Source of the DNA: Elusimicrobiota bacterium
GTDB lineage: Bacteria > Elusimicrobiota > Endomicrobiia > Endomicrobiales > JAPLKN01
Direction: 5' to 3'
DNA: 64,000 nt
Assembly: GCA_042562855.1 (NCBI GenBank)
Contig: JBHPNE010000003.1
Span: 6,366 to 70,365, forward strand
A model generated the notes under the pieces. It saw only the letters and a program-made list of their open reading frames with translations, did no database searches and had not been told where the DNA came from. Shown here in pieces: positions 1-64,000 of the stretch (its first letter is position 1; each line of letters opens with the position of its first letter). The translations under genes were made by a program, and so were the position numbers.

Positions 1-1
1 T

Positions 2-316
2 TCCTTTAACAATACAATAGTTACTATTACGGACGAGAAGGGGGCAACGTTAGCGTGGGCTTCCGCCGGGACAAATGGTTTTAAAGGCACAAAAAAAGGT
101 ACTCCATTTGCAGCCCAGATGACGGCATCATCAGCAGGAAAAAAAGCAGCTGACGCCGGCGTTAAGCAGATCACCGTTCTAGTTAACGGACCCGGACCGG
201 GAAGAGAAACGGCAATTCGTGGTTTGCAGGCTTCAGGGTTAACAATTACATCAATTAAGGATATAACACCTATGCCTCATAATGGGTGTCGTCCGCCAAA
301 ACCGAGAAGGGTATAA
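2..316 (+). CDS. rpsK: 30S ribosomal protein S11, 5' end cut by the window edge
   Basis: The frame is open from base 2. Translation [49 protein letters not shown]...CRPPKPRRV is the conserved S11 body. It is followed by rpsD-rpoA-rplQ. Confidence 0.95.
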
Positions 317-343
317 ATTGCAGTAAACGGAGGAATTAGATAA

Positions 344-967
344 ATGTCGCGTTATTTAGGTTCGGCTTGTAAACAATGTCGTCGTGAAAAAGACAAATTA
401 TTTTTAAAAGGCGAAAGATGTTTTACCGCTTGTGCTCTCGATGGCAAAAGGGGTAAGGGTCTGCCTGGTCAGCATGGACAAAAAAGAAAAAAAGAATCGA
501 ATTATGCAAAACACTTGAGAGAAAAACAGAAAGCTCGCAGGATTTACGGTTTAACGGAAGAACAGTTCCGTCATTATTTTGAAAGAGCCGACAGGATGAA
601 AGGCCTAACAGGTGAAAATCTTTTTAAGCTGCTCGAGCTTAGGCTTGATAATATAGTTTACCGTATGGGTATTATAACTTCAAGAAAAGCAGCAAGGCAG
701 ATGGTAGGCCATGGACTGGTATTGGTCAATGAAAAGCGCATTAATTTACCGGGTTATCAAGTTAAGCCCGGAGACAAAATATCCGTTAAGGAAAAAATGA
801 AGGAAAACGTTCTTGTAAAAAGATCCCTGGAAAAAGGAGATAAATTTCCTTCTTGGTTAAATTTTGACAAAACCAGCCTGATTGGGTCCGTAGTCAGCGA
901 TCCTCAAGCGGCAGAGTTTTCTCATCCAATAGACAGTCAGCTAATTGTAGAATTGTATTCGAAATAA
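344..967 (+). CDS. rpsD: 30S ribosomal protein S4
   Basis: 207 aa. Cys-containing N-terminus MSRYLGSACKQCRREK and an S4 RNA-binding domain (LDNIVYRMG...ARQMVGHG). GGAGG-like RBS and alpha-operon context. Confidence 0.97.
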   Translation: MSRYLGSACKQCRREKDKLFLKGERCFTACALDGKRGKGLPGQHGQKRKKESNYAKHLREKQKARRIYGLTEEQFRHYFERADRMKGLTGENLFKLLELRLDNIVYRMGIITSRKAARQMVGHGLVLVNEKRINLPGYQVKPGDKISVKEKMKENVLVKRSLEKGDKFPSWLNFDKTSLIGSVVSDPQAAEFSHPIDSQLIVELYSK

Positions 968-991
968 TAATTATCATAGTGAGGTTATAGA

Positions 992-1960
992 ATGAAAATG
1001 CCAGATTTAGAAAAATTGCGTAAATTGACGATTGATGAAAAAACCGCTACCTCCTCGTATGCTCGTTTTGTTGCCGAGCCTTTTGAAAGAGGGTACGGAC
1101 ACACTATTGGAAATGCTTTATGCAGGATTCTGCTTTCAAGTATTGAAGGTGCTGCAATTTCAGCTGTCCGTATTAAGGGAGCCATGCATGAATTTGCTGT
1201 CTTAAAAGGCGTTAAAGAAGATTCCGCCAGTATAATTTTGAACATCAAACAAATCAGATTGAAGATGTTCTCAGGCGGTTCTGAAACATTATTTTTGAAG
1301 GCAAAAGGTGAGGGGAAAATTACCGCAAAAGATATTGAAAAAAATGCAAACATTGAGATTTTGAATCCTGATCAGGAAATTGCCAACCTCGACTACGGCG
1401 GATCATTAGAGATAGAAATGGAAGTGTCTAAAGGCAAGGGATATGTAATGGCCGATGAGAATAAAACCGGAAAAAGTTCTGCCAATACTATGCTTCTTGA
1501 TACGCTTTTTTCACCAGTAGTAAAAGTAAATTATGAGGTAGAAGATTCAAGAGTGGAGCAGATAACAGATTATGACAGACTAGTTATTGAGATTTGGACT
1601 GATGGTTCTGTTGCGCCGGTTGATGCCCTGGCATACGCTGCAAATATATCAAAAAATTCAGTTTCAATATTTTCAGGACCTGAAACAAAAGAAGAGGTTA
1701 TTGAAAAAGATCCTGAACAGGAAAAATTAACAGCATTATTAGGGCAGCCTTTGGCAATTATGGATCTATCAGTCAGATCTGCAAATTGTTTACTTGCTGC
1801 GGGGCTTAAAACTGTTGGAGACCTCGTAACAAAAAATGAGGATGAAGTCTGCAAGTATAAAAACTTTGGCCAAAGATCAAAAAATGAGATAAATGATAAA
1901 CTTAAAGAGCTTGGGCTATCTCTTGGAATGACTATCGAAGAGGATAACAACAATGATTAA
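992..1960 (+). CDS. rpoA: DNA-directed RNA polymerase alpha subunit
   Basis: 322 aa. N-terminal domain motif FVAEPFERGYGHTIGNALCRILLSS and C-terminal HhH domain LSVRSANCLLAAGLKTVGDL. Confidence 0.97.
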   Translation: MKMPDLEKLRKLTIDEKTATSSYARFVAEPFERGYGHTIGNALCRILLSSIEGAAISAVRIKGAMHEFAVLKGVKEDSASIILNIKQIRLKMFSGGSETLFLKAKGEGKITAKDIEKNANIEILNPDQEIANLDYGGSLEIEMEVSKGKGYVMADENKTGKSSANTMLLDTLFSPVVKVNYEVEDSRVEQITDYDRLVIEIWTDGSVAPVDALAYAANISKNSVSIFSGPETKEEVIEKDPEQEKLTALLGQPLAIMDLSVRSANCLLAAGLKTVGDLVTKNEDEVCKYKNFGQRSKNEINDKLKELGLSLGMTIEEDNNND

Positions 1961-2306
1961 GAATTTGAACGGAAGAAAACTTTCTGTTACGTCTTCACAT
2001 AGGAAAGCTATGCTTAGAAATCTTACAACGTCTCTTTTCCAGCATGAAAAAATAAAGACTACATTACCAAAAGCTAAAGAACTTGTGAGATTCTCAGAAA
2101 AGCTTATAACATCAGCCAGACCCGCTGATTTGAATGCAAAAAAAGCAGTCGCCCGCGAGCTTAAAGACAAAGCTGTCATAAAAAAAGTTTTTGATGTGCT
2201 TGTTCCAAGATATGAAAAACGCAACGGCGGCTATACGAAAATATTTAGGCTTGGAACACGTATTGGCGATCGTGCTGAGATAGCTTTAGTGAAACTAATA
2301 AGCTAA
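1953..2306 (+). CDS. rplQ: 50S ribosomal protein L17
   Basis: 117 aa with [28 protein letters not shown], typical of L17. Overlaps the rpoA stop by 8 nt. Confidence 0.96.
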
Positions 2307-2323
2307 GCGTTAAATTAAAAAAC

Positions 2324-3355
2324 ATGTTTAATTATTTCTTCAGCCTTTTTTCAAATGATATGGGAATCGACCTGGGCACCGCAACGGTGCTCGTTTACGT
2401 TAAGGGTCAAGGGATAGTTTTAAGAGAGCCATCCGTTGTTGCCATAGAAAAAGAGAGTAGAAATATTTTAGCGATAGGGGCAGAAGCGAAACGGATGCTT
2501 GGCAAAACTCCTGCAGATATTATAGCTGTCAGACCTTTGAGAGACGGCGTAATTGCAGACTTTGAAGTAACCGAACGGATGATTCGCTACTTCATTAAAA
2601 AAGTACATAATCACAGAAGTTTGCTTCATCCGAGAATTGTTGTAGGTGTTCCTTCAGGAATTACAGAAGTGGAAAGGCGAGCGGTTCGTGAATCTGCAGA
2701 GCAAGCGGGAGCACGAGAAGTTTATATTATTGAAGAGCCCATGGCTGCTGCAATTGGCGCAAGAATACCTATTCAGGAGCCCGAGGGCAATATGATCGTT
2801 GATGTCGGCGGAGGTACAACCGAAGTGGCTGTCACATCAATGGGCGGTATGGTTGTCTCAAAGTCTATTGATGTTGCAGGTGATGAGATGGACGAAGCAA
2901 TTGTTCTTTATTTTAGAAGAAAATACAATCTTTTAATCGGAGAAAACACGGCAGAAGAAGTAAAGGTGAGAATTGGATCCGTTTTTCCATTAGAGGAAGA
3001 AACAAGCCTAGAAGTTAAAGGGCGCGATCAGGTGACGGGCTTGCCAAAAACAATAAGTATAACTTCAGAGGAAGTCAGAGCGGCATTATCTGAACCTATG
3101 AAGGCTATCATAGAAGTTATAAGAAATACTTTAGAAGAAACCCCTGCGGAGTTGTCCGCAGATCTAGTTGATAGGGGAATAGTTTTAGCAGGTGGAGGTT
3201 CTCTGTTGAGAGGATTTCCTGAATTACTAACTCAAGAAACAGAATTGCCGGCGAATTTGGCAGAGGATCCACTAACATGTGTTGCTAGAGGAACAGGAAT
3301 GTATTTAGAAGAAATGGATAATTTGCGCTCTTCACGAAAAAAAATTAGATTTTAA
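2324..3355 (+). CDS. mreB: rod shape-determining actin homolog MreB
   Basis: 343 aa with actin-fold motifs [21 protein letters not shown] and [11 protein letters not shown]. Confidence 0.97.
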
Positions 3356-3421
3356 ATTTCTTTGAGTTTTTCATATCTGTAAAACTTTCTTCCTTCATGG
3401 GTTTCATCTCATAGGAAGCCA

Positions 3422-4273
3422 ATGGAAGAAACAACGACCTCACGAAAATCAAACCTGACTTTTCTACTGCTAATAGCAATAAGCCTATTTTTTGTAACCG
3501 CGCATCTCACCGGTTATATATGTACAGTAAAAAGATTTCTTTTTTACATTGTTAATCCTGTGCCCTATATCGCAGATACAATAATCGATTCCGGTTACAA
3601 TGTATTAGAAAACATCAAAGAAATAGTTTCGGTTCATCAGGAAAACAAAGATTTAAGGGAAAATATTCAAAAGTATGTACTTGTTGAAAACGATTACAAA
3701 AATGTTAAAGAAGAAAATAAGATTCTGCGTAGAATAGTAAAATTTGCTGATCCAAGGGAAAGAAAAGCTGTTGTTGCACGTGTTATAAACAGAGAGTCGG
3801 ACAGCTGGTTTGAATGGGCTACAATAAATAAGGGTTTAAAAGACGGGCTATTTGAAGATGCCCCTGTTTTGATGCTGGTTGGCGAAAAACCCGTCGTTTT
3901 AGGTCGCACGTGGAAAGTATACGATAGTTTTTCTCAAGTTATTCTCATCACAAATGTTTTGTCTTCAATTCCTGCAAAAATAAAAAACCTCAATGAAGAC
4001 GGTTTAATTGACGGGCAAAATATCGATTCGGTTAAAATAAAATATTTATTACCCGATAGCAGGGTAGACGTTGGAGATGAGATTGTAACAAGTCCAATAA
4101 GTTCCATTTTCCCGCCTAACATACGCATAGGGTATATTTCTCGGCTTGATAAAGCCCAAAAGCATGCCTTAAGGTCTGCAGTTGTCAAAGTATCAGCAAA
4201 ATTAAATTCCATTAGAGAAGTTGTTATTCTTATTCCTGAAAAACAAAATAACAAAAGCGAGCAGAGCGAATGA
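3422..4273 (+). CDS. mreC: rod shape-determining protein MreC
   Basis: 283 aa with an N-terminal TM, a coiled coil (ENKDLRENIQK...EENKILRR) and a C-terminal motif VTSPISSIFPPNIRIGYI. Lies between mreB and mreD. Confidence 0.9.
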   Translation: MEETTTSRKSNLTFLLLIAISLFFVTAHLTGYICTVKRFLFYIVNPVPYIADTIIDSGYNVLENIKEIVSVHQENKDLRENIQKYVLVENDYKNVKEENKILRRIVKFADPRERKAVVARVINRESDSWFEWATINKGLKDGLFEDAPVLMLVGEKPVVLGRTWKVYDSFSQVILITNVLSSIPAKIKNLNEDGLIDGQNIDSVKIKYLLPDSRVDVGDEIVTSPISSIFPPNIRIGYISRLDKAQKHALRSAVVKVSAKLNSIREVVILIPEKQNNKSEQSE

Positions 4274-4794
4274 TTAGAATATTCGGTTATTTAACACTAT
4301 TTGTCATTGGCCTTATTGTTCAGTTCGTATTTACAAAGTATTTTGCACTCTATGGAATAGCTCCAAATTTTTTGTTATTGGCAGTTTTATTCGTCGGAAT
4401 AAAAAAAGGAGCTTTCCCGGGGCAAGTGTTAGGCTTTTCATGGGGATTATCCTGGGATGTGCTTGCAGTTGACCTTTTCGGTGTACATGCGTTTTTATTT
4501 ACGTGTGTAGGCTTTTTTTCAGGCAAGCTTAGCAGAAAATGGGATGAAGGCAAAGTCGGAACGCAGATGGTTGTTACTGGATTTGCCTCAATTACTTTTC
4601 TAATCGGTTTGAGCTTCTTGTACATGTTATTTGGAGAAAACAATTACACTATAAAGTTTAATTATATCGCTATTTCAAGAATAGTGCTTAATATGTTGTT
4701 GGCACCGCTGGTATTTAAAATCGGAGAAGTCATAAATGCGATGTTTGGAAGCAGGCATTCATTAAAATACAATATTGAAGAAAAAAATAGATAG
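4270..4794 (+). CDS. mreD: rod shape-determining protein MreD
   Basis: 174-aa polytopic membrane protein. Its start overlaps the mreC stop (ATGA), and it sits in the canonical position before mrdA. Confidence 0.8.
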   Translation: MIRIFGYLTLFVIGLIVQFVFTKYFALYGIAPNFLLLAVLFVGIKKGAFPGQVLGFSWGLSWDVLAVDLFGVHAFLFTCVGFFSGKLSRKWDEGKVGTQMVVTGFASITFLIGLSFLYMLFGENNYTIKFNYIAISRIVLNMLLAPLVFKIGEVINAMFGSRHSLKYNIEEKNR

Positions 4795-4811
4795 ATAAAT
4801 ATGAGTAAATT

Positions 4812-6578
4812 ATGGTATGGCAGCAGGTAGACAGGATAAATTATGAAGATTTTATTAAAAGATCAAAATTTATCCTATTTTTTATATTAATATTTTTTAT
4901 ACTGATATCTTTCAGGCTTTTCTTTCTTCAGGTCATAAAAGGCAAGTACTATTTCTCAATATCAGAACGTCAGCACACAAGTATTATTATCGAAAGGGCC
5001 CCTAGGGGGGAAATATACGATGTTAATGGTAATTTGCTTGTTCGCAACAAATCCGCTTTTGTTGTTTATTTTTATCCGTTCATTGAATCAAAAACATCTC
5101 CCGACGACATTGTCACGCAATTAAGCACTATACTGGGCAGAAACTTAAGAGTAAACATAAGAAGCGGCTGGCATATTGTAAAACTTGCAGATCTCTCCCG
5201 GGAAGAACTATTTCTTGTCCAGGAGAAACGTCTTTCAATTCCTGGCATTGCTGTTATTGAAGAGCCTGAAAGGATTGCAGAATTTCCGGAAACAACTTCT
5301 CATCTGGTGGGTTATTTAAGCGAAATTGCTCCGGATGAATTAAAAAGACTGTCACATGTGGGGTACCGAATCGGAGATTTGGTAGGCAGGGGAGGACTTG
5401 AACAGCAATACGATGGTCTCATTCGAGGCAAAAACGGCGGATGGAAGGTAGAAGTAGACGCACTGGGTAGGCAGCTTAAAATGCTTAAACACGTTACTCC
5501 TGTTAAGGGCAATAGGCTGTATACAACGATAGACTTAAAGTTGCAGGATATTTGCGCGGACGCGTTAAAAAACTCAAAAACGGGAAGAGGAGCGGTTATT
5601 GCGATGGACCCCAGATCCGGCGCTGTCAGAGCTTTTGTTTCCATGCCGGGATTTAATACAAATTTTTCAACAAGAAAAGAGTTTTATAAATATTTAGAGG
5701 ACGGAAACTACCCTTTCTATAACCGCGCAGTTCAGGCAATATATCCCCCCGGATCGGTATTTAAAATAATAACTTTTATTGCGGGCCTAGCGGAAGAAAA
5801 AATAAGTACAGAAGATAAATATACATGCAGAGGAAATTTTCGTTTAGGCAGGCAAAATTTTGCGTGTTGGCGGAAAAAATCGGGCCACGGCCAATTAGCT
5901 CTAATGCGAGCTTTAGTAGAATCTTGTAACGTATATTTTTATAATATTAGCTTAAAAATCGGCCAAAAGGCATTAGAAAAATGGGCGAGAAAATTTAATT
6001 TGGGGAAAAAGACAGGCATAGATATTCCATCAGAAAAGGACGGTTTAATTCCTTCCTTTGATTGGAAGCTGAATAAGAGAAAGGATACGTGGAAGTTGGG
6101 CGATACGGTAAATATGGCAATTGGCCAGGGTTCTGTGCTCGTTACCCCCATGCAAATGGCATCATTAATATCTACTGTTGCCAATGGGGGCACTATTTAT
6201 AAGCCGTATATAGTAGAAAAAATGCTGGACGATGAAGGAAATGTAGTAAAGGAATATGTTCCGGTAGAGTCAGGCAAAGTTCAGCTTACCGATGAAGTTT
6301 GGGACCTTTTACATGAAGGTCTTGAGAAAGTTGTTTCAAAGGGTACAGGCGGATGGTGCTATTTCAAAAATTTTATGATTGCCGGCAAAACAGGGACTGC
6401 CCAAAATCCCCAGGGCGATGATCATGCATGGTTTGTGTCTTATGCGCCGGCAGAAAATCCGGAGCTGGCTTTAGTGGTTTTGGTAGAAAATGGAGGCAGC
6501 GGAGGTTCCATAGCAGCACCCATTGCAAGAAAAATTTATTGGAAATATTATAGAGATAGAATTAAGAAAGGTAAATAA
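4812..6578 (+). CDS. mrdA: penicillin-binding protein 2 (elongasome transpeptidase)
   Basis: 588 aa with an N-terminal TM anchor and motifs SVFK (SxxK), SCN (SxN) and KTGTA (KTG). mreBCD lies upstream and rodA downstream. Confidence 0.93.
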   Translation: MVWQQVDRINYEDFIKRSKFILFFILIFFILISFRLFFLQVIKGKYYFSISERQHTSIIIERAPRGEIYDVNGNLLVRNKSAFVVYFYPFIESKTSPDDIVTQLSTILGRNLRVNIRSGWHIVKLADLSREELFLVQEKRLSIPGIAVIEEPERIAEFPETTSHLVGYLSEIAPDELKRLSHVGYRIGDLVGRGGLEQQYDGLIRGKNGGWKVEVDALGRQLKMLKHVTPVKGNRLYTTIDLKLQDICADALKNSKTGRGAVIAMDPRSGAVRAFVSMPGFNTNFSTRKEFYKYLEDGNYPFYNRAVQAIYPPGSVFKIITFIAGLAEEKISTEDKYTCRGNFRLGRQNFACWRKKSGHGQLALMRALVESCNVYFYNISLKIGQKALEKWARKFNLGKKTGIDIPSEKDGLIPSFDWKLNKRKDTWKLGDTVNMAIGQGSVLVTPMQMASLISTVANGGTIYKPYIVEKMLDDEGNVVKEYVPVESGKVQLTDEVWDLLHEGLEKVVSKGTGGWCYFKNFMIAGKTGTAQNPQGDDHAWFVSYAPAENPELALVVLVENGGSGGSIAAPIARKIYWKYYRDRIKKGK

Positions 6579-6580
6579 AT

Positions 6581-7927
6581 ATGCGGCCTATAGAAAGGAC
6601 ATTGTTTCGAAGATTTGTTGAAGATACAGACTGGGTATTAGTAGGCGTTGTGCTAATATTGCTCGTATCTGGTGTTTTGGGCTTGTTTTCTGCGACTTTA
6701 AATTTTGGTGATTCGGCAAAATACATGACAACACAACTGGTATCGATTGCCATAGGAATAGTGGGCTTTTTTATTCTTTTGTCTTTTAATTACCAAAATT
6801 TCAAATATTTTAGACCTTCTTTATATGTTCTTTCAATTATATTGCTTGGTTCAGTATTAATTTTTGGGACAACAATGAGGGGCACAAAAGGATGGTTTGA
6901 TTTAGGCTTTTTTTCTCTGCAGCCTGTAGAGCTTACTAAGATAATTTTTATTCTTGTTATTGCGGGGTATTTAGACCTAAAGGCGAGAGAAATCAGGAAT
7001 ATTTCGGTTTTGGTTATATCTTTGCTTTTCCTTTTTGGGCATTTGGTGCTTGTAATGATGCAGCCGGATTTTTCGTCCACCCTTTCATATCTGCCGATTA
7101 GTTTGGTGTTACTCTATATAGCAGGTGTCAATTCTGAATACCTCTTGAGCCTTATTCTTTTTGGCGCCATTGCGGTCGGTATACCGCTCATGAAAACATT
7201 TTTTAAACTTCAGCCGGATCTCTTAAATGTTTCGCCGATTTTACACTACCTGGTAAAATCAACAGAGCATTTTTTTGATGCTATTATTATAGTGTCGATC
7301 GTAATATTGTTGATATTTCTAATATGGTGGTTTTTGATAAGATTTAAGATAAATGTTCCGCTACTGTTTCCGATTATAATTTCGATTATTATTATCATGG
7401 GAAGCGCTGCATCAATGGTGGTTGAAAAGTCCATACGTGAGTATCAGCGTAAAAGGCTCATTGTTTTTTTAAATCCGGAAATTGATCCATTGGGTTCTGG
7501 CTACAATATAATACAGTCAAAAATAGCCATTGGTTCAGGGCGTATAACGGGAAGCGGATTATTTTCAGGAAAACAGACCCAGCTTGGATTCTTGCCTGAA
7601 CAGCATACCGATTTTATTTTTGCGGTTTTAGGGGAAGAAACGGGTTATTTGGTTTCACAGTTTTTGATAATTGTGTATTTTATACTTGTGTGGCGGGCTG
7701 TGGTAATTGCGCGCGACGCGCGGGATAGGTATGGCTCATATGTGGCCAGTGGCATAGCCACTATGTTTGCATTCAGCGGAATTATAAATATTGGCATGGT
7801 AATGGGATTGATGCCTACAACAGGACTGCCTTTGCCTTTACTTTCTTATGGCGGGTCTTCTATGGTATCGTCTCTTTGTGCAATTGGGCTTTTGTTTTCA
7901 ATTCACATAAGACGTTTTACAAATTAA
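6581..7927 (+). CDS. rodA: SEDS-family peptidoglycan glycosyltransferase RodA
   Basis: 448-aa polytopic protein with FtsW/RodA/SpoVE motifs (SGYNIIQSKIAIGSG, PEQHTDFIF, GLPLPLLSYGGSS). Longer than the ~370 aa usual for RodA. Confidence 0.92.
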   Translation: MRPIERTLFRRFVEDTDWVLVGVVLILLVSGVLGLFSATLNFGDSAKYMTTQLVSIAIGIVGFFILLSFNYQNFKYFRPSLYVLSIILLGSVLIFGTTMRGTKGWFDLGFFSLQPVELTKIIFILVIAGYLDLKAREIRNISVLVISLLFLFGHLVLVMMQPDFSSTLSYLPISLVLLYIAGVNSEYLLSLILFGAIAVGIPLMKTFFKLQPDLLNVSPILHYLVKSTEHFFDAIIIVSIVILLIFLIWWFLIRFKINVPLLFPIIISIIIIMGSAASMVVEKSIREYQRKRLIVFLNPEIDPLGSGYNIIQSKIAIGSGRITGSGLFSGKQTQLGFLPEQHTDFIFAVLGEETGYLVSQFLIIVYFILVWRAVVIARDARDRYGSYVASGIATMFAFSGIINIGMVMGLMPTTGLPLPLLSYGGSSMVSSLCAIGLLFSIHIRRFTN

Positions 7928-7996
7928 TGAAATAAAAAAAGAGGAAAATGATCCCAAGGGACAAATCCTATATGAAAAACATTTGGAGGAAATTTA

Positions 7997-9424
7997 GTGA
8001 AAAAAGAAATTATTGTTAATCGTGCAAGTGATGAGATTCGTGTTGCCATAATGGAAGACGGGAGACTCGTGGATCTTTTTATGGAAAGGAGGGAGTCGGA
8101 AAAAATTGTAGGCAATATTTATAAGGGCCGTGTTGTATCAATTCTACCAGGGCTTTCCAGCGCGTTTGTGGATGCAGGTTTGGATAAAAACATTTATCTC
8201 TCAATGGGAGATATAGTTACGGAAGAAAAAGGAAAAAACATTGAAAAAATGATCACGAAGGGCCAGGAAATACTTATTCAGGTTACCAAAGAGCCCATAA
8301 GCACAAAGGGAGCAAAGGGAACAATGGATATTTCGCTTCCCGGGAGACTTCTTGTTTACATGCCCTTTGACAAGCATGTGGGTGTATCAAAAAATATTAG
8401 TTCAAGGGAAGAGTGCGACAGACTGAAAAAAATAATCGAGGAAAAAAAAGATGAGTCTGCCGGAGGCTTTATAGCGCGTACCGAAGCTGAAGGGGCAACG
8501 GATAAAGAAATAAGGCGCGAAATGAAGTACTTGGCTAGACTGTGGGATTCAATTAATCAAAGAACAAAAAAAGCAAAGACCCCATCGTTACTGCATAGGG
8601 ACTTAGGGATAGTATTTCAGACAGTCAGAGATTTTTTTAACGAAGAAACGGATATCTTCTTAATAGATTCTCAGGAAGAATATAATGAGGTGTTAGGTTT
8701 TGTAAAAATTGTCTCGCCCGAACTTTCCGAAAAGGTCCACAGGCATACGGGAAAAACCAGTATTTTTAAAGCCTACGGGGCCGAGGAGCAGATAAAAAAG
8801 CTTAGCTCAAACCATGTAAATTTGCCGTCAGGCGGATACATTATTATTCAGGAGGCAGAGTCTCTTTGTGCGATAGATGTTAATACGGGGCGTTTCAAAG
8901 GCAAGCAGTCTCAGGAAGAAACTGTTACAAAGACAAATATAGAGGCCGCATGTGAAATCGCAAAAGAGATACGCTTGAGAAATATCGGCGGTATTATAGT
9001 TATAGATTTCATTGATATGAGAAGCTCTAAAAACAGGCAGAGAGTTTTGGAGACGTTAAAACTCGCAACAAAAGGCGATAAGGCAAAAATAAAGATATGG
9101 CCAATTACGAAATTAGGCCTTATTGAAATGACCAGGGAAAGAAAAAGAGAATCTTTACTTTCTCTTTTAGGCGAAAAGTGCCCCATGTGCAACGGTTCAG
9201 GGCTTGTCGCATCCAAAGAATCTCTTTTCCTAAATATCAATAACGAATTATCTCATTTAAAACTTAGCAGACACAGCGGAAAAGTACGCCTTAAACTCAA
9301 CCCGAAAGTCGCAGCATATTTTAATGAAAGGCTGCAAAGGCTAAAAAAATCCGTCGGAGCAGAAATTGAGATACAGACCGGCAATGATATTTCCTGGGAA
9401 GATTACCAGATAATAGTGGAATAA
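7997..9424 (+). CDS. rng: ribonuclease G (RNase E/G family)
   Basis: 475 aa with a GTG start behind GGAGG. S1 domain (VGNIYKGRVVSILPGLSSAFVD), catalytic core (CAIDVNTG, GGIIVIDFIDM) and zinc-link CPMCNGSG. Confidence 0.92.
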   Translation: MKKEIIVNRASDEIRVAIMEDGRLVDLFMERRESEKIVGNIYKGRVVSILPGLSSAFVDAGLDKNIYLSMGDIVTEEKGKNIEKMITKGQEILIQVTKEPISTKGAKGTMDISLPGRLLVYMPFDKHVGVSKNISSREECDRLKKIIEEKKDESAGGFIARTEAEGATDKEIRREMKYLARLWDSINQRTKKAKTPSLLHRDLGIVFQTVRDFFNEETDIFLIDSQEEYNEVLGFVKIVSPELSEKVHRHTGKTSIFKAYGAEEQIKKLSSNHVNLPSGGYIIIQEAESLCAIDVNTGRFKGKQSQEETVTKTNIEAACEIAKEIRLRNIGGIIVIDFIDMRSSKNRQRVLETLKLATKGDKAKIKIWPITKLGLIEMTRERKRESLLSLLGEKCPMCNGSGLVASKESLFLNINNELSHLKLSRHSGKVRLKLNPKVAAYFNERLQRLKKSVGAEIEIQTGNDISWEDYQIIVE

Positions 9425-9444
9425 ATTATTTAGAAGGAGGTTTT

Positions 9445-10095
9445 ATGTTTAAAAAAGGTCTATTGGTTTTTATGATTTTGGTTTTATCCGGAAGTATTAC
9501 CGTAGCACTTGCCGGCAGAGGTGGAAATAAGGCAAAGAGAGTAAGGCAAGGCGTGCAAAGCGGAGAGCTCACCCGCGTTGAGGCAAAAAAGCTAAAGCGG
9601 GAGGGAAAGCAAATTAAAAGAATGAAAAATAGAGCAAAAGCAGACGGTGTTGTAACCGAAGGGGAAAAACAAAGAATCAAAGCAAAAACCAAGGCGCATA
9701 GCAGACATATTTATAAAGAAAAACATGACGCTCAAAAATCGGGTAAAAAAGTTGTGGTAAATAAAAATGTTGTAGTCGTAAAACCCAAACACCGTAAAAG
9801 AGTTGTTGTAAACAAAAATGTAGTTGTTGCCCCGGCACCGGCCATGGTTGGAGTAAAAAAGGCCAAGAAGAAAAAAACCCAGATGCAAAGAATCAGACAA
9901 GGGATGAAAAGCGGAGAACTTACCGAATCGGAAGCAAAGGATCTTTTAAGAGGGCAAAAGGAGCTTCAAAAATTAAGAAATGATGCAATGTCCGACGGAG
10001 TCATGACGAAGCAAGAGAAAAAGCTGATAAATAAGAAAAGCAAGGCAGAAAATAAGAAAATTTATGCAGAAAAACACGATGCCGAAAAAAGATAA
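9445..10095 (+). CDS. secreted lysine-rich protein with two ~65-aa internal repeats
   Basis: 216 aa with a Sec signal peptide (...ITVALA) and AGGAGG RBS. Repeat motif R.RQG..SGELT..EAK.L...DGV.T..E....K.....IY.EKHDA.K occurs twice, separated by VVVNKNVVV x2. Confidence 0.8.
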   Translation: MFKKGLLVFMILVLSGSITVALAGRGGNKAKRVRQGVQSGELTRVEAKKLKREGKQIKRMKNRAKADGVVTEGEKQRIKAKTKAHSRHIYKEKHDAQKSGKKVVVNKNVVVVKPKHRKRVVVNKNVVVAPAPAMVGVKKAKKKKTQMQRIRQGMKSGELTESEAKDLLRGQKELQKLRNDAMSDGVMTKQEKKLINKKSKAENKKIYAEKHDAEKR

Positions 10096-10189
10096 ATTAA
10101 AACATTAATTTATCCCACAATTGTATTTGAATTACAGCCATTTTTCTTTTTACAAACACACCTATTAAATACCTTTAAAAACGAGTATA

Positions 10190-10214
10190 AAACAGGTATA
10201 TTCTATACCTGTTT
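10190..10214. promoter_or_regulatory. 25-bp palindrome AAACAGGTATA-TTC-TATACCTGTTT (candidate regulator site, alternatively a weak terminator)
   Basis: Perfect 11-bp arms read directly. It lies 9 bp upstream of a TTGACA box. The core CAGGTATA/TATACCTG recurs at 21212-21231, with half-sites at 17164-17256. Confidence 0.55.
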
Positions 10215-10222
10215 CTTAATTC

Positions 10223-10251
10223 TTGACAATACTTTAGAATATTGTTATATA
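10223..10251 (+). promoter_or_regulatory. sigma70-like promoter TTGACA-N17-TATATA for the ArsR-type gene
   Basis: -35 at 10223-10228 and -10 at 10246-10251. The sequence CTTAATTcTTGACAAT is shared 16/17 with 21247-21262. Confidence 0.55.
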
Positions 10252-10267
10252 CATATCATGCAGAGGT

Positions 10268-10291
10268 GTGCATATGCGCAGATATGCATAT
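10268..10291. promoter_or_regulatory. operator-like duplicated self-palindromic TGCATATG boxes
   Basis: gTGCATATGcgcagaTATGCATATGt sits just downstream of the predicted -10, inside the leader of the ArsR-type gene. Confidence 0.35.
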
Positions 10292-10348
10292 GTCAAGAGT
10301 TTTAAAACAAGAAAGCATTGATTCGGCATTCTGTTCGGAGATAAGGTT

Positions 10349-10633
10349 ATGGAAGATCAGGTAAAGGTAATAAAAACATTGTCTGAAAAAAACAGGTTCG
10401 CGGTATTTTCATTCCTTTTAGAACGCAAAAAGGAATACTGTGTGCTTGATATTGCTAAGGAAACAAACCTTAAACAGTACAATGTTTCCAGGTATTTAAA
10501 AGAGTTAAAAAATGCTGACCTGGTTACCGAAAAACGGAAAGGGCAGTTTGTTTATTATAAGGTAAACAAAGCCAAAAGCGCTTATGCTCAGAATTTAATG
10601 AATTGTCTAAAAGATATGAAAAAGACAGGTTAA
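10349..10633 (+). CDS. ArsR/SmtB-family winged-helix transcriptional regulator
   Basis: 94 aa. The pattern RFAVFSFLL...EYCVLDIAKETNLKQYNVSRYLKELKNADLVTEKRKGQFVYYKV matches the ArsR HTH plus wing. Only one Cys, so no obvious metal site. Confidence 0.8.
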   Translation: MEDQVKVIKTLSEKNRFAVFSFLLERKKEYCVLDIAKETNLKQYNVSRYLKELKNADLVTEKRKGQFVYYKVNKAKSAYAQNLMNCLKDMKKTG

Positions 10634-10702
10634 CGAAAGAAAAGGCAAAAGAGACCAAAAATATAGATTTTTGAATAGGTTTTTAAAATTGAATAATAGG
10701 CC

Positions 10703-10731
10703 TTGGCAAATCGGGGGGTGTAGACTATAAT
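10703..10731 (+). promoter_or_regulatory. sigma70-like promoter TTGGCA-N17-TATAAT for the first fibre operon
   Basis: -35 at 10703-10708 and a perfect -10 TATAAT at 10726-10731. A second weaker candidate, TTGACT-N17-TACAAA, lies at 10751-10779. Confidence 0.45.
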
Positions 10732-10884
10732 ACGCGTTGTAGCAAGAAAATTGACTCAAAAATGTTAAACTTTTACAAAAAATTTTGAAGTCTTATGCAG
10801 TTTTTTCAACTGCGGGTTGTATAAAGAACCCACAGTGTGATTTTTTTGAGTTATACATACGGAAAGATCAAGGAGACTACAAAT

Positions 10885-11088
10885 ATGCTAAAAGAGTTTC
10901 GTTTGCCAGAGGATTATGAATACCAGAAGGACTTGATTGAGCAGGCCACTCTCGATAATCCCCTGTACATATCAAGGAAATCCTTGCCAATAGTTTTGAC
11001 ATTGTCGTACGAAGTCAAGATCGTTCCCATGGAAGGGGGCGATCTTTTTTTAATATATATGGATTGTTACAATTCACTGGAAAGTTAA
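10885..11088 (+). CDS. small hypothetical protein (67 aa), first gene of the fibre operon
   Basis: ATG is 9 nt after AAGGAG (10870-10875). The ORF-track start at 10837 (GTG) lacks an RBS. No signal peptide and no recognisable family. Confidence 0.5.
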   Translation: MLKEFRLPEDYEYQKDLIEQATLDNPLYISRKSLPIVLTLSYEVKIVPMEGGDLFLIYMDCYNSLES

Positions 11089-11121
11089 AGAAGCAAAAAT
11101 AAAAAAAAGGAGGACAAGGCA

Positions 11122-12360
11122 ATGGGCACAAAAGTTTTTTCAAAGTTGCTTGTAGTTGTCATGCTCATTTCCGTTCCGCTGACTTTGGCCTATGCGGGAC
11201 TGAAAACTGACAACTTCGAAGCAACGTACGGCGTAGTGGCAGGTACCGGTACTTTTAGTAGCGGCATATCTGCTAGCACAATTTCGGTAACGTCCCAGAC
11301 AGGTTTCAGACTGGGTGTTTCGACGACAGCAGGATATGTTCTAACCACAGATGCAAACGGTGTGGGTACATGGCAGCCATCGGTAGCAGGAGTTTCAGAT
11401 CATGATGCTCTCACATCAACTGGGACATTAACACATCTTGAGCTTGAAGCCCAAATTACTGCTCTCGATGCATCCACAATCACGTTGAGGACCGATGTAA
11501 ATACCCTCGATGCGTCCACGCAAACGCTGAGTACGGCTGTAAGTAACAGGTTGCTAAATACCAGCGATACGTTGACGGGAACATTAACCGTAACGGCCGG
11601 TGTTGCAGCATCTACCGGTGTATTTAGCGGAACTTTAGACGCAGACACGCTTAATACCGGAAATGGCGATTATGAGCTTTTTGCTATGAATCAGGATGTA
11701 GAGACGACTGATGATGTGACGTTCAGCTCACTATCGGTTACCAACCTCGGTGGTTTCAGAATAGGAGTATCCACGACAGCTGGATATGTTCTAACCACAG
11801 ATGCAAACGGTGTGGGTACATGGCAGCCATCGGTAGCAGGAGTTTCAGATCATGATGCTCTCACATCAACTGGGACATTAACACATCTTGAGCTTGAAGC
11901 CCAAATTACTGCTCTCGATGCGTCCACAATCACGTTGAGGACCGATGTAAATACCCTCGATGCGTCCACGCAAACGCTGAGTACGGCTGTAAGTAACAGG
12001 TTGCTAAATACTAGCGATACGTTGACGGGAACATTAACCGTAACGGCTGGTGTTGCAGCATCTACCGGTGTATTTAGCGGAACTTTAGACGCAGACACGC
12101 TTAATACCGGAAACGGCGATTACGAACTTTTCGCCATGGATCAGGATGTTCAGACGACTGATGATGTAACATTCAGCTCAGCCACAATTACCAATACTCT
12201 TACAGCAAGCGGCGATCTAGCACTTTCTGCTACATCCACTGTTTTATACGGACCGGATGATACAGACGGCAGCTGGAAAACCGTAAGGGTCGGCAACGAT
12301 CTCGTAACATATCGTTACGATACCGATACTTGGGTAGAAAAATACAGGGTTATTCCGTAA
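11122..12360 (+). CDS. secreted fibre-like protein with an internal 150-aa tandem duplication
   Basis: 412 aa with AGGAGG RBS and signal peptide ...LTLAYA. Thr/Ala/Gly/Asp-rich, with two copies of FR.GVSTTAGYVLTTDANGVGTWQPSVAGVSDHDALT... Confidence 0.85.
   Translation: MGTKVFSKLLVVVMLISVPLTLAYAGLKTDNFEATYGVVAGTGTFSSGISASTISVTSQTGFRLGVSTTAGYVLTTDANGVGTWQPSVAGVSDHDALTSTGTLTHLELEAQITALDASTITLRTDVNTLDASTQTLSTAVSNRLLNTSDTLTGTLTVTAGVAASTGVFSGTLDADTLNTGNGDYELFAMNQDVETTDDVTFSSLSVTNLGGFRIGVSTTAGYVLTTDANGVGTWQPSVAGVSDHDALTSTGTLTHLELEAQITALDASTITLRTDVNTLDASTQTLSTAVSNRLLNTSDTLTGTLTVTAGVAASTGVFSGTLDADTLNTGNGDYELFAMDQDVQTTDDVTFSSATITNTLTASGDLALSATSTVLYGPDDTDGSWKTVRVGNDLVTYRYDTDTWVEKYRVIP
11302..12201 (+). 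repeat. 2 x 450-bp in-frame tandem duplication
   Basis: 11302-11751 versus 11752-12201. The core 11332-11663 versus 11782-12113 differs at only 3 positions (11472, 11562, 11598), all third-codon and synonymous. The edges are clearly more diverged. Confidence 0.97.
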
Positions 12361-12421
12361 ACGTAATTTCGCCGGGATTATTTCATTGTTTATCGTGAAA
12401 AATCCCGCAGAGGTGAAAGAA

Positions 12422-13024
12422 ATGTCTAGGATAAAAGGAAACTTAATAAACGAAAGATTCTTAAAAGTTCTTGCCAGTGGTGCAGGTTTTGCATTCGGCA
12501 GGAAACGTTTATTGTCTTATTCCATTTTATTCTTATTTACAGGAGTTTCTTTTGCTCTGATAATCGGCGGAGGATACATAGTTGAATTCGCAAGACTTGT
12601 TGGCAGCGGCGGCCAAAGGTTGGCCAGCTCCAATTACGTTTTAAACGGAGCGGGTATAGAGAGTATAGGAGGTTTATCAATGGCGGGCGGAGTGTACTCA
12701 ATAGATACCAGCCAATCAACAGGCGTTGCCAAACTAGAGGCGGATTTAACAATTGCCCATTGCTATCCGAATCCATACAAGCCTAACTCAGGGTTAGGCC
12801 ATAACAAAATAACGTTTTCGCATACCACAGCGTATACGAAACTTATGGTGTTTAATATAGCAGGAGAACTGGTTTACAGTACAGAAGCCGATACGCCTAC
12901 AGGCGAACTTGAATGGAATGTGCGAAATAATGCAGGCGAAAAAGTTGCCTCAGGCGTATATCTGTATCTGTTAACCGATAATGAAGGACACAAGAAAGTA
13001 GGCAAGTTTGCGATTTTGAGGTAA
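12422..13024 (+). CDS. membrane-anchored mini-protein ending in a T9SS-type / FlgD-Ig-like C-terminal domain
   Basis: ATG follows GAGGTGA (the ORF-track TTG at 12386 is less likely). Has a basic N-region plus one hydrophobic helix. C-terminus: YPNPYKP...ITF...LMVFNIAGELVYS...WNVRNNAGEKVASGVYLYLLTDNEGHKKVGKFAILR. Confidence 0.75.
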   Translation: MSRIKGNLINERFLKVLASGAGFAFGRKRLLSYSILFLFTGVSFALIIGGGYIVEFARLVGSGGQRLASSNYVLNGAGIESIGGLSMAGGVYSIDTSQSTGVAKLEADLTIAHCYPNPYKPNSGLGHNKITFSHTTAYTKLMVFNIAGELVYSTEADTPTGELEWNVRNNAGEKVASGVYLYLLTDNEGHKKVGKFAILR

Positions 13025-13042
13025 ATCCTAAACGGAGGAGAA

Positions 13043-14173
13043 GTGCAAAGGCTTGGTTGGTTATCATTACTCTTAATATCAGTCTTTTTTGCAAGCGTCC
13101 TTTATGCGGCGGCTCCTACAAGCTTCCGTTATCAGGGCACCTTGAAAGAGAATGAAAAAGTGGTAGATGGTACAAAAACCATGCGTTTCCGTTTTACCAA
13201 TTCTGACGGTTCAACACAGTATTGGACCAGCGGGAATGTTGCCGTTACAGTTACGGGCGGTGTTTTCAGTACTGAACTTACTCCGTCGGTAGACTGGAAC
13301 AATATCCCCGGAGGAGGCTATTATCTGGAAATATCCGTTGAGGGAGAGGTTCTTCTTCCGAGAGAAAAAGTTTTATCAAACATTTATTCGCTTCATGCAA
13401 GAAATATAGATGACGGTATTGTAACACAGGCAAAATTAGACACTGGTGTAGCTGCTCAGTTGAATCTTGGTACTCATATTGCGACCACCACTCTTAATAT
13501 GTCTAACCAGCAAATATCAAATGTCGGAGCCTTCCATTATCCTGTTGGGCATACTGCCGGAGATGTTTTGACCGTAGATGCCGCAGGTAATGCTTCCTGG
13601 GGTAACCCGGGAGTTGTAGCTGGTACAGGTGATAGTTTGGGAAGTCATATTGCAACAATGACTCTTAATATGGCAAATTTTGCCATAATAAATTCAAGCG
13701 GTTTCCAGATGACTACCGGTGCATCTTCAGGCTATGTTTTAACTTCAGACGGCGCAGGTTATGCAAGCTGGGCTGCTCCAACAGGCGACAGCTTGGGTAC
13801 ACATGTAGCAACTCAAACATTAAATATGTCGGGTTTTGGAATTTCCAATGCTGCAAGTTTCCAGATGACAACAGGTGCATCTGCAGGCTACATTTTAAGT
13901 TCTGATGGTTCAGGTAATGCAGCTTGGATTTCTACATCAACATTTGCCGGAGACAATTTCGGAAATCATGTAGCTACTACAACAGTAAACATGAGTAACA
14001 ATGACATAATCAATGTAAAGGATGTTAAATCCAGCACAACATCAGTTTTTTATTTAGGTGATGAAAACACCGACGGAACATGGAGATTTCAGGTGGACGG
14101 TAATGGAGATTTAATATTTGAAAAGAGAATTGGCGGATCCTATGTGACACAAACCACGATAGACGCGCCCTAA
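13043..14173 (+). CDS. secreted fibre-like protein with ~50-aa repeats
   Basis: 376 aa with a GTG start behind GGAGGAG and a signal peptide. N-domain: FRYQGTLKENEKVVDGTKTMRFRF...YLEISVEGEVLLPREKV. Then four units of G(D)sLG.H.AT.TLNMs...I.N...F.MTTGAS.GY.L.SDG.G.A.W. Confidence 0.85.
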   Translation: MQRLGWLSLLLISVFFASVLYAAAPTSFRYQGTLKENEKVVDGTKTMRFRFTNSDGSTQYWTSGNVAVTVTGGVFSTELTPSVDWNNIPGGGYYLEISVEGEVLLPREKVLSNIYSLHARNIDDGIVTQAKLDTGVAAQLNLGTHIATTTLNMSNQQISNVGAFHYPVGHTAGDVLTVDAAGNASWGNPGVVAGTGDSLGSHIATMTLNMANFAIINSSGFQMTTGASSGYVLTSDGAGYASWAAPTGDSLGTHVATQTLNMSGFGISNAASFQMTTGASAGYILSSDGSGNAAWISTSTFAGDNFGNHVATTTVNMSNNDIINVKDVKSSTTSVFYLGDENTDGTWRFQVDGNGDLIFEKRIGGSYVTQTTIDAP

Positions 14174-14218
14174 ATCTAAGGAAAATAATTTCATAAAAAT
14201 ATATACGGATAAAAATAA

Positions 14219-14989
14219 ATGAAATTTTACATTAAATCAATTCTTTACTTTTCCATATTATTTATAACTGGTTTAGCAAATGCAGGTTTTGTTTCAGACA
14301 GGGTTGGAGTAGGTATCGTAAATCCAAATGATCTGGAAGTAGCAGGCAGAATCACAGTGTCTTCTTTTACAATGACAACCGGGGCTTCCAGCGGTTATGT
14401 ACTCAGGAATAGTGTTGGTGGAAACGCATATTGGTGTGCCTGCGTGGCTATTAGTTCAACAAATACTTGGTCAGGGGGTAATACCTATTTGGGTGCTTCA
14501 ACGATGACGGCCTTGACTCTCGATACAATAAATCACAAATCGGCATTGATAACTATAGCAAACGACAGCAACGACTTTGTAACATCCGGGACAGGAAATA
14601 TTGGTATCTCTACGGGAGTTCCGCAGGCAAAACTTGATGTTAACGGAGCTGTTTTAAGCAACCAAACTATACTTTCAAATACAGACGGTGGTGCAACTTT
14701 AGATTTTACCGGGATCAACAGCTACATTTATTATTATAATGCAAACGGGGCGTCATCGCCAACCAATGTAACAGCAATTACCGGAGGGGAAGCAGGGCAA
14801 ATGGTTACATTTTTTTATTACAGAACTGCTAGTCCCACAAATAGAAATCTGACAATAGTGAACAAGGCAGGAGCTAATGGGATTGTAACCGGCACAAACG
14901 GTAATATAACATTAACTGCAAACGATGGAGGTTGCCTAATTCTATGTTTTAACGGCACATATTGGTATATTGTTAACGCTCAGCTTTAA
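14219..14989 (+). CDS. secreted fibre paralog, shared N-module plus tip type A
   Basis: 256 aa. Signal peptide ...GLANA is followed by GFVSDRVGVGIVNPNDLEVAGR...SSFTMTTGASSGYVL...STNTWSGGNTY...GNIGISTGVPQAKLDVNGA. Ends FNGTYWYIVNAQL. Confidence 0.85.
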   Translation: MKFYIKSILYFSILFITGLANAGFVSDRVGVGIVNPNDLEVAGRITVSSFTMTTGASSGYVLRNSVGGNAYWCACVAISSTNTWSGGNTYLGASTMTALTLDTINHKSALITIANDSNDFVTSGTGNIGISTGVPQAKLDVNGAVLSNQTILSNTDGGATLDFTGINSYIYYYNANGASSPTNVTAITGGEAGQMVTFFYYRTASPTNRNLTIVNKAGANGIVTGTNGNITLTANDGGCLILCFNGTYWYIVNAQL

Positions 14990-15003
14990 AATTAGGAGAT
15001 ATA

Positions 15004-15750
15004 ATGATTAAAAAAATACTGTTTATCCCATTTTTGTTCTTATTTGCTTCGCCTCTTATCGGAGGAGTTGTTTCAGATAGGGTAGGCGTTGGCAATGTTT
15101 CTAATCCGACGGATCTTGAAGTAAGCGGAAGGGTTACGGCATCCTCTTTTACAATGACTACAAACGCCGTAGATGGATATATTATTATTTCAGATGCGGA
15201 TGGAAACGGAACCTGGCAGGTACCATATGGATTTGCACTGCTTGCTTCAACAAACACTTGGACAGGGGGAAACACCTGGTTACTACCTTCAACAATGACG
15301 ACTTTAGCAGTGGATACAATCAGTCACAACTCAAAGTTGATAACAATAGCAAATGACGGAAATGACGTGGTAACCTCCGGAACCGGCAATGTCGGTATCG
15401 GCACAATAACGCCTCAGAAAAAACTTGATGTGGAAGGGGCCATAGTAAGTAAACAAAATACAGCAACACTGAATGGTACAGCAACTACAATAGATGTTGC
15501 AGATTGCAACAGCGTTAGCTTAACAGTGAATTCCAGCACAAATTTAAACGGATTCACAAATGGTGTAGCTGGCCAAACCGTTTGCATATTTAATACTTCC
15601 ACCACGAATAATGTGGTTTTGGTCAACCAAAACGCTACAGGTACAGGCATTACAACAGGCACAGGTGGAAATGTTACCGTTACTGCTGAGGGTGGAGCGG
15701 TCTTCACTTTTGATGGTACCTATTGGTATATGGTTGGTTTGCAGCAGTAA
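15004..15750 (+). CDS. secreted fibre paralog, shared N-module plus tip type A
   Basis: 248 aa with AGGAG RBS. Same module order as the 14219 gene and ends FDGTYWYMVGLQQ. Confidence 0.85.
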   Translation: MIKKILFIPFLFLFASPLIGGVVSDRVGVGNVSNPTDLEVSGRVTASSFTMTTNAVDGYIIISDADGNGTWQVPYGFALLASTNTWTGGNTWLLPSTMTTLAVDTISHNSKLITIANDGNDVVTSGTGNVGIGTITPQKKLDVEGAIVSKQNTATLNGTATTIDVADCNSVSLTVNSSTNLNGFTNGVAGQTVCIFNTSTTNNVVLVNQNATGTGITTGTGGNVTVTAEGGAVFTFDGTYWYMVGLQQ

Positions 15751-15779
15751 TTTAGAGTTTTGAAAATGGCATTAATAAA

Positions 15780-17084
15780 ATGAAAAAATTCAAAGTATTC
15801 ATTTTAACAATTTTTTTTTTAAGTATTAATTCTTCCCTCTTTGCCTATGCGGGAAGCACCGCGGCATCTTTCCTTAAAATCGGCACTGGAGCAAGAAACC
15901 TTTCGATGGCAGGCGTGGGCGCAGTAAGCAGAGACGTTAATGCCATATACTACAATCCTTCAGGTCTTTGCTTTGTGGAAGAACAGCAGTTTACATTCAT
16001 GCATCTTAAGTGGTTTCAGGATATAAACTATCAAAACCTTTCCTATGCCGCATGCCCTATTGGTGAACATCATTTCGGAGCATCCATCAATTACCTTTCC
16101 ATGGACGAAATAGAAAAATACGATGTCAACGATAATCCTTTGGGAAGCACCTACAGTCCGTTTGATTTCTCCGCTACGTTTGCTTATGCCACGCCCTTGC
16201 GCGAAGATTTCTTCGTCGGAGCAAATTTGAAATTCATCAGTTCTCAGATTGATGATACCAATGCCTGGACAATAAGCGAAGATCTAGGAGCAACATATAC
16301 GGGATTTGAAAAATTCACTCTTGGTGCATCAATACAAAATATCGGAGGCAGTTTAAAATATGTGGCGGAGGAGGAGAAGCTCCCCTTAAATTTAAAAGTC
16401 GGCGCTGAATATGTATGGGAATATAACGACAAAATAAAGCCTAAATTTTATATGGATATTAATCAGAGCACGGAACTGGACCCATACATAAATGTTGCAG
16501 GAGAGATGGATTTCAAACCCTCAGACAATGACAAAATGTCTTATTCGTTAAGGTTAGGTTACAGAACAAGGGACAGATACTCAAGCGGCGTGGGTTTTTC
16601 CGCAGGTGCTGGAATAGTTTTTGATAATATGGGCCTGGATTTTGCATGGGCTCCTTACGGTGAGCTGGGAGAAACTTACGGAGTATCCCTAAACTTTAAG
16701 CTGGGGGTATGTAAAGACAAACCGAAAAAGAAAGAGCGTCCGAGAGAAGAAGTTCTGGAAAAAAAGAAGGAAAAAAAGGAAAAAACCAAACCGGCGTCCG
16801 TTGTTTCCCTCAATTTGTCGGGCAAAGCTGAAACAGCCAGCTCTATACGCTGGAAATGGAATAAAATCTCAAGTGCCTCCGGATACCGTATTTACGATGG
16901 CAAAACGGACAAATTGCTTGCAGAATTTTCAGATAATAAGACTTCCTGGCTTGAGTTAAAGCTAGAACCTGAAATGGAATACAGCCGCTACATAAAAGCA
17001 TATTATGCCCAAGGCACAGCAAGAGAAAAATCCTCAAAGAAAATATCGGTCAAAACATCCGTCAAAAAATGGAAGTTCTTCTAA
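15780..17084 (+). CDS. PorV/PorQ-like outer-membrane beta-barrel fused to a Lys/Glu linker and an FN3-like domain
   Basis: 434 aa. After the signal peptide comes GSTAASFLKIGTGARNLSMAGVGAVSRDVNAIYYNPSGL, the hallmark PorV/UPF0164-type N-terminus. An alternating barrel-like body follows. The KE-rich linker is at ~16710-16790. The C-terminal SIRWKWNKISSASGYRIYDG...LEPEMEYSRYIKAYY is FN3-like. Confidence 0.7.
   Translation: MKKFKVFILTIFFLSINSSLFAYAGSTAASFLKIGTGARNLSMAGVGAVSRDVNAIYYNPSGLCFVEEQQFTFMHLKWFQDINYQNLSYAACPIGEHHFGASINYLSMDEIEKYDVNDNPLGSTYSPFDFSATFAYATPLREDFFVGANLKFISSQIDDTNAWTISEDLGATYTGFEKFTLGASIQNIGGSLKYVAEEEKLPLNLKVGAEYVWEYNDKIKPKFYMDINQSTELDPYINVAGEMDFKPSDNDKMSYSLRLGYRTRDRYSSGVGFSAGAGIVFDNMGLDFAWAPYGELGETYGVSLNFKLGVCKDKPKKKERPREEVLEKKKEKKEKTKPASVVSLNLSGKAETASSIRWKWNKISSASGYRIYDGKTDKLLAEFSDNKTSWLELKLEPEMEYSRYIKAYYAQGTAREKSSKKISVKTSVKKWKFF
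15811..15820 (+). repeat. T10 homopolymer inside the signal-peptide codons of the PorV-like gene
   Basis: Ten consecutive T read directly (codons ATT TTT TTT TTA). Confidence 0.95.
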
Positions 17085-17218
17085 AAAATTCCGTCTCACC
17101 GAAGACTAAAAAACCTCAAAAAAAACACAACTTCTATTGCGATTTTAATAGGTAGATAGCGATTATACCTGTTTATTTTTAAAAAATGGGACACGATATT
17201 CTTTTTTTAAAAAACAGC

Positions 17219-17247
17219 TTGAAAAACAGGTTAAAATATTATAGTAT
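17219..17247 (+). promoter_or_regulatory. candidate promoter TTGAAA-N17-TAGTAT of the large regulator gene, overlapped by AAACAGGT half-sites
   Basis: -35 at 17219-17224 and -10 at 17242-17247. AAACAGGT occurs at 17224-17231 (spacer) and 17249-17256 (around the expected start site). TATACCTGTTT is at 17164-17174. Confidence 0.4.
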
Positions 17248-17301
17248 CAAACAGGTCAGATATTAAACTGTTTTGCAAAAATGGGTATTTGGGGATAAAT
17301 T

Positions 17302-20300
17302 GTGAATACAAAAGACAACAAAAAGCAATCTTCACTCTGTTTCGAGGGGATGGAACATTCCGCTATAATTTATGAGACCGAAGCAGAACATAAAGCGGTA
17401 GTATCCAAGTGGATAGTTGATGGGCTAAAGCAAAAGAAAAAAGTTCTGTATATTTTGGATAATCACTCGCGGGAAACAATAACCGGCTATTTAAAAGAAT
17501 CCGGTTTAGACCTCAAACAATATCTCGACTCCGGCCAGCTGCAAATCATTCCTCAAAGCGAGCTTTATGTTATTGATGGAAACTTTGATCCCGACCGCAT
17601 AGTCAGCTTTTACAAATCAGAAATAAAGAAAGCAAAAGATTCACACTTTTCAGGAGTGAACATAAGCGTAGAAATGTCCTGGATGAAAAGTTTTAAACCA
17701 GGCGATGAGAGATTGCTATCTTACAGAATGAAAATGTCGGATTTAATTCAAGAAAGTAAGATTTCTCTCCTTTGTCAGTTTAATAAAAATACGTTTAGCG
17801 CAGAAATGCTTTTGGCTGTTATAAGGAACCATTCTACTTTGTTCATTGGCAGCGAAAAGATTTCAAATTTAGCATCTTTGTCGGCAGAAGAATACCCCAA
17901 TCCGGACTCCGCAGAAGCAATTCTATCTCATACTATCAAGTCGCTCATTGTACAAAAAAATGGGAAAGCAAGGTTCGAGGCGCTTGAAGATGAGTTTTTG
18001 AGTCTTGCCGAAGCTCAATCCATTTGGATTTGGGAAACAGACAAGGAGGGAATATATAATTACTCAAACACAAAGGTTAAGGATTTTTTTGGAATTGATA
18101 AAAATGAAATTGTAGGGAAAATTTCTTTTGACTTTTTGCCGGAAGCGTTTGCAAAAGCAGTAAAAATAACGTGTGAAGAGCTAATGGCAGGAAAGATGCT
18201 TCAGAAGCAAATAGAAAACAGAGTTTTAGACAAGGAAGGGCATGAAGTTTTCTTTGAGTCAACAATTTGTGTTTTATTTGACAGTGAAAGAAATCACAAA
18301 GGCTTCAGGGGTACCGTAAAAGACATTACGGAAAAAAAACACGAAAATGAACAAATAGAAAAAAATAAGGTCTTATTTGAAAATATTTCCAGAATGGCTC
18401 CCGTGGGAATTTTCCGAACTGATGAGCATGGACTATGCACATATGTAAATGAAAAATGGCTTGAAATTGCGTCTCTAAAGCCACAAGAAGCTTTAGGGGA
18501 AGGCTGGACAAACGGTTTATATCCGGAAGATAAGGAAACGGTTTTTAAGGTATGGGCAAATGCTATTAAAAACAATTATAATTTCAAACTGGAATACAGA
18601 TTCGGGAAACCATATTCAAAAATTACGTGGGTATTGGGCCAGGCGATGGCCGAAAAAGATTCAGACGGAAAAATAACCGGATATGTCGGTACAATAACGG
18701 ACATAACTGAACGGAAAAAATATGAAACGCAAATCAGCGAGTCCGAAGAAAAAATACGTACCATCATAGAATCTAACAGAGATATTATTTTTTCTCTCGA
18801 TTCCGGCGGTTTTGTAAAATATATCTCGCCTCAGATTTCTAAATACGGGTATAACGAAGAAGATTTGATGGAGCATAAATTCGACAAGTTTATTCACCCA
18901 CAGGACGTTGTTTCGGAATCTAATATCTTTAAACAAATCCTCGAGTTTGATTTGGCGACACCTCCGCATTCATTCCGGTTTAAGAAAAAGGACGGCCAGT
19001 TTTGTTATTTGGAGGCGTTATCTAGGAAGAGGGTGCTCGATAACGGATCTGTTGAAGTTATATCAACAGTGAGAGACGTTACTTCACGTATTCGCTCTGA
19101 AAAAGCCTTAAGCATAATAAATAAAACGTTTTTGTCTTTCGGGCCGAATCCTTTGGAAAATATCGGCCGCATGGCCCATGCTGCAGGAGAAATATTGGAA
19201 GCTGTATGTGTGCTTTATAACCGCAAAGAGGGGGATATGCTTCATACTTTAGCGGGCTGGCAGATTCCTCGGGATATGCCGCTTTCCGACAAGGGTAAGG
19301 GACATATTTGTTTTGATGTTATTGACAACGGCGGGGATGAGCCGTTTGTACTGGATAATCTTCAAGAATCGTCTTATATGAACACCGATCCTAACGTAAA
19401 AAAATACGGGCTTAAAACTTACGCAGGGTTTGCAGTAAAAGTTGGAACCCAGGCAGTAGGTGCTTTTGGGGCCGTTTATCAGGATGATAGAAAATTTGAA
19501 ACTTTCGAGCTTAGCATTTTAAAGATTATGGGATTGGCAGTCTCTATTGAAGAAGAGCGTTTAGCAGATAAAGATAAAATAGTCGAGACGTCCCGGCTTT
19601 TTTCTTCAATTACTCAGTTGGCTCCGGTCGGAATATACAGGAAGGATATTGAGGACAAATACGTATACACAAATAAACGATGGGGCGAAATTTCAGGGCT
19701 CTCGTGTGAGGAAGCCTTGGGAGATGGTTGGAAAAAGGCTTTGTATCCGCAAGATAAAAGCTATGTTGATAAAGAGTGGGAAAATTCGGTTGCAACAGGG
19801 AAACCGTACAGACTAGAGTACAGATTCCTAAGAACCGACGGAACAATATCCTGGGTATTAGACCGTTTATTGCCGGAAAAAGATAAAGAAGGGAACATTA
19901 CTGGATATATTGGCGCCATAACGGACCTTACAGGCATAAAAGAACTGAAAGCAAAACTGGATAAAAGCGAAGAAAATTACAAAAATATTTTAGAAAGTAC
20001 CGTGGATATTATTCAAGTTGTTGATTTCGACGGGACTATTAAATTTTGCAGCCCTCAAATTGAGCAGCTGGGCGATACTGTTGAGAATGCGGTCGGTAGA
20101 AATGTGGCTGAAATTGTTCATCCAGAGGACAGAAAAATGCTGTTTGATGCTTTTGAGAGTGTTGCAAAAGGCAATGATGGCGGAAGCGTTGTAGCACGTT
20201 ACAAAAAGCCGAACGGTGAATATGTATCTTTGGAAGGCTCCGGAAAGTTAAGCCGGGACAGGTTTAATAATCCGCAAATGACGGTTGTGTTAAGAGATGT

Positions 20301-21150
20301 TTCTGAGCGTATTGAATATGAAAAAAAGCTGGCGTTCAGGACAATTGTTATGGAGACTCAAATTCACCTATCTCCCGATGCTGTTTTGGTAGTGGACAGA
20401 GAAGCCAAACCATACCTTCATAACAAGAAGTTTATAGAATTATTTGATACCCCTGAGGACTTCTTGTCACAGAAGGGCCAAGAGAAGGTTTGGAAAATGC
20501 TTACGGAAAAAATTAAAGATCATGAAAGTTTTTTTGAGAAAATCAAGTATTTATATTCGCAGCCTAAAGAAGTCGGGTCTGGTGAGCTTGAAATGAAAAA
20601 CGGAATGTTCGTGAAATGGAATTCTGTACCACTTTTTGATAAAAAGAAGAATTTTAATTATGGCAGGGCATGGTTTTTTAGTGATATCACAAATTCAAAA
20701 AAGGAAAATTTGGATCTTTCTTTACTTTCAAAAAATCTTGAGAATAAAACAATAGCTTTAAAAGAGCTTCTTGCCCAGGTAGAGATAGAGAAAAAAGAAT
20801 TCGGAGAAAATTTGTTAAAAAATATAGAAAGGACTGCCCGTCCTCTCATCGGAAAGATAAGAAGAATGAAGGTTCCCAAAATCAGCAAATATCTTGAAAT
20901 GCTGGAAAAGGATCTGGACAATCTTGCATCTCCTTTCGGAAAGATAGTTGAATCTCCAAGGACCAGGCTTTCTCCTCGTGAAGTGGAAATTTGTAACATG
21001 ATACGAAATGGTTATAAGAATGCAAAAATTGCTAAGATCCTGAAGGTTTCAGGCCACACCATTCAAACCCATAGAAGGGCCATCCGAAAGAAGCTTGGCA
21101 TTGGCAGAAAAAAGATTAATTTATCCACCTATCTGCAGCAGGGCCATTAG
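17302..21150 (+). CDS. cytoplasmic MEDS - multi-PAS - GAF - PAS - LuxR/GerE HTH regulator
   Basis: 1282 aa with a GTG start. N-terminus is MEDS-like (HSAIIYETEAEHKAVVSKWIVDGLKQKKKVLYILD...). About six PAS-like units each end in ...DIT.RK-type motifs. GAF region around HAAGEILEAVCVLYN...GAFGAVYQD. C-terminal LSPREVEICNMIRNGYKNAKIAKILKVSGHTIQTHRRAIRKKLGI. Confidence 0.85.
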   Translation: MNTKDNKKQSSLCFEGMEHSAIIYETEAEHKAVVSKWIVDGLKQKKKVLYILDNHSRETITGYLKESGLDLKQYLDSGQLQIIPQSELYVIDGNFDPDRIVSFYKSEIKKAKDSHFSGVNISVEMSWMKSFKPGDERLLSYRMKMSDLIQESKISLLCQFNKNTFSAEMLLAVIRNHSTLFIGSEKISNLASLSAEEYPNPDSAEAILSHTIKSLIVQKNGKARFEALEDEFLSLAEAQSIWIWETDKEGIYNYSNTKVKDFFGIDKNEIVGKISFDFLPEAFAKAVKITCEELMAGKMLQKQIENRVLDKEGHEVFFESTICVLFDSERNHKGFRGTVKDITEKKHENEQIEKNKVLFENISRMAPVGIFRTDEHGLCTYVNEKWLEIASLKPQEALGEGWTNGLYPEDKETVFKVWANAIKNNYNFKLEYRFGKPYSKITWVLGQAMAEKDSDGKITGYVGTITDITERKKYETQISESEEKIRTIIESNRDIIFSLDSGGFVKYISPQISKYGYNEEDLMEHKFDKFIHPQDVVSESNIFKQILEFDLATPPHSFRFKKKDGQFCYLEALSRKRVLDNGSVEVISTVRDVTSRIRSEKALSIINKTFLSFGPNPLENIGRMAHAAGEILEAVCVLYNRKEGDMLHTLAGWQIPRDMPLSDKGKGHICFDVIDNGGDEPFVLDNLQESSYMNTDPNVKKYGLKTYAGFAVKVGTQAVGAFGAVYQDDRKFETFELSILKIMGLAVSIEEERLADKDKIVETSRLFSSITQLAPVGIYRKDIEDKYVYTNKRWGEISGLSCEEALGDGWKKALYPQDKSYVDKEWENSVATGKPYRLEYRFLRTDGTISWVLDRLLPEKDKEGNITGYIGAITDLTGIKELKAKLDKSEENYKNILESTVDIIQVVDFDGTIKFCSPQIEQLGDTVENAVGRNVAEIVHPEDRKMLFDAFESVAKGNDGGSVVARYKKPNGEYVSLEGSGKLSRDRFNNPQMTVVLRDVSERIEYEKKLAFRTIVMETQIHLSPDAVLVVDREAKPYLHNKKFIELFDTPEDFLSQKGQEKVWKMLTEKIKDHESFFEKIKYLYSQPKEVGSGELEMKNGMFVKWNSVPLFDKKKNFNYGRAWFFSDITNSKKENLDLSLLSKNLENKTIALKELLAQVEIEKKEFGENLLKNIERTARPLIGKIRRMKVPKISKYLEMLEKDLDNLASPFGKIVESPRTRLSPREVEICNMIRNGYKNAKIAKILKVSGHTIQTHRRAIRKKLGIGRKKINLSTYLQQGH

Positions 21151-21211
21151 CCGTAAAATTCCAAATTCGTAAAAACCCTGAAAATATTTTATCCTATTAA
21201 AAGTCAGTTAA

Positions 21212-21231
21212 CAGGTATATTTATATACCTG
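21212..21231. promoter_or_regulatory. 20-bp palindrome CAGGTATAT-TT-ATATACCTG
   Basis: 9-bp arms read directly, preceded by AA as at 10190. Lies 22 bp upstream of a TTGACA box. Confidence 0.55.
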
Positions 21232-21253
21232 ATAGGTACCAGATACTTAATTA

Positions 21254-21282
21254 TTGACAATTGATTGAAATTTCATTATATT
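21254..21282 (+). promoter_or_regulatory. sigma70-like promoter TTGACA-N17-TATATT for the paralog trio
   Basis: -35 at 21254-21259 and -10 at 21277-21282. CTTAATTaTTGACAAT matches the 10216-10231 module. Confidence 0.55.
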
Positions 21283-21315
21283 TACTGCATGTAGTAATAA
21301 TTGCAAAGGTATGTA

Positions 21316-22329
21316 ATGAAATTCTATTCTAAATGGTTGATACTGTTTTTAATAGTTTTATGCAGTAAAAATCTTTCCGCCGGTTTTGTTACCGATAAGC
21401 TGGGTGTAGGTACGGCAAATCCCACGGAAGTAGAAGTAATAGGCACTGTTAAAGCCTCTTCTTTTACAATGATAACAGGGGCCTCCGACGGATACATCCT
21501 TACCACTGATGCATCGGGCAACGGCACATGGCAAACAGCTTCTTTTCCTGATCCCGCACTTCTTATTAACTCAACAAATACATGGACAGCGGCAAACACC
21601 TGGCTTTCCTCATCGACATTCAATCAAAATTCGCTTGACAAGGATTTTCGCATAAAGGGACAGACCGATGCGAATTTGTTTTTCGCAGACGCCTCTGCCA
21701 ACCGCATCGGTATAGGGACCGATTCGCCTGTAGAAAAACTCACCGTTAACGGAAGGTTGGCAATAGCTGAAGGAGATCAGTGTGTCCCTTATTCAGGATA
21801 CGGAAACCTTTGCGTGGATAACGTTAATAAGCAGCTGTCTCATATGGAAGCTTTAGGCAGTATCGAGCTGATAACCCCAAGCTATGCTATTTTTCAGGAA
21901 CAGCAGCCGTCGGGAACTTCAGGCGGCGGATTTTCGGCAGGTTCATGGGTACAAAGAACTTTAAATACTACCATTGCTTCAAGAGGAACTAGCATAACCC
22001 GTTCCGGAAGCGATATAATTCTTTCTTCGGGTACCTACCAGGTAATGATAGAAGCGCCCGCTTACAGGGTAAATTTACATCAAACCAGGTTCTATAATGT
22101 TACGGACGGAGCTACGGCATTTTCCGGCAGTTCAGAATATTCAAGATCTTCGGCTGTGGGCGATTCTACCCCAAGCTTATTGCACGGAGCTGTAGTGATA
22201 ACGGATCAGAAAACTTTCAGGATAGAGCACCGGTGCGGAACCGCAAATGCTACTGACGGTTTTGGAAATGCGTCCGGATTCGGGGAAACAGAAGTTTATA
22301 CCTATTGTTTTATACAAAGGTGCAAGTAG
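21316..22329 (+). CDS. secreted fibre paralog, shared N-module plus tip type B
   Basis: The ATG at 21316 (MKFYSKW...) is preferred over the ORF-track TTG at 21301. Signal peptide ...NLSA, then GFVTDKLGVGTANPTEVEV...SSFTMITGASDGYILTTDASGNGTW...STNTW...NRIGIGTDSPVEKLTVNG. C-terminal tip contains SGTSGGGFSAGSWVQRTLN... Confidence 0.85.
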   Translation: MKFYSKWLILFLIVLCSKNLSAGFVTDKLGVGTANPTEVEVIGTVKASSFTMITGASDGYILTTDASGNGTWQTASFPDPALLINSTNTWTAANTWLSSSTFNQNSLDKDFRIKGQTDANLFFADASANRIGIGTDSPVEKLTVNGRLAIAEGDQCVPYSGYGNLCVDNVNKQLSHMEALGSIELITPSYAIFQEQQPSGTSGGGFSAGSWVQRTLNTTIASRGTSITRSGSDIILSSGTYQVMIEAPAYRVNLHQTRFYNVTDGATAFSGSSEYSRSSAVGDSTPSLLHGAVVITDQKTFRIEHRCGTANATDGFGNASGFGETEVYTYCFIQRCK

Positions 22330-22340
22330 AAGGGTAAAAA

Positions 22341-23354
22341 ATGAAGCTTAAAAATTTTATAATTTTAAATACAATAACTTTTCTTATTTTTTTCGTGCAA
22401 TTGCTTAATGCAGGAATAGTGACTGACAGGGTTGGGATCGGTTCTATAAGCGACCCGACAGATCTTGAAGTGTTAGGAAGAGTAACTTGCTCAACTTTTA
22501 CGATGACAACCGGAGTATCTGCGGGATATGTGCTTAAATGCGATGCAGCAGGAGCGGCATACTGGGCCGCAGCCGTTGACTGCAGTATTTTAAATGCCAC
22601 AAACACATGGACTGCACCCAACTCCTGGACATCTTCATCTATATTCAATGCAAATATGCAGGATAAGGATTTCAGGATAAAGGGGCAGTTAGACGCGGAT
22701 CTTTTCTTTGCTGATGCTTCTCAAAACGAAGTCGGTATTGGCACATCGGCTCCTCACGCAGAGATTACCTTAAACGGCCGGCTTGCATTGGCAGAAACTA
22801 CCGTACCGACTGCATCATCAGGATACGGAAAACTATTTTGCAAAGCAACTGACAGCCAGCTTTATTATCAGGACGGTACAGGAGATACTGTTCTAGTCAG
22901 CGGCCAGTTTGCTTCCATTGAAGACCAAAAAACATCAGGAACTAACGGCGGAACCTTTACCTCAGGTGCCTGGCAGACAAGGACTTTGAACGCAGTTCAG
23001 GCTTCACGTGGAAGCTTTTTTTCGCTTTCGTCAAACCAGGTTACTTTGGCCGCAGGAACATACAGAATAATGGCGTCGGCGCCGGCATATTACGTAGGGG
23101 CGCATAAATTGAGGTTACGAAATATTACAGACGGTACGACGGCTGTTTATGGCACAGCAGCGCTTTCAAATACTTCTACCCAGGCTTCTTCAGGAAGAAG
23201 TGTATGCCAGGGAATAGTTACCATTGCGGCCCAAAAGACTTTTGAAGTCCAGCATTATTGCGCGAGCACAAGAGCTACTGACGGTTTAGGGCAGGCGGCC
23301 GGTTTTGGCGATACGGAAATATATGCGATTTTATGCATACAAAAGATAAGATAG
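22341..23354 (+). CDS. secreted fibre paralog, shared N-module plus tip type B
   Basis: 337 aa with the same architecture. Tip: SGTNGGTFTSGAWQTRTLN...GTYRIMASAPAYYVGAHKLRLRNITDG...KTFEVQHYC...DGLGQAAGFGDTEIY. Confidence 0.87.
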   Translation: MKLKNFIILNTITFLIFFVQLLNAGIVTDRVGIGSISDPTDLEVLGRVTCSTFTMTTGVSAGYVLKCDAAGAAYWAAAVDCSILNATNTWTAPNSWTSSSIFNANMQDKDFRIKGQLDADLFFADASQNEVGIGTSAPHAEITLNGRLALAETTVPTASSGYGKLFCKATDSQLYYQDGTGDTVLVSGQFASIEDQKTSGTNGGTFTSGAWQTRTLNAVQASRGSFFSLSSNQVTLAAGTYRIMASAPAYYVGAHKLRLRNITDGTTAVYGTAALSNTSTQASSGRSVCQGIVTIAAQKTFEVQHYCASTRATDGLGQAAGFGDTEIYAILCIQKIR

Positions 23355-23400
23355 TGCGGTTTTTTATTCTATATAGTTTTAAGTTTAAAAGGCGAAAAAA

Positions 23401-24423
23401 ATGGAATTAATGAGAAAGTTTAAAATTTTTATTACCAGCCTTTTTATATTTTTAGTTTTAATAACAAATATTCTGCATGCGGGCATTACGACCGATAGGA
23501 TCGGCATAGGGTCGGTAAGTAATCCGACAGACTTAGAAGTCAGCGGAAAAATCACGGCTTCATCATTTACCATGACAACTTCTCCCACAAACGGTTATGT
23601 TCTTCAATGCGATGCTTCTGGAATCGCTTCCTGGGCGGATGCGTCTGACTGCAACCTTTTGACCATGGCAAATACTTGGACGGCACCCAATTCCTGGCTT
23701 TCATCTTCAACGTTTAACGCGAATTCCGGTGACAACGATTTGCAGATAAAGGGGCAAACCAATGCCAATGTTTTTTTTGCCGATGCTTCTTTTGACAGGA
23801 TAGGTGTGGGAACAGGAACTACGAATGAAAAACTTACCGTCAACCATCATTTTTCCCTGGTCGAAACCACCGTTCCGACCGCATCATCAGGATACGGAAA
23901 AATATTCTGTAAATCAAGTGATGGTCAGTTTTATTTTCAGGATGACTCCGGAGACACGGTTTTGCTTTGTAAACATTTTGTATCTATTCGGGACGAAAAA
24001 GCCTCGGGTACCGCCGGCGGAACTTTTACCTCAGGCGCATGGCAGACTAGGACTTTGAATGCCGTTCAGGCGGCAAGCGGAGACTTTTATTCGCTTTCGT
24101 CAAATCAGATAACTTTAGCGACGGGTACTTACAGAATTCTTGCATCGGCTCCTGCATATTATGTGGATTCGCATAAGGCAAGGTTTCAGAATGTTACCGA
24201 CGCAACAACAGCCATTTACGGTGCTTCTGCGTTGGCTAAGGCTTCGACTCAGGCTTCATCGGGAAGAAGTATTGTAATGGGGGTAATTACGATAGCTGCG
24301 CAAAAAACTTTTGAACTCCAGCATAGGTGTGCAACCACGAGAAATACAGACGGTTACGGACAGGCGGCGAATTTCGGCGAAACTGAAGTTTACTCGGCCA
24401 TCTGCATCATGAGACTAAAGTAG
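23401..24423 (+). CDS. secreted fibre paralog, shared N-module plus tip type B
   Basis: 340 aa, the closest paralog of the 22341 gene. Contains a T8 run at 23771-23778. Its stop codon lies inside the left REP-like hairpin. Confidence 0.87.
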   Translation: MELMRKFKIFITSLFIFLVLITNILHAGITTDRIGIGSVSNPTDLEVSGKITASSFTMTTSPTNGYVLQCDASGIASWADASDCNLLTMANTWTAPNSWLSSSTFNANSGDNDLQIKGQTNANVFFADASFDRIGVGTGTTNEKLTVNHHFSLVETTVPTASSGYGKIFCKSSDGQFYFQDDSGDTVLLCKHFVSIRDEKASGTAGGTFTSGAWQTRTLNAVQAASGDFYSLSSNQITLATGTYRILASAPAYYVDSHKARFQNVTDATTAIYGASALAKASTQASSGRSIVMGVITIAAQKTFELQHRCATTRNTDGYGQAANFGETEVYSAICIMRLK

Positions 24424-24438
24424 GGACAGCGCCTACTT
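24418..24438. repeat. REP-like hairpin, left copy (7-bp stem, 7-nt loop)
   Basis: Read directly. Contains the stops of the 23401 gene (+) and of the transposase (-). Confidence 0.9.
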
Positions 24439-25110
24439 TATGGCTTCTTTTCTCGGCCTTCCCATCTTTGGGGAAGTTAATTTCTTACCAAACTTATTTT
24501 CTAAGTTTTTAATAAATGCAGTAGCTCCAAAAGGCAGACCGGACAACGTGTGTTTTCGTATTGCAGTAACGGCATTCTCTTCTTCTTGCCCATCAATGTA
24601 TTTTTTCCATTTATTTATATTCATATCTAAATAACGAAAAATATTTTCCAATTTTATTTTAGGTACTCCCAAGCCGGTGTTAGCTAAGGCGCTAGACCAT
24701 TCCCAATCCCACGGTTTCTTAACTTGTTTTGATCGGACAGGGTTTTTCTCAATGTATCTTGCGGCGGAAAGTAAATGAATTTCATCCAAAACGCAAGAAA
24801 AAAACCGTCCTTGCCACAGATGACCGCAAGAATTATTTTTCCGATTAAAATATTGAGCATATTTCATGTGTGTTGCATTGAAAGTTCTTGAAAGAGAATC
24901 TTCTTTTGAGGGGATTGCTATAAAGTGGACATGATTACTCATAAGACAGTAAGATAAAATACTTAGTCCATATTTTTTGCTGTATTCGCCAATACAGGAA
25001 AGATAATATTTCCTGTCAATGTCATCGAAAAAAACAGTTTGTTTGTTGTTGCCCCGCTGTGTGATGTGATGGGGGAGGCCGATCGCTACAATTCTGGCTG
25101 TTCGTGGCAT
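24433..25110 (-). CDS. IS200-like / RayT-like HUH tyrosine (Y1) transposase
   Basis: 225 aa. N-terminal LPHHITQRGNNKQTVFF, HUH motif SNHVHFIAIP, and catalytic-Tyr region ARYIEKNPVR. Confidence 0.85.
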   Translation of the reverse strand: MPRTARIVAIGLPHHITQRGNNKQTVFFDDIDRKYYLSCIGEYSKKYGLSILSYCLMSNHVHFIAIPSKEDSLSRTFNATHMKYAQYFNRKNNSCGHLWQGRFFSCVLDEIHLLSAARYIEKNPVRSKQVKKPWDWEWSSALANTGLGVPKIKLENIFRYLDMNINKWKKYIDGQEEENAVTAIRKHTLSGLPFGATAFIKNLENKFGKKLTSPKMGRPRKEAIK

Positions 25111-25146
25111 AGAACTATTTTATGTTAAAAAAATATTTATGTCAAT

Positions 25147-25167
25147 AAGTAGGCGCTGTCCCTACTT
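25147..25167. repeat. REP-like hairpin, right copy (loop inverted relative to the left copy)
   Basis: Read directly. Contains the stop codon of the aminotransferase gene (-). Confidence 0.9.
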
Positions 25168-26346
25168 TATGGCTGCTTCAAGTCTGTCCAAGCCTTTTTC
25201 AATATTACTTTGAGAAGTTGCATAAGAAAGGCGCATATAACCGGGCGCGCCGAAAGGCTCACCCGGGACCACCGCGATTTTAGCGTTTTCAAGAAGATAC
25301 GTTGCAAAATCCATGCAGGTATTTATTTTTTTGCCTTTGTAAGTTTTGCCCAAGAGGCCTTTAATGTTCGGGAAAACATAGAATGACCCTTTAGGTTTAA
25401 AACATTTTATCCCTTCAATATTATTTAAGCGCTCAACAATGTAGTTTCTTCTTTTTTCAAATTCAATTCTCATTATTTCTATGCTGTCTTGAGGCCCGGT
25501 AAGAGCTTCGGTAGCAGCTTTCAAGGAAATTGACGTCGGGTTGGAAGTGGACTGGCTCTGAATTTTTGTCATAGCCGATACTATTTCCTTATTTCCCGCG
25601 GCATAGCCTATTCTCCAGCCGGTCATGGAGTATGATTTTGATACTCCGTTTATAACTACGGTATTATTTTTAATCTTATCGGAAATGCTTGCAATGGAAG
25701 TAAATTTAAAATTATCGTAAGTGAGCTTTTCGTAAATATCATCTGCAATTATCAGAATTTTATTTTTAACACAGATATTTCCTATTTCTTCCAATTCCTC
25801 TTTTGTGTATGCGCTGCCGGTAGGATTTGACGGGGAATTAATTACGATTGCTTTTGTTTTTTTTGTTATGGCTTTCAACAAATCTTTCGGCATAAGCTTG
25901 AATTCGTTTGATTCATTTGTTTTAACTATTTTCGGTTTTGCTTCCGATAACATCGCCATATCCGGATACGATACCCAGTAAGGGGCAGGAATTATAATTT
26001 CATTGCCTTTATCAAGAATTGCCTGGAACAGATTGTATAGGGAATGTTTTGCCCCGCATGAAACAATAATTTCATTTTGTTCATAATTGAGATTGTTATC
26101 TCTTTTCAATTTTTCTATAATAGCTGCCTTTAAGTCAGGAGTTCCGGGTACCGGGCAGTATTTGGTAAAGCCTTCATCTATGGCTTTTTTGGCGCATTGT
26201 TTGATATTATCCGGCGTGTCAAAGTCCGGTTCGCCGGCGCCGAAACTGATGATATCTATGCCTTGGGCTTTTAATGCTTTCGCTTTTGCTTCTATTGCAA
26301 GTGTTGGCGAGGGTTTAATCTTTTGAATTCGTTTTGCAAGTTTCAT
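25162..26346 (-). CDS. aspC: class I pyridoxal-phosphate aminotransferase (aspartate aminotransferase type)
   Basis: Start is the internal ATG (MKLAKRIQKIKPSPTLAIEAKAKALKAQGIDIISFGAGEPDFDTP) behind GGAG. The 12-codon ORF-track extension would run over the rplU promoter. PLP lysine context: VINGVSKSYSMTGWRIGY. Confidence 0.9.
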   Translation of the reverse strand: MKLAKRIQKIKPSPTLAIEAKAKALKAQGIDIISFGAGEPDFDTPDNIKQCAKKAIDEGFTKYCPVPGTPDLKAAIIEKLKRDNNLNYEQNEIIVSCGAKHSLYNLFQAILDKGNEIIIPAPYWVSYPDMAMLSEAKPKIVKTNESNEFKLMPKDLLKAITKKTKAIVINSPSNPTGSAYTKEELEEIGNICVKNKILIIADDIYEKLTYDNFKFTSIASISDKIKNNTVVINGVSKSYSMTGWRIGYAAGNKEIVSAMTKIQSQSTSNPTSISLKAATEALTGPQDSIEIMRIEFEKRRNYIVERLNNIEGIKCFKPKGSFYVFPNIKGLLGKTYKGKKINTCMDFATYLLENAKIAVVPGEPFGAPGYMRLSYATSQSNIEKGLDRLEAAIK

Positions 26347-26367
26347 GCAAGAATCTCCGTTTTTGTA

Positions 26368-26397
26368 TTGACATATCAACATGAATTTTGATATATT
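26368..26397 (+). promoter_or_regulatory. candidate promoter TTGACA-N18-TATATT for rplU-rpmA-obg
   Basis: -35 at 26368-26373 and -10 at 26392-26397, in the divergent aspC/rplU spacer. Confidence 0.5.
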
Positions 26398-26423
26398 ATA
26401 CGGATTATAAAGGAGCTAGTCAA

Positions 26424-26738
26424 ATGTATGCAGTCATAAAAACAGGCGGAAAACAGTATAAAGTAGAAAAAGGCAACAATATTTTAGTGGATAAGCTGTC
26501 TGCTGAATTGGGCAAGGATATTGTTATTGACGATGTTTTGCTAATTGGCGATGGCAAAAGTGCTACAATCGGAAAACCTACAATAAAAGGTGCAAGTGTG
26601 GTCGCAACTGTGGTAAATCAGACGCGTGCACCGAAAATCATTGTTTTTAAGAAACGTTCTAAAAAAGGATATAAGAAAACTCAAGGACACAGACAGAATT
26701 TGACCGAGATTCATATCAAAGATATTAAGTCGAAGTAG
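26424..26738 (+). CDS. rplU: 50S ribosomal protein L21
   Basis: MYAVIKTGGKQYKVEKG... is the canonical L21 start, 7 nt after AGGAG. The ORF-track start at 26388 is rejected. Confidence 0.95.
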   Translation: MYAVIKTGGKQYKVEKGNNILVDKLSAELGKDIVIDDVLLIGDGKSATIGKPTIKGASVVATVVNQTRAPKIIVFKKRSKKGYKKTQGHRQNLTEIHIKDIKSK

Positions 26739-26750
26739 AACAAAAGTAAC

Positions 26751-26767
26751 GCCAGCCAAAGGCTGGC
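26751..26767 (+). other. GC-rich hairpin GCCAGCC-AAA-GGCTGGC in the rplU-rpmA spacer
   Basis: 7-bp perfect stem with no U-tract after it. Function unknown (processing or translational-coupling element?). Confidence 0.3.
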
Positions 26768-26791
26768 ACGCCTTAAGAAGGGAGGAAGTAA

Positions 26792-27046
26792 ATGGCACAT
26801 GTAAAAGCGCAAGGTTCATCATCTAACGGACGAGATTCAGCGGGCCAGCGGTTGGGCGTAAAAGTCTTCGGAGATCAGAAGATCTCTGCTGGAGCTATAA
26901 TAGTCCGTCAACGCGGAACAAAATTTCATCCTGGTAGAAATGTCGGGATGGGGTCTGATTATACTATTTTTGCTAAAGCTTCTGGAACGGTGAAGTTTGA
27001 GAAGAAATCAGGGAATAAAAGTTATATTAGTGTTGTTCCAGCTTAA
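26792..27046 (+). CDS. rpmA: 50S ribosomal protein L27
   Basis: 84 aa. [27 protein letters not shown] is a typical L27 N-terminus. GGGAGG RBS. Confidence 0.96.
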
Positions 27047-27065
27047 AAAGTGTAGTGTTAACTAG

Positions 27066-28319
<1,254 letters not shown>

Positions 28320-28425
28320 TTGATTGCTGTAAATATTTTATTGTAGAATCCAGAAGGATTGACTAGTATAAACTTTTTATAGTAAAATCAACCGGTATAG
28401 AGATCCTAAAAGATGTGGAGGAAAT

Positions 28426-28857
28426 GTGGCTAAAAAAACATCAAAAAAATCAAAACCAAGAGTTTTTGAAAGGCATCCAGGCGAGCTTCCGATAAGAGTG
28501 AAAATCGGCAACAGTAAGTCCTACAAGGATGAGTTGATGAATAATATCAGCCTTGGCGGCATGTCTTTTAAGTCCAAGTCTGTTTTAAAAAAAGGCACAT
28601 TAGTAAAAATTAAGGCAAAAGTGGCGGATAATATACCTGAAGTGGAAGGAATTGTTGCATGGAGTAAAAAAAATAAAGGATACTGTGATATCGGTGTGGA
28701 ATTTTCTGAGACCGAAGCAAAGTTTGGAGTAAGAATACTTGAGCAGCTTTATAATATTGAAAATTATAAAAAAGATGTAAAAAAGAAAGAAGGGCGCGTT
28801 TTGACCGGCGAACAAGCAGCGCTTGAGTGGATAAGAAAATACGCCGGCGGTGTTTAA
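28426..28857 (+). CDS. PilZ-domain protein
   Basis: 143 aa with a GTG start 5 nt after [17 protein letters not shown]...[11 protein letters not shown] resembles PilZ RxxxR / DxSxxG elements, with the first motif degenerate. Confidence 0.6.
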
Positions 28858-28912
28858 AAACCTTTTCAAAAAATTCCTGCCTGAAAAATTACTTCAAAGG
28901 TTTGAGTATAGC

Positions 28913-29134
28913 ATGGTTAAAGAGTGTTCAAAGAATACAAATATTGAAAATTGTAATTGTACATACGAACCTTGCTCAAGAAAAGGTGTTTGCTGCGAGT
29001 GTATAAAGTACCATTGGTTTTCCTCAAAAGAAATGCCTGCTTGTTTTTTCCCTGAGAGTGCAGAAAAAACCTACGACAGGTCGCTGGAAAATTTTCTGGA
29101 TGTTTGGAATAAAAAGCTAAGGAAAAGTGAATAG
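28913..29134 (+). CDS. small cysteine-rich protein (DUF6485-like)
   Basis: [21 protein letters not shown]...PACFF cysteine pattern. The start is uncertain (ATG 28913, or GTG 28850 overlapping the PilZ gene). Confidence 0.55.
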
Positions 29135-29534
29135 GAAATTATTTTTATCATGGGGATCCGTCCTTTTGTGGATGGGTCTTATTTTTTATCTTTCAAACAT
29201 ACCGGGCTTAAAAACCCAATTGGGCGTGTGGGATCTGATATTTAGAAAACTTGCACACATGTTTGAGTTTGGAGTTTTGTTTCTTCTCTTGTTTAAAGCA
29301 TTTAGTGAAAGTATAAAAAAATATTCGTACACAAACTTGAATATTTTATCAGGCATAATTGCCGTAGTTTATGCCGTATCGGACGAGTACCACCAGTCTT
29401 TTGTGCCCGAGCGCGGGCCGTCGGTTTATGATGTGGGTATTGACGCTGTTGGCATATTGATTGCAGTAATGATTCTATGGTATTATAAGAAAAAACGGAG
29501 ACCAGATGAAGCTTGGCATAGTAGGACTTCCTAA
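29127..29534 (+). CDS. VanZ-family membrane protein
   Basis: 135 aa with 4 TM segments. Motifs [15 protein letters not shown] and [24 protein letters not shown]. Confidence 0.8.
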
Positions 29535-30597
29535 TGTAGGAAAATCTACACTTTTTAATGCAATAACGAAAGCGGGGGCAAATGTTGCAAATTATCCTTT
29601 TTGCACTATTGATCCGAATGTGGGCGTGGTGACTGTTCCTGATACAAGGCTCGATGAACTGTCAGAGATTATCAAACCCCAAAAGAAAGTGCCCGCGGCT
29701 GTTGAGTTCGTTGATATTGCAGGGTTGGTAAAAGGAGCATCCAAAGGAGAAGGTCTTGGTAATCAGTTCTTAGCAAATATCAGGGAAACAGAGGCAATTG
29801 TCCATGTGGTGAGATGCTTTGAGGACAAAAATGTTGCCCATGTTTCCGGGAAAATTGAACCAAAAAGTGATATTGAAACTATAAACACCGAACTTATACT
29901 TTCCGATATGGAAGCGCTGGATAAAAAAATACAGCGGCTTGAAAAAAACACCAAAACAGGCGACAAAGAAATAATTGCAGAAAAAGAATTTGCAGAGCGC
30001 TTGAAAAAACATCTTGAGGAAGGTAATCCCGCAAGAACTTTTGATTTAAGCGATTCGGAAAAAGAAATTATCAAGGAATATTTTCTTTTAACAATAAAAC
30101 CTATTCTTTATGCATGCAATGTAGCCGAAAGTTCTCTGCCCGCAATGGATAATGAATCCACAAGACTAGTTGCAGAAATTGCAAAAAAAGAAAATGCTTC
30201 GGCTGTCTCAATATGCGCAAAGATTGAAGCTGAACTGTCTGAGTTGTCCGAATCCGACCAAAAAACTTTTCTAAAAGACTTAGGTCTTAAAGAGCCTGGC
30301 TTAAACAGGCTTATTAGAACAAGTTATGATCTGCTTGGCTTAATGAGTTTCTACACTGCCGGAGAAAAAGAGTGCAGGGCATGGACCATAAAAAAAGGCA
30401 GCAAAGCGCCTGAGGCCGCCGGTAAGATTCATACAGACTTTGAAAAAGGATTCATCAGGGCTGAGGTGAGATCTTTTGATGATATAAAAAGACTTGGCGG
30501 TGACAAAGCGGTAAAAGATGCAGGGCTTTTAAGGTCGGAAGGTAAAGAGTATGTTGTTAAAGACGGAGATGTAATCGAATTTCTTTTTAATGTATAA
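29506..30597 (+). CDS. ychF: ribosome-binding ATPase YchF
   Basis: 363 aa. [29 protein letters not shown] and a C-terminal TGS-like FIRAEV...VKDGDVIEF. Confidence 0.96.
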
Positions 30598-30606
30598 GGT
30601 AAAATT

Positions 30607-31143
30607 ATGAAAAGCCTGGATAAAATATTTGCTGAGAGAAAAAGTATTAGAAAATATTTAAGCAAACCGGTTGAGAAAAAAAAGGTAGATGCGATATTAG
30701 AGGCTGCACGTATCGCGCCTTCTGCCTGCAATGCCCAGCCGTGGCGTATTGTTGTGGTTGGTGACAGGAAATTAAGATCGCAGATAGTCGTTGAGGGTTT
30801 CGGCGGTATGATCGTTCCTAATAAATGGGCGGGTACTGCTCCATTAATAATAGCCGTTTGCAGCGACAAAAAACTTTTTACGCATCACTTGGCAGAGAGA
30901 ATCCAGGGTGTTCAGTACCATCTGATTGATATAGGTATAGTAATGGAACATATGGCCCTAAAGGCTGCTGAACTGGGGCTTGGCACATGCTATATCGGCT
31001 GGTTTAAAGGCGAAGAGATAAAAAAAGTTTTAAAACTCCCCCTAACGTGGAAAGTGGAATGCCTTATGACTCTCGGATATCCGGATGAAAACCCAAAACC
31101 TACAAAAAGAAAGAAAATTTCTGAAATTTCTATTATTCGCTGA
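30607..31143 (+). CDS. nitroreductase-family protein
   Basis: 178 aa. RKSIRKYLSKPVEKKKVDAILEAARIAPSACNAQPWRIVVV is the classical nitroreductase N-terminal motif. Confidence 0.85.
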   Translation: MKSLDKIFAERKSIRKYLSKPVEKKKVDAILEAARIAPSACNAQPWRIVVVGDRKLRSQIVVEGFGGMIVPNKWAGTAPLIIAVCSDKKLFTHHLAERIQGVQYHLIDIGIVMEHMALKAAELGLGTCYIGWFKGEEIKKVLKLPLTWKVECLMTLGYPDENPKPTKRKKISEISIIR

Positions 31144-31528
31144 TCTTCAAGTAAACTTTTCTTGTCCTTGGTCCGTCAAATTCTGTAAAAAATACTCCCT
31201 GCCATGTTCCTAAAATGAGTTTTCCGTTTTCAAAGCCTAAGTTTTGAGAGGATCCCATAAGACTCGCCTTTATATGTGCTGCAGAATTGCCTTCCATGTG
31301 CTTGTAATTATTTTTTAGAGGGATGAGTTTATCCAATGAGGCTATAATATCCGATATTACATCTGGGTCGGCGTTTTCGTTGATGGTTATGCCGGCTGTG
31401 GTGTGGGGAATATAAATATGGCAAATTCCGTTTTTAACTTTTTGTTTTGAAATTATGTCTTGGATAACGGAGGTTATATCAACAAATTCACTGCGGTATT
31501 TGGTGCGAAGCGTAAATTCATGAGTCAT
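31133..31528 (-). CDS. yjbQ: YjbQ/UPF0047 family protein (secondary thiamine-phosphate synthase type)
   Basis: 131 aa. ICHIYIPHTTAGITINENADPDV...GNSAAHIKASLMG...LGTWQGVFFTEFDGPRTRKV. Confidence 0.88.
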   Translation of the reverse strand: MTHEFTLRTKYRSEFVDITSVIQDIISKQKVKNGICHIYIPHTTAGITINENADPDVISDIIASLDKLIPLKNNYKHMEGNSAAHIKASLMGSSQNLGFENGKLILGTWQGVFFTEFDGPRTRKVYLKISE

Positions 31529-32010
31529 TTTAGTATTTTAAAAACATCCTCAAGTATAACATCCGTGTCTACACAGCCGTCTTTGGATAAAGGCACAAAC
31601 TGGACTGCAATTTTTTTATCTTTCAAAAGTTCAATCGCTTGAGCCCCTTCAAAAAAGCAGGATATTCCCAATATTGCCTTGGGCTCGAATTCCGAAGTGA
31701 GCTTTTCTATGGTTTTTCCGCCTTTTAGTATAAACAAACCCTTATAACCCAGTTCTTTCGATTTTTTACTGATAGAGTTTATTTTGCATGCACCGCATTC
31801 GCTGCAGATGTAGTAGCTTCCGATTTCCTTGGCTTTGCATTTTTTGCTGTTTCTAAGGCAATGCGGTACGAAAATTATCCGTTCACTGAAGGGCACAAGG
31901 AGAAAATCCTTCTCCATTTTGGCGTTGCCTTTTTGGGTGATTCTTTTATTTAATTCTTCTTTGGTTTTTTTAGTAATTTTGCACAGTTTCATGATATGGT
32001 AATTTATCAA
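31525..32010 (-). CDS. DUF116-family Cys-rich protein
   Basis: 161 aa. VPHCLRNSKKCKAKE...YICSECGACKI cysteine pattern. Its stop overlaps the yjbQ start. The exact start is uncertain. Confidence 0.65.
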   Translation of the reverse strand: MINYHIMKLCKITKKTKEELNKRITQKGNAKMEKDFLLVPFSERIIFVPHCLRNSKKCKAKEIGSYYICSECGACKINSISKKSKELGYKGLFILKGGKTIEKLTSEFEPKAILGISCFFEGAQAIELLKDKKIAVQFVPLSKDGCVDTDVILEDVFKILK

Positions 32011-32075
32011 ATAACTATATTAAAATCAAATTTAGCGGGACTGTCACTGTTTTTCCAATCTGTCCTGAGGCTAAA

Positions 32076-32158
32076 GGGGCGCTTCCACCCCCTTTAAAAC
32101 CCCCGGAGTTCATTTTCTTTTTACGCGAAAAGAAAATGAACCAAAAGAAGCGCGCCCC
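32076..32158. other. candidate structured RNA element A (nested long hairpin)
   Basis: Outer pairing GGGGCGC/GCGCCCC (32076-82 with 32152-58), extended by TTC/GAA across a 2-nt bulge. It encloses a perfect 14-bp hairpin GTTCATTTTCTTTT-tacgcg-AAAAGAAAATGAAC (32108-32141). Confidence 0.35.
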
Positions 32159-32337
32159 TGTGAGCCATTCGCTAAAATTATTTTCTGCGGTTGCGGAACT
32201 TGTCCGCCTAGGGCGGACTTCGGACAGTCCTCACCGACTACTCCGAAAACAATTTCGCTCATTGACGGGCTCTAGGGGGTATAAAAGTCTTTGAAGTTAG
32301 CTGTTTGAAAACCCTATTTGAACTGCTTATGAGTGAG

Positions 32338-32442
32338 CATTTTTCAGGAGTATTCGGTTTTGCATGTTCGACGTGCCAAAGGCAAGGAAAAGTTTTTGGA
32401 CCCGATGTTGTTCTCGGGAAGTTTCAAAACCGCTGAAAAATG
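32338..32442. other. candidate structured RNA element B (multi-stem junction)
   Basis: CATTTTTCAG (32338-47) pairs with CTGAAAAATG (32433-42). CGGTTTTG (32355-62) pairs with CAAAACCG (32425-32). Inner hairpins are TGCC-AAA-GGCA (32374-84) and CCCGA-N8-TCGGG (32401-18). Confidence 0.35.
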
Positions 32443-32623
32443 TGAACGAATAGTTCATAAGGGCATATTTCTTTTGTAACTTTTCTTTGTATGCCCAAAG
32501 AAAAGTTTAATGAGGTTAGTTTTTTAAAAAATAGACTTTCATTGATAAACCTAAAAATCAACCTTGAGATGACAAATTGATATAAAATATAGTACAATTA
32601 ACCGACTTTTAGGGGTAAACTAA

Positions 32624-33697
32624 ATGAAGAAACTCAGCGTTAATTTAGGCAAAAGATCATATCCAATATTTATCGGACCGAAAATATCCGAACTAGGGCA
32701 TTTTTTAAGAAAAAGCGGTTTTTCAGGCAAAGTGTTTATTATTACAAATCCGACCGTTGCCAAACTTTATCTTGAAAAACTTGAAAAAAGCTTGGAAAAG
32801 GCAGGGTTTGATTTTAAGCACTATCAAATACCTGATGGCGAACAGCACAAAAATATGGAAACGCTTGAAAAGATATATAAAAGCGCTTCCATAAGCGGAA
32901 TTGATAGAAAGTCTTTTGTAATTGCATTGGGCGGAGGGGTGGTTGGTGATGTGGCCGGTTTTTTTGCCGCCACCTACATGAGAGGGCTTCAGCTCATCCA
33001 GGTGCCGACAACGTTGCTTGCTATGGTGGACTCATCGGTCGGAGGCAAAACGGGGATTGATCTTGGCGAAGGCAAAAATCTGGTGGGAGCTTTTTATCAG
33101 CCGAAAGCTGTGTGGATTGATACTTTGGCTCTTAAAACATTGCCCGAAAGGCAAATACGTAACGGCCTTGCTGAAGTTATTAAATACGGCGTTATAAAAG
33201 ATTCAAAGTTCTTTAGTTATCTTGAAAAAAACATAGTAAAATTTAAAAAAATAAAATCTGCAGAATGGGAAAAAATAATTTACCGGTGCTGTCAGATAAA
33301 AGCGCAAGTAGTGGAAGATGATGAAAAGGAACATAAGGGAATAAGAGAGGTCTTAAATTTCGGCCATACATTCGGCCATGCAATAGAGACCCTTACTAAG
33401 TATAAAAAATATTATCATGGCGAAGCGATAGCGTTGGGGATGAGTATAGCGGCGAAGCTTGCCGTAAAAAAAGGACTTTTTAGCGAGAAAGACCGGATGA
33501 GGCTAGATTCGCTTCTTTTAAAAACGGAACTTACCGGAAACAATAAGGCGAAATTTTCCCCGAATACCATGATACTTCTTATGCTCAGAGACAAAAAGGT
33601 AAGAGACGGAGTTTTAAGATTTGTTTTGCCGACAAAAATTGGCGAAGTGAAAATTGAATCGTCTATTCCCGTAAAACTTATACGTGAGGTATTATAA
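32624..33697 (+). CDS. aroB: 3-dehydroquinate synthase
   Basis: 357 aa. [39 protein letters not shown] and [12 protein letters not shown]. Confidence 0.95.
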
Positions 33698-33698
33698 A

Positions 33699-34136
33699 AT
33701 GACAAAAATTTTAGTTGTAAATGGACCGAATTTGAATTTGCTCGGGCAGCGTGAGCCCGATATATACGGCAATATTACCCTAAATGATATAGAAGCCCAA
33801 ATGTCTGCATTGGCAAAAGAACTCAAAGTTGAGTTAGAGTTTTTTCAGTCGGACTCGGAAGGCGAGATTGTAGAAAAAATCGGCAAATCTTCGAAAAATT
33901 TTCAGCATATAATAATTAACCCTGCGGCATATACCCATACATCTGTTGCGATTCGTGATGCAATCGTTGCAGCAGGATTACCTACAATAGAAGTTCACAT
34001 TTCAAATATTTATGGCAGGGAAGAATTCCGCCATAAGTCACTCATTGCTCCGGTGTGCAAAGGGCAAATCTCAGGATTCGGCCTTAACGGATATTTGTTT
34101 GCTTTGCGCGCGGTGTCTGAATCGGCAGGAAAATAA
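33699..34136 (+). CDS. aroQ: type II 3-dehydroquinate dehydratase
   Basis: [24 protein letters not shown]...[16 protein letters not shown]...EVHISNI. The ATG at 33699 lies 2 nt after the aroB stop, so the ORF-track start at 33684 is rejected. Confidence 0.95.
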
Positions 34137-34150
34137 CCCTTAAAAAAATT

Positions 34151-35170
34151 ATGTTTAAACAAAGAAGAAAAAAAATTACTGCAATTATGCATGTTGGTGC
34201 TTTGCTTGTTACGGACAAAAGTGACCTATTTTATTTAACAGGTTTGGACCTTGACGGCTACTGGATGCTTTTGACAGATAAAAAGACTTTTATCATTACA
34301 TCTGAAATGTTAACTAATCAGATAGGGAAACTTCTTCCTGAAATTAGAATTGTTTCTTCAAATAATTTTGTTGATGCGCTGAATACTCTAAAGCTGAGAA
34401 ATATAGGCCTAAACTTTGCAAAAGTAAACCAGCAAATTCTTGCCAAAATCAATAAAAAAATTAAAACTAAAGATACCGGGGATTTATTGGCAAGTTTGCG
34501 GTTAATTAAGGATGATGTGGAAATAAGAGATATTAAAAGCTCATGCGCCATAGCTTCGAAGGTCTTTAATAAGGTGAAAAAACTGGTAAAACCGGGTAAA
34601 ACAGAAATGGAAATTGCATTCAAAATTGAGGAATATTTTGCAAAATACAGCGTCAGACCATCCTTTACTCCGATAGTGGCTTCAGGGCCAAATACTGCTA
34701 GTCCGCATCATATCAGTTCAACGCGAAAGTTGAGGCCAAACGATACTGTCATGATAGACATGGGGTGCGTGTATAAGGGGTATTGTTCAGATTTGACAAG
34801 AACATTTTTTTTGGGTAAAATAACCAACTCGCAAAACAGTCTGTATTATGTATTAAAAAAGGCTCAAAACCAAGCCATAAAAAGAGTAAAAGAAGACATT
34901 CAAATAGGCGTAATAGATTCATGCGCAAGAGGCATAATTTCTGATGCCGGATTCGGAAAAAATTTTGTTCATTCTACCGGCCATGGCGTTGGAATAGATG
35001 TACATGAAGAGCCGAAAGTAAACAAGGCCAATAAAGGGTACTTGAAAGCTGGGATGGTAATAACTATTGAACCCGGAGTATATTTGCCTGACAAATTCGG
35101 CATAAGAATTGAAGATACGATACTGGTAACAAAAAAAGGTTGTAAAAATTTAACTGACAGCGCAAGATAA
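34151..35170 (+). CDS. pepP: M24-family Xaa-Pro aminopeptidase/dipeptidase
   Basis: 339 aa with metal-ligand context DMGCVYKGYCSDLTRTF, HSTGHGVGIDVHE and ITIEPGVY...IRIED. Sits in the aroQ-pepP-efp arrangement known from other bacteria. Confidence 0.85.
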   Translation: MFKQRRKKITAIMHVGALLVTDKSDLFYLTGLDLDGYWMLLTDKKTFIITSEMLTNQIGKLLPEIRIVSSNNFVDALNTLKLRNIGLNFAKVNQQILAKINKKIKTKDTGDLLASLRLIKDDVEIRDIKSSCAIASKVFNKVKKLVKPGKTEMEIAFKIEEYFAKYSVRPSFTPIVASGPNTASPHHISSTRKLRPNDTVMIDMGCVYKGYCSDLTRTFFLGKITNSQNSLYYVLKKAQNQAIKRVKEDIQIGVIDSCARGIISDAGFGKNFVHSTGHGVGIDVHEEPKVNKANKGYLKAGMVITIEPGVYLPDKFGIRIEDTILVTKKGCKNLTDSAR

Positions 35171-35184
35171 AAGGGGCAAAATAG

Positions 35185-35748
35185 ATGATTTCGACGTCGG
35201 AGTTTAAGAATGGGATATGTATTCTGGTAGATAAAGAGCCTTATCAGATTTTGTGGTTTCAAAACCACAAACCCGGTAAGGGGGGCGCTGTAATGCGCAC
35301 CAAAATGAAACATCTGAAAAAGGGGAGTATAATCGAAAGGACTTTTAAGTCGGGCGAAAAATTTGAACAGGTAAGTTTAACGAGGCAAAAAAAACAGTTT
35401 TTGTATGCAGACGGTTCGGACTATCACTTTATGGATATGGAAAGCTATGAGCAGATAAGTATTGAAAAAGAAAAACTGGGCAGAAGTGCCGATTTTTTAA
35501 CTGAGAACTTAGAAGTTCAGGCAATTTATTTAGACGGAGAATTAGTTAGCGTAGAGCTTCCGGTAACAGTTGAAATAAAAGTTACCCAAACCGTTCCGGG
35601 GATCAAGGGAGATTCTGTATCGAACATTATGAAACCGGCAACGGTTGAAACCGGCGCGGAAGTACAAGTCCCCCTGTTTATCAAGGAAGGGGATAAGGTT
35701 AAGATAGACACCAGAAGCGGCGAATATATTGAGAGAGTGAATTCTTAA
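35185..35748 (+). CDS. efp: elongation factor P
   Basis: 187 aa. MISTSEFKNGICILVDKEPYQILWFQNHKPGKGGAVMRTKMK. Confidence 0.96.
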   Translation: MISTSEFKNGICILVDKEPYQILWFQNHKPGKGGAVMRTKMKHLKKGSIIERTFKSGEKFEQVSLTRQKKQFLYADGSDYHFMDMESYEQISIEKEKLGRSADFLTENLEVQAIYLDGELVSVELPVTVEIKVTQTVPGIKGDSVSNIMKPATVETGAEVQVPLFIKEGDKVKIDTRSGEYIERVNS

Positions 35749-35765
35749 AACTTTAGAGGGAAAAA

Positions 35766-36206
35766 ATGAATAATGAAAAGATTAAAAAATTTCTAGAAGG
35801 ATTCCAGGAAACAGATATTGAGGAATTGAAAATTGAGTCTAAGGGGCAGAAGATTTATTTCCGTAAAAGCGAAGTTCCGGCCGTAAATATTCAGACCGAT
35901 GCTTCAAAAGCAAAAGCCCAAGCAGAGATGAACAAGATCAAACCTGTTAAGGCTCCCATGGTTGGGACTTTTTATCATTCAAGATCTGCAGATCATCCTC
36001 CCTTCGTGGTCAACGGGGACAATATAAAACCGGGCCAGAAAATCGGAATAATTGAAACAATGAAAATAATTAAGGATGTAACATCAAGTTTAGAAGGAAA
36101 AATTGTCCAGGTTTCTGTTAAGGACGGGCAATCCGTTGAATACGGCCAGGAGCTTTTTCTTGTAGATACAAGCATAAGCAAAAAAGAACAAAATGGGAAA
36201 AAATAA
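35766..36206 (+). CDS. accB: acetyl-CoA carboxylase biotin carboxyl carrier protein
   Basis: 146 aa. Biotinyl domain with IGIIETMKIIKDV (biotin lysine in the (E/A)MK context). Confidence 0.92.
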   Translation: MNNEKIKKFLEGFQETDIEELKIESKGQKIYFRKSEVPAVNIQTDASKAKAQAEMNKIKPVKAPMVGTFYHSRSADHPPFVVNGDNIKPGQKIGIIETMKIIKDVTSSLEGKIVQVSVKDGQSVEYGQELFLVDTSISKKEQNGKK

Positions 36207-36230
36207 GTTTAAATCAGGAGAAAATGAATA

Positions 36231-37580
36231 ATGTTTAAGAAAATACTTATAGCAAACAGAGGTGAGATTGCCTGCCGTGTAATTCGCGCATGCAGTGAGC
36301 TTGGCATTCAAACGGTTGCAGTACATTCAGAAACAGACAGGGAAAGCCTTCATGTACTGATGGCTGATGAATCAATTTGTATTGGCCCTGCCGCCGCATC
36401 TGAAAGCTATCTTAATATACCAAGCATAATCTCTGCGGCTGAAATTTCCGGCGCAGATGCAATACATCCAGGCTACGGCTTTTTGGCAGAGAATACATAT
36501 TTTGCAGATGTCTGCGAATCCTGCGGGATCAGATTTATCGGCCCCCACAAAGACTCGATCAACAAAATGGGCGATAAAATATCGGCTTTAGAAATTATGA
36601 GAAAAGCCGGTGTTCCAATTGTGCCGGGCTCAAACGGCCCCGTAGATCCGCAAGATCCGGAGCTGTTTAAGCTTGCAAAAAAAATAGGATATCCCATTAT
36701 GGTCAAAGCTACAGCGGGCGGCGGCGGAAAAGGAATGCGCGTGGTTATGTCTGAGGAAACGTTGAAGAATGCAATTTCTATGGCTCAGGCAGAATCGAAA
36801 GCAGCATTCGGAAATGATTCGGTATATATGGAAAAGTTTATTGAAGAGCCGAGACATGTCGAGTTTCAGATTCTCGGAGACCAGAAAGGCAAAGTTGTTT
36901 ATTTGCCCGAAAGAGACTGTTCTATTCAGCGGCGTCACCAAAAGTTGGTTGAGGAAAGCCCCTCTCCTTTTTTAGATTCGACTTTACGCAGGAAAATGGG
37001 AAAAGCTGCAAAAGCTGCGGCTGAGGCCGTAAATTATGTAACGGTGGGTACGGTGGAATTTTTAGTGGATAAAAAAGGGCATTTTTATTTTATGGAAATG
37101 AATACAAGAATCCAGGTTGAACATCCCGTAACCGAGGTTATTTCGGGGATCGACTTGGTGAAAGAGCAGATAAAACTTGCTGCGGGTGAACTTCTGACAT
37201 TTGATTCCGATGATATCCATATCAACAGCCACGCAATTGAATGCAGAATTAATGCCGAAGATGCGGAAAAGGATTTTATTCCGTCACCGGGGAAAATTAC
37301 AAAAGCTATAATGTCCGGCGGCCCCGGGATAAGGGTAGACACGCATGTTTATTCCGGTTACACAATTCCGCCTTTTTATGACAGCCTGATTGCAAAAATA
37401 ATTGCTTCAGGCAAAGACCGTAATGAGGCTATAATCCGTATGCAGAGAGCTTTGAAAGAAACCGTTATTGAAGGCATAAAGACAACTATTCCTATTCATA
37501 AAAAAATAATGGACAGCGATAAATTTAAAAAGGGCGATGTTACCACAGATTTCTTGCCTAAACATATTTTCGGGAGCTAA
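36231..37580 (+). CDS. accC: acetyl-CoA carboxylase biotin carboxylase subunit
   Basis: 449 aa. [35 protein letters not shown] and [14 protein letters not shown]. Confidence 0.97.
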
Positions 37581-37582
37581 AG

Positions 37583-38173
37583 ATGGGCGAAATAGTCCAA
37601 AAAGAAATAAAAAGTTTAATTGAAGAGCATATAAAAGTGAGCGAAAAGCTTCTCGACGAAAAAACTCTTTTGCTCATAGAAGATATTGCTGACATCATGG
37701 TGGACACATACAAGAACGGAAATAAAGTAATAGTCTTCGGTAATGGCGGTTCCGCTGCTGATGCACAGCACTTTGTTGCCGAGCTGGTATGCCGTTTCGA
37801 GAAAAACAGATCTGCTTTGCCGGCAATAGCTTTGACAACGAATACTTCGACTCTTACTGCAATAGGCAATGATTTTAGTTTTGATGATGTATTCAGCAGG
37901 CAAATCGCGGCATTTGCTAAAGAAAATGATTTAGTCATAGGTATTTCAACAAGCGGAAATTCTCCAAATGTTTTAAAGGCTATTGATGAAGCCAACCTCC
38001 TTAAAGCAAGGACAATTGGCTTTTCCGGAGAAAAAGGCGCTAAGCTAAAAGATAAAGTGGATAAATGCTTTTGCGCGCCGTCTACGGCTACTGGCAGAAT
38101 ACAGGAATGCCATATCCTTGTTATTCATATATTGTGCCGTTTGGTGGAAAATGCACTCTTTGCGGAAAAGTAA
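37583..38173 (+). CDS. gmhA: D-sedoheptulose-7-phosphate isomerase (SIS domain)
   Basis: 196 aa. VFGNGGSAADAQHFVAELVCRF...ALTTNTSTLTAIGNDFSFDDVFSRQ...ISTSGNSPNV. Confidence 0.9.
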   Translation: MGEIVQKEIKSLIEEHIKVSEKLLDEKTLLLIEDIADIMVDTYKNGNKVIVFGNGGSAADAQHFVAELVCRFEKNRSALPAIALTTNTSTLTAIGNDFSFDDVFSRQIAAFAKENDLVIGISTSGNSPNVLKAIDEANLLKARTIGFSGEKGAKLKDKVDKCFCAPSTATGRIQECHILVIHILCRLVENALFAEK

Positions 38174-38175
38174 AT

Positions 38176-38661
38176 ATGAAACCAGCAAAATTTCCTCATA
38201 AGGTATATACACGTAAGCCACTCCGCAAGATACTGCAGAGACTAAAAAAACAACGGAAGAAAATAGTTTTTACGAACGGCTGTTTTGATTTGCTGCATAT
38301 TGGACACATAAAGCTTTTTCAAAAAGCAAAAACTTATGGAAATGTATTGGTTATTGGTTTAAATTCGGATAAATCTATAAAAAGAATAAAAGGTTCAAAG
38401 AGGCCTTTGGTTACCGAATCCAAACGAGCGCAGGTTTTAGCGGCTTTAGAATGTGTTGATTATGTTGTGAGCTTCAATGAGGATACACCCAAGGAGCTTC
38501 TTAACGAATTAAAACCGGACATACTTGTTAAGGGCGGAGATTATAAGAGCCATGAAATAATAGGAAGAGATTCAGTAAAAAAGGTGGTAAGATTTCCGTT
38601 TATTAAAGGCAGTTCCACGACAAGTCTGATTAAAACAATTGTGAATAAATACAGTAGTTAA
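38176..38661 (+). CDS. D-glycero-beta-D-manno-heptose-1-phosphate adenylyltransferase (RfaE/HldE domain II only)
   Basis: Cytidylyltransferase motif FTNGCFDLLHIGHIKLF. The ATG at 38176 lies 2 nt after the gmhA stop. The ORF-track 38065 extension overlaps gmhA and is rejected. Confidence 0.85.
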   Translation: MKPAKFPHKVYTRKPLRKILQRLKKQRKKIVFTNGCFDLLHIGHIKLFQKAKTYGNVLVIGLNSDKSIKRIKGSKRPLVTESKRAQVLAALECVDYVVSFNEDTPKELLNELKPDILVKGGDYKSHEIIGRDSVKKVVRFPFIKGSSTTSLIKTIVNKYSS

Positions 38662-38662
38662 A

Positions 38663-39067
38663 ATGACAAAAAAAGAGTTAAAAAGATATTTCAGGATTTT
38701 TGATGCGAATCTCAATAGATGCAGAGAAGGTTTGAGGGTAATAGAAGACAGCGCAAGATTTGTTTTGGCGAAAAATTCGATATATAAAAGTGCCAGAAAT
38801 CTTAGACATAAGCTCGATTCGGTTACTCGGGATATTTATCCGGAGCTTTTAAAACAAAGGGATTCTGTAGCCGACTCAGGCCGCAAAATTAAAGAAGGAA
38901 AAAGAAATAATTTGGAAGCCGTTCTAGCAGCAAATTTTAGACGTGCGGAAGAATCTTTGAGAGTGTTGGAAGAATATAGCCGTATTGTAAAGCCTCAAGC
39001 GGGCCGAGAGATAAAAAATTTAAGATTTGCTGTTTATACGATTGAGAAAAAATTGTTACAGAAATAA
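38663..39067 (+). CDS. ThiD2-like domain protein (normally the N-terminal extension of long ThiE proteins)
   Basis: 134 aa. FRIFDANLNRCREGLRVIEDSARFVL... resembles the N-terminal region fused to thiamine-phosphate synthase in several anaerobes. Lies immediately upstream of thiE. Confidence 0.6.
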   Translation: MTKKELKRYFRIFDANLNRCREGLRVIEDSARFVLAKNSIYKSARNLRHKLDSVTRDIYPELLKQRDSVADSGRKIKEGKRNNLEAVLAANFRRAEESLRVLEEYSRIVKPQAGREIKNLRFAVYTIEKKLLQK

Positions 39068-39069
39068 TA

Positions 39070-39675
39070 ATGCCGAATTTGAAACTTTACTGTATTACAT
39101 ATGAAAAATCTGACGTTGCGTATGATAAGCAGGTTAAACAGGCATGTTTGGGCGGAGCTGATATAATCCAGTTTCGCTGGGGAAACCTTAAAGATAAAAG
39201 AGTTGTCGAGATCGGAAAAAAGATAAAGGATATTTGTAAAAGATTTAAAGTTCCTTTCATATTGAATAATAGAGCAGACTTGGCGAGCATCATTAATGCC
39301 GATGGAGTCCACCTGGGGCAGAATGATTTGTCCGTAAAGCAGGCAAGAGAAATACTCGGCAATAAAAAAGTAATCGGAGTTTCAGCATCAACGGTTAGTG
39401 CTGCTATTAAAGCGCAAAAAGACAGCGCCGATTATATTGGAGTAGGTGCAATCTATTCCACACCGATTAAACGCAATAAAAGCCCTCAAGGAACAGGCAT
39501 TCTGCCTAAGGTAAAAAAAGCTGTCAAAATTCCTGTTTTTGCGATTGGCGGAATTAATGCAGAAAATGTTTCTTGCGTAAGAGAAGGCGGAGTAGATGGT
39601 GTTGCTGTTATACGTTCGGTCTGCGGCTCAAAAAATATTGTTTCAGCGGCAAAAAAAATAAAACAAAAACTATGA
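39070..39675 (+). CDS. thiE: thiamine-phosphate synthase
   Basis: 201 aa. GGADIIQFR...DGVHLGQNDL...GVSAST...ADYIGVGAIYSTPIK...AIGGI. Confidence 0.92.
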   Translation: MPNLKLYCITYEKSDVAYDKQVKQACLGGADIIQFRWGNLKDKRVVEIGKKIKDICKRFKVPFILNNRADLASIINADGVHLGQNDLSVKQAREILGNKKVIGVSASTVSAAIKAQKDSADYIGVGAIYSTPIKRNKSPQGTGILPKVKKAVKIPVFAIGGINAENVSCVREGGVDGVAVIRSVCGSKNIVSAAKKIKQKL

Positions 39676-40934
39676 ATATAATTGATGTAGCAAAGAGCAA
39701 GAAAAATATTGGTGAGCTGGTGGCCATAGCCGAAAAAGAGAAAATATCTTTGGAAGTTCTCTATAACGGTATTGTTTCAGGGCATATTGCTGTGCCAAAA
39801 AATAAAAACCGCAATCTTAAAGAATGGGTAGCAATTGGCGAAGGTTTAAGGACAAAAGTAAATGCGAATATCGGAACTTCTCCCGATCATATATCCATTG
39901 ATGAAGAGATAGACAAGGTCGAAGCTTCTTTAAATGCGGGCGCAGATGCCGTAATGGATCTTTCGACTGGTGGAAATTTAAAAGAGATAAGAAAAATAAT
40001 CTTAAATAAATGTAGCGTTCCTGTCGGCACTGTTCCGATTTATCAGGTTGCATGCGAAACCGTTTCGAAGGGAAATAAAATTTCACAAATGTCGTCTTCT
40101 CATATGTTTGATGTTATTGAACAGCAGGCCGAGGAAGGCGTTGATTTTATGACAGTTCACTGCGGTGTGACGCAAGAAACGGTAAATGCTTTAGAAAGGC
40201 AGAAGAGATTAGTTGGCGTGGTAAGCCGCGGCGGATCTTTTTTAGTTAAATGGATAAATGCAAACAAAAAAGAAAATCCGTTGTATGAAAACTATGACAG
40301 ATTATTGGAAATAGCGAGAAAATATGAAGTTACTTTAAGTTTGGGCGATGGATTCAGACCCGGTTGCATGAGTGATGCTTCAGATGCTGCGCAGATTGCA
40401 GAATTGTCCGTTTTAGGCGAACTTGTTTTACGGGCAAGAGAAGCGGGGGTGCAGACAATAATTGAAGGGCCGGGGCATATGCCGCTTGATCAAATACAGT
40501 CCAATGTTCAGCTTGCAAAAAGATTAGGACACGGAGCCCCTCTATATTTTTTAGGACCGCTCGTCACAGATATTGCAGCCGGTTACGACCATATTACATC
40601 AGCTATCGGAGGTGCGGTTGCTGCATCCCATGGCGTTGATTTTTTGTGTTATGTAACATCAGCTGAACATTTGCGCCTGCCGGATGCAAAGGATGTTTAT
40701 GAGGGTGTAATTGCAAGTAAAATTGCAGCACATGCGGCCGATATCGTAAAAAATGTTTCCGGAGCAAGAGAATGGGATAATGAGTTTTCAAAATATAGAA
40801 AGGAAAGAAATTGGGTTAAACAGCAGAAGCTTGCATTAGACCCTGTAAAGTTTAAAAAAGAAAGAGAAAAAATGATGCCGCAAATAGAAGATGTGTGTGC
40901 TATGTGCGGAGAATTCTGTGCAATGAAGGACTGA
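39672..40934 (+). CDS. thiC: phosphomethylpyrimidine synthase ThiC (short form)
   Basis: The ATG overlaps the thiE stop (ATGA). Motifs MTVHCGV, IIEGPGHMPL and C-terminal CAMCGEFCAMK. The ORF-track 39573 extension is rejected. Confidence 0.95.
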   Translation: MNIIDVAKSKKNIGELVAIAEKEKISLEVLYNGIVSGHIAVPKNKNRNLKEWVAIGEGLRTKVNANIGTSPDHISIDEEIDKVEASLNAGADAVMDLSTGGNLKEIRKIILNKCSVPVGTVPIYQVACETVSKGNKISQMSSSHMFDVIEQQAEEGVDFMTVHCGVTQETVNALERQKRLVGVVSRGGSFLVKWINANKKENPLYENYDRLLEIARKYEVTLSLGDGFRPGCMSDASDAAQIAELSVLGELVLRAREAGVQTIIEGPGHMPLDQIQSNVQLAKRLGHGAPLYFLGPLVTDIAAGYDHITSAIGGAVAASHGVDFLCYVTSAEHLRLPDAKDVYEGVIASKIAAHAADIVKNVSGAREWDNEFSKYRKERNWVKQQKLALDPVKFKKEREKMMPQIEDVCAMCGEFCAMKD

Positions 40935-40941
40935 TAAATTT

Positions 40942-41883
40942 ATGCAGAAGAAATTTAAAGTAAGAGTACCTTCCACCAGCGCAAATCTTGGGCCTGGTTT
41001 TGATGTTTTGGGCGTAGCTTTAAAACTTTATAACGAAATAGAAGCAGTTTTTTTTAATAAAGAAATTTTAAATAATAAGAATTTCATTAGAATCCTTGGT
41101 GAAGGGGAGAATCTCCTTGCGACAAATGAAAAAAATATTGTCTGGCAGGCAATGAAGCAGACGTTCCGTGAAATTTACGGGCCCTCTTGGGAAAAAAAGT
41201 TTCCTTCTGAAAGATTTAGCATTTCAATGAAAAACGGAATTCCCATAGGTTCAGGGCTTGGTTCGAGTGCTGCGGCGTATTTGGGAGGAATTTTATTAGC
41301 CAATAAGATTGCGGGCAATAAGCTTTCGGTTTATGAAGTTATTTCGCTTGGTGCAAAACTGGAAGGGCATCCCGATAATATTGTGCCGGCATATTTCGGC
41401 GGTTTATGTGTATCTTTTTCTATTTCAAAAGGTATCAAATATTTACAGCTGAAAGCCCCGAAAATAAAGGCAGTAGTATGTACCCCGGATTTTAAACTTT
41501 CTACGGAAAAGGCGAGGAAAGTTTTGCCGAAGAATGTTCCTTTATCAAAGGCCGTGTTTAATGCAGAGCGGCTTGCAATGCTGATTTCTGCATTTGAAAC
41601 AAAAAAATATGAATATTTATCTCTGGCAATGCAGGATAAACTGCATCAGCCGTACAGAAAACATCTTATTCCAGGTATGAAGAAAGTTTTTCAGGCAGCT
41701 TTAAAAGCTGGGGCATATGGCGCCGCCTTATCAGGTGCCGGGCCGTCGATCATTGCTTTTACAAAGAAAAATAATTCCGGCAGAGTTTCAAAGAGTATGA
41801 GAAATGCCTGGAAAAATATTAAGATATCAAGCAGAAGTTTTATATTAGACTGTGATGTCGAAGGAGCAAAAATATGTCGTTAG
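40942..41883 (+). CDS. thrB: homoserine kinase
   Basis: 313 aa. VPSTSANLGPGFDVLG and the GHMP motif IPIGSGLGSSAA. Confidence 0.93.
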   Translation: MQKKFKVRVPSTSANLGPGFDVLGVALKLYNEIEAVFFNKEILNNKNFIRILGEGENLLATNEKNIVWQAMKQTFREIYGPSWEKKFPSERFSISMKNGIPIGSGLGSSAAAYLGGILLANKIAGNKLSVYEVISLGAKLEGHPDNIVPAYFGGLCVSFSISKGIKYLQLKAPKIKAVVCTPDFKLSTEKARKVLPKNVPLSKAVFNAERLAMLISAFETKKYEYLSLAMQDKLHQPYRKHLIPGMKKVFQAALKAGAYGAALSGAGPSIIAFTKKNNSGRVSKSMRNAWKNIKISSRSFILDCDVEGAKICR

Positions 41884-43112
41884 TTGTTATGAAATTTGGC
41901 GGATCATCAGTTGCTGATGCGGAAAAAATAAAAAACGTTGCATCACGCGTTGTTGAAAAAAGAAAGGCGGGAAACAAAGTCGTAGTTGTTGTTTCCGCTC
42001 CGGGTGATATGACGGACGATTTGATAGAAATGTGCGATAAAATAACTGATAGCCCTGATGATCGGGAAATGGACATGCTTCTTGCAACAGGAGAGCAGGT
42101 TTCTATCGCTTTGTTATCCATGGCTATAAAAGAATTGAATGAAGAGGCAATTTCTCTTACCGGCCCCCAAGCCGGAATATATGTTGATACGGCTCATACC
42201 AAAGCAAGAATAGTTGGAATTGTGCCGACAAAAATTCAAAAAGAGTTGTTGAGAAAAAAAATTGTTATTGTTGCAGGTTTTCAAGGAATAAATCCAAACC
42301 AGGATATTACTACCCTTGGACGCGGAGGCTCAGACTTGAGTGCCGTTGCCCTTGCTGCGGCATTAAAGGCAGACAGCTGTGAAATATACACTGATGTAGA
42401 TGGGGTATACACAACAGATCCTAGAGTCGTAAAAGATGCAAAAAAAATTAATTACATATCTTATGATGATATGCTCGAGATGGCAGGATCGGGCGCGCAG
42501 ATTATGCAGGCAAGAAGTGTTGAAGTCGGGAAAAAGTTCGGCGTAAACATACATGTGCGCTCGACTTTTTCAAAAGCTAACGGAACAATAATAACGGATG
42601 AGAAAAAAATAAAATCTTGGAGGAAGAAGATGGAAGAGGTTGTGGTGTCGGCAATAACATTTGATAGAAATCAAGTTAAAATGTCTGTAATAGATTTGCC
42701 AGATAGACCCGGTATCGCATCAAAAATATTCGGCGAGTTGGCAAAAAATGCGATTAATGTTGATATGATTATACAGTCCGCAGGCCAGGATGGTTATAAT
42801 GACATATCTTTCACCGTTCACCATTCGGATTTGAAAAAAACCCTGAGTGTTTTGGGGAAGGTAAATAAAACGCTTAAAGCAAAAGAAATTATATACGACG
42901 ATAAGGTTGCAAAAATCTCCATTGTCGGTGTAGGCATGAAAAGCCATGCAGGAGTCGCCGCGACAATGTTTGAAACGCTGGCTAAACAAAAAATTAATAT
43001 AGAAATGATATCAACAAGCGAAATTAAGGTTTCATGTATAATAAAGGTTGGTGAAATAAACAAAGCAGCACTCGCCCTGCATAAAGCATATGGGCTTGGT
43101 AAAAGAAAATGA
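41874..43112 (+). CDS. lysC: aspartate kinase with ACT domains
   Basis: 412 aa. VVMKFGGSSVAD, VVVVSAPGDMTDDL, TLGRGGSDLSA and two C-terminal ACT repeats. Confidence 0.95.
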   Translation: MSLVVMKFGGSSVADAEKIKNVASRVVEKRKAGNKVVVVVSAPGDMTDDLIEMCDKITDSPDDREMDMLLATGEQVSIALLSMAIKELNEEAISLTGPQAGIYVDTAHTKARIVGIVPTKIQKELLRKKIVIVAGFQGINPNQDITTLGRGGSDLSAVALAAALKADSCEIYTDVDGVYTTDPRVVKDAKKINYISYDDMLEMAGSGAQIMQARSVEVGKKFGVNIHVRSTFSKANGTIITDEKKIKSWRKKMEEVVVSAITFDRNQVKMSVIDLPDRPGIASKIFGELAKNAINVDMIIQSAGQDGYNDISFTVHHSDLKKTLSVLGKVNKTLKAKEIIYDDKVAKISIVGVGMKSHAGVAATMFETLAKQKINIEMISTSEIKVSCIIKVGEINKAALALHKAYGLGKRK

Positions 43113-44695
43113 AAAATAAAAAGATTGATTTATTGGACACAACTTTAAGAGACGGTTCCCAGAGTGCCGGCATTTCTCTTTCTGTTCAGGATAAAATAAA
43201 GATTGCTAAAGCACTGGATGATTTCGGTATAACCTATATTGAAGGAGGCTGGCCGGGGTCCAATCCCAAAGATGAATTATTCTTTAAAGAAGCTCAAAAA
43301 ATAAAATTTAAGAACTCTATGCTTGTTGCTTTTGGTTCTACCAGGCGCAAGGGAATAAAAGCAAGTGAGGATGGTAATATTCAGGCTTTGTTAAAATCTA
43401 AAGTCAAAGGGGTATGTCTTTTCGGAAAATCGTGGGATCTTCATGTAACGCAGGCTTTGAGAACAACCAATGAAGAAAATCTGGAAATGATTTCCGACAG
43501 CGTGTCATTCTTGAAGTCTAAGGGTATTAAAGTTATTTATGATGCAGAGCACTTTTTTGACGGATTTAAAAATAATAAAGATTATGCAATGGCTACATTA
43601 AAAGCGGCATCGGATGCCGGGGCAGTAAACTTGTGTTTGTGTGAGACTAATGGCGGAATGCTTCCTCATGAGGTTCAGCAGATTGTGCGTTATGTAAAAA
43701 AAGAAGTTCCGAACATTCCGTTGGGAATTCATGCTCATAATGATGCCGACTGTGCAGTAGGAAATTCAATTATAGCAGTAGAGGAAGGCGCAACGCTGGT
43801 TCAGGGAACAATGAATGGTTTAGGGGAAAGATGCGGTAATGCTGATCTTTGTTCAATAATTCCTGCACTGCAGTTAAGACTGGGATACAGATGTGTGTCT
43901 GATAAAAATATTTTAAAGCTCACTGAGCTTTCCAGATACTTTTATGAAATCGTAAATGTTATACCTCGTGATAATCAGCCTTATGTGGGATTGAATGCTT
44001 TTGCACATAAAGGCGGCATACATGTTTCCGCGGTCCAAAGAGAATCTAAAACTTATGAGCATATAAGGCCCCAGCAGGTAGGAAATGAGAGAAGAATTTT
44101 GGTCAGCGAGCTTTCGGGAAGAAGTAATATTTCATCGAAAGCAAATGAGCTGTCCCTTGATATTGAAAAGGACCCGAAAGCGGTAGCTAAAATAATCGAT
44201 ATCGTAAAAAGATTAGAACACGAAGGTTATCAGTTTGAAGATGCAAGCGGTTCATTTTCTCTTTTAACAAACAAGGCACTTGGCAAATATAAACCTTCTT
44301 TTGAATTGAAAGGTTTTAAAGTGAGCGTAGAAAAGGAAGAAAACGGCCATATGATATCTGAAGCAACGATAAAACTCAAAGTTGGGGATAAGGAAGAGCA
44401 TACAGTCGCCGAAGGTGACGGACCTGTAAATGCCTTGGACAACTCTTTAAGAAAAGCCTTGAAGAAGTTTTATCCTGAGATAAAGGAAGTTTCTTTGAGT
44501 GATTTTAAGGTAAGAGTAATAAACGCGGGCGCAAGCACTGCGGCAAAGGTGAGGGTGCTCGTGGAATCAAAAGATTCCAAATCTTCCTGGGGTACGATAG
44601 GCGTTTCAGAAAATATTATTGAAGCATCTTGGCAGGCACTTGCCGATGCATTAGAATATAAATTGATGAAAGATAAGATAAAAAGAAAAAAGTAG
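43109..44695 (+). CDS. cimA: (R)-citramalate synthase
   Basis: 528 aa. LLDTTLRDGSQSAGISLSVQDKIKIAKALDDFGITYIEGGWPGSNPKD plus a C-terminal LeuA-type regulatory domain. Length and N-terminus fit CimA better than LeuA. Confidence 0.8.
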   Translation: MKNKKIDLLDTTLRDGSQSAGISLSVQDKIKIAKALDDFGITYIEGGWPGSNPKDELFFKEAQKIKFKNSMLVAFGSTRRKGIKASEDGNIQALLKSKVKGVCLFGKSWDLHVTQALRTTNEENLEMISDSVSFLKSKGIKVIYDAEHFFDGFKNNKDYAMATLKAASDAGAVNLCLCETNGGMLPHEVQQIVRYVKKEVPNIPLGIHAHNDADCAVGNSIIAVEEGATLVQGTMNGLGERCGNADLCSIIPALQLRLGYRCVSDKNILKLTELSRYFYEIVNVIPRDNQPYVGLNAFAHKGGIHVSAVQRESKTYEHIRPQQVGNERRILVSELSGRSNISSKANELSLDIEKDPKAVAKIIDIVKRLEHEGYQFEDASGSFSLLTNKALGKYKPSFELKGFKVSVEKEENGHMISEATIKLKVGDKEEHTVAEGDGPVNALDNSLRKALKKFYPEIKEVSLSDFKVRVINAGASTAAKVRVLVESKDSKSSWGTIGVSENIIEASWQALADALEYKLMKDKIKRKK

Positions 44696-44704
44696 GAGGA
44701 CATT

Positions 44705-46354
44705 ATGCGCAGCAACGATATTAAAAAAGGAGCAGTTCGCGCACCGAACCGTTGTTTGGTTTATGCCACAGGAATCAGCGACAAGGATATAAATAAACCT
44801 TTCATAGGTATAGCATCGTCATTTACGGATCTTGTGCCAGGCCACATTGGCATGAGGGATCTTGAGCGTTATGCTGAACGCGGAATAGCTGCAGGAGGCG
44901 GAGTGCCTTTTATTTTCGGCGTTCCTGCTATTTGCGATGGTATTGCCATGGGCCATTCCGGCATGAATTATTCTCTCCCATCACGTGAGCTTATCGCTGA
45001 TGTTGTTGAATCGGTTGCAAATGCGCATAAGTTAGACGGACTTATTCTTCTCACCAACTGCGATAAAATTACTCCTGGTATGCTTATGGCGGCAGCAAGG
45101 TTAAATATTCCTTCAATTATTGTTACAGCAGGCCCGATGATGACAGGATATTTTCAGAATAAAAGGCGTTCATTGGTTAGAGACACCTTTGAAGCTGTTG
45201 GACAATTTCAGGCAGGAAAAATTGAGGAAGAGGAATTAACCCAGCTTGAAATGGCTGCATGCCCCGGCGTCGGATCTTGCCAAGGTCTTTATACCGCAAA
45301 CACAATGGCATGCTTAACGGAAACTTTGGGTATGTCTATGTCCGGCTGCGGAACGGCTTTGGCTGTGTCTGCTAAAAAAAGACGCATTGCATATGAGTCC
45401 GGAATAAAAGTTGTTGATTTAATAAAAAAACATATTACTCCCCGTTCTATCATGACAGACAAAGCATTTAAGAATGCAATCGTTGTGGATATGGCATTGG
45501 GGGGCTCAACAAATACAATTCTGCATTTGCCTGCTATTGCACATGAAGCAGGAGTAGAACTGCCTTTAGAATTGTTTGACAAGATTTCTAAAGAAGTACC
45601 GCATATAGCATCCCTTGAGCCGGCTGGTGACCACTACATGGAAGATTTGGAAAACGCGGGCGGTATCCCTGCGGTTTTATCGGCTCTGAAAAGCAAAATA
45701 TCTCCCAGCATGACGGTAAGCGGAAAAAATATTTCCGAGATTGCAAAGGAAAGCGAAGTTTTGGATACAGAAGTTATAAAAGTGAAAAATCCTTATCATA
45801 AGGAAGGCGGTATAGCAATATTAAAAGGTAACATTGCGCCGAACGGCTGCGTTGTTAAACAAGCAGCAGTCAGCGATAAAGTGAAAGTTTTTTCCGGACG
45901 CGCAAAAGTGTTTGATTCGGAAGAAGAAGCAATGAGCGCTATTGTTGCTAAAAAGATTAAAAAAGGCGATGTTTTAGTAATTCGCTATGAGGGGCCTAAA
46001 GGCGGGCCCGGTATGAGAGAAATGCTTAGTCCTACAAGCGCAATTCAGGGAATGGGTCTTGCAAATTCCGTGGCTCTTATTACGGACGGCAGATTTTCAG
46101 GCGGAACAAGAGGTCCGTGTATAGGACATGTATCGCCTGAGGCTGCAAGCGGCGGCCCAATAGCTGCTATTAAAGACGGCGATATAATACATATTGATAT
46201 AGCAAAAAGACAAATAAACGTGAGGCTTACCGATACTGATATAAAGGTGAGACTTGCAAAGTGGAAACAGCCGACAAATAAATTTAAGAAAGGCTATTTA
46301 AGCAGATATGCAAGGATGGTTAGTTCAGCGGATGAAGGAGCGGTATTAAAATAA
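44705..46354 (+). CDS. ilvD: dihydroxy-acid dehydratase
   Basis: 549 aa. [30 protein letters not shown] and [16 protein letters not shown]. Confidence 0.97.
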
Positions 46355-46375
46355 TTGTAACTTGGCGGAGTGTAT

Positions 46376-48103
46376 ATGATTAAAACAGGTTCTGAAATAT
46401 TTATTGATTGTCTGTTAAAAGAAAACGTTGAATATATTTTTGGTATACCGGGAGGAGTTCTAATCCCTATATTTGATAAACTTTATGGCTCAAAATTAAA
46501 ATTTATTTTAACCAGACATGAGCAGGGAGCAACTCATATGGCGGATGGTTATGCGCGGTCAACCGGCAAGGTTGGCGTTTGTTTAGCGACGTCAGGCCCC
46601 GGCGCTACTAATACCGTTACCGGTCTTGCAACGGCTCATATGGATTCTGTTCCTATGGTTTGTTTTACCGGGCAGGTTACAACAAGTTCAATTGGAAATG
46701 ATGCTTTTCAGGAAGCAGATATAACAGGCATTACAAGGCCCGTAACAAAACATAATTTTTTAGTTAAGGATATAAAAGATTTGGCAATAACCATCAGAGA
46801 AGCTTTTCATATTGCATCTACGGGAAGGCCGGGTCCGGTTCTTGTTGATATACCCGTTGATGTCCAGAAAGCCAGCATGGAATACGTTTGGCCCGAAAAA
46901 GTAGATATACCTTCATATAAACCGACGTATAAAGGGCATCCTGGCCAGATAAAGAAAGCTGCACTTGCAATAAATTCAAGCAAACAGCCTGTTTTGTATA
47001 TTGGCGGAGGAATTATTTCAAGCGGTGCAGAGTCTGAGGTGCTTGAACTTGCAAAAAAGTGCGAAATACCCGTAACATCAACTTTATTAGGGCTTGGTGC
47101 TTTCCCGGTAGATTCACCTCTTTATATGGGAATGCTCGGTATGCACGGTCTTTATCAGGCAAACATGGCTATGCAAAAAGCCGATCTTATTATTTCCGTC
47201 GGTGCACGGTTTGACGATAGGTGTACGGGAAAGGTTGATGCTTTTGCTCCGAATGCAAAAATAATCCATGTTGATATTGATCCGACATCTATATCAAAAA
47301 GTATTAGAGTGGATATCCCCGTTGTGGGGGATGCAAAAAAAATATTGGTCGAGCTAATAAAAAATACAAAAACGAATACACACAAAGATTGGATGAAAAA
47401 TATTAATAAATGGGCCAAAGACAACCCTCTTCTTTACAAAAACGATAATAGCTTGAGGCCGCAATATGTAATCGAACAGATTTCTGAAATTACGAAAGGC
47501 GAAGCTATAGCTGTAACGGAAGTAGGACAGCATCAGATGTGGTCTGCTCAATATTACAAGCCGAAAAGTTCGCGTCACTTTTTAAGTTCCGGCGGACTCG
47601 GCACGATGGGTTATGGTTTTCCTGCGGGGATAGGCGCGAAGGTTGCAAATCCTGACAAAGAGGTAATCGTAATTGCAGGTGACGGATCATTTCAGATGAA
47701 TATACAGGAATTGGCAACTGCTGTTATGAACAAGATAAACGTAAAAGTTGCGATCCTAAACAATAAATACCTGGGCATGGTAAGGCAGTGGCAGGAAATG
47801 TTTTACGATAAAAGATATTCCGGTACATGTTTAGGTAGAGACAACAAATGCCCTGAAATATGTAATACACCGGGACAGAAAGGATGCCCGGAATACAGCC
47901 CTGATTTTGTGAAAGTTGCCGAGGCCTACGGAGCGGTTGGCATTAGGGTAACGGATAAAAAAGATGTGGCAGCCACCTTGAAAAAAGCGTTTGCTACAAA
48001 TAAACCGGTGGTCATGGAATTTATGGTTGAACAAGAAGAAAATGTTTTGCCTATGGTTCCTGCCGGTGCCCCTTTAGACGACATTATAACAAGGCTTGCA
48101 TAA
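46376..48103 (+). CDS. ilvB: acetolactate synthase large subunit
   Basis: ATG 6 nt after GGAG (ORF-track GTG at 46370 is possible). TPP-enzyme motifs GIPGGVLIPIFD and GGLGTMGYGFPAGIGAK...GDGSFQMNIQEL. Confidence 0.95.
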   Translation: MIKTGSEIFIDCLLKENVEYIFGIPGGVLIPIFDKLYGSKLKFILTRHEQGATHMADGYARSTGKVGVCLATSGPGATNTVTGLATAHMDSVPMVCFTGQVTTSSIGNDAFQEADITGITRPVTKHNFLVKDIKDLAITIREAFHIASTGRPGPVLVDIPVDVQKASMEYVWPEKVDIPSYKPTYKGHPGQIKKAALAINSSKQPVLYIGGGIISSGAESEVLELAKKCEIPVTSTLLGLGAFPVDSPLYMGMLGMHGLYQANMAMQKADLIISVGARFDDRCTGKVDAFAPNAKIIHVDIDPTSISKSIRVDIPVVGDAKKILVELIKNTKTNTHKDWMKNINKWAKDNPLLYKNDNSLRPQYVIEQISEITKGEAIAVTEVGQHQMWSAQYYKPKSSRHFLSSGGLGTMGYGFPAGIGAKVANPDKEVIVIAGDGSFQMNIQELATAVMNKINVKVAILNNKYLGMVRQWQEMFYDKRYSGTCLGRDNKCPEICNTPGQKGCPEYSPDFVKVAEAYGAVGIRVTDKKDVAATLKKAFATNKPVVMEFMVEQEENVLPMVPAGAPLDDIITRLA

Positions 48104-48129
48104 GCTCACAGAGGTTGGAGGGTAATTAA

Positions 48130-48609
48130 ATGCGACATATAATATCAGCTTTAGTTGAGAATAAATTCGGTGTTTTAGCCCGAATATCTACACTTTTTGC
48201 TGCAAGAGGTTTCAATATAGACTCTTTGGCTGTTGGCGAAACTGAAAATCCCGATGTTTCCCGCATGACTATCGTTGTCAAAGGAGACGACAGAACCATT
48301 GAACAGGTTGAAAAACAGCTTAATAAACTGATCGATGTTATACGCGTTAATGATATTACTAAAAATCCTCATATTGAGCGTGATTTGGCATTGATAAAAG
48401 TTTCGTGCGATAAAAATAGCCGTTCGGAAATTATGCAGATTGCAGATATTTTCCGTTCAAAGATAATAGATGTAGCGGAAGATGCCGTAATAGTGGAAAT
48501 GACTGGAGATGAGGAAAAGGTTGAAGCAATTATTAAAATGCTCGAACCATTTAATATTAGAGAAGTATGCAGAACAGGCGTCATAGCTATGGCGCGCGGG
48601 GAAAAATAA
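48130..48609 (+). CDS. ilvN: acetolactate synthase small (regulatory) subunit
   Basis: 159 aa. MRHIISALVENKFGVLARISTLFAARGFNIDSLAVGETE (ACT domain). Confidence 0.95.
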   Translation: MRHIISALVENKFGVLARISTLFAARGFNIDSLAVGETENPDVSRMTIVVKGDDRTIEQVEKQLNKLIDVIRVNDITKNPHIERDLALIKVSCDKNSRSEIMQIADIFRSKIIDVAEDAVIVEMTGDEEKVEAIIKMLEPFNIREVCRTGVIAMARGEK

Positions 48610-48635
48610 ACAAATAAGAAACGGAGGTAGTACTG

Positions 48636-49646
48636 ATGAGTAATGAAAAACAAGCAAAAATGTATTATGACAAGGACGCAGATTTAAACGTATTGAAAGG
48701 TAAAAAAATTGCGGTTATTGGATACGGGAGCCAGGGGCATGCTCAAGCTTTGAATTTAAAAGATTCAGGGATTGATGTTATAGTATCAGAAATTGAAGGA
48801 ACTGATAATTACAAAAAATGCCTTGCTGACGGATGGAAGCCTCTAAAAGCAAATGATGCCGCAAAAGAAGCTGATTGGGTTCATATTTTAATCCCGGATG
48901 AGTTTCAGGCAAAACTTTGGGAAACGGACATAAAACCTAATATCAAGAAAGGCGCGGTTTTAAGTTTTTCTCATGGGTTTAATATACGTTTTAAAAGAAT
49001 TGTAGCACCGAAAGATATTAACGTTGTTATGATAGCTCCAAAGGGACCGGGCCATTTAGTTCGCCGCCAATTCACCGAGGGCAAAGGCGTTCCTTGTCTT
49101 TTTGCAGTTGAGCAGGATGCAACTGGTAATGCTAGAGATCTAGCTTTGGCTTTTTCAAAAGGAGTTGGCGGTACCAGGGGCGGATCTCTTGAAACAACAT
49201 TTGCCGAAGAAACTGAAACAGATCTTTTTGGAGAGCAGGCAGTGCTTTGCGGGGGAGTTGTTGAATTAATGAAAGCTGGTTTTGATACGCTCGTTGAGGC
49301 GGGCTATCAGCCGGAAATAGCATATTTTGAGTGTTTGCACGAGATGAAACTGATTATTGATCTTATTTGGGAAGGCGGAATAGGAAAAATGAATTATTCG
49401 ATTTCAAATACTGCTGAATATGGCGAATATATGGTCGGGAAAAGAATTATTACCGATGGAACAAGAAAAGAAATGAAAAAGGTTCTTGAAGAAGTTCGTT
49501 CCGGTAAATTTGCTAAACAATGGATTGAGGAAAACGAAGCCGGCAGGCCGACATTTAACAAGGCAAGAAAAGAAACAGAAGAACTTGTGGTTGAAAAAGT
49601 TGGAGCAAAGCTTCGTTCAATGATGTCTTGGACAAAGGGGAAGTAG
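48636..49646 (+). CDS. ilvC: ketol-acid reductoisomerase (class I)
   Basis: 336 aa. [26 protein letters not shown] and FSHGFNI. Confidence 0.97.
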
Positions 49647-49651
49647 AACTT

Positions 49652-50425
49652 ATGAATATGAACCTAAACATAAACATGACCAAGAAAAAAGCGAGAATAA
49701 TTTTTGCAGTGGTTGTCCTGGCTATTTTTTCTTACCTACTTTTTATTTGGACTATGGCTGCGATTGTCAGATCAAAAAATGAGGTAATAGTACCGGATAT
49801 AAAAGGAAAATCAGTTTATGAAGCTCTGTCTTTAGTTTCAGAACAGAACATGGGCTTGAAAAAACATGGCGAGGAGTTTGACGACAGTCTCCCTGCGGGA
49901 GTCGTTATTAAGCAGAGCCCCCCTTCAGGGCTGAAGGTAAAGGAAGGAAAAATCGTAAAAGTTGTCATTAGCCAGGGCGGAGAATCAGTTTTTGTGCCGG
50001 ACCTAATTGAACAGGAAGGAAGGGCATCTTCCATTCTTATACGTTCTTCGGGCCTTATCCTCGGCGAGGAAAACTCAAAGTATTCAGTTGTGTATAAAAA
50101 AGGCACCATTATTTCTCAGGACCCTCCTCCGGGAACAATTGTTGACAGGGATTCGATGGTGAATATTTTAGTATCTGCCGGAAAACCCCCGTCTAATATT
50201 AAGCTTATGCCGAAATGGGTAGGTAAAAACATAGCCCAAGTCAGCGTATGGGCTGATGACAATAATTTTGAATTACTTGTAAAAAAAGAAAATATTTCGG
50301 ATGCGGTAATGGGCGAAGTCTTAAGCCAAGACCCTGAACCGGATTCTAATTTGAAGAATAGAAAAATAATCAAAGTTATAATTTCGGGGATCGAGGAAGA
50401 TGTCAATACCGGACAAAAAATCTAA
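49652..50425 (+). CDS. membrane-anchored stand-alone PASTA-repeat protein
   Basis: One N-terminal TM, then three PASTA-like units (VPDIKGKS..., VPDLIEQE..., MPKWVGKN...). No kinase or transpeptidase domain. The ATG at 49652 is preferred over the ORF-track TTG at 49628. Confidence 0.75.
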   Translation: MNMNLNINMTKKKARIIFAVVVLAIFSYLLFIWTMAAIVRSKNEVIVPDIKGKSVYEALSLVSEQNMGLKKHGEEFDDSLPAGVVIKQSPPSGLKVKEGKIVKVVISQGGESVFVPDLIEQEGRASSILIRSSGLILGEENSKYSVVYKKGTIISQDPPPGTIVDRDSMVNILVSAGKPPSNIKLMPKWVGKNIAQVSVWADDNNFELLVKKENISDAVMGEVLSQDPEPDSNLKNRKIIKVIISGIEEDVNTGQKI

Positions 50426-51077
50426 AATTCTAATAGCTCCGTCTATTCTATCGGCAGATTTTTCTAATCTCTCAAGAGATATTGGTTTGGTAGAAAAAAA
50501 CGGCGCAGATTTGCTCCACATAGACGTAATGGACGGGCATTTTGTGCCGAACATTACTATTGGGCCGGTCGTGGTTAAGGATTTAAGGAAGATCTCTAAG
50601 TTATTTTTCGATGTTCATCTAATGATTCAGCGGCCCGATTTATACTGGCAGGAATTTAAAAATGCGGACGCAGGTTCGATAACATTTCATAGCGAAGTGA
50701 AGCTTAATAAATTAAACTTAATCAAAAAGATTAAAAAAGCGGGTTTAAAAGTAGGAGTTTCGATAAAGCCAAAAACGCCCGTTTCTCATATTGTTAAGCT
50801 TCTGCCTTATCTGGACTTAGTTTTAATAATGACGGTGGAGCCGGGTTTTGGCGGCCAGTCATTTATTTCTGCTACATTACCGAAGATAAAGAAAATAAAA
50901 AGTATTGTCGAAAACAATTTTTATAGTTGCGATATAGAAGTTGACGGCGGTATCAATAATAAGACTGCGGTTGAAGCCGTTAAAGCAGGTGCAAATATAC
51001 TTGTTGCCGGGAATACGATATTTAAAGCAGAAAATCCTGTAAAAGCGTTGAAAGATCTTAAAAAAGCTGTAAACTAA
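50400..51077 (+). CDS. rpe: ribulose-phosphate 3-epimerase
   Basis: 225 aa. IAPSILSADFSNL, LHIDVMDGHFVPNIT, MTVEPGFGGQSF and VDGGIN. Confidence 0.96.
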   Translation: MSIPDKKSKILIAPSILSADFSNLSRDIGLVEKNGADLLHIDVMDGHFVPNITIGPVVVKDLRKISKLFFDVHLMIQRPDLYWQEFKNADAGSITFHSEVKLNKLNLIKKIKKAGLKVGVSIKPKTPVSHIVKLLPYLDLVLIMTVEPGFGGQSFISATLPKIKKIKSIVENNFYSCDIEVDGGINNKTAVEAVKAGANILVAGNTIFKAENPVKALKDLKKAVN

Positions 51078-51083
51078 TATTTA

Positions 51084-51135
51084 AAAGAGCGGTTAAGACT
51101 TATTTTGATAATGCTTAATCGCTCTTTTTTCTATT
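51084..51135 (+). terminator. candidate intrinsic terminator after rpe
   Basis: AAAGAGCGGTTAAG (51084-97) pairs with CTTAATCGCTCTTT (51114-27), with one G-U pair. Followed by TTTCTATTTTT. Overlaps the 3' end of the convergent gene. Confidence 0.5.
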
Positions 51136-52086
51136 TTTGATAACTATATGGATGATTTCATTACTTGAAAAAAGCCTCATTGGCGGGCCCCAAAAGCCCG
51201 TACCCGAAGTAAGATATAAATAGGAATTGTTTTTCTTATAAAGACCGTAATTATATTTGAAAAACATTTTCAGAATTAAATCGGCTGGAGGGATCTGGCC
51301 TGCATGAGTATGCCCTGAAAGAACCAGATCTGCCCCATGTTGAGAAGCATCATCAAATATTTCAGGCCTGTGTGAAAGCAAGATATTAAACATATTCGGT
51401 TTGATAAGAGTTCTGTATTTATTTAATTCTACCGAAGTTTCAAACCTCTGAATTTCTGAGTCGTTAATTCCAATTATGTTTATTCTATCGTTAAGAGTTA
51501 CAAATTCATCAAGCAGTACAGCTATATTACAGTCCTTTGAGAATTTTATAAAATTATTAATCCCTACGTAATATTCATGATTACCGGTAACGGCATATAC
51601 CCCGTATTTCGATTTCAAACCTTTTAAAATGTTTGCAAATGAATCTGTTTTTGTAAGATTTGCATCTAAGACGTCCCCTGTAATTACAATAACGTCGGGA
51701 CTAAGATCATTGACTCTTTCTATTGTTTTTCTCAAACGCTTTGAAGATTTTGAATAATTGAGATGTAAATCTGAAAATTGTACGATGGAAAAACTACCCA
51801 CAAGTTTGTCGGATTCTAAAACTATTCGTTTTAAAGAAACTTTATGGTATTGATTAAAGAGTGAGTACGACGATAATAATAAAATTAACAAAGAGGAAAC
51901 TACAAAGGAATAATACCTAAACTTATAAGACCTGAAAAAAAGTACTAACAATGACCTAGCCAGAAATATTGTTACTGATATTGAAATAAGCCCTATCCAG
52001 AAGCCCCCAATAATTGCCAATATGTCAAAAAATGAACTATGGGGAATTCTGTCTAAGAATTCGCTTAAAGGAAATAAGAGAGCCAA
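51115..52086 (-). CDS. membrane-anchored calcineurin-like metallophosphoesterase
   Basis: 323 aa with N-terminal TM segments, then QFSDLHL, ITGDVLD, GNHEY, SHRP and SGHTHAG motifs. TTG start and no in-frame upstream ATG, so the start is uncertain. Confidence 0.85.
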   Translation of the reverse strand: MALLFPLSEFLDRIPHSSFFDILAIIGGFWIGLISISVTIFLARSLLVLFFRSYKFRYYSFVVSSLLILLLSSYSLFNQYHKVSLKRIVLESDKLVGSFSIVQFSDLHLNYSKSSKRLRKTIERVNDLSPDVIVITGDVLDANLTKTDSFANILKGLKSKYGVYAVTGNHEYYVGINNFIKFSKDCNIAVLLDEFVTLNDRINIIGINDSEIQRFETSVELNKYRTLIKPNMFNILLSHRPEIFDDASQHGADLVLSGHTHAGQIPPADLILKMFFKYNYGLYKKNNSYLYLTSGTGFWGPPMRLFSSNEIIHIVIKNRKKSD

Positions 52087-52222
52087 TAATAAAAAGACAG
52101 TTCTAAATATTGCACGCTGTTTTTGCTTAAGTCGATATTTTTAGTAATTACCTTATAAACATAAAAATGTATTAAAAAATATATTGATAAAACTATAGGT
52201 AAAAAGATAAACATAAAATGCA

Positions 52223-53410
52223 TTACTTTAAAAACCTCTTAGCGCAGCATGCGAGCATTAATATTAGTGCAAATACGCCGCCCGTAGTAATTGCGGTTTG
52301 TGCATCAGTTTTGTCGGATAAGAAACCCGCGATTAAACTTCCGATAGGGACAAATCCCATAAATGACATTACAAAAAAACTCATCACCCTACCTCTCATG
52401 GCGTTACTGGTTTCAAGCTGAATGAAAGTGTTTGAGAAGCCAATGTGCAGAAATCCGAGATATCCTAAAGCAACGAGAATAATTATTGCGATAAAAAAGT
52501 TTTTGATCAAAGCAAATATAATTACTAAAACGGCAAAGGAAACCGCTGAGCCGAATATTATTTTTTTAATTCCGGATGTGTCTTTTTTTGATACCATGGT
52601 TATGGCTCCAAACAATGCCCCAGCACCCATGGCGCCCATAAAAATACCAAGGCCCGATGCATCCATCAGATAAATATCTTTTACTATTACAGGCATCAGG
52701 ATAATCGGAAAGCCGGTCAGAAACCCGCTTATCGTCAATAATATCAGAGCAACAGAAATATTCGGATGAGTTTTTGTATAAGATATACCGGACAAAATCT
52801 TCTTAAAAAAAGATTCTTTTACATATTCAACACTCTTCCATAGCGGCTTAATCAAAATAATGGCAAATAGTACCGCAATAAAGCTTATGCCGTTTATAAG
52901 AAAGCAAAAACCTTCGCCATAAACAGAAATCAGTATGCCTGCAATTGCAGGGCCTATCATTCTTCCGGTGTTTAAAACTAGCGAATTCAACCCTATAGCG
53001 TTCATTAGGTCTTTTTTTTCTACCATATCTGCAACCAAGGACTGCCTGGCCGGCATATCTAAAGCGTTGATTATTCCCATAAATGCCGTAAGGCTTAAAA
53101 TATGCCAAACCTCAATATAATTCATAATAGTTAAGTACGCAAGAATTAATGCCTGTATCATTAAAAGAGCTTGAGTGAGTATTATTAGTTTTCTACGGTC
53201 AAAATGGTCGGCTATAGCACCGGCAACTGGTGAGAGAAACAAAATGAATATTTGGCTTAAAAAACCTACCATGCCAAGCAATATCGAAGACCCCGACACC
53301 CTGTAAATAAGCCACGGAAGGGTGGTCATCTGAATGAATGTGCCTGTATAGGATATTGTTTGTCCTATAAAAAACAATCTAAAATTGCTGTTTTTTAGTG
53401 ATCTTAGCAT
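52223..53410 (-). CDS. MFS transporter
   Basis: 395 aa with ~12 TM segments. N-terminal LKNSNFRLFFIGQTISYTGTF and GAIADHFDRRKL loop motif. Confidence 0.88.
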   Translation of the reverse strand: MLRSLKNSNFRLFFIGQTISYTGTFIQMTTLPWLIYRVSGSSILLGMVGFLSQIFILFLSPVAGAIADHFDRRKLIILTQALLMIQALILAYLTIMNYIEVWHILSLTAFMGIINALDMPARQSLVADMVEKKDLMNAIGLNSLVLNTGRMIGPAIAGILISVYGEGFCFLINGISFIAVLFAIILIKPLWKSVEYVKESFFKKILSGISYTKTHPNISVALILLTISGFLTGFPIILMPVIVKDIYLMDASGLGIFMGAMGAGALFGAITMVSKKDTSGIKKIIFGSAVSFAVLVIIFALIKNFFIAIIILVALGYLGFLHIGFSNTFIQLETSNAMRGRVMSFFVMSFMGFVPIGSLIAGFLSDKTDAQTAITTGGVFALILMLACCAKRFLK

Positions 53411-53550
53411 TATGTTTCCTTTATATTTATCCTACAGTTTTTACTACATTTGTTGCAAAATTACAAGCTTTGCAGAAAACAATACTCAAAAAACCATTGA
53501 ATTTAGCGAGAATTTATTATAAAATCAATGGGCTTAAGGTGTATACTACT

Positions 53551-53910
53551 ATGATCCAGCTAAAGAAAATATTACTGGTAGAAAACGAACCCGATACAAT
53601 AAAGATCACTGCTTTTAGATTGGCCCGAGCCGGTTATGAGGTAGTAATTGCCGAAAACGGTCTTATTGCGTTAGAAAAATTGCGGACAGCAAAGCCCGAT
53701 ATCGTTATATTAGATATGGATCTGCCTGTAGTAAACGGTTATGAGGTATGCAAAAAGATAAAGGCTGACGAGAATTTGAAATCTATCCCAGTGGTGGCCC
53801 TTGTTTCAAACGGAAATAAAATGCTAGAAGATTTAAGTATCGAGCATTATCTTTCTAAACCTTATGAACAGGACACACTCATAAATAAAATAAACAGCAC
53901 CATAAAATAA
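53551..53910 (+). CDS. single-domain response regulator (receiver only)
   Basis: MIQLKKILLVENEPD...DIVILDMDLPVVNGYEVCKKIK...PVVALVS...YLSKP. The ORF-track 53398 extension overlaps the MFS gene start and is rejected. Confidence 0.88.
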   Translation: MIQLKKILLVENEPDTIKITAFRLARAGYEVVIAENGLIALEKLRTAKPDIVILDMDLPVVNGYEVCKKIKADENLKSIPVVALVSNGNKMLEDLSIEHYLSKPYEQDTLINKINSTIK

Positions 53911-53911
53911 A

Positions 53912-55180
53912 ATGAGAACAAAAAGTAAAATTTCTTTTCTTGTAATCATCCTTATTCTTCTTTCATCTGCGGGTGCTTACGGGCTATATTATTTAAGCGG
54001 GCAATATGCGGCAATTTATTCCTTTGATTTCGAGACTAAGAAAAAAGAAAAACTAAACAAAATAATAGATGCTCAGTCTAAGCCAATTCATAAACTTGTA
54101 TCCAGTTATTCTCGCTGGAGTGAATTGGCAAGATTTATAAAAGACAAAAATTACAAATGGGCAAAAAATAATCTCACCATTTCTTTAAAAGCACTTGATT
54201 TGGATACTATATCCGTATATGATTCCTCCTATAATTTGGTTTATTTCTACTCGGTGCCGGGTAAAAATATGCTGAAAAATAGTCCTCTGCCTAAGAAAGA
54301 CCTTAAAAGCATATTTAACGACGGGAAAAAGCATTTTTATACAAAAAATAAAAATTTTGTTTTGGAAATTTATACAAATCAAATATACGGAAAATGGTAT
54401 GTTTCCGGGAAGTCAAAAGCTAAGGGCTATATCGCAGTTTCTAAAGTCGTGGATAAGTCTTACACCAATAATTTGTCCGGCTTGATGGATGCAGATGTAA
54501 AAATTAATCCGGCTTTAAAACTTTCAGATACTTCGGAAGACAATAAAATTGTCATAAGAAAAGAAATGAAATACTGGGACAAACGGACAGTGTCTTTTCT
54601 GGACATGGTATTTTCTGAACCATTATTGGCAAAAGCTTTAAGAAACAGCGATAGGATCCTAATGTTCGGTCTTGGGCTGGTGTTGCTTGCAATATTGTTT
54701 TTCAGCAGAGCTTTTACGAGATTTATGTTTTTACCGTTATCAAAAATACTTTATGGAATTAGAGAAAAATCTGACGAAAAGATAATTAAGTTAAAAAAAT
54801 CAAAATCAGAATTTGGAGAAATAGCAAATTTTGTGAGCTCAAAAATCGTAAAAGAAAGTCCAGCTGATACCAAAAGTGCTGTTCCTGTAAGTTCTAAAGC
54901 GTTTGTCGGCGAGAAAGAAAAAAATAATACACAAGAGCTCAATCAGCTTAAAGCTCAGGTTTCTAAAATAACTTCTCTTGAAGTAAGGACTTATTTGAGT
55001 TCGGTAAGAGAAGCGTTAAAAATATTGCTGGATGAAATGGCAGGTGAGATAAATGATGATCAGAAGGAATTTGTACTTTTAGCAAAAAGAAATGCTGATA
55101 AGCTGAATGTATTATTAAATGAAACAACAGATTCAAAGGTGATCAGCCCAGAAAATAATGAGCCAGATAAAATTACTTAA
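53912..55180 (+). CDS. membrane sensor with a CHASE4-like extracytoplasmic domain and a degenerate HisKA-like helix, no ATPase domain
   Basis: 422 aa with two TM segments. The periplasmic part (SRWSELARFIKDKNYKWAKNNL...LDLDTISVYDSSYNLVYF) looks CHASE4-like. C-terminal SLEVRTYLSSVREALKILLDEMAGEINDDQKEFVLLAKRNADKLNVLLNE resembles HisKA but has no His at the phospho-acceptor position. Confidence 0.55.
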   Translation: MRTKSKISFLVIILILLSSAGAYGLYYLSGQYAAIYSFDFETKKKEKLNKIIDAQSKPIHKLVSSYSRWSELARFIKDKNYKWAKNNLTISLKALDLDTISVYDSSYNLVYFYSVPGKNMLKNSPLPKKDLKSIFNDGKKHFYTKNKNFVLEIYTNQIYGKWYVSGKSKAKGYIAVSKVVDKSYTNNLSGLMDADVKINPALKLSDTSEDNKIVIRKEMKYWDKRTVSFLDMVFSEPLLAKALRNSDRILMFGLGLVLLAILFFSRAFTRFMFLPLSKILYGIREKSDEKIIKLKKSKSEFGEIANFVSSKIVKESPADTKSAVPVSSKAFVGEKEKNNTQELNQLKAQVSKITSLEVRTYLSSVREALKILLDEMAGEINDDQKEFVLLAKRNADKLNVLLNETTDSKVISPENNEPDKIT

Positions 55181-55198
55181 ATATGGTATAATTTAGTT

Positions 55199-55927
55199 AT
55201 GTTAAGAGTAATAGAAGATATTAAAACAATTTTTAAAAGGGATCCTGCGGCAAGATCTTTCCTTGAGGTTATTACTTGCTATCCGGGACTACACGCTGTT
55301 TGGATGTACAGAATAGCTCATGTGTTCTGGAAAATAAGATTGCGCTTGTTTGCAAGATTAATATCTCATGTGGGGAGATTTCTTACGGGCGTGGAAATCC
55401 ACCCCGGCGCAAAAATTGGAAGAAGATTTTTCATAGATCATGGTATGGGCATAGTTATAGGCGAAACAACAGAAATAGGAGACGATGTCCTGATTTACAA
55501 GGGTGTCGTTTTAGGCGGGACTTCATTGGAGAAGAAAAAAAGGCATCCCACACTGGGTAATAATGTGGTAGTGGGTACCGGTGCAATAGTTTTAGGCGCG
55601 ATAACTTTGGGGAATAATTCCAGGATAGGCGCCGGCTCGGTTGTTTTCCATGATGTGCCCGAAAACGCTACTGCTGTGGGTGTCCCGGCAAGAGTAGGTG
55701 TTGGTTTTACGTCTTCGGAACTGGAAGCATTGGAGCACGCCAAGCTGCCCGATCCTATAGCGGATGCAATAAGATTTGTCATGAAAGAACAGGAAGAGCT
55801 TGAAAAAAGAATTAAAAATGTTGAGCAGAAAGAGGGATTGAAGTCTGAAATAAACAAATACTTGGAAGAAAAAAAGGAAGAGATCAAAAAAGAGTTTGAA
55901 GACTGGTCAAAGGAAATAAAAAAGTAA
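55199..55927 (+). CDS. cysE: serine O-acetyltransferase with a Lys/Glu-rich C-terminal tail
   Basis: 242 aa. [54 protein letters not shown] and hexapeptide repeats. Confidence 0.93.
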
Positions 55928-55954
55928 CCCGCCTATAGAACATGTAAAAAAAGC

Positions 55955-57748
55955 ATGGCAAAATCTTTTAAATTTAAAAAACCTAAAAATCAAGATCCAG
56001 CCTCTTCTACAGATTGGATTAAATACATTCCTGTTGTATTATTTTCACTCCTTCTTTTTTTAGATCCTCTTTTCTTGGACATCAAATTAAGCAGGCCTAA
56101 ATTAATGCTTCTTGAACTGGGTCTGTACGGGATTGTTTTTTCCGTTATTTTTATTGATGCCTATTTTGGCCGTCTTGCTTTGAAAAAAACTCCTGCATTA
56201 ATTCCTGTGTTGCTTTATTTTACTGCAGTATCATTATTTTATATTTTCTCGCCGGACAAACCTGTGGCATTCAATGAATTTAAGAGAGCTCTCCTTTCGT
56301 GTATAGCATATATAGTAGCAGCAAACATTGTGAACTCCGACAAACAGAGGGCTTTTGTTCTTTGGGCATGGATTGGAGGGAGTTTCTTGGCAATATTATA
56401 CGGTGTAATGCAGCATTACGGCGGTTTCATGCAGATAATGGTCCCGAAAATGGACAGGGTAATGTCTACGTTTGGTAACCCAATATTTTTCGCCGTGCAT
56501 ATAGTTGCCGTTTTCCCGATAGCTTTAAGTTTGTTTTTAGTTACAAAATCCGTTAAAGCCCGCTGGTTTCTTTTTGCTTTTGTTGTCTTCGCACTATGGG
56601 CGTTATTTTATACAAAAACGCGGGCTGCATATATCGGCTTTGCGGTATCATTTATCGTGTTCATATGGCTGAATATTAAGTCGCGCAATATTAAGATAAT
56701 ATTTATATCCCTCATCATTTTGCTATCCGGTATTTTTGTATTCAGTACAAAAAGTATTTGGGCAAGGCAGCAAGCTCATGCGTTGATCTGGCGGGATACT
56801 CTGACGATGTGGTCTAAAACTCCATGGTTTGGTACAGGCCCGGGAACTTTCCCGATTTATTTTCCAGAATTTGCCTCAGATGAACTAAAAAAGGTCTGGC
56901 CTCAAGGAAAATTCATAGTAAACGACGCACACAATGAATATATACAGTATTTAAGTGAGACAGGAATAGTAGGTTTTGGAATATTTTTGCTCGTTTTATT
57001 GACGTTTTTTTTCTATGCAAATAAAACAATAAAAGTAATGGATGAAAAACAAAGAATAGTTGCGGTGGGGTTTATATCAAGCGTAATAGGTGTTCTTGTG
57101 CAGAATTTCTTTTCTGCAGACATGAGATTCATTATATCGGCGATTTATTTATTTATAGCTATCGGACTTTTAGAATCCTATAGAAACGAATATTTTATAA
57201 TCGATAAGATAGGCAGATATCCGAAATTTGCGATATTTTCTGCAATATGCGTTTCTGCGTTCTTTATCTTTCCGCAAGTGCCAAAACCATACCTTGCACA
57301 GAAAAAACTTGCCGCAAAACCTGACTTTTTTGATGAGAAAATACTGGAACCGGCAAAAACGGTTTCAGCGCTGCTTTCCATTGCCAAAAAACATCCCGAC
57401 CAGTCTTTGGTATATGAGAAATTGGGCTGGGTGTATTCGAAAGAAAAAAGATGGAATGAAGCAATTTCTAGTTATAAAAAAGCAGCAGAGTTAGACCCTA
57501 CTAATGCAGGGCCTCTCAATAATCTTGGGAATATTTATTTTTTAATTGGGAACAGGCAAAGTGCAATAGATTTCTGGGCACAATCGATTGCATTAAAGCC
57601 CTCTCAAATAGACAGCAGGTTAAATCTTGCAACCGCATATTTTCATCAGGGAAGACTAAAAGAATCTGTAGATCAGCTTAAAGAAGTATTGCGCATAGAT
57701 TCAGGCAATGAAAAAGCGATCGTAATGCTGAAACAAATGACGGAATAA
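55955..57748 (+). CDS. O-antigen ligase (Wzy_C)-like polytopic protein fused to C-terminal TPR repeats
   Basis: 597 aa. Multi-TM body with FYTKTRAAYIGF and WFGTGPGTF...NDAHNEYIQYLSETG. C-terminal TPR units (YEKLGWVYSKEKRWNEAISSYKKAAELDP...). Confidence 0.8.
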   Translation: MAKSFKFKKPKNQDPASSTDWIKYIPVVLFSLLLFLDPLFLDIKLSRPKLMLLELGLYGIVFSVIFIDAYFGRLALKKTPALIPVLLYFTAVSLFYIFSPDKPVAFNEFKRALLSCIAYIVAANIVNSDKQRAFVLWAWIGGSFLAILYGVMQHYGGFMQIMVPKMDRVMSTFGNPIFFAVHIVAVFPIALSLFLVTKSVKARWFLFAFVVFALWALFYTKTRAAYIGFAVSFIVFIWLNIKSRNIKIIFISLIILLSGIFVFSTKSIWARQQAHALIWRDTLTMWSKTPWFGTGPGTFPIYFPEFASDELKKVWPQGKFIVNDAHNEYIQYLSETGIVGFGIFLLVLLTFFFYANKTIKVMDEKQRIVAVGFISSVIGVLVQNFFSADMRFIISAIYLFIAIGLLESYRNEYFIIDKIGRYPKFAIFSAICVSAFFIFPQVPKPYLAQKKLAAKPDFFDEKILEPAKTVSALLSIAKKHPDQSLVYEKLGWVYSKEKRWNEAISSYKKAAELDPTNAGPLNNLGNIYFLIGNRQSAIDFWAQSIALKPSQIDSRLNLATAYFHQGRLKESVDQLKEVLRIDSGNEKAIVMLKQMTE

Positions 57749-59146
57749 ATGAGTAAATACATGGCCAAAAAGATTAAGTTATTTTTGATGTTGGTAGCAT
57801 GCAGTATTTTCATAAATGGATGTTCAATTCAAAAAACTATACAATCCAATCAGGCGTCCCCCGTTATGCTTGGCATTGAAAAGGATATGAAAGTTCCCGG
57901 TTACTGGATTAGTGTTCATCCATATCCGGATGTAAAACTCCTGGATAGAGAAGATATTGATGAAATAAATTCAAATATTGAAGAAGTACTTCAATCAACA
58001 ATAAACATAAAAGATCATTCGGAAATATTTCCATTGGGTGAGGTTATCCCCCAGATAAATAATCTTTATAAAAGTTTCACAAACAAAAAATACTACACAA
58101 CTGATGGGACAAGGGTGGATTCAGATTATTTTAAGAATATTGAGGAAAACATGAATCTTGGCTCTATCGGTCCTGGGGTAGAACTGAAATTTGGAATAAT
58201 AGTACACTATGCGGATCAGAGACTAATACCAACAAAAGATGCTCTTTCCCGCAAAAAAAGAAAAGCAAATTTTGATAGAGTTCAAAATAACTCGTTGGAC
58301 ATAGGGACCCCTGTAGTTATAAAGCATGTCAGTAAAGACGGAAAGTGGTATTATGCGGAAGGGCCTTCTAGTGCGGGGTGGATCGCAGAGGAAAATATTG
58401 TAATATGCAGCAGGGAAGAGACAAGAAAATTTTTAAAACAAAATCCTTTTATTGTTGTAACAAGTCCCAAAGCTCAAATATTTCTGGATGAGAATTTTAT
58501 TAATTATTATGACTATGTAAGAATGGGGGTAAAACTTCCTTTAATTAGACGGGAAAATGTGAAAGATAAATTAAAAATTGAAATACCTTCACGCGCAAAT
58601 AACGGTAAACTTGAGTTCAAAGAAGTATATATGAGCAGTAAAGAAGTAAACGACGGATACCTTCCTTACACGCCAAGAAATGTAATAAATCAGGCCTTCA
58701 AAATGATGAATGCCCCGTATGCATGGGGAGGCATACACGGTGAGCAGGATTGTTCGCAGTTTATACAGCAGGTATTTGCAACTTTTGGCGTGAATATGCC
58801 GAGAAACTCACTATCGCAGTCCAGTGTCGGTAAATTTGTGGGCGGCGAATGGAGCCAGAATACAAGCCCGGAGAAAAAGGTAGAAATTTTAGACAGGTAT
58901 GCGATTGGCGGAATTACAACTTTATATCTGGATGGCCATATTATGCTTTTTGTCGGTATGGTTGATGGGGTTCCGTATGTGATACATGAAATGTGGGGTT
59001 ATGGTGATAAAATCGGAAACGAGGAGATTGTGCGTATAGCAGGACGCGTAATAGTATCCAGTTTGTCTATAGGCGAAGGTTCTAAAAAAGGGTCTTTAAT
59101 TGAAAGAGTAAAAGCAATTAGAGTTATTGGAAAACAATTTAATTAA
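57749..59146 (+). CDS. lipoprotein with an SH3-like domain and a NlpC/P60 (C40) peptidase domain
   Basis: 465 aa. Lipobox-like LVACSIFINGCS. C-terminal NAPYAWGGIHGEQDCSQFIQQVFATFGVNMPRNS...GHIMLFVG contains the catalytic Cys and His context. Confidence 0.82.
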   Translation: MSKYMAKKIKLFLMLVACSIFINGCSIQKTIQSNQASPVMLGIEKDMKVPGYWISVHPYPDVKLLDREDIDEINSNIEEVLQSTINIKDHSEIFPLGEVIPQINNLYKSFTNKKYYTTDGTRVDSDYFKNIEENMNLGSIGPGVELKFGIIVHYADQRLIPTKDALSRKKRKANFDRVQNNSLDIGTPVVIKHVSKDGKWYYAEGPSSAGWIAEENIVICSREETRKFLKQNPFIVVTSPKAQIFLDENFINYYDYVRMGVKLPLIRRENVKDKLKIEIPSRANNGKLEFKEVYMSSKEVNDGYLPYTPRNVINQAFKMMNAPYAWGGIHGEQDCSQFIQQVFATFGVNMPRNSLSQSSVGKFVGGEWSQNTSPEKKVEILDRYAIGGITTLYLDGHIMLFVGMVDGVPYVIHEMWGYGDKIGNEEIVRIAGRVIVSSLSIGEGSKKGSLIERVKAIRVIGKQFN

Positions 59147-59864
59147 TATTCCATATCTTGTGCATTTGCGTAATGAAATGAACATTTTTTAAATACTGTT
59201 TTGCGATTTTAATAAAAGTAGAATATTTCGTAAGAAGAAGCTTACTATATGTTTTGTATCTGCCATCCGGCTGAAGCACACAGGGAATATTTACAGACAC
59301 AGATTTAACTAATCTCACAGCTTTTAAAATCTCATCCTTAGTACTTTTATTGCCAACAACTATTTTTACAAAGACATTCTTTCTTGCAGCTTTCAAAAAA
59401 TTTCTATGTTTGTGCCAGTTATTGGTTTTGCATGCCGACGGCAGTTTTATATCCATTGATGTTACATCAACCAGATGGCGAATACGCATAAAGTATTCAG
59501 GCATAGTTGCGTTTGTTTCTAAATATATTTTGAAAGCCGCTTTTCTTAAACTAGGCAATAACATCCGAAGAAATTTCCAATGCACAAGCGGTTCACCGCC
59601 GGTAAAAGCGATGGTAATAGGAAAAGTTTTCGGGAAAAAACGTTTATTTCTTTTTGCAATTTTATTAATACTTTCGATGAGTTGTTTGGTTGAAAGATAT
59701 TTAATTTTTTTGGCATTTTGCAATGTATCGCAATAGTTACATTTTAAGTTGCAGCCGTAAAAACGCACAAATATTTGAGGCTGAGTAACATAAATACCTT
59801 CGCCCTGAAACGAAAAAAATGTTTCTTGAATGGGAGCTTTTAATTGAGAAGTGTTGTTTGTCAT
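59139..59864 (-). CDS. queE: 7-carboxy-7-deazaguanine synthase (radical SAM)
   Basis: 241 aa. FSFQGEGIYVTQPQIFVRFYGCNLKCNYCDT. Lies next to queC and queD. Confidence 0.9.
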   Translation of the reverse strand: MTNNTSQLKAPIQETFFSFQGEGIYVTQPQIFVRFYGCNLKCNYCDTLQNAKKIKYLSTKQLIESINKIAKRNKRFFPKTFPITIAFTGGEPLVHWKFLRMLLPSLRKAAFKIYLETNATMPEYFMRIRHLVDVTSMDIKLPSACKTNNWHKHRNFLKAARKNVFVKIVVGNKSTKDEILKAVRLVKSVSVNIPCVLQPDGRYKTYSKLLLTKYSTFIKIAKQYLKNVHFITQMHKIWNIN

Positions 59865-59871
59865 GCAATTT

Positions 59872-60549
59872 TTATGCTAAAGGGTCCTGTAATTTAATTT
59901 TAGAAAAGCCTTTTGAACGGAATTTACATGAATCGCATATACCGCAGGGCTTAGCTTTTCCCGAATAGCATGACCAAGTATATTTATAAGGCACGTTTAA
60001 CCTTGTACCAAGTTTAAGAATTTGAGATTTATTTAAATATTGAAGGGGGGCTAGTATTTTTATGTTTAGTCCGAGAGATTTTAACAGTTTGTTCCAAAGT
60101 TTATAATAATTTGGCCTGCAGTCCGGATAACCGGAGTAATCCAGAATATTTGCTCCAATAAAAATCGTTGAAGCCTTTAACTCTTCAGCATAAGATAATG
60201 CATACGACAAAAAAATAGTATTTCTGCCCGGAACATATGTGGACGGTAATTTATTTAATTTAGACAGATCTTTATGAACCGGGATTTTTTTAGATTTATC
60301 AATTAGCGAACTGCTTTTCCATGGAAGATTAATAGTCAAGACTCTAAAAGGGATTTTTGCGGATTTAGCGATATTTTTGGCCGAACTTATTTCTCTAACA
60401 TGTTTTTGCCCATAATCGAATATCAGGCAGCGGCATAAATAATTTTTGCTTTTTGCATAATAAAGTACTGTCGATGAGTCTATTCCGCCGGAGAGCAAAA
60501 CAACAGCTTTCTTATTAGTTGAAGTTTTTGACATGTTATTTATTAACAA
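59872..60549 (-). CDS. queC: 7-cyano-7-deazaguanine synthase
   Basis: 225 aa. AVVLLSGGIDSST and C-terminal zinc Cys cluster SCYSGKAKPCGICDSCKFR. Confidence 0.94.
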   Translation of the reverse strand: MLINNMSKTSTNKKAVVLLSGGIDSSTVLYYAKSKNYLCRCLIFDYGQKHVREISSAKNIAKSAKIPFRVLTINLPWKSSSLIDKSKKIPVHKDLSKLNKLPSTYVPGRNTIFLSYALSYAEELKASTIFIGANILDYSGYPDCRPNYYKLWNKLLKSLGLNIKILAPLQYLNKSQILKLGTRLNVPYKYTWSCYSGKAKPCGICDSCKFRSKGFSKIKLQDPLA

Positions 60550-60901
60550 TTGCTGATGAGTTTTCGCTTTCCCAGACTTCTATCTCAAATACTTTTAAAC
60601 CTTTTGGAATTTTATTTGAGAGTTTATCAAAGATATAGGAAGCAATATTTTCTGCGGTTGGATTTATTTGTTTAAAAACAGAAGTGGTGTTTAGATCGTT
60701 ATGGTCCAATTCGTTTAATATTTCATTGAGGGTATGTTTTACGTCCTTAAAATCAATAAGTATTCCGTTTTTGAGTTTTTTCCCCAAAACGCAAGCTCTG
60801 ACTTTCCAGTTGTGTCCGTGAAGATTTTCGCATTTGCCTTTATATTCACGTAATGCATGTGCAGCAGAAAAGGATTTTGTTACATTAATTTTATATTGCA
60901 T
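60536..60901 (-). CDS. queD: 6-carboxytetrahydropterin synthase
   Basis: 121 aa. FSAAHALREYKGKCENLHGHNWKV...LDHNDLN. Confidence 0.93.
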   Translation of the reverse strand: MQYKINVTKSFSAAHALREYKGKCENLHGHNWKVRACVLGKKLKNGILIDFKDVKHTLNEILNELDHNDLNTTSVFKQINPTAENIASYIFDKLSNKIPKGLKVFEIEVWESENSSAIVNK

Positions 60902-60903
60902 TT

Positions 60904-61701
60904 TTATTCCAAATTCACTTTTTTTACTGACTTGATAATATGTTTTAAGAAACGCTGACCTAGGCTTTTGAATTTTTGTGGGGAATCACTTACAAAATAT
61001 TTATATTTACCGCGGGTTTTACTTTTTGCTCCGAGGTTGAGCCGGTCTAAAGTATTAAAAACTTCCCTTGCTGTAAATTCTGCAGAGTCAATCAAAACAG
61101 TATTCTTGCTTACTGTTTTTCTCAAAACTTCTTTTATTAACGGATAATGCGTGCATCCTAAAACCAAAGTATCAATGTTTCTAGCAATGAGGGGTTTTAA
61201 ATATTCTGAAGCTGTGATATTTGATACTTTGTGTGCAACCCATCCTTCCTCAACTATGGGAACAAAAAGAGGGCAAGCTTGAGAAAAAACATTTATTCCG
61301 GAACTAACAGATTTGATAGCATTTGCATATGAAGAACTTTTGATGGTACCCTCTGTACCTATTATTCCTATTCTTTTATTTCTTGTAGAGCTGATTGCGG
61401 CTTCTGCCCCAGGTATTATAACGCCGGTTATGGGAACATTGAACTTTTTCTTCAAGTACGGCAGGGCAAATGCGGATGCAGTGTTACATGCTACGACCAG
61501 CATTTTTATTTTTTGAGAAATAAGAAAATGAGATATGTCTGTTGAAAATCTCACCACAGATTCTTTGGATTTTGATCCGTATGGAACATGGGCAGTATCA
61601 CCGAAATATATGATATCCTCAGTCGGCATTAGAGCCATAATTTCAGACATTACGGTAAGTCCGCCAAGCCCTGAATCAAATATTCCTACAGGTCTTTTCA
61701 T
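60904..61701 (-). CDS. murI: glutamate racemase
   Basis: 265 aa. VGIFDSGLGGLTV, YFGDTAHVPYG, VVACNTAS and LGCTHYPL. Confidence 0.96.
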   Translation of the reverse strand: MKRPVGIFDSGLGGLTVMSEIMALMPTEDIIYFGDTAHVPYGSKSKESVVRFSTDISHFLISQKIKMLVVACNTASAFALPYLKKKFNVPITGVIIPGAEAAISSTRNKRIGIIGTEGTIKSSSYANAIKSVSSGINVFSQACPLFVPIVEEGWVAHKVSNITASEYLKPLIARNIDTLVLGCTHYPLIKEVLRKTVSKNTVLIDSAEFTAREVFNTLDRLNLGAKSKTRGKYKYFVSDSPQKFKSLGQRFLKHIIKSVKKVNLE

Positions 61702-63314
61702 TAGCTTCCTTTCTTGGATATGTAGTCTGATATGCCTTCATAAATTGAGCGTGCAATTTCGTCCTGAAATTCTGAAGTTTTCAATTTTTCTTCTTCTTTC
61801 GGGTTACTGATAAAAGCTGTTTCTATCAAAACTGCAGGCATTCCGGCACCGCGTAGTACAAAAAAACCTGCCTGCTTAACACCCCTGTTTTCAACATTGT
61901 TTTTTTCTTCAACATCAGTTGCGATATAACTGCTCACTTCAGAAGATTCATTAATAAACTCATTTACTGCCATGGACCAAAGGAGTGATTGGAGGGCAGC
62001 GCGTTTTTTGCTCGGTTTTCCTTCCAAATGCACAACTGAGTTTTCTAGCACAGCTGTTGCGGCTGCTTCAGAGTCCGAGGCATTTTCGGATAGGAAATAA
62101 ACCTCAAATCCCGATGTTCTTCTGTTTGCGTTGGCATTGCAGTGAACGGAAACAAAAAGATCTGCCTTTTCTTCGTTGGCCATATTGGTTCTTTCAACAA
62201 GAGGAATAAAAGTGTCGTCCTCACGGGTTAACAATATTTTATATTGTTTATCTTGTTCAAAAAGAGTTTTTAATCTTTTTACTATGGAAAGAACGATGTT
62301 TTTTTCCAGAGTGCCGTCGGGTCCGATAGCTCCGGGATCTTTTCCTCCATGACCAGCATCTAGGATTATCAGTTTTTTATTTTTTTTGCCCTTTTTCTTA
62401 GCCTTTTTGATTACTGGCATAGGGGTTAAAGTATTTTCGGTACCTATGGAGGAAGTAGTACCGGTAGGGATGTCTTTTTCGGGCTCCTTTGGCCCGAGAT
62501 TCTGAGTATTTACGGTATCCGGGGATTGTGGAACGCCCGCAAAAGGATTTCTTGGAATTCTTAAAATCAAGGTTTTTAAATTTTTACTAGTTTTAATCTC
62601 CTCAAGCTCGGCATCTTCAGTGCTATCTTCTAAATCAATATTTATTTCGGCCTGCCGGCCGTTGTTGGAAAGAGAAATTTTTCTTACAGTTCCGTCCCCG
62701 ACTTTGATTTTGCCGGACCTTGTAATGCCGCGTGCAAATGAAATAAATACTGCTTTTTCATCTTCTTTAGTGTCATGGCCCCATCTGTATGAAATATCCC
62801 CGTACATCTGTATTGAGATATTGGTAAAATCCTGACGGCTTGAAATCTTGGATACTCTGACATTTGCTTTTCTCACGATTTTTAAAATGTATGATTTTTC
62901 GTTGAAAGAAATTTTAGTCCTGGTAAAGTCCATGAAGTAATTGGACAAAATAAATTCCACGGGGATTAGTATGTCATTATCTTTGAGGCGGGCCGGTGCC
63001 TGAAGGCGTTTTTTTTGTCCATCAAAATGGACTCTAGTGCTTTTTGCAAAGATGTCTATTGTTTTATTGTCTTTTCTTAAAGAAACTTTTTCAGATATTT
63101 GGTGCCATTGGGTGCTTATTCCGAAAACATCTGCTATTTGTCTGACGGAAAAATAACTGTAACGGCCGTAAGAATATAGTTCTATCGGTTTTAGTGATCT
63201 TCCGTCGAAAATTGTGCGTACGTCTTTAATTGTCTCAGCGGGTAGCGGGCTGAAACACGCAGACAAAACGGCAAATATTGGAAAAATGATTTTCAAATAT
63301 TTTTTCTTTAACAT
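61701..63314 (-). CDS. N-acetylmuramoyl-L-alanine amidase with N-terminal stalk/AMIN-like domains
   Basis: 537 aa with a signal peptide. N-terminal copper-amine-oxidase-N-like fold (YFSVRQIADVFG...ILIPVEF). C-terminal Amidase_3 motifs ILDAGHGGKDPGA, FVSVHCNA and AVLIETAFISNP. Confidence 0.88.
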   Translation of the reverse strand: MLKKKYLKIIFPIFAVLSACFSPLPAETIKDVRTIFDGRSLKPIELYSYGRYSYFSVRQIADVFGISTQWHQISEKVSLRKDNKTIDIFAKSTRVHFDGQKKRLQAPARLKDNDILIPVEFILSNYFMDFTRTKISFNEKSYILKIVRKANVRVSKISSRQDFTNISIQMYGDISYRWGHDTKEDEKAVFISFARGITRSGKIKVGDGTVRKISLSNNGRQAEINIDLEDSTEDAELEEIKTSKNLKTLILRIPRNPFAGVPQSPDTVNTQNLGPKEPEKDIPTGTTSSIGTENTLTPMPVIKKAKKKGKKNKKLIILDAGHGGKDPGAIGPDGTLEKNIVLSIVKRLKTLFEQDKQYKILLTREDDTFIPLVERTNMANEEKADLFVSVHCNANANRRTSGFEVYFLSENASDSEAAATAVLENSVVHLEGKPSKKRAALQSLLWSMAVNEFINESSEVSSYIATDVEEKNNVENRGVKQAGFFVLRGAGMPAVLIETAFISNPKEEEKLKTSEFQDEIARSIYEGISDYISKKGS

Positions 63315-63323
63315 AGTAAATTA

Positions 63324-63703
63324 TGGAGGTGGCGGGAATCGAACCCGCGTCCGAAAGTATTTCAGTCAGGTTCCTACAGGTTTAGTTGGAAATGTTTTTT
63401 GTCTTAAAGCTGCTTTCCAACAAGATCACTCTAAGACTAGTTCCGTTATTGTTTCATTAAATTCAGACGGAACATGCTGAACATAACTAACCCACTCTTG
63501 ATGCTTTATCTCCCTAGTGGATGTCGGAAGTAAAGCATGGCTGCGTTAAGCAGCCAGTGGCATAACTCCGGAAAATCCGAAGCTGTTGCCAACAGGCATT
63601 AATTTTTTGCCGTTTTTAGTTTGGTCGATTTATACCGAGCCTTCGACCAACTCGGACCTGCCCCCTGTGCGTCAACTACCCTCGTCGAGACCTATTCACC
63701 CCC
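63324..63703 (-). ncRNA. ssrA: tmRNA (SsrA)
   Basis: The minus strand reads 5' GGGGGTGAATAGGTCTCGACGAGGG ... GGACGCGGGTTCGATTCCCGCCACCTCCA 3'. Has a 7-bp acceptor stem with a G3-U pair and a T-arm. Internal tag frame ...GGC AAC AGC TTC GGA TTT TCC GGA GTT ATG CCA CTG GCT GCT TAA (…GVMPLAA*). The 3' CCA is not encoded. Confidence 0.93.
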
Positions 63704-64000
63704 GGTGATAATTTCCTTCTTTTTCTAAAAAACTTCTGCATCAAAGTACGGCACTCTTTTTCAAGAACGCCGCCGGTTACTTTAATTCTATGATTTAAAT
63801 TTTTATTATCTGAAATATTTAGCACAGAGCCGCATGCGCCTGCTTTTTTATCGAATGCGCCAAAAACTATTTCTGAAACACGAGCCCAAACAGCGGCACC
63901 TGCACACATCGGACACGGCTCCACAGTAACATACAGCTTACAATCTTTTAATCTATAGTTTCCAATTTTCTTAGAAGCTTTTCGCAACGCAATTATTTCT
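63676..64000 (-). CDS. tadA: tRNA-specific adenosine deaminase TadA, 5' end beyond the window
   Basis: The frame is open to the window edge (…EIIALRKASKKIGNYRLKDCKLYVTVEPCPMCAGAAVWARV...). PCxxC zinc motif. The last 28 nt overlap the tmRNA 5' end. Confidence 0.88.
   Translation of the reverse strand, partial: EIIALRKASKKIGNYRLKDCKLYVTVEPCPMCAGAAVWARVSEIVFGAFDKKAGACGSVLNISDNKNLNHRIKVTGGVLEKECRTLMQKFFRKRRKLSPGVNRSRRG

Follow-up and report, generated by a model that had tools for sequence, protein, structure and literature searches.

Three tandem, co-oriented open reading frames (T1, T2 and T3) are found on the plus strand of a contig from an uncultured Elusimicrobiota bacterium, in the 64-kb window (the whole stretch of 64,000 nucleotides that was analysed). 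Each encodes 337 amino acids and ends in a similar domain. What is this domain, and what might it do at the end of these proteins? The initial annotation described it as an unassigned C-terminal tip of about 150 residues, and the motifs behind that description (SGT.GG.F..G.W..RTLN, GTY, APAY.V..H..R..N.TD, KTF...H.C and DG.G.A..FG.TE.Y) have been recovered in all three proteins.

The Locus and Its Proteins

The features referred to below are as follows. The lengths of T1 and T3 are counted from the likely ATG codons (21316 and 23410), the mechanical ORF starts being 21301 (TTG) and 23401.

14219..14989 and 15004..15750, plus strand: two more putative secreted paralogs, with signal peptide and stalk (residues 1-145) as in the trio
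21254..21282, plus strand: sigma-70-like promoter upstream of T1, TTGACA-17-TATATT, 11/12, consensus match only
21316..22329, plus strand: T1, putative secreted fibre protein of 337 aa, with signal peptide, stalk, neck and divergent tip
21883..22326, plus strand: T1 tip domain, predicted TNF/C1q-like head, divergent copy (phrog_24210, E 8e-19)
22341..23354, plus strand: T2, putative secreted fibre protein of 337 aa (database protein P0001)
22341..22415, plus strand: T2 putative Sec-type signal peptide MKLKNFIILNTITFLIFFVQLLNA, with the next residue G; cleavage site inferred from the sequence pattern
22416..22790, plus strand: T2 stalk, common to T1, T3 and the ORFs 14219-14989 and 15004-15750
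22791..22904, plus strand: T2 neck, putative beta-hairpins SSGYGKLF..QLYYQD..GDTVLV, also present beside the tip in some foreign homologs
22905..23351, plus strand: T2 tip domain, predicted ten-strand jelly roll, TNF/C1q-like
22932..22991, plus strand: predicted A-A' loop of the T2 tip, TSGTNGGTFTSGAWQTRTLN, conserved
23154..23189, plus strand: predicted end of strand E and E-F loop of the T2 tip, construct residues 93-104
23262..23315, plus strand: predicted G-H loop of the T2 tip, STRATDGLGQAAGFGDTE, conserved
23410..24423, plus strand: T3, putative secreted fibre protein of 337 aa (database protein P0002)
23971..24420, plus strand: T3 tip domain, 69% identical to the T2 tip (phrog_24210, E 1e-34)
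24416..24440, plus strand: terminator-like hairpin with a stem of 9 pairs and then a T-rich tail, lying across the T3 stop codon, consensus match only

The three proteins are 45-62% identical when compared over their whole length. They match one another by tblastn with E values of 1e-85 to 1e-147, and their resemblance is therefore far beyond chance. The only DNA-level repeat among the genes is a stalk segment of 145 nt with 70% identity, which gives no sign of recent gene conversion. Synonymous sites are saturated (pS 0.57-0.78), and dN/dS, where computable, amounts to 0.09-0.31 in stalk and tip, indicating that the genes are old and have been maintained. Values of 0.55-0.63 were obtained in the neck for the pairs involving T1. 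Because of the saturation, the dN/dS scan reveals purifying selection only and is blind to positive selection in loops. An AAGG Shine-Dalgarno-like motif lies 6 nt ahead of the ATG of T1 at 21316, and the genes are separated by 11 nt and 46-55 nt. These short gaps, one strong promoter-like site and one hairpin make it probable, as judged from sequence, that T1, T2 and T3 constitute a single operon. A search for sequencing runs yielded no expression data on the genes.

Signal peptides are predicted in T1, T2 and T3, that of T2 being modelled as a helix of residues 2-23. The stalk of about 125 residues is lineage-specific, with nearly no homologs beyond the window. When the N-terminal half of T2 was compared with 5.8 billion proteins, one weak match was obtained, and thus the stalk is not classifiable. 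It is modelled unreliably in the full-length AlphaFold2 monomer of T2 (pLDDT 42-76), and GXY collagen runs are absent from T1-T3; its motifs suggest a fibrous nature. The same stalk occurs in the two paralogs at 14219-14989 and 15004-15750, which end in a C-terminal tip unrelated to that of the trio. Their hhalign match to the trio (probability 99.9, E 4e-32) stops at the motif IGIGT..P..KL.VNG.

The genes flanking the trio encode MreB, PBP2, RodA, RNase G, Obg, YchF, aspartate aminotransferase, L21 and L27. The neighbours are thus housekeeping genes and other putative secreted fibre genes, whereas virion tail-fibre genes are found among phage structural genes. No phage structural, lysis or integration genes were detected in the scanned parts of the 64-kb window. 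Directly downstream, on the minus strand, is a gene for an IS200-like Y1 transposase (24433-25110), and GC content is 0.435 over the trio against about 0.39. Given their signal peptides, lineage-specific stalk and housekeeping chromosomal setting, the proteins look like cellular surface fibres with a phage-type head, which may be exported and displayed on the surface.

The Tip Domain and Its Family

The tip is a discrete C-terminal module of about 148 residues, as the initial annotation had proposed. Alignments of foreign proteins are confined to T2 residues ~189-337, with about 50% identity and E values of 1e-33 to 1e-48, which places the T2 tip at nucleotides 22905-23351, compared with the 22902-23351 given before. 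The description of the domain as unassigned holds for Pfam and NCBIfam, in which scans of T1-T3 returned nothing at E<=10, and fails for PHROGs. There, phrog_24210, named 'tail fiber protein', is matched by T1 (E 8.4e-19), T2 (8.7e-32) and T3 (1.2e-34) over profile positions ~156-302 of 303, and phrog_6320, of the same name, is matched with E values of 1e-8 to 2e-5. This membership removes much of the novelty that had been expected of the domain. From these sequence matches, the tip is an already known kind of domain, belonging to a huge family labelled as tail fibre in PHROGs. It is not a new kind of domain; what is useful is the annotation of a family that lacks a Pfam or NCBIfam model.

This family comprises 12,324 representatives of 50%-identity clusters (E<=1e-3). 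Members come from most bacterial phyla, from CPR and DPANN genome bins and from phages and giant viruses, and at least 506 IMG/VR contigs contain one. Its signature motifs, GGTFTSGAW..R.LN, NQ.TL..GTY and K.FE.QHRC, are its own. The tips of all 80 family members scanned lack a Pfam match at E<=0.01, and the Pfam families of C1q, TNF and BclA were matched neither by the trio (E<=10) nor by these 80 members (E<=0.01). In the PDB, sequence and profile searches returned nothing beyond chance matches, e.g., GAPDH and primase, with no C1q, TNF or BclA chain and no solved structure for the tip family. Two other identities were considered. An S74-type self-cleaving intramolecular chaperone was rejected on the basis of the missing Pfam match and the all-beta model. 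Kinship with the C-terminal domain of CTHRC1, prompted by a literature match, was dropped after informal comparison with the human sequence.

In 220 of 243 family members, no more than 12 residues separate the end of the domain from the C-terminus. Its N-terminal partners include collagen, phage tail-collar, a depolymerase beta-sandwich, a DUF5122 propeller and CBM5/12. Signal-peptide-like N-termini are found in 17 of the 243 sampled members, T2 and T3 included. About one quarter of the sampled members carry two tandem tip copies per chain, and a few carry 4-14. Most genomes have a single copy of the tip gene; a Kapaibacterium genome has a tandem triple and a metagenome contig three neighbouring genes, in both cases with genes unequal in length and copy number. 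The customary place of the domain is the distal end of tail fibres encoded by phages and prophages. In Amphritea sp. HPY the tip gene comes immediately after genes for the baseplate hub and wedge, and in Pseudomonas gingeri it adjoins a terminase gene and a virion protein gene.

The closest known systems are the tail fibres of phrog_24210 and phrog_6320, which share the domain and its C-terminal placement with the trio. Among them are the Sulfitobacter phage pCB2047-A/C protein annotated as a tail fibre (YP_007675270.1, UniProt M4QM50) and the protein of Synechococcus phage S-RIP1 (M4NME2), named 'tail fiber protein' in UniProt, both of which end in the tip domain. These phage matches involve the C-terminal ~145 profile positions, with 40-45% identity by tblastn. 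The PHROG fibres are virion parts without a signal peptide, encoded among phage structural genes, whereas the trio proteins are chromosomal, predicted to be Sec-exported and built on an unrelated stalk.

Predicted Fold of the Tip

A compact beta-sandwich, possibly a C1q/TNF-like jelly roll at a fibre tip, had been suggested at the outset, and modelling agrees with it. AlphaFold2 predicts a ten-strand beta-sandwich with pLDDT 94.1 and pTM 0.88. With a probability of 1.0, Foldseek retrieved BAFF, LIGHT, TNF, APRIL, EDA and the gC1q domain of C1ql1, as well as the BclA C-terminal domain, F-BclA and two cyanophage tail-fibre distal domains (9k09_A and 8ke9_A). TM scores for these fold neighbours are about 0.55-0.62, and 0.53-0.56 for the cyanophage domains. 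The prediction thus supports a TNF/C1q-type jelly roll at the level of the fold. Canonical TNF topology would suggest which loops lie at the top of the head and which at its base, and would make strands B, G and D neighbours.

Structural matches in BFVD to phage tail fibres and giant-virus proteins reach TM 0.83-0.93. The predicted phage structures superimpose on the trio tip with TM 0.88-0.93 and rmsd 1.2-1.4 A. Proteins of Fadolivirus, Pithovirus LCPAC, Solivirus and Hyperionvirus, whose hosts are eukaryotic, carry a C-terminal head of the trio type (TM 0.83-0.90, identity 22-45%), and several of them are annotated as collagen-like or collagen triple-helix proteins. The C1q/TNF heads (gC1q, TNF ligands, BclA and F-BclA) resemble the trio in having a ten-strand jelly roll of about 140-150 residues placed C-terminally on a fibrous stalk, with a sequence identity of 7-17%. 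Their collagen-stalk-plus-head build, as in C1q and BclA, is present in other family members, whereas the trio stalk lacks GXY repeats. A similar jelly roll, C-terminal on a trimeric fibre, is found in the distal 'cell wall binding domains' (CBD) of two cyanophage fibres, gp33 of A-1(L) (PDB 8KE9, a short tail fibre) and gp24 of A4 (PDB 9K09). Foldseek E values of 2e-5 to 5e-5 and TM 0.53-0.56 indicate a shared fold class in another family, and a sequence relationship was undetectable in the PDB searches. Both fibres are trimeric and have been assigned host-surface binding by their authors, and the stem-CBD construct of gp33 binds host cells (PMC10966104, PMC12002296).

Conservation and Variation in the Tip

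Variation had been expected to concentrate in loops that determine specificity. This expectation is contradicted by the data. Within the trio, variable positions make up a fraction of 0.66 of the strands and 0.60 of the loops in the predicted secondary structure, and family entropy is 1.56 bits in strands versus 1.62 in loops. Two loops rank with the best-conserved tip segments, namely the long A-A' loop (SGTxGGxFTSGAWxxRTLN) and the G-H loop (TDGxGxAxxFGxxE). The E-F loop is the only hypervariable stretch, both in the trio and in the family. Such conservation, with about 50% identity between members from different bacterial phyla, from DPANN archaea, from phages and from giant viruses, is unusual for a receptor-binding tip and would be explained at least equally well by a structural or assembly role.

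The T1 tip retains only 30 of 47 family-conserved positions. Its substitutions include N53S, Q54D, E123R and Q125E, at positions that do not vary among 77 foreign members of the family. These polar residues, lost by T1 alone, point to a putative common site or assembly role.

A Proposed Trimeric Head and Other Explanations

The explanation that we favour, with moderate confidence, is that the trio represents three Sec-exported surface fibres in which a phage-type TNF/C1q head would serve as a trimeric, ligand-contacting knob. Each protein would consist of a signal peptide, a stalk of about 125 residues, a short beta-hairpin neck and a C-terminal head of about 148 residues. Three heads would pack about a threefold axis, as in C1q, BclA, TNF ligands, gp33 and gp24, and would nucleate and register a trimeric stalk from its C-terminal end. 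They would then form an exposed distal knob touching a surface ligand. The candidate site comprises N53, Q54, H76, E123, Q125 and H126 together with the conserved A-A' and G-H loops, the E-F loop being its sole variable element. Trimerization and ligand binding are both suggested by analogy with these systems; no report of a ligand for the tip family was found in the literature. Several relatives are compatible with a trimer. Bacteriovorax proteins carry 100-270 residues of GXY collagen, an obligate trimer, followed by a linker of about 60 residues and the head, and single chains with three tip copies have linkers of about 10 residues between them. Chains with tandem multiple copies are not obviously accounted for by a strictly threefold head.

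Alternatively, the head could be chiefly a C-terminal nucleus of folding and trimerization without a specific ligand of its own, any recognition being located elsewhere. Domains with such a registering function include the NC1/gC1q domains of collagens VIII and X and the C-terminal domain of BclA. The strictly C-terminal position of the head, its union with very diverse N-terminal modules, its identity across domains of life and its conserved rather than variable loops all agree with this role. The receptor binding assigned to phage fibre-tip fold relatives, including the host-cell binding of the gp33 construct, argues against it, and the invariant, exposed-type polar residues N53, Q54, E123, Q125, H76 and H126 exceed the needs of folding. 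This explanation is considered unlikely, and the two roles are not mutually exclusive.

It is quite unlikely that T1, T2 and T3 contribute one chain each to an obligate heterotrimeric fibre in place of three homotrimers. C1q is built in this way from its A, B and C chains. The locus has exactly three genes of equal length with domains in register, in an apparent single transcription unit; the paralogs are old and under purifying selection, and the T1 tip is altered at otherwise invariant positions, as expected of a specialised chain. Triples also occur in the Kapaibacterium genome and on the metagenome contig, but their genes differ in length and copy number. In addition, the prevalence of single-copy genomes implies that the head works as a homo-oligomer, and sets of alternative tandem fibres are common in phages. 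An extended version, in which the Elusimicrobiota lineage co-opted a phage head for a set of stalk-sharing surface fibres (three with this head and two with another tip) and the trio forms a 1:1:1 C1q-style heterotrimer with T1 as the specialised chain, is speculative and improbable.

Finally, a prophage or tailocin remnant, i.e., stranded tail-fibre genes without cellular function, would suit the overwhelmingly viral family, the adjoining transposase gene and the slightly higher GC content, but is very improbable in view of the lack of phage genes in the scanned parts of the window, the three Sec signal peptides, which virion fibres lack, the intact frames with dN/dS well below 1 (though dS is saturated) and the stalk common to two further putative secreted paralogs.

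Significance

The main value of these results lies in annotation. A family of about 12,300 clusters can now be annotated as TNF/C1q-like fibre heads whose bounds and motifs are defined, which aids the annotation of receptor-binding proteins in phage genomics. The trio adds a case in which this head is carried by chromosomal proteins, predicted to be Sec-exported, on a stalk that also bears a different tip. Together with the two paralogs, it illustrates the swapping of tips between viral and cellular fibres. If the 1:1:1 arrangement were true, prokaryotes would have in the trio an equivalent of the heterotrimeric head of C1q.

The tandem trio and its transcription unit

T1, T2 and T3 lie in tandem, and from their likely starts each encodes a product of 337 aa. 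Their full-length pairwise identities are 45-62%, mutual tblastn matches have E values of 1e-85 to 1e-147, and the motifs quoted in the initial annotation are present in all three. The intergenic gaps are short (11 and about 50 nt), a promoter-like site precedes T1 and a hairpin lies at the T3 stop; therefore the trio is likely a single transcription unit, as judged from consensus matches.

Features of the trio (window positions)
21254-21282: strong sigma-70-like site, TTGACA-17-TATATT (consensus match)
21301-22329, plus strand: T1 open reading frame; likely start ATG 21316, with AAGG 5' of the ATG
22341-23354, plus strand: T2 open reading frame
23401-24423, plus strand: T3 open reading frame; likely start ATG 23410, yielding the 337-aa database protein P0002
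24416-24440: hairpin followed by a T-rich tail, overlapping the T3 stop (consensus match)

Sec-type signal peptides are found at the three N-termini, ending in LSA, LNA and LHA, respectively, each before a G. Antisense ORFs on the minus strand, 67-112 aa long (21324-21623, 22310-22648, 23385-23588 and 23604-23843), overlap the 5' parts of the genes at about equivalent positions. The simplest reading is that of shadow ORFs recurring through the paralogy of the three genes.

Fold and family of the tip

The discrete C-terminal tip proposed in the initial annotation agrees within one codon with foreign alignments, which cover T2 residues ~189-337. Its suggested C1q/TNF-like jelly roll is also supported, at the level of prediction. 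The AlphaFold2 model of the T2 tip, obtained from an 80-sequence alignment, contains ten beta-strands and no helix (mean pLDDT 94.1, pTM 0.88). Foldseek matched it in the PDB, with probability 1.0 and TM about 0.55-0.62, to the TNF-family ligands BAFF, LIGHT, TNF, APRIL, EDA and 4-1BBL. The same range includes the C-terminal domains of BclA and F-BclA, the gC1q domain of C1ql1 and two cyanophage structures, the A4 tail fibre (9k09_A) and the distal domain of the A-1(L) short tail fibre (8ke9_A). Among predicted viral structures, near-identical folds (TM 0.83-0.93) occur in tail fibres of a Sulfitobacter phage and S-RIP1, in uncultured phage proteins, and in Fadolivirus, Pithovirus, Solivirus and Hyperionvirus proteins, several of these giant-virus matches being annotated as collagen-like or collagen triple-helix. 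Membership of the C1q, TNF or BclA families was unsupported at the sequence level by Pfam scans and PDB sequence searches.

The tip had been regarded as an orphan pattern. This view is contradicted by two PHROG families labelled "tail fiber protein", phrog_24210 and phrog_6320, which match through their C-terminal ~145 positions with E values down to 1e-34. No Pfam or NCBIfam model matched the tip in T1-T3, and no Pfam model matched it in any of 80 family members. A search with full-length T2 retrieved 657 proteins, all of which, except T3, aligned only to residues ~189-337, at ~50% identity. When the 149-residue tip was searched exhaustively against 1.84 billion cluster representatives, 12,324 relatives passed E<=1e-3 and 8,911 passed E<=1e-10. 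In 220 of 243 sampled members, no more than 12 residues separate the end of the domain from the C-terminus. Most of the 243 carry one copy (157), two (63) or three (18), and a few carry 4-14, with 14 the maximum seen. Tandem heads in one chain occur in the relatives P0003, P0004, P0122, P0123 and others; P0003, with three copies and ~10-residue linkers, resembles a natural single-chain pseudo-trimer. A simple threefold head does not explain proteins of the common two-copy form. The N-terminal partners are highly varied and include a phage tail-collar fibre N-terminal domain, a phage depolymerase beta-sandwich, DUF5122 propeller repeats, CBM5/12 and collagen.

Among deposited phage genomes, Sulfitobacter phages pCB2047-A/C carry the tip domain at the end of their annotated tail fibre and Synechococcus phage S-RIP1 at the end of one gene; the domain is encoded on at least 506 IMG/VR contigs. 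Its place in cultured bacteria is in the tail modules of prophages: directly 3' of baseplate hub and wedge genes in Amphritea sp. HPY, adjoining terminase and virion protein genes in Pseudomonas gingeri, and near a minor tail protein gene in Sporomusa. A genome scan (38-56% identity) detected it in Chloroflexota, Saccharibacteria, Gracilibacteria, Dojkabacteria, Pseudomonadota, Bacteroidota, Melainabacteria, Sporomusaceae, Planctomycetota, Bacteriovoracaceae, Leptospirales, Elusimicrobia and DPANN archaeal bins. This wide scatter is best explained by spread with viruses. Heads at 40-52% identity occur in DPANN bins (L037, L052, L056 and L063, with Aenigmatarchaeota and Nanoarchaeota among the taxa) and in CPR bins of Saccharibacteria, Gracilibacteria and Dojkabacteria (L003, L017, L020 and L041); these copies may belong to the organisms' viruses or to mis-binned phage contigs.

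Cellular secreted proteins are a minority of the family. Signal-peptide-like N-termini are present in only 17 of the 243 sampled members, T2 and T3 included. The clearest secreted cellular cases are those of Bacteriovorax, in which a signal peptide, a globular domain, 100-270 residues of GXY collagen and a ~60-residue linker precede the head, a layout like that of C1q/BclA. Collagen is an obligate trimer, which argues that the head following it is compatible with threefold assembly.

Variation among the paralogs

It had been proposed that the variable positions of the tip mark specificity loops. Scoring against predicted secondary structure does not support this: within the trio, the fraction of variable positions is 0.66 for strands against 0.60 for loops, and family entropy is 1.56 and 1.62 bits, respectively. 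Two loops, the long A-A' (SGTxGGxFTSGAWxxRTLN) and the G-H (TDGxGxAxxFGxxE), rank with the best-conserved segments, and only the E-F loop is hypervariable. On canonical TNF topology, the three loops would be located together at the end of the sandwich distal to the termini.

Synonymous substitutions have reached saturation between the paralogs (pS 0.57-0.78), and dN/dS, where computable, is 0.09-0.31 in stalk and tip; the copies are therefore old and maintained. The neck reaches 0.55-0.63 in pairs with T1, and tip divergence does not exceed stalk divergence. The T2 and T3 heads lie near the family consensus, share 69% identity and are sisters in 197 of 200 bootstrap replicates. The T1 tip (21883-22326) is 44% identical to either and the farthest from T2 among 112 sequences. 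At positions at least 85% conserved in foreign members, T2 keeps 45 of 47, T3 43 and T1 only 30; with an artefactual first alignment column left out, 16 of 46 family-conserved residues are replaced in the T1 head. Four replacements (N53S, Q54D, E123R and Q125E) fall at positions 99-100% conserved in 77 foreign members. Strands B and G are adjacent in the outer sheet of the TNF topology, which, with the joint loss in T1, suggests that these residues may form one site, remodelled in T1. Over alignment columns 101-160, in the stalk, identity to T2 is higher for T1 (67%) than for T3 (52%), and the paralogs are therefore mosaic.

The shared stalk and the fibre-gene island

Essentially no homolog of the T2 stalk (residues ~26-150) was found among 5.8 billion proteins. 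The stalk is shared with the neighbours 14219-14989 and 15004-15750, which match the trio over signal peptide and stalk (residues 1-145, hhalign probability 99.9) up to IGIGT..P..KL.VNG and beyond it carry an unrelated tip. This tip, of ~100 residues (...GQ.V..F...T.N......G..TGT.GN.T.TA..G....F.GTYWY.V), has no Pfam or PHROG match. One full-length relative outside the window, P0216, has the same signal peptide, stalk and head at 43% identity. The picture is one of a cellular stalk, specific to the lineage, that was probably fitted with alternative tips, one being a phage-type head.

The trio ends a ~13-kb island of secreted, fibre-like genes (11122-24423) within core chromosome encoding MreB, PBP2, RodA, RNase G, aspartate aminotransferase, L21, L27, Obg, YchF, DHQ synthase and ThiC. 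The RNase G encoded at 7997-9421 shares 73% identity with proteins named Elusimicrobia and 60-66% with Endomicrobiales proteins, and the source is accordingly an uncultured Elusimicrobiota bacterium. No phage genes were found within the scanned parts of the 64-kb window.

Several other genes belong to or border the island. A 412-aa secreted Thr/Ser-rich protein (11122-12360) contains an internal 450-nt tandem duplication (units 11275-11574 and 11725-12024, 93% identical), suggesting that another fibre-like gene has recently changed in length. Also encoded are a small protein whose C-terminal sorting domain is of the type IX secretion style (12386-13024; Pfam matches to CHU_C above the cutoff and to Por_Secre_tail and FlgD_ig under it) and a PorV-like outer-membrane protein with a weak fibronectin-III-like C-terminal match (15780-17084); T1-T3 themselves have no such sorting domain. 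A 376-aa secreted protein (13043-14173) has three repeats of GDSLG.H.AT.TLNM....FQMTTGAS.GY.L.SD..G.A.W. and an N-terminus, APTSFRYQGTLKE..VVDG, resembling those of tip-bearing secreted proteins from a Kapaibacterium genome and another genome bin (L019 1505-2302 and L050 5641-6435), where an N-module of the same type is joined to a TNF-like head. The gene directly upstream of the trio's promoter-like site (17302-21150) encodes a 1282-aa regulator that combines a MEDS sensory domain and a LuxR-type helix-turn-helix with five or more PAS domains and that may control the fibre genes. A 225-aa IS200-like Y1 transposase gene (24433-25110, minus strand) abuts the trio, its 3' end overlapping the hairpins after T3, and may mark the island edge.

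Possible function

With fold, family and context established by prediction and search, the best-supported reading is that each T1-T3 protein would be exported and displayed as a fibre, with the C-terminal heads packing as a trimer, nucleating and registering the stalk, and forming a distal knob that would contact a ligand. Two fold neighbours of the T2 tip, A-1(L) gp33 and A4 gp24, are fibres of trimeric form, and the authors of those studies attribute host-surface binding to the distal domain; a stem-CBD construct of gp33 bound host cells and the CBD alone did not (PMC10966104, PMC12002296). TNF-like domains on phage fibres have also been described for Pam3 gp24 (PMC9608196).

A serious rival makes the head a registration domain only, since the family is strongly conserved, which a structural or assembly role would explain at least as well as specific recognition would. 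A C1q-like 1:1:1 heterotrimer of T1, T2 and T3 would be the most interesting outcome and draws on their equal length and likely co-transcription, and it is considered rather improbable. A dead prophage remnant is unlikely because the proteins carry signal peptides, their frames are intact and under purifying selection, and the surrounding genes are housekeeping genes. T1-T3 are, as modelled, new cellular members of an already known kind of TNF/C1q-like fibre heads, and they belong to a very large, mostly viral head family still uncaptured by curated domain databases.
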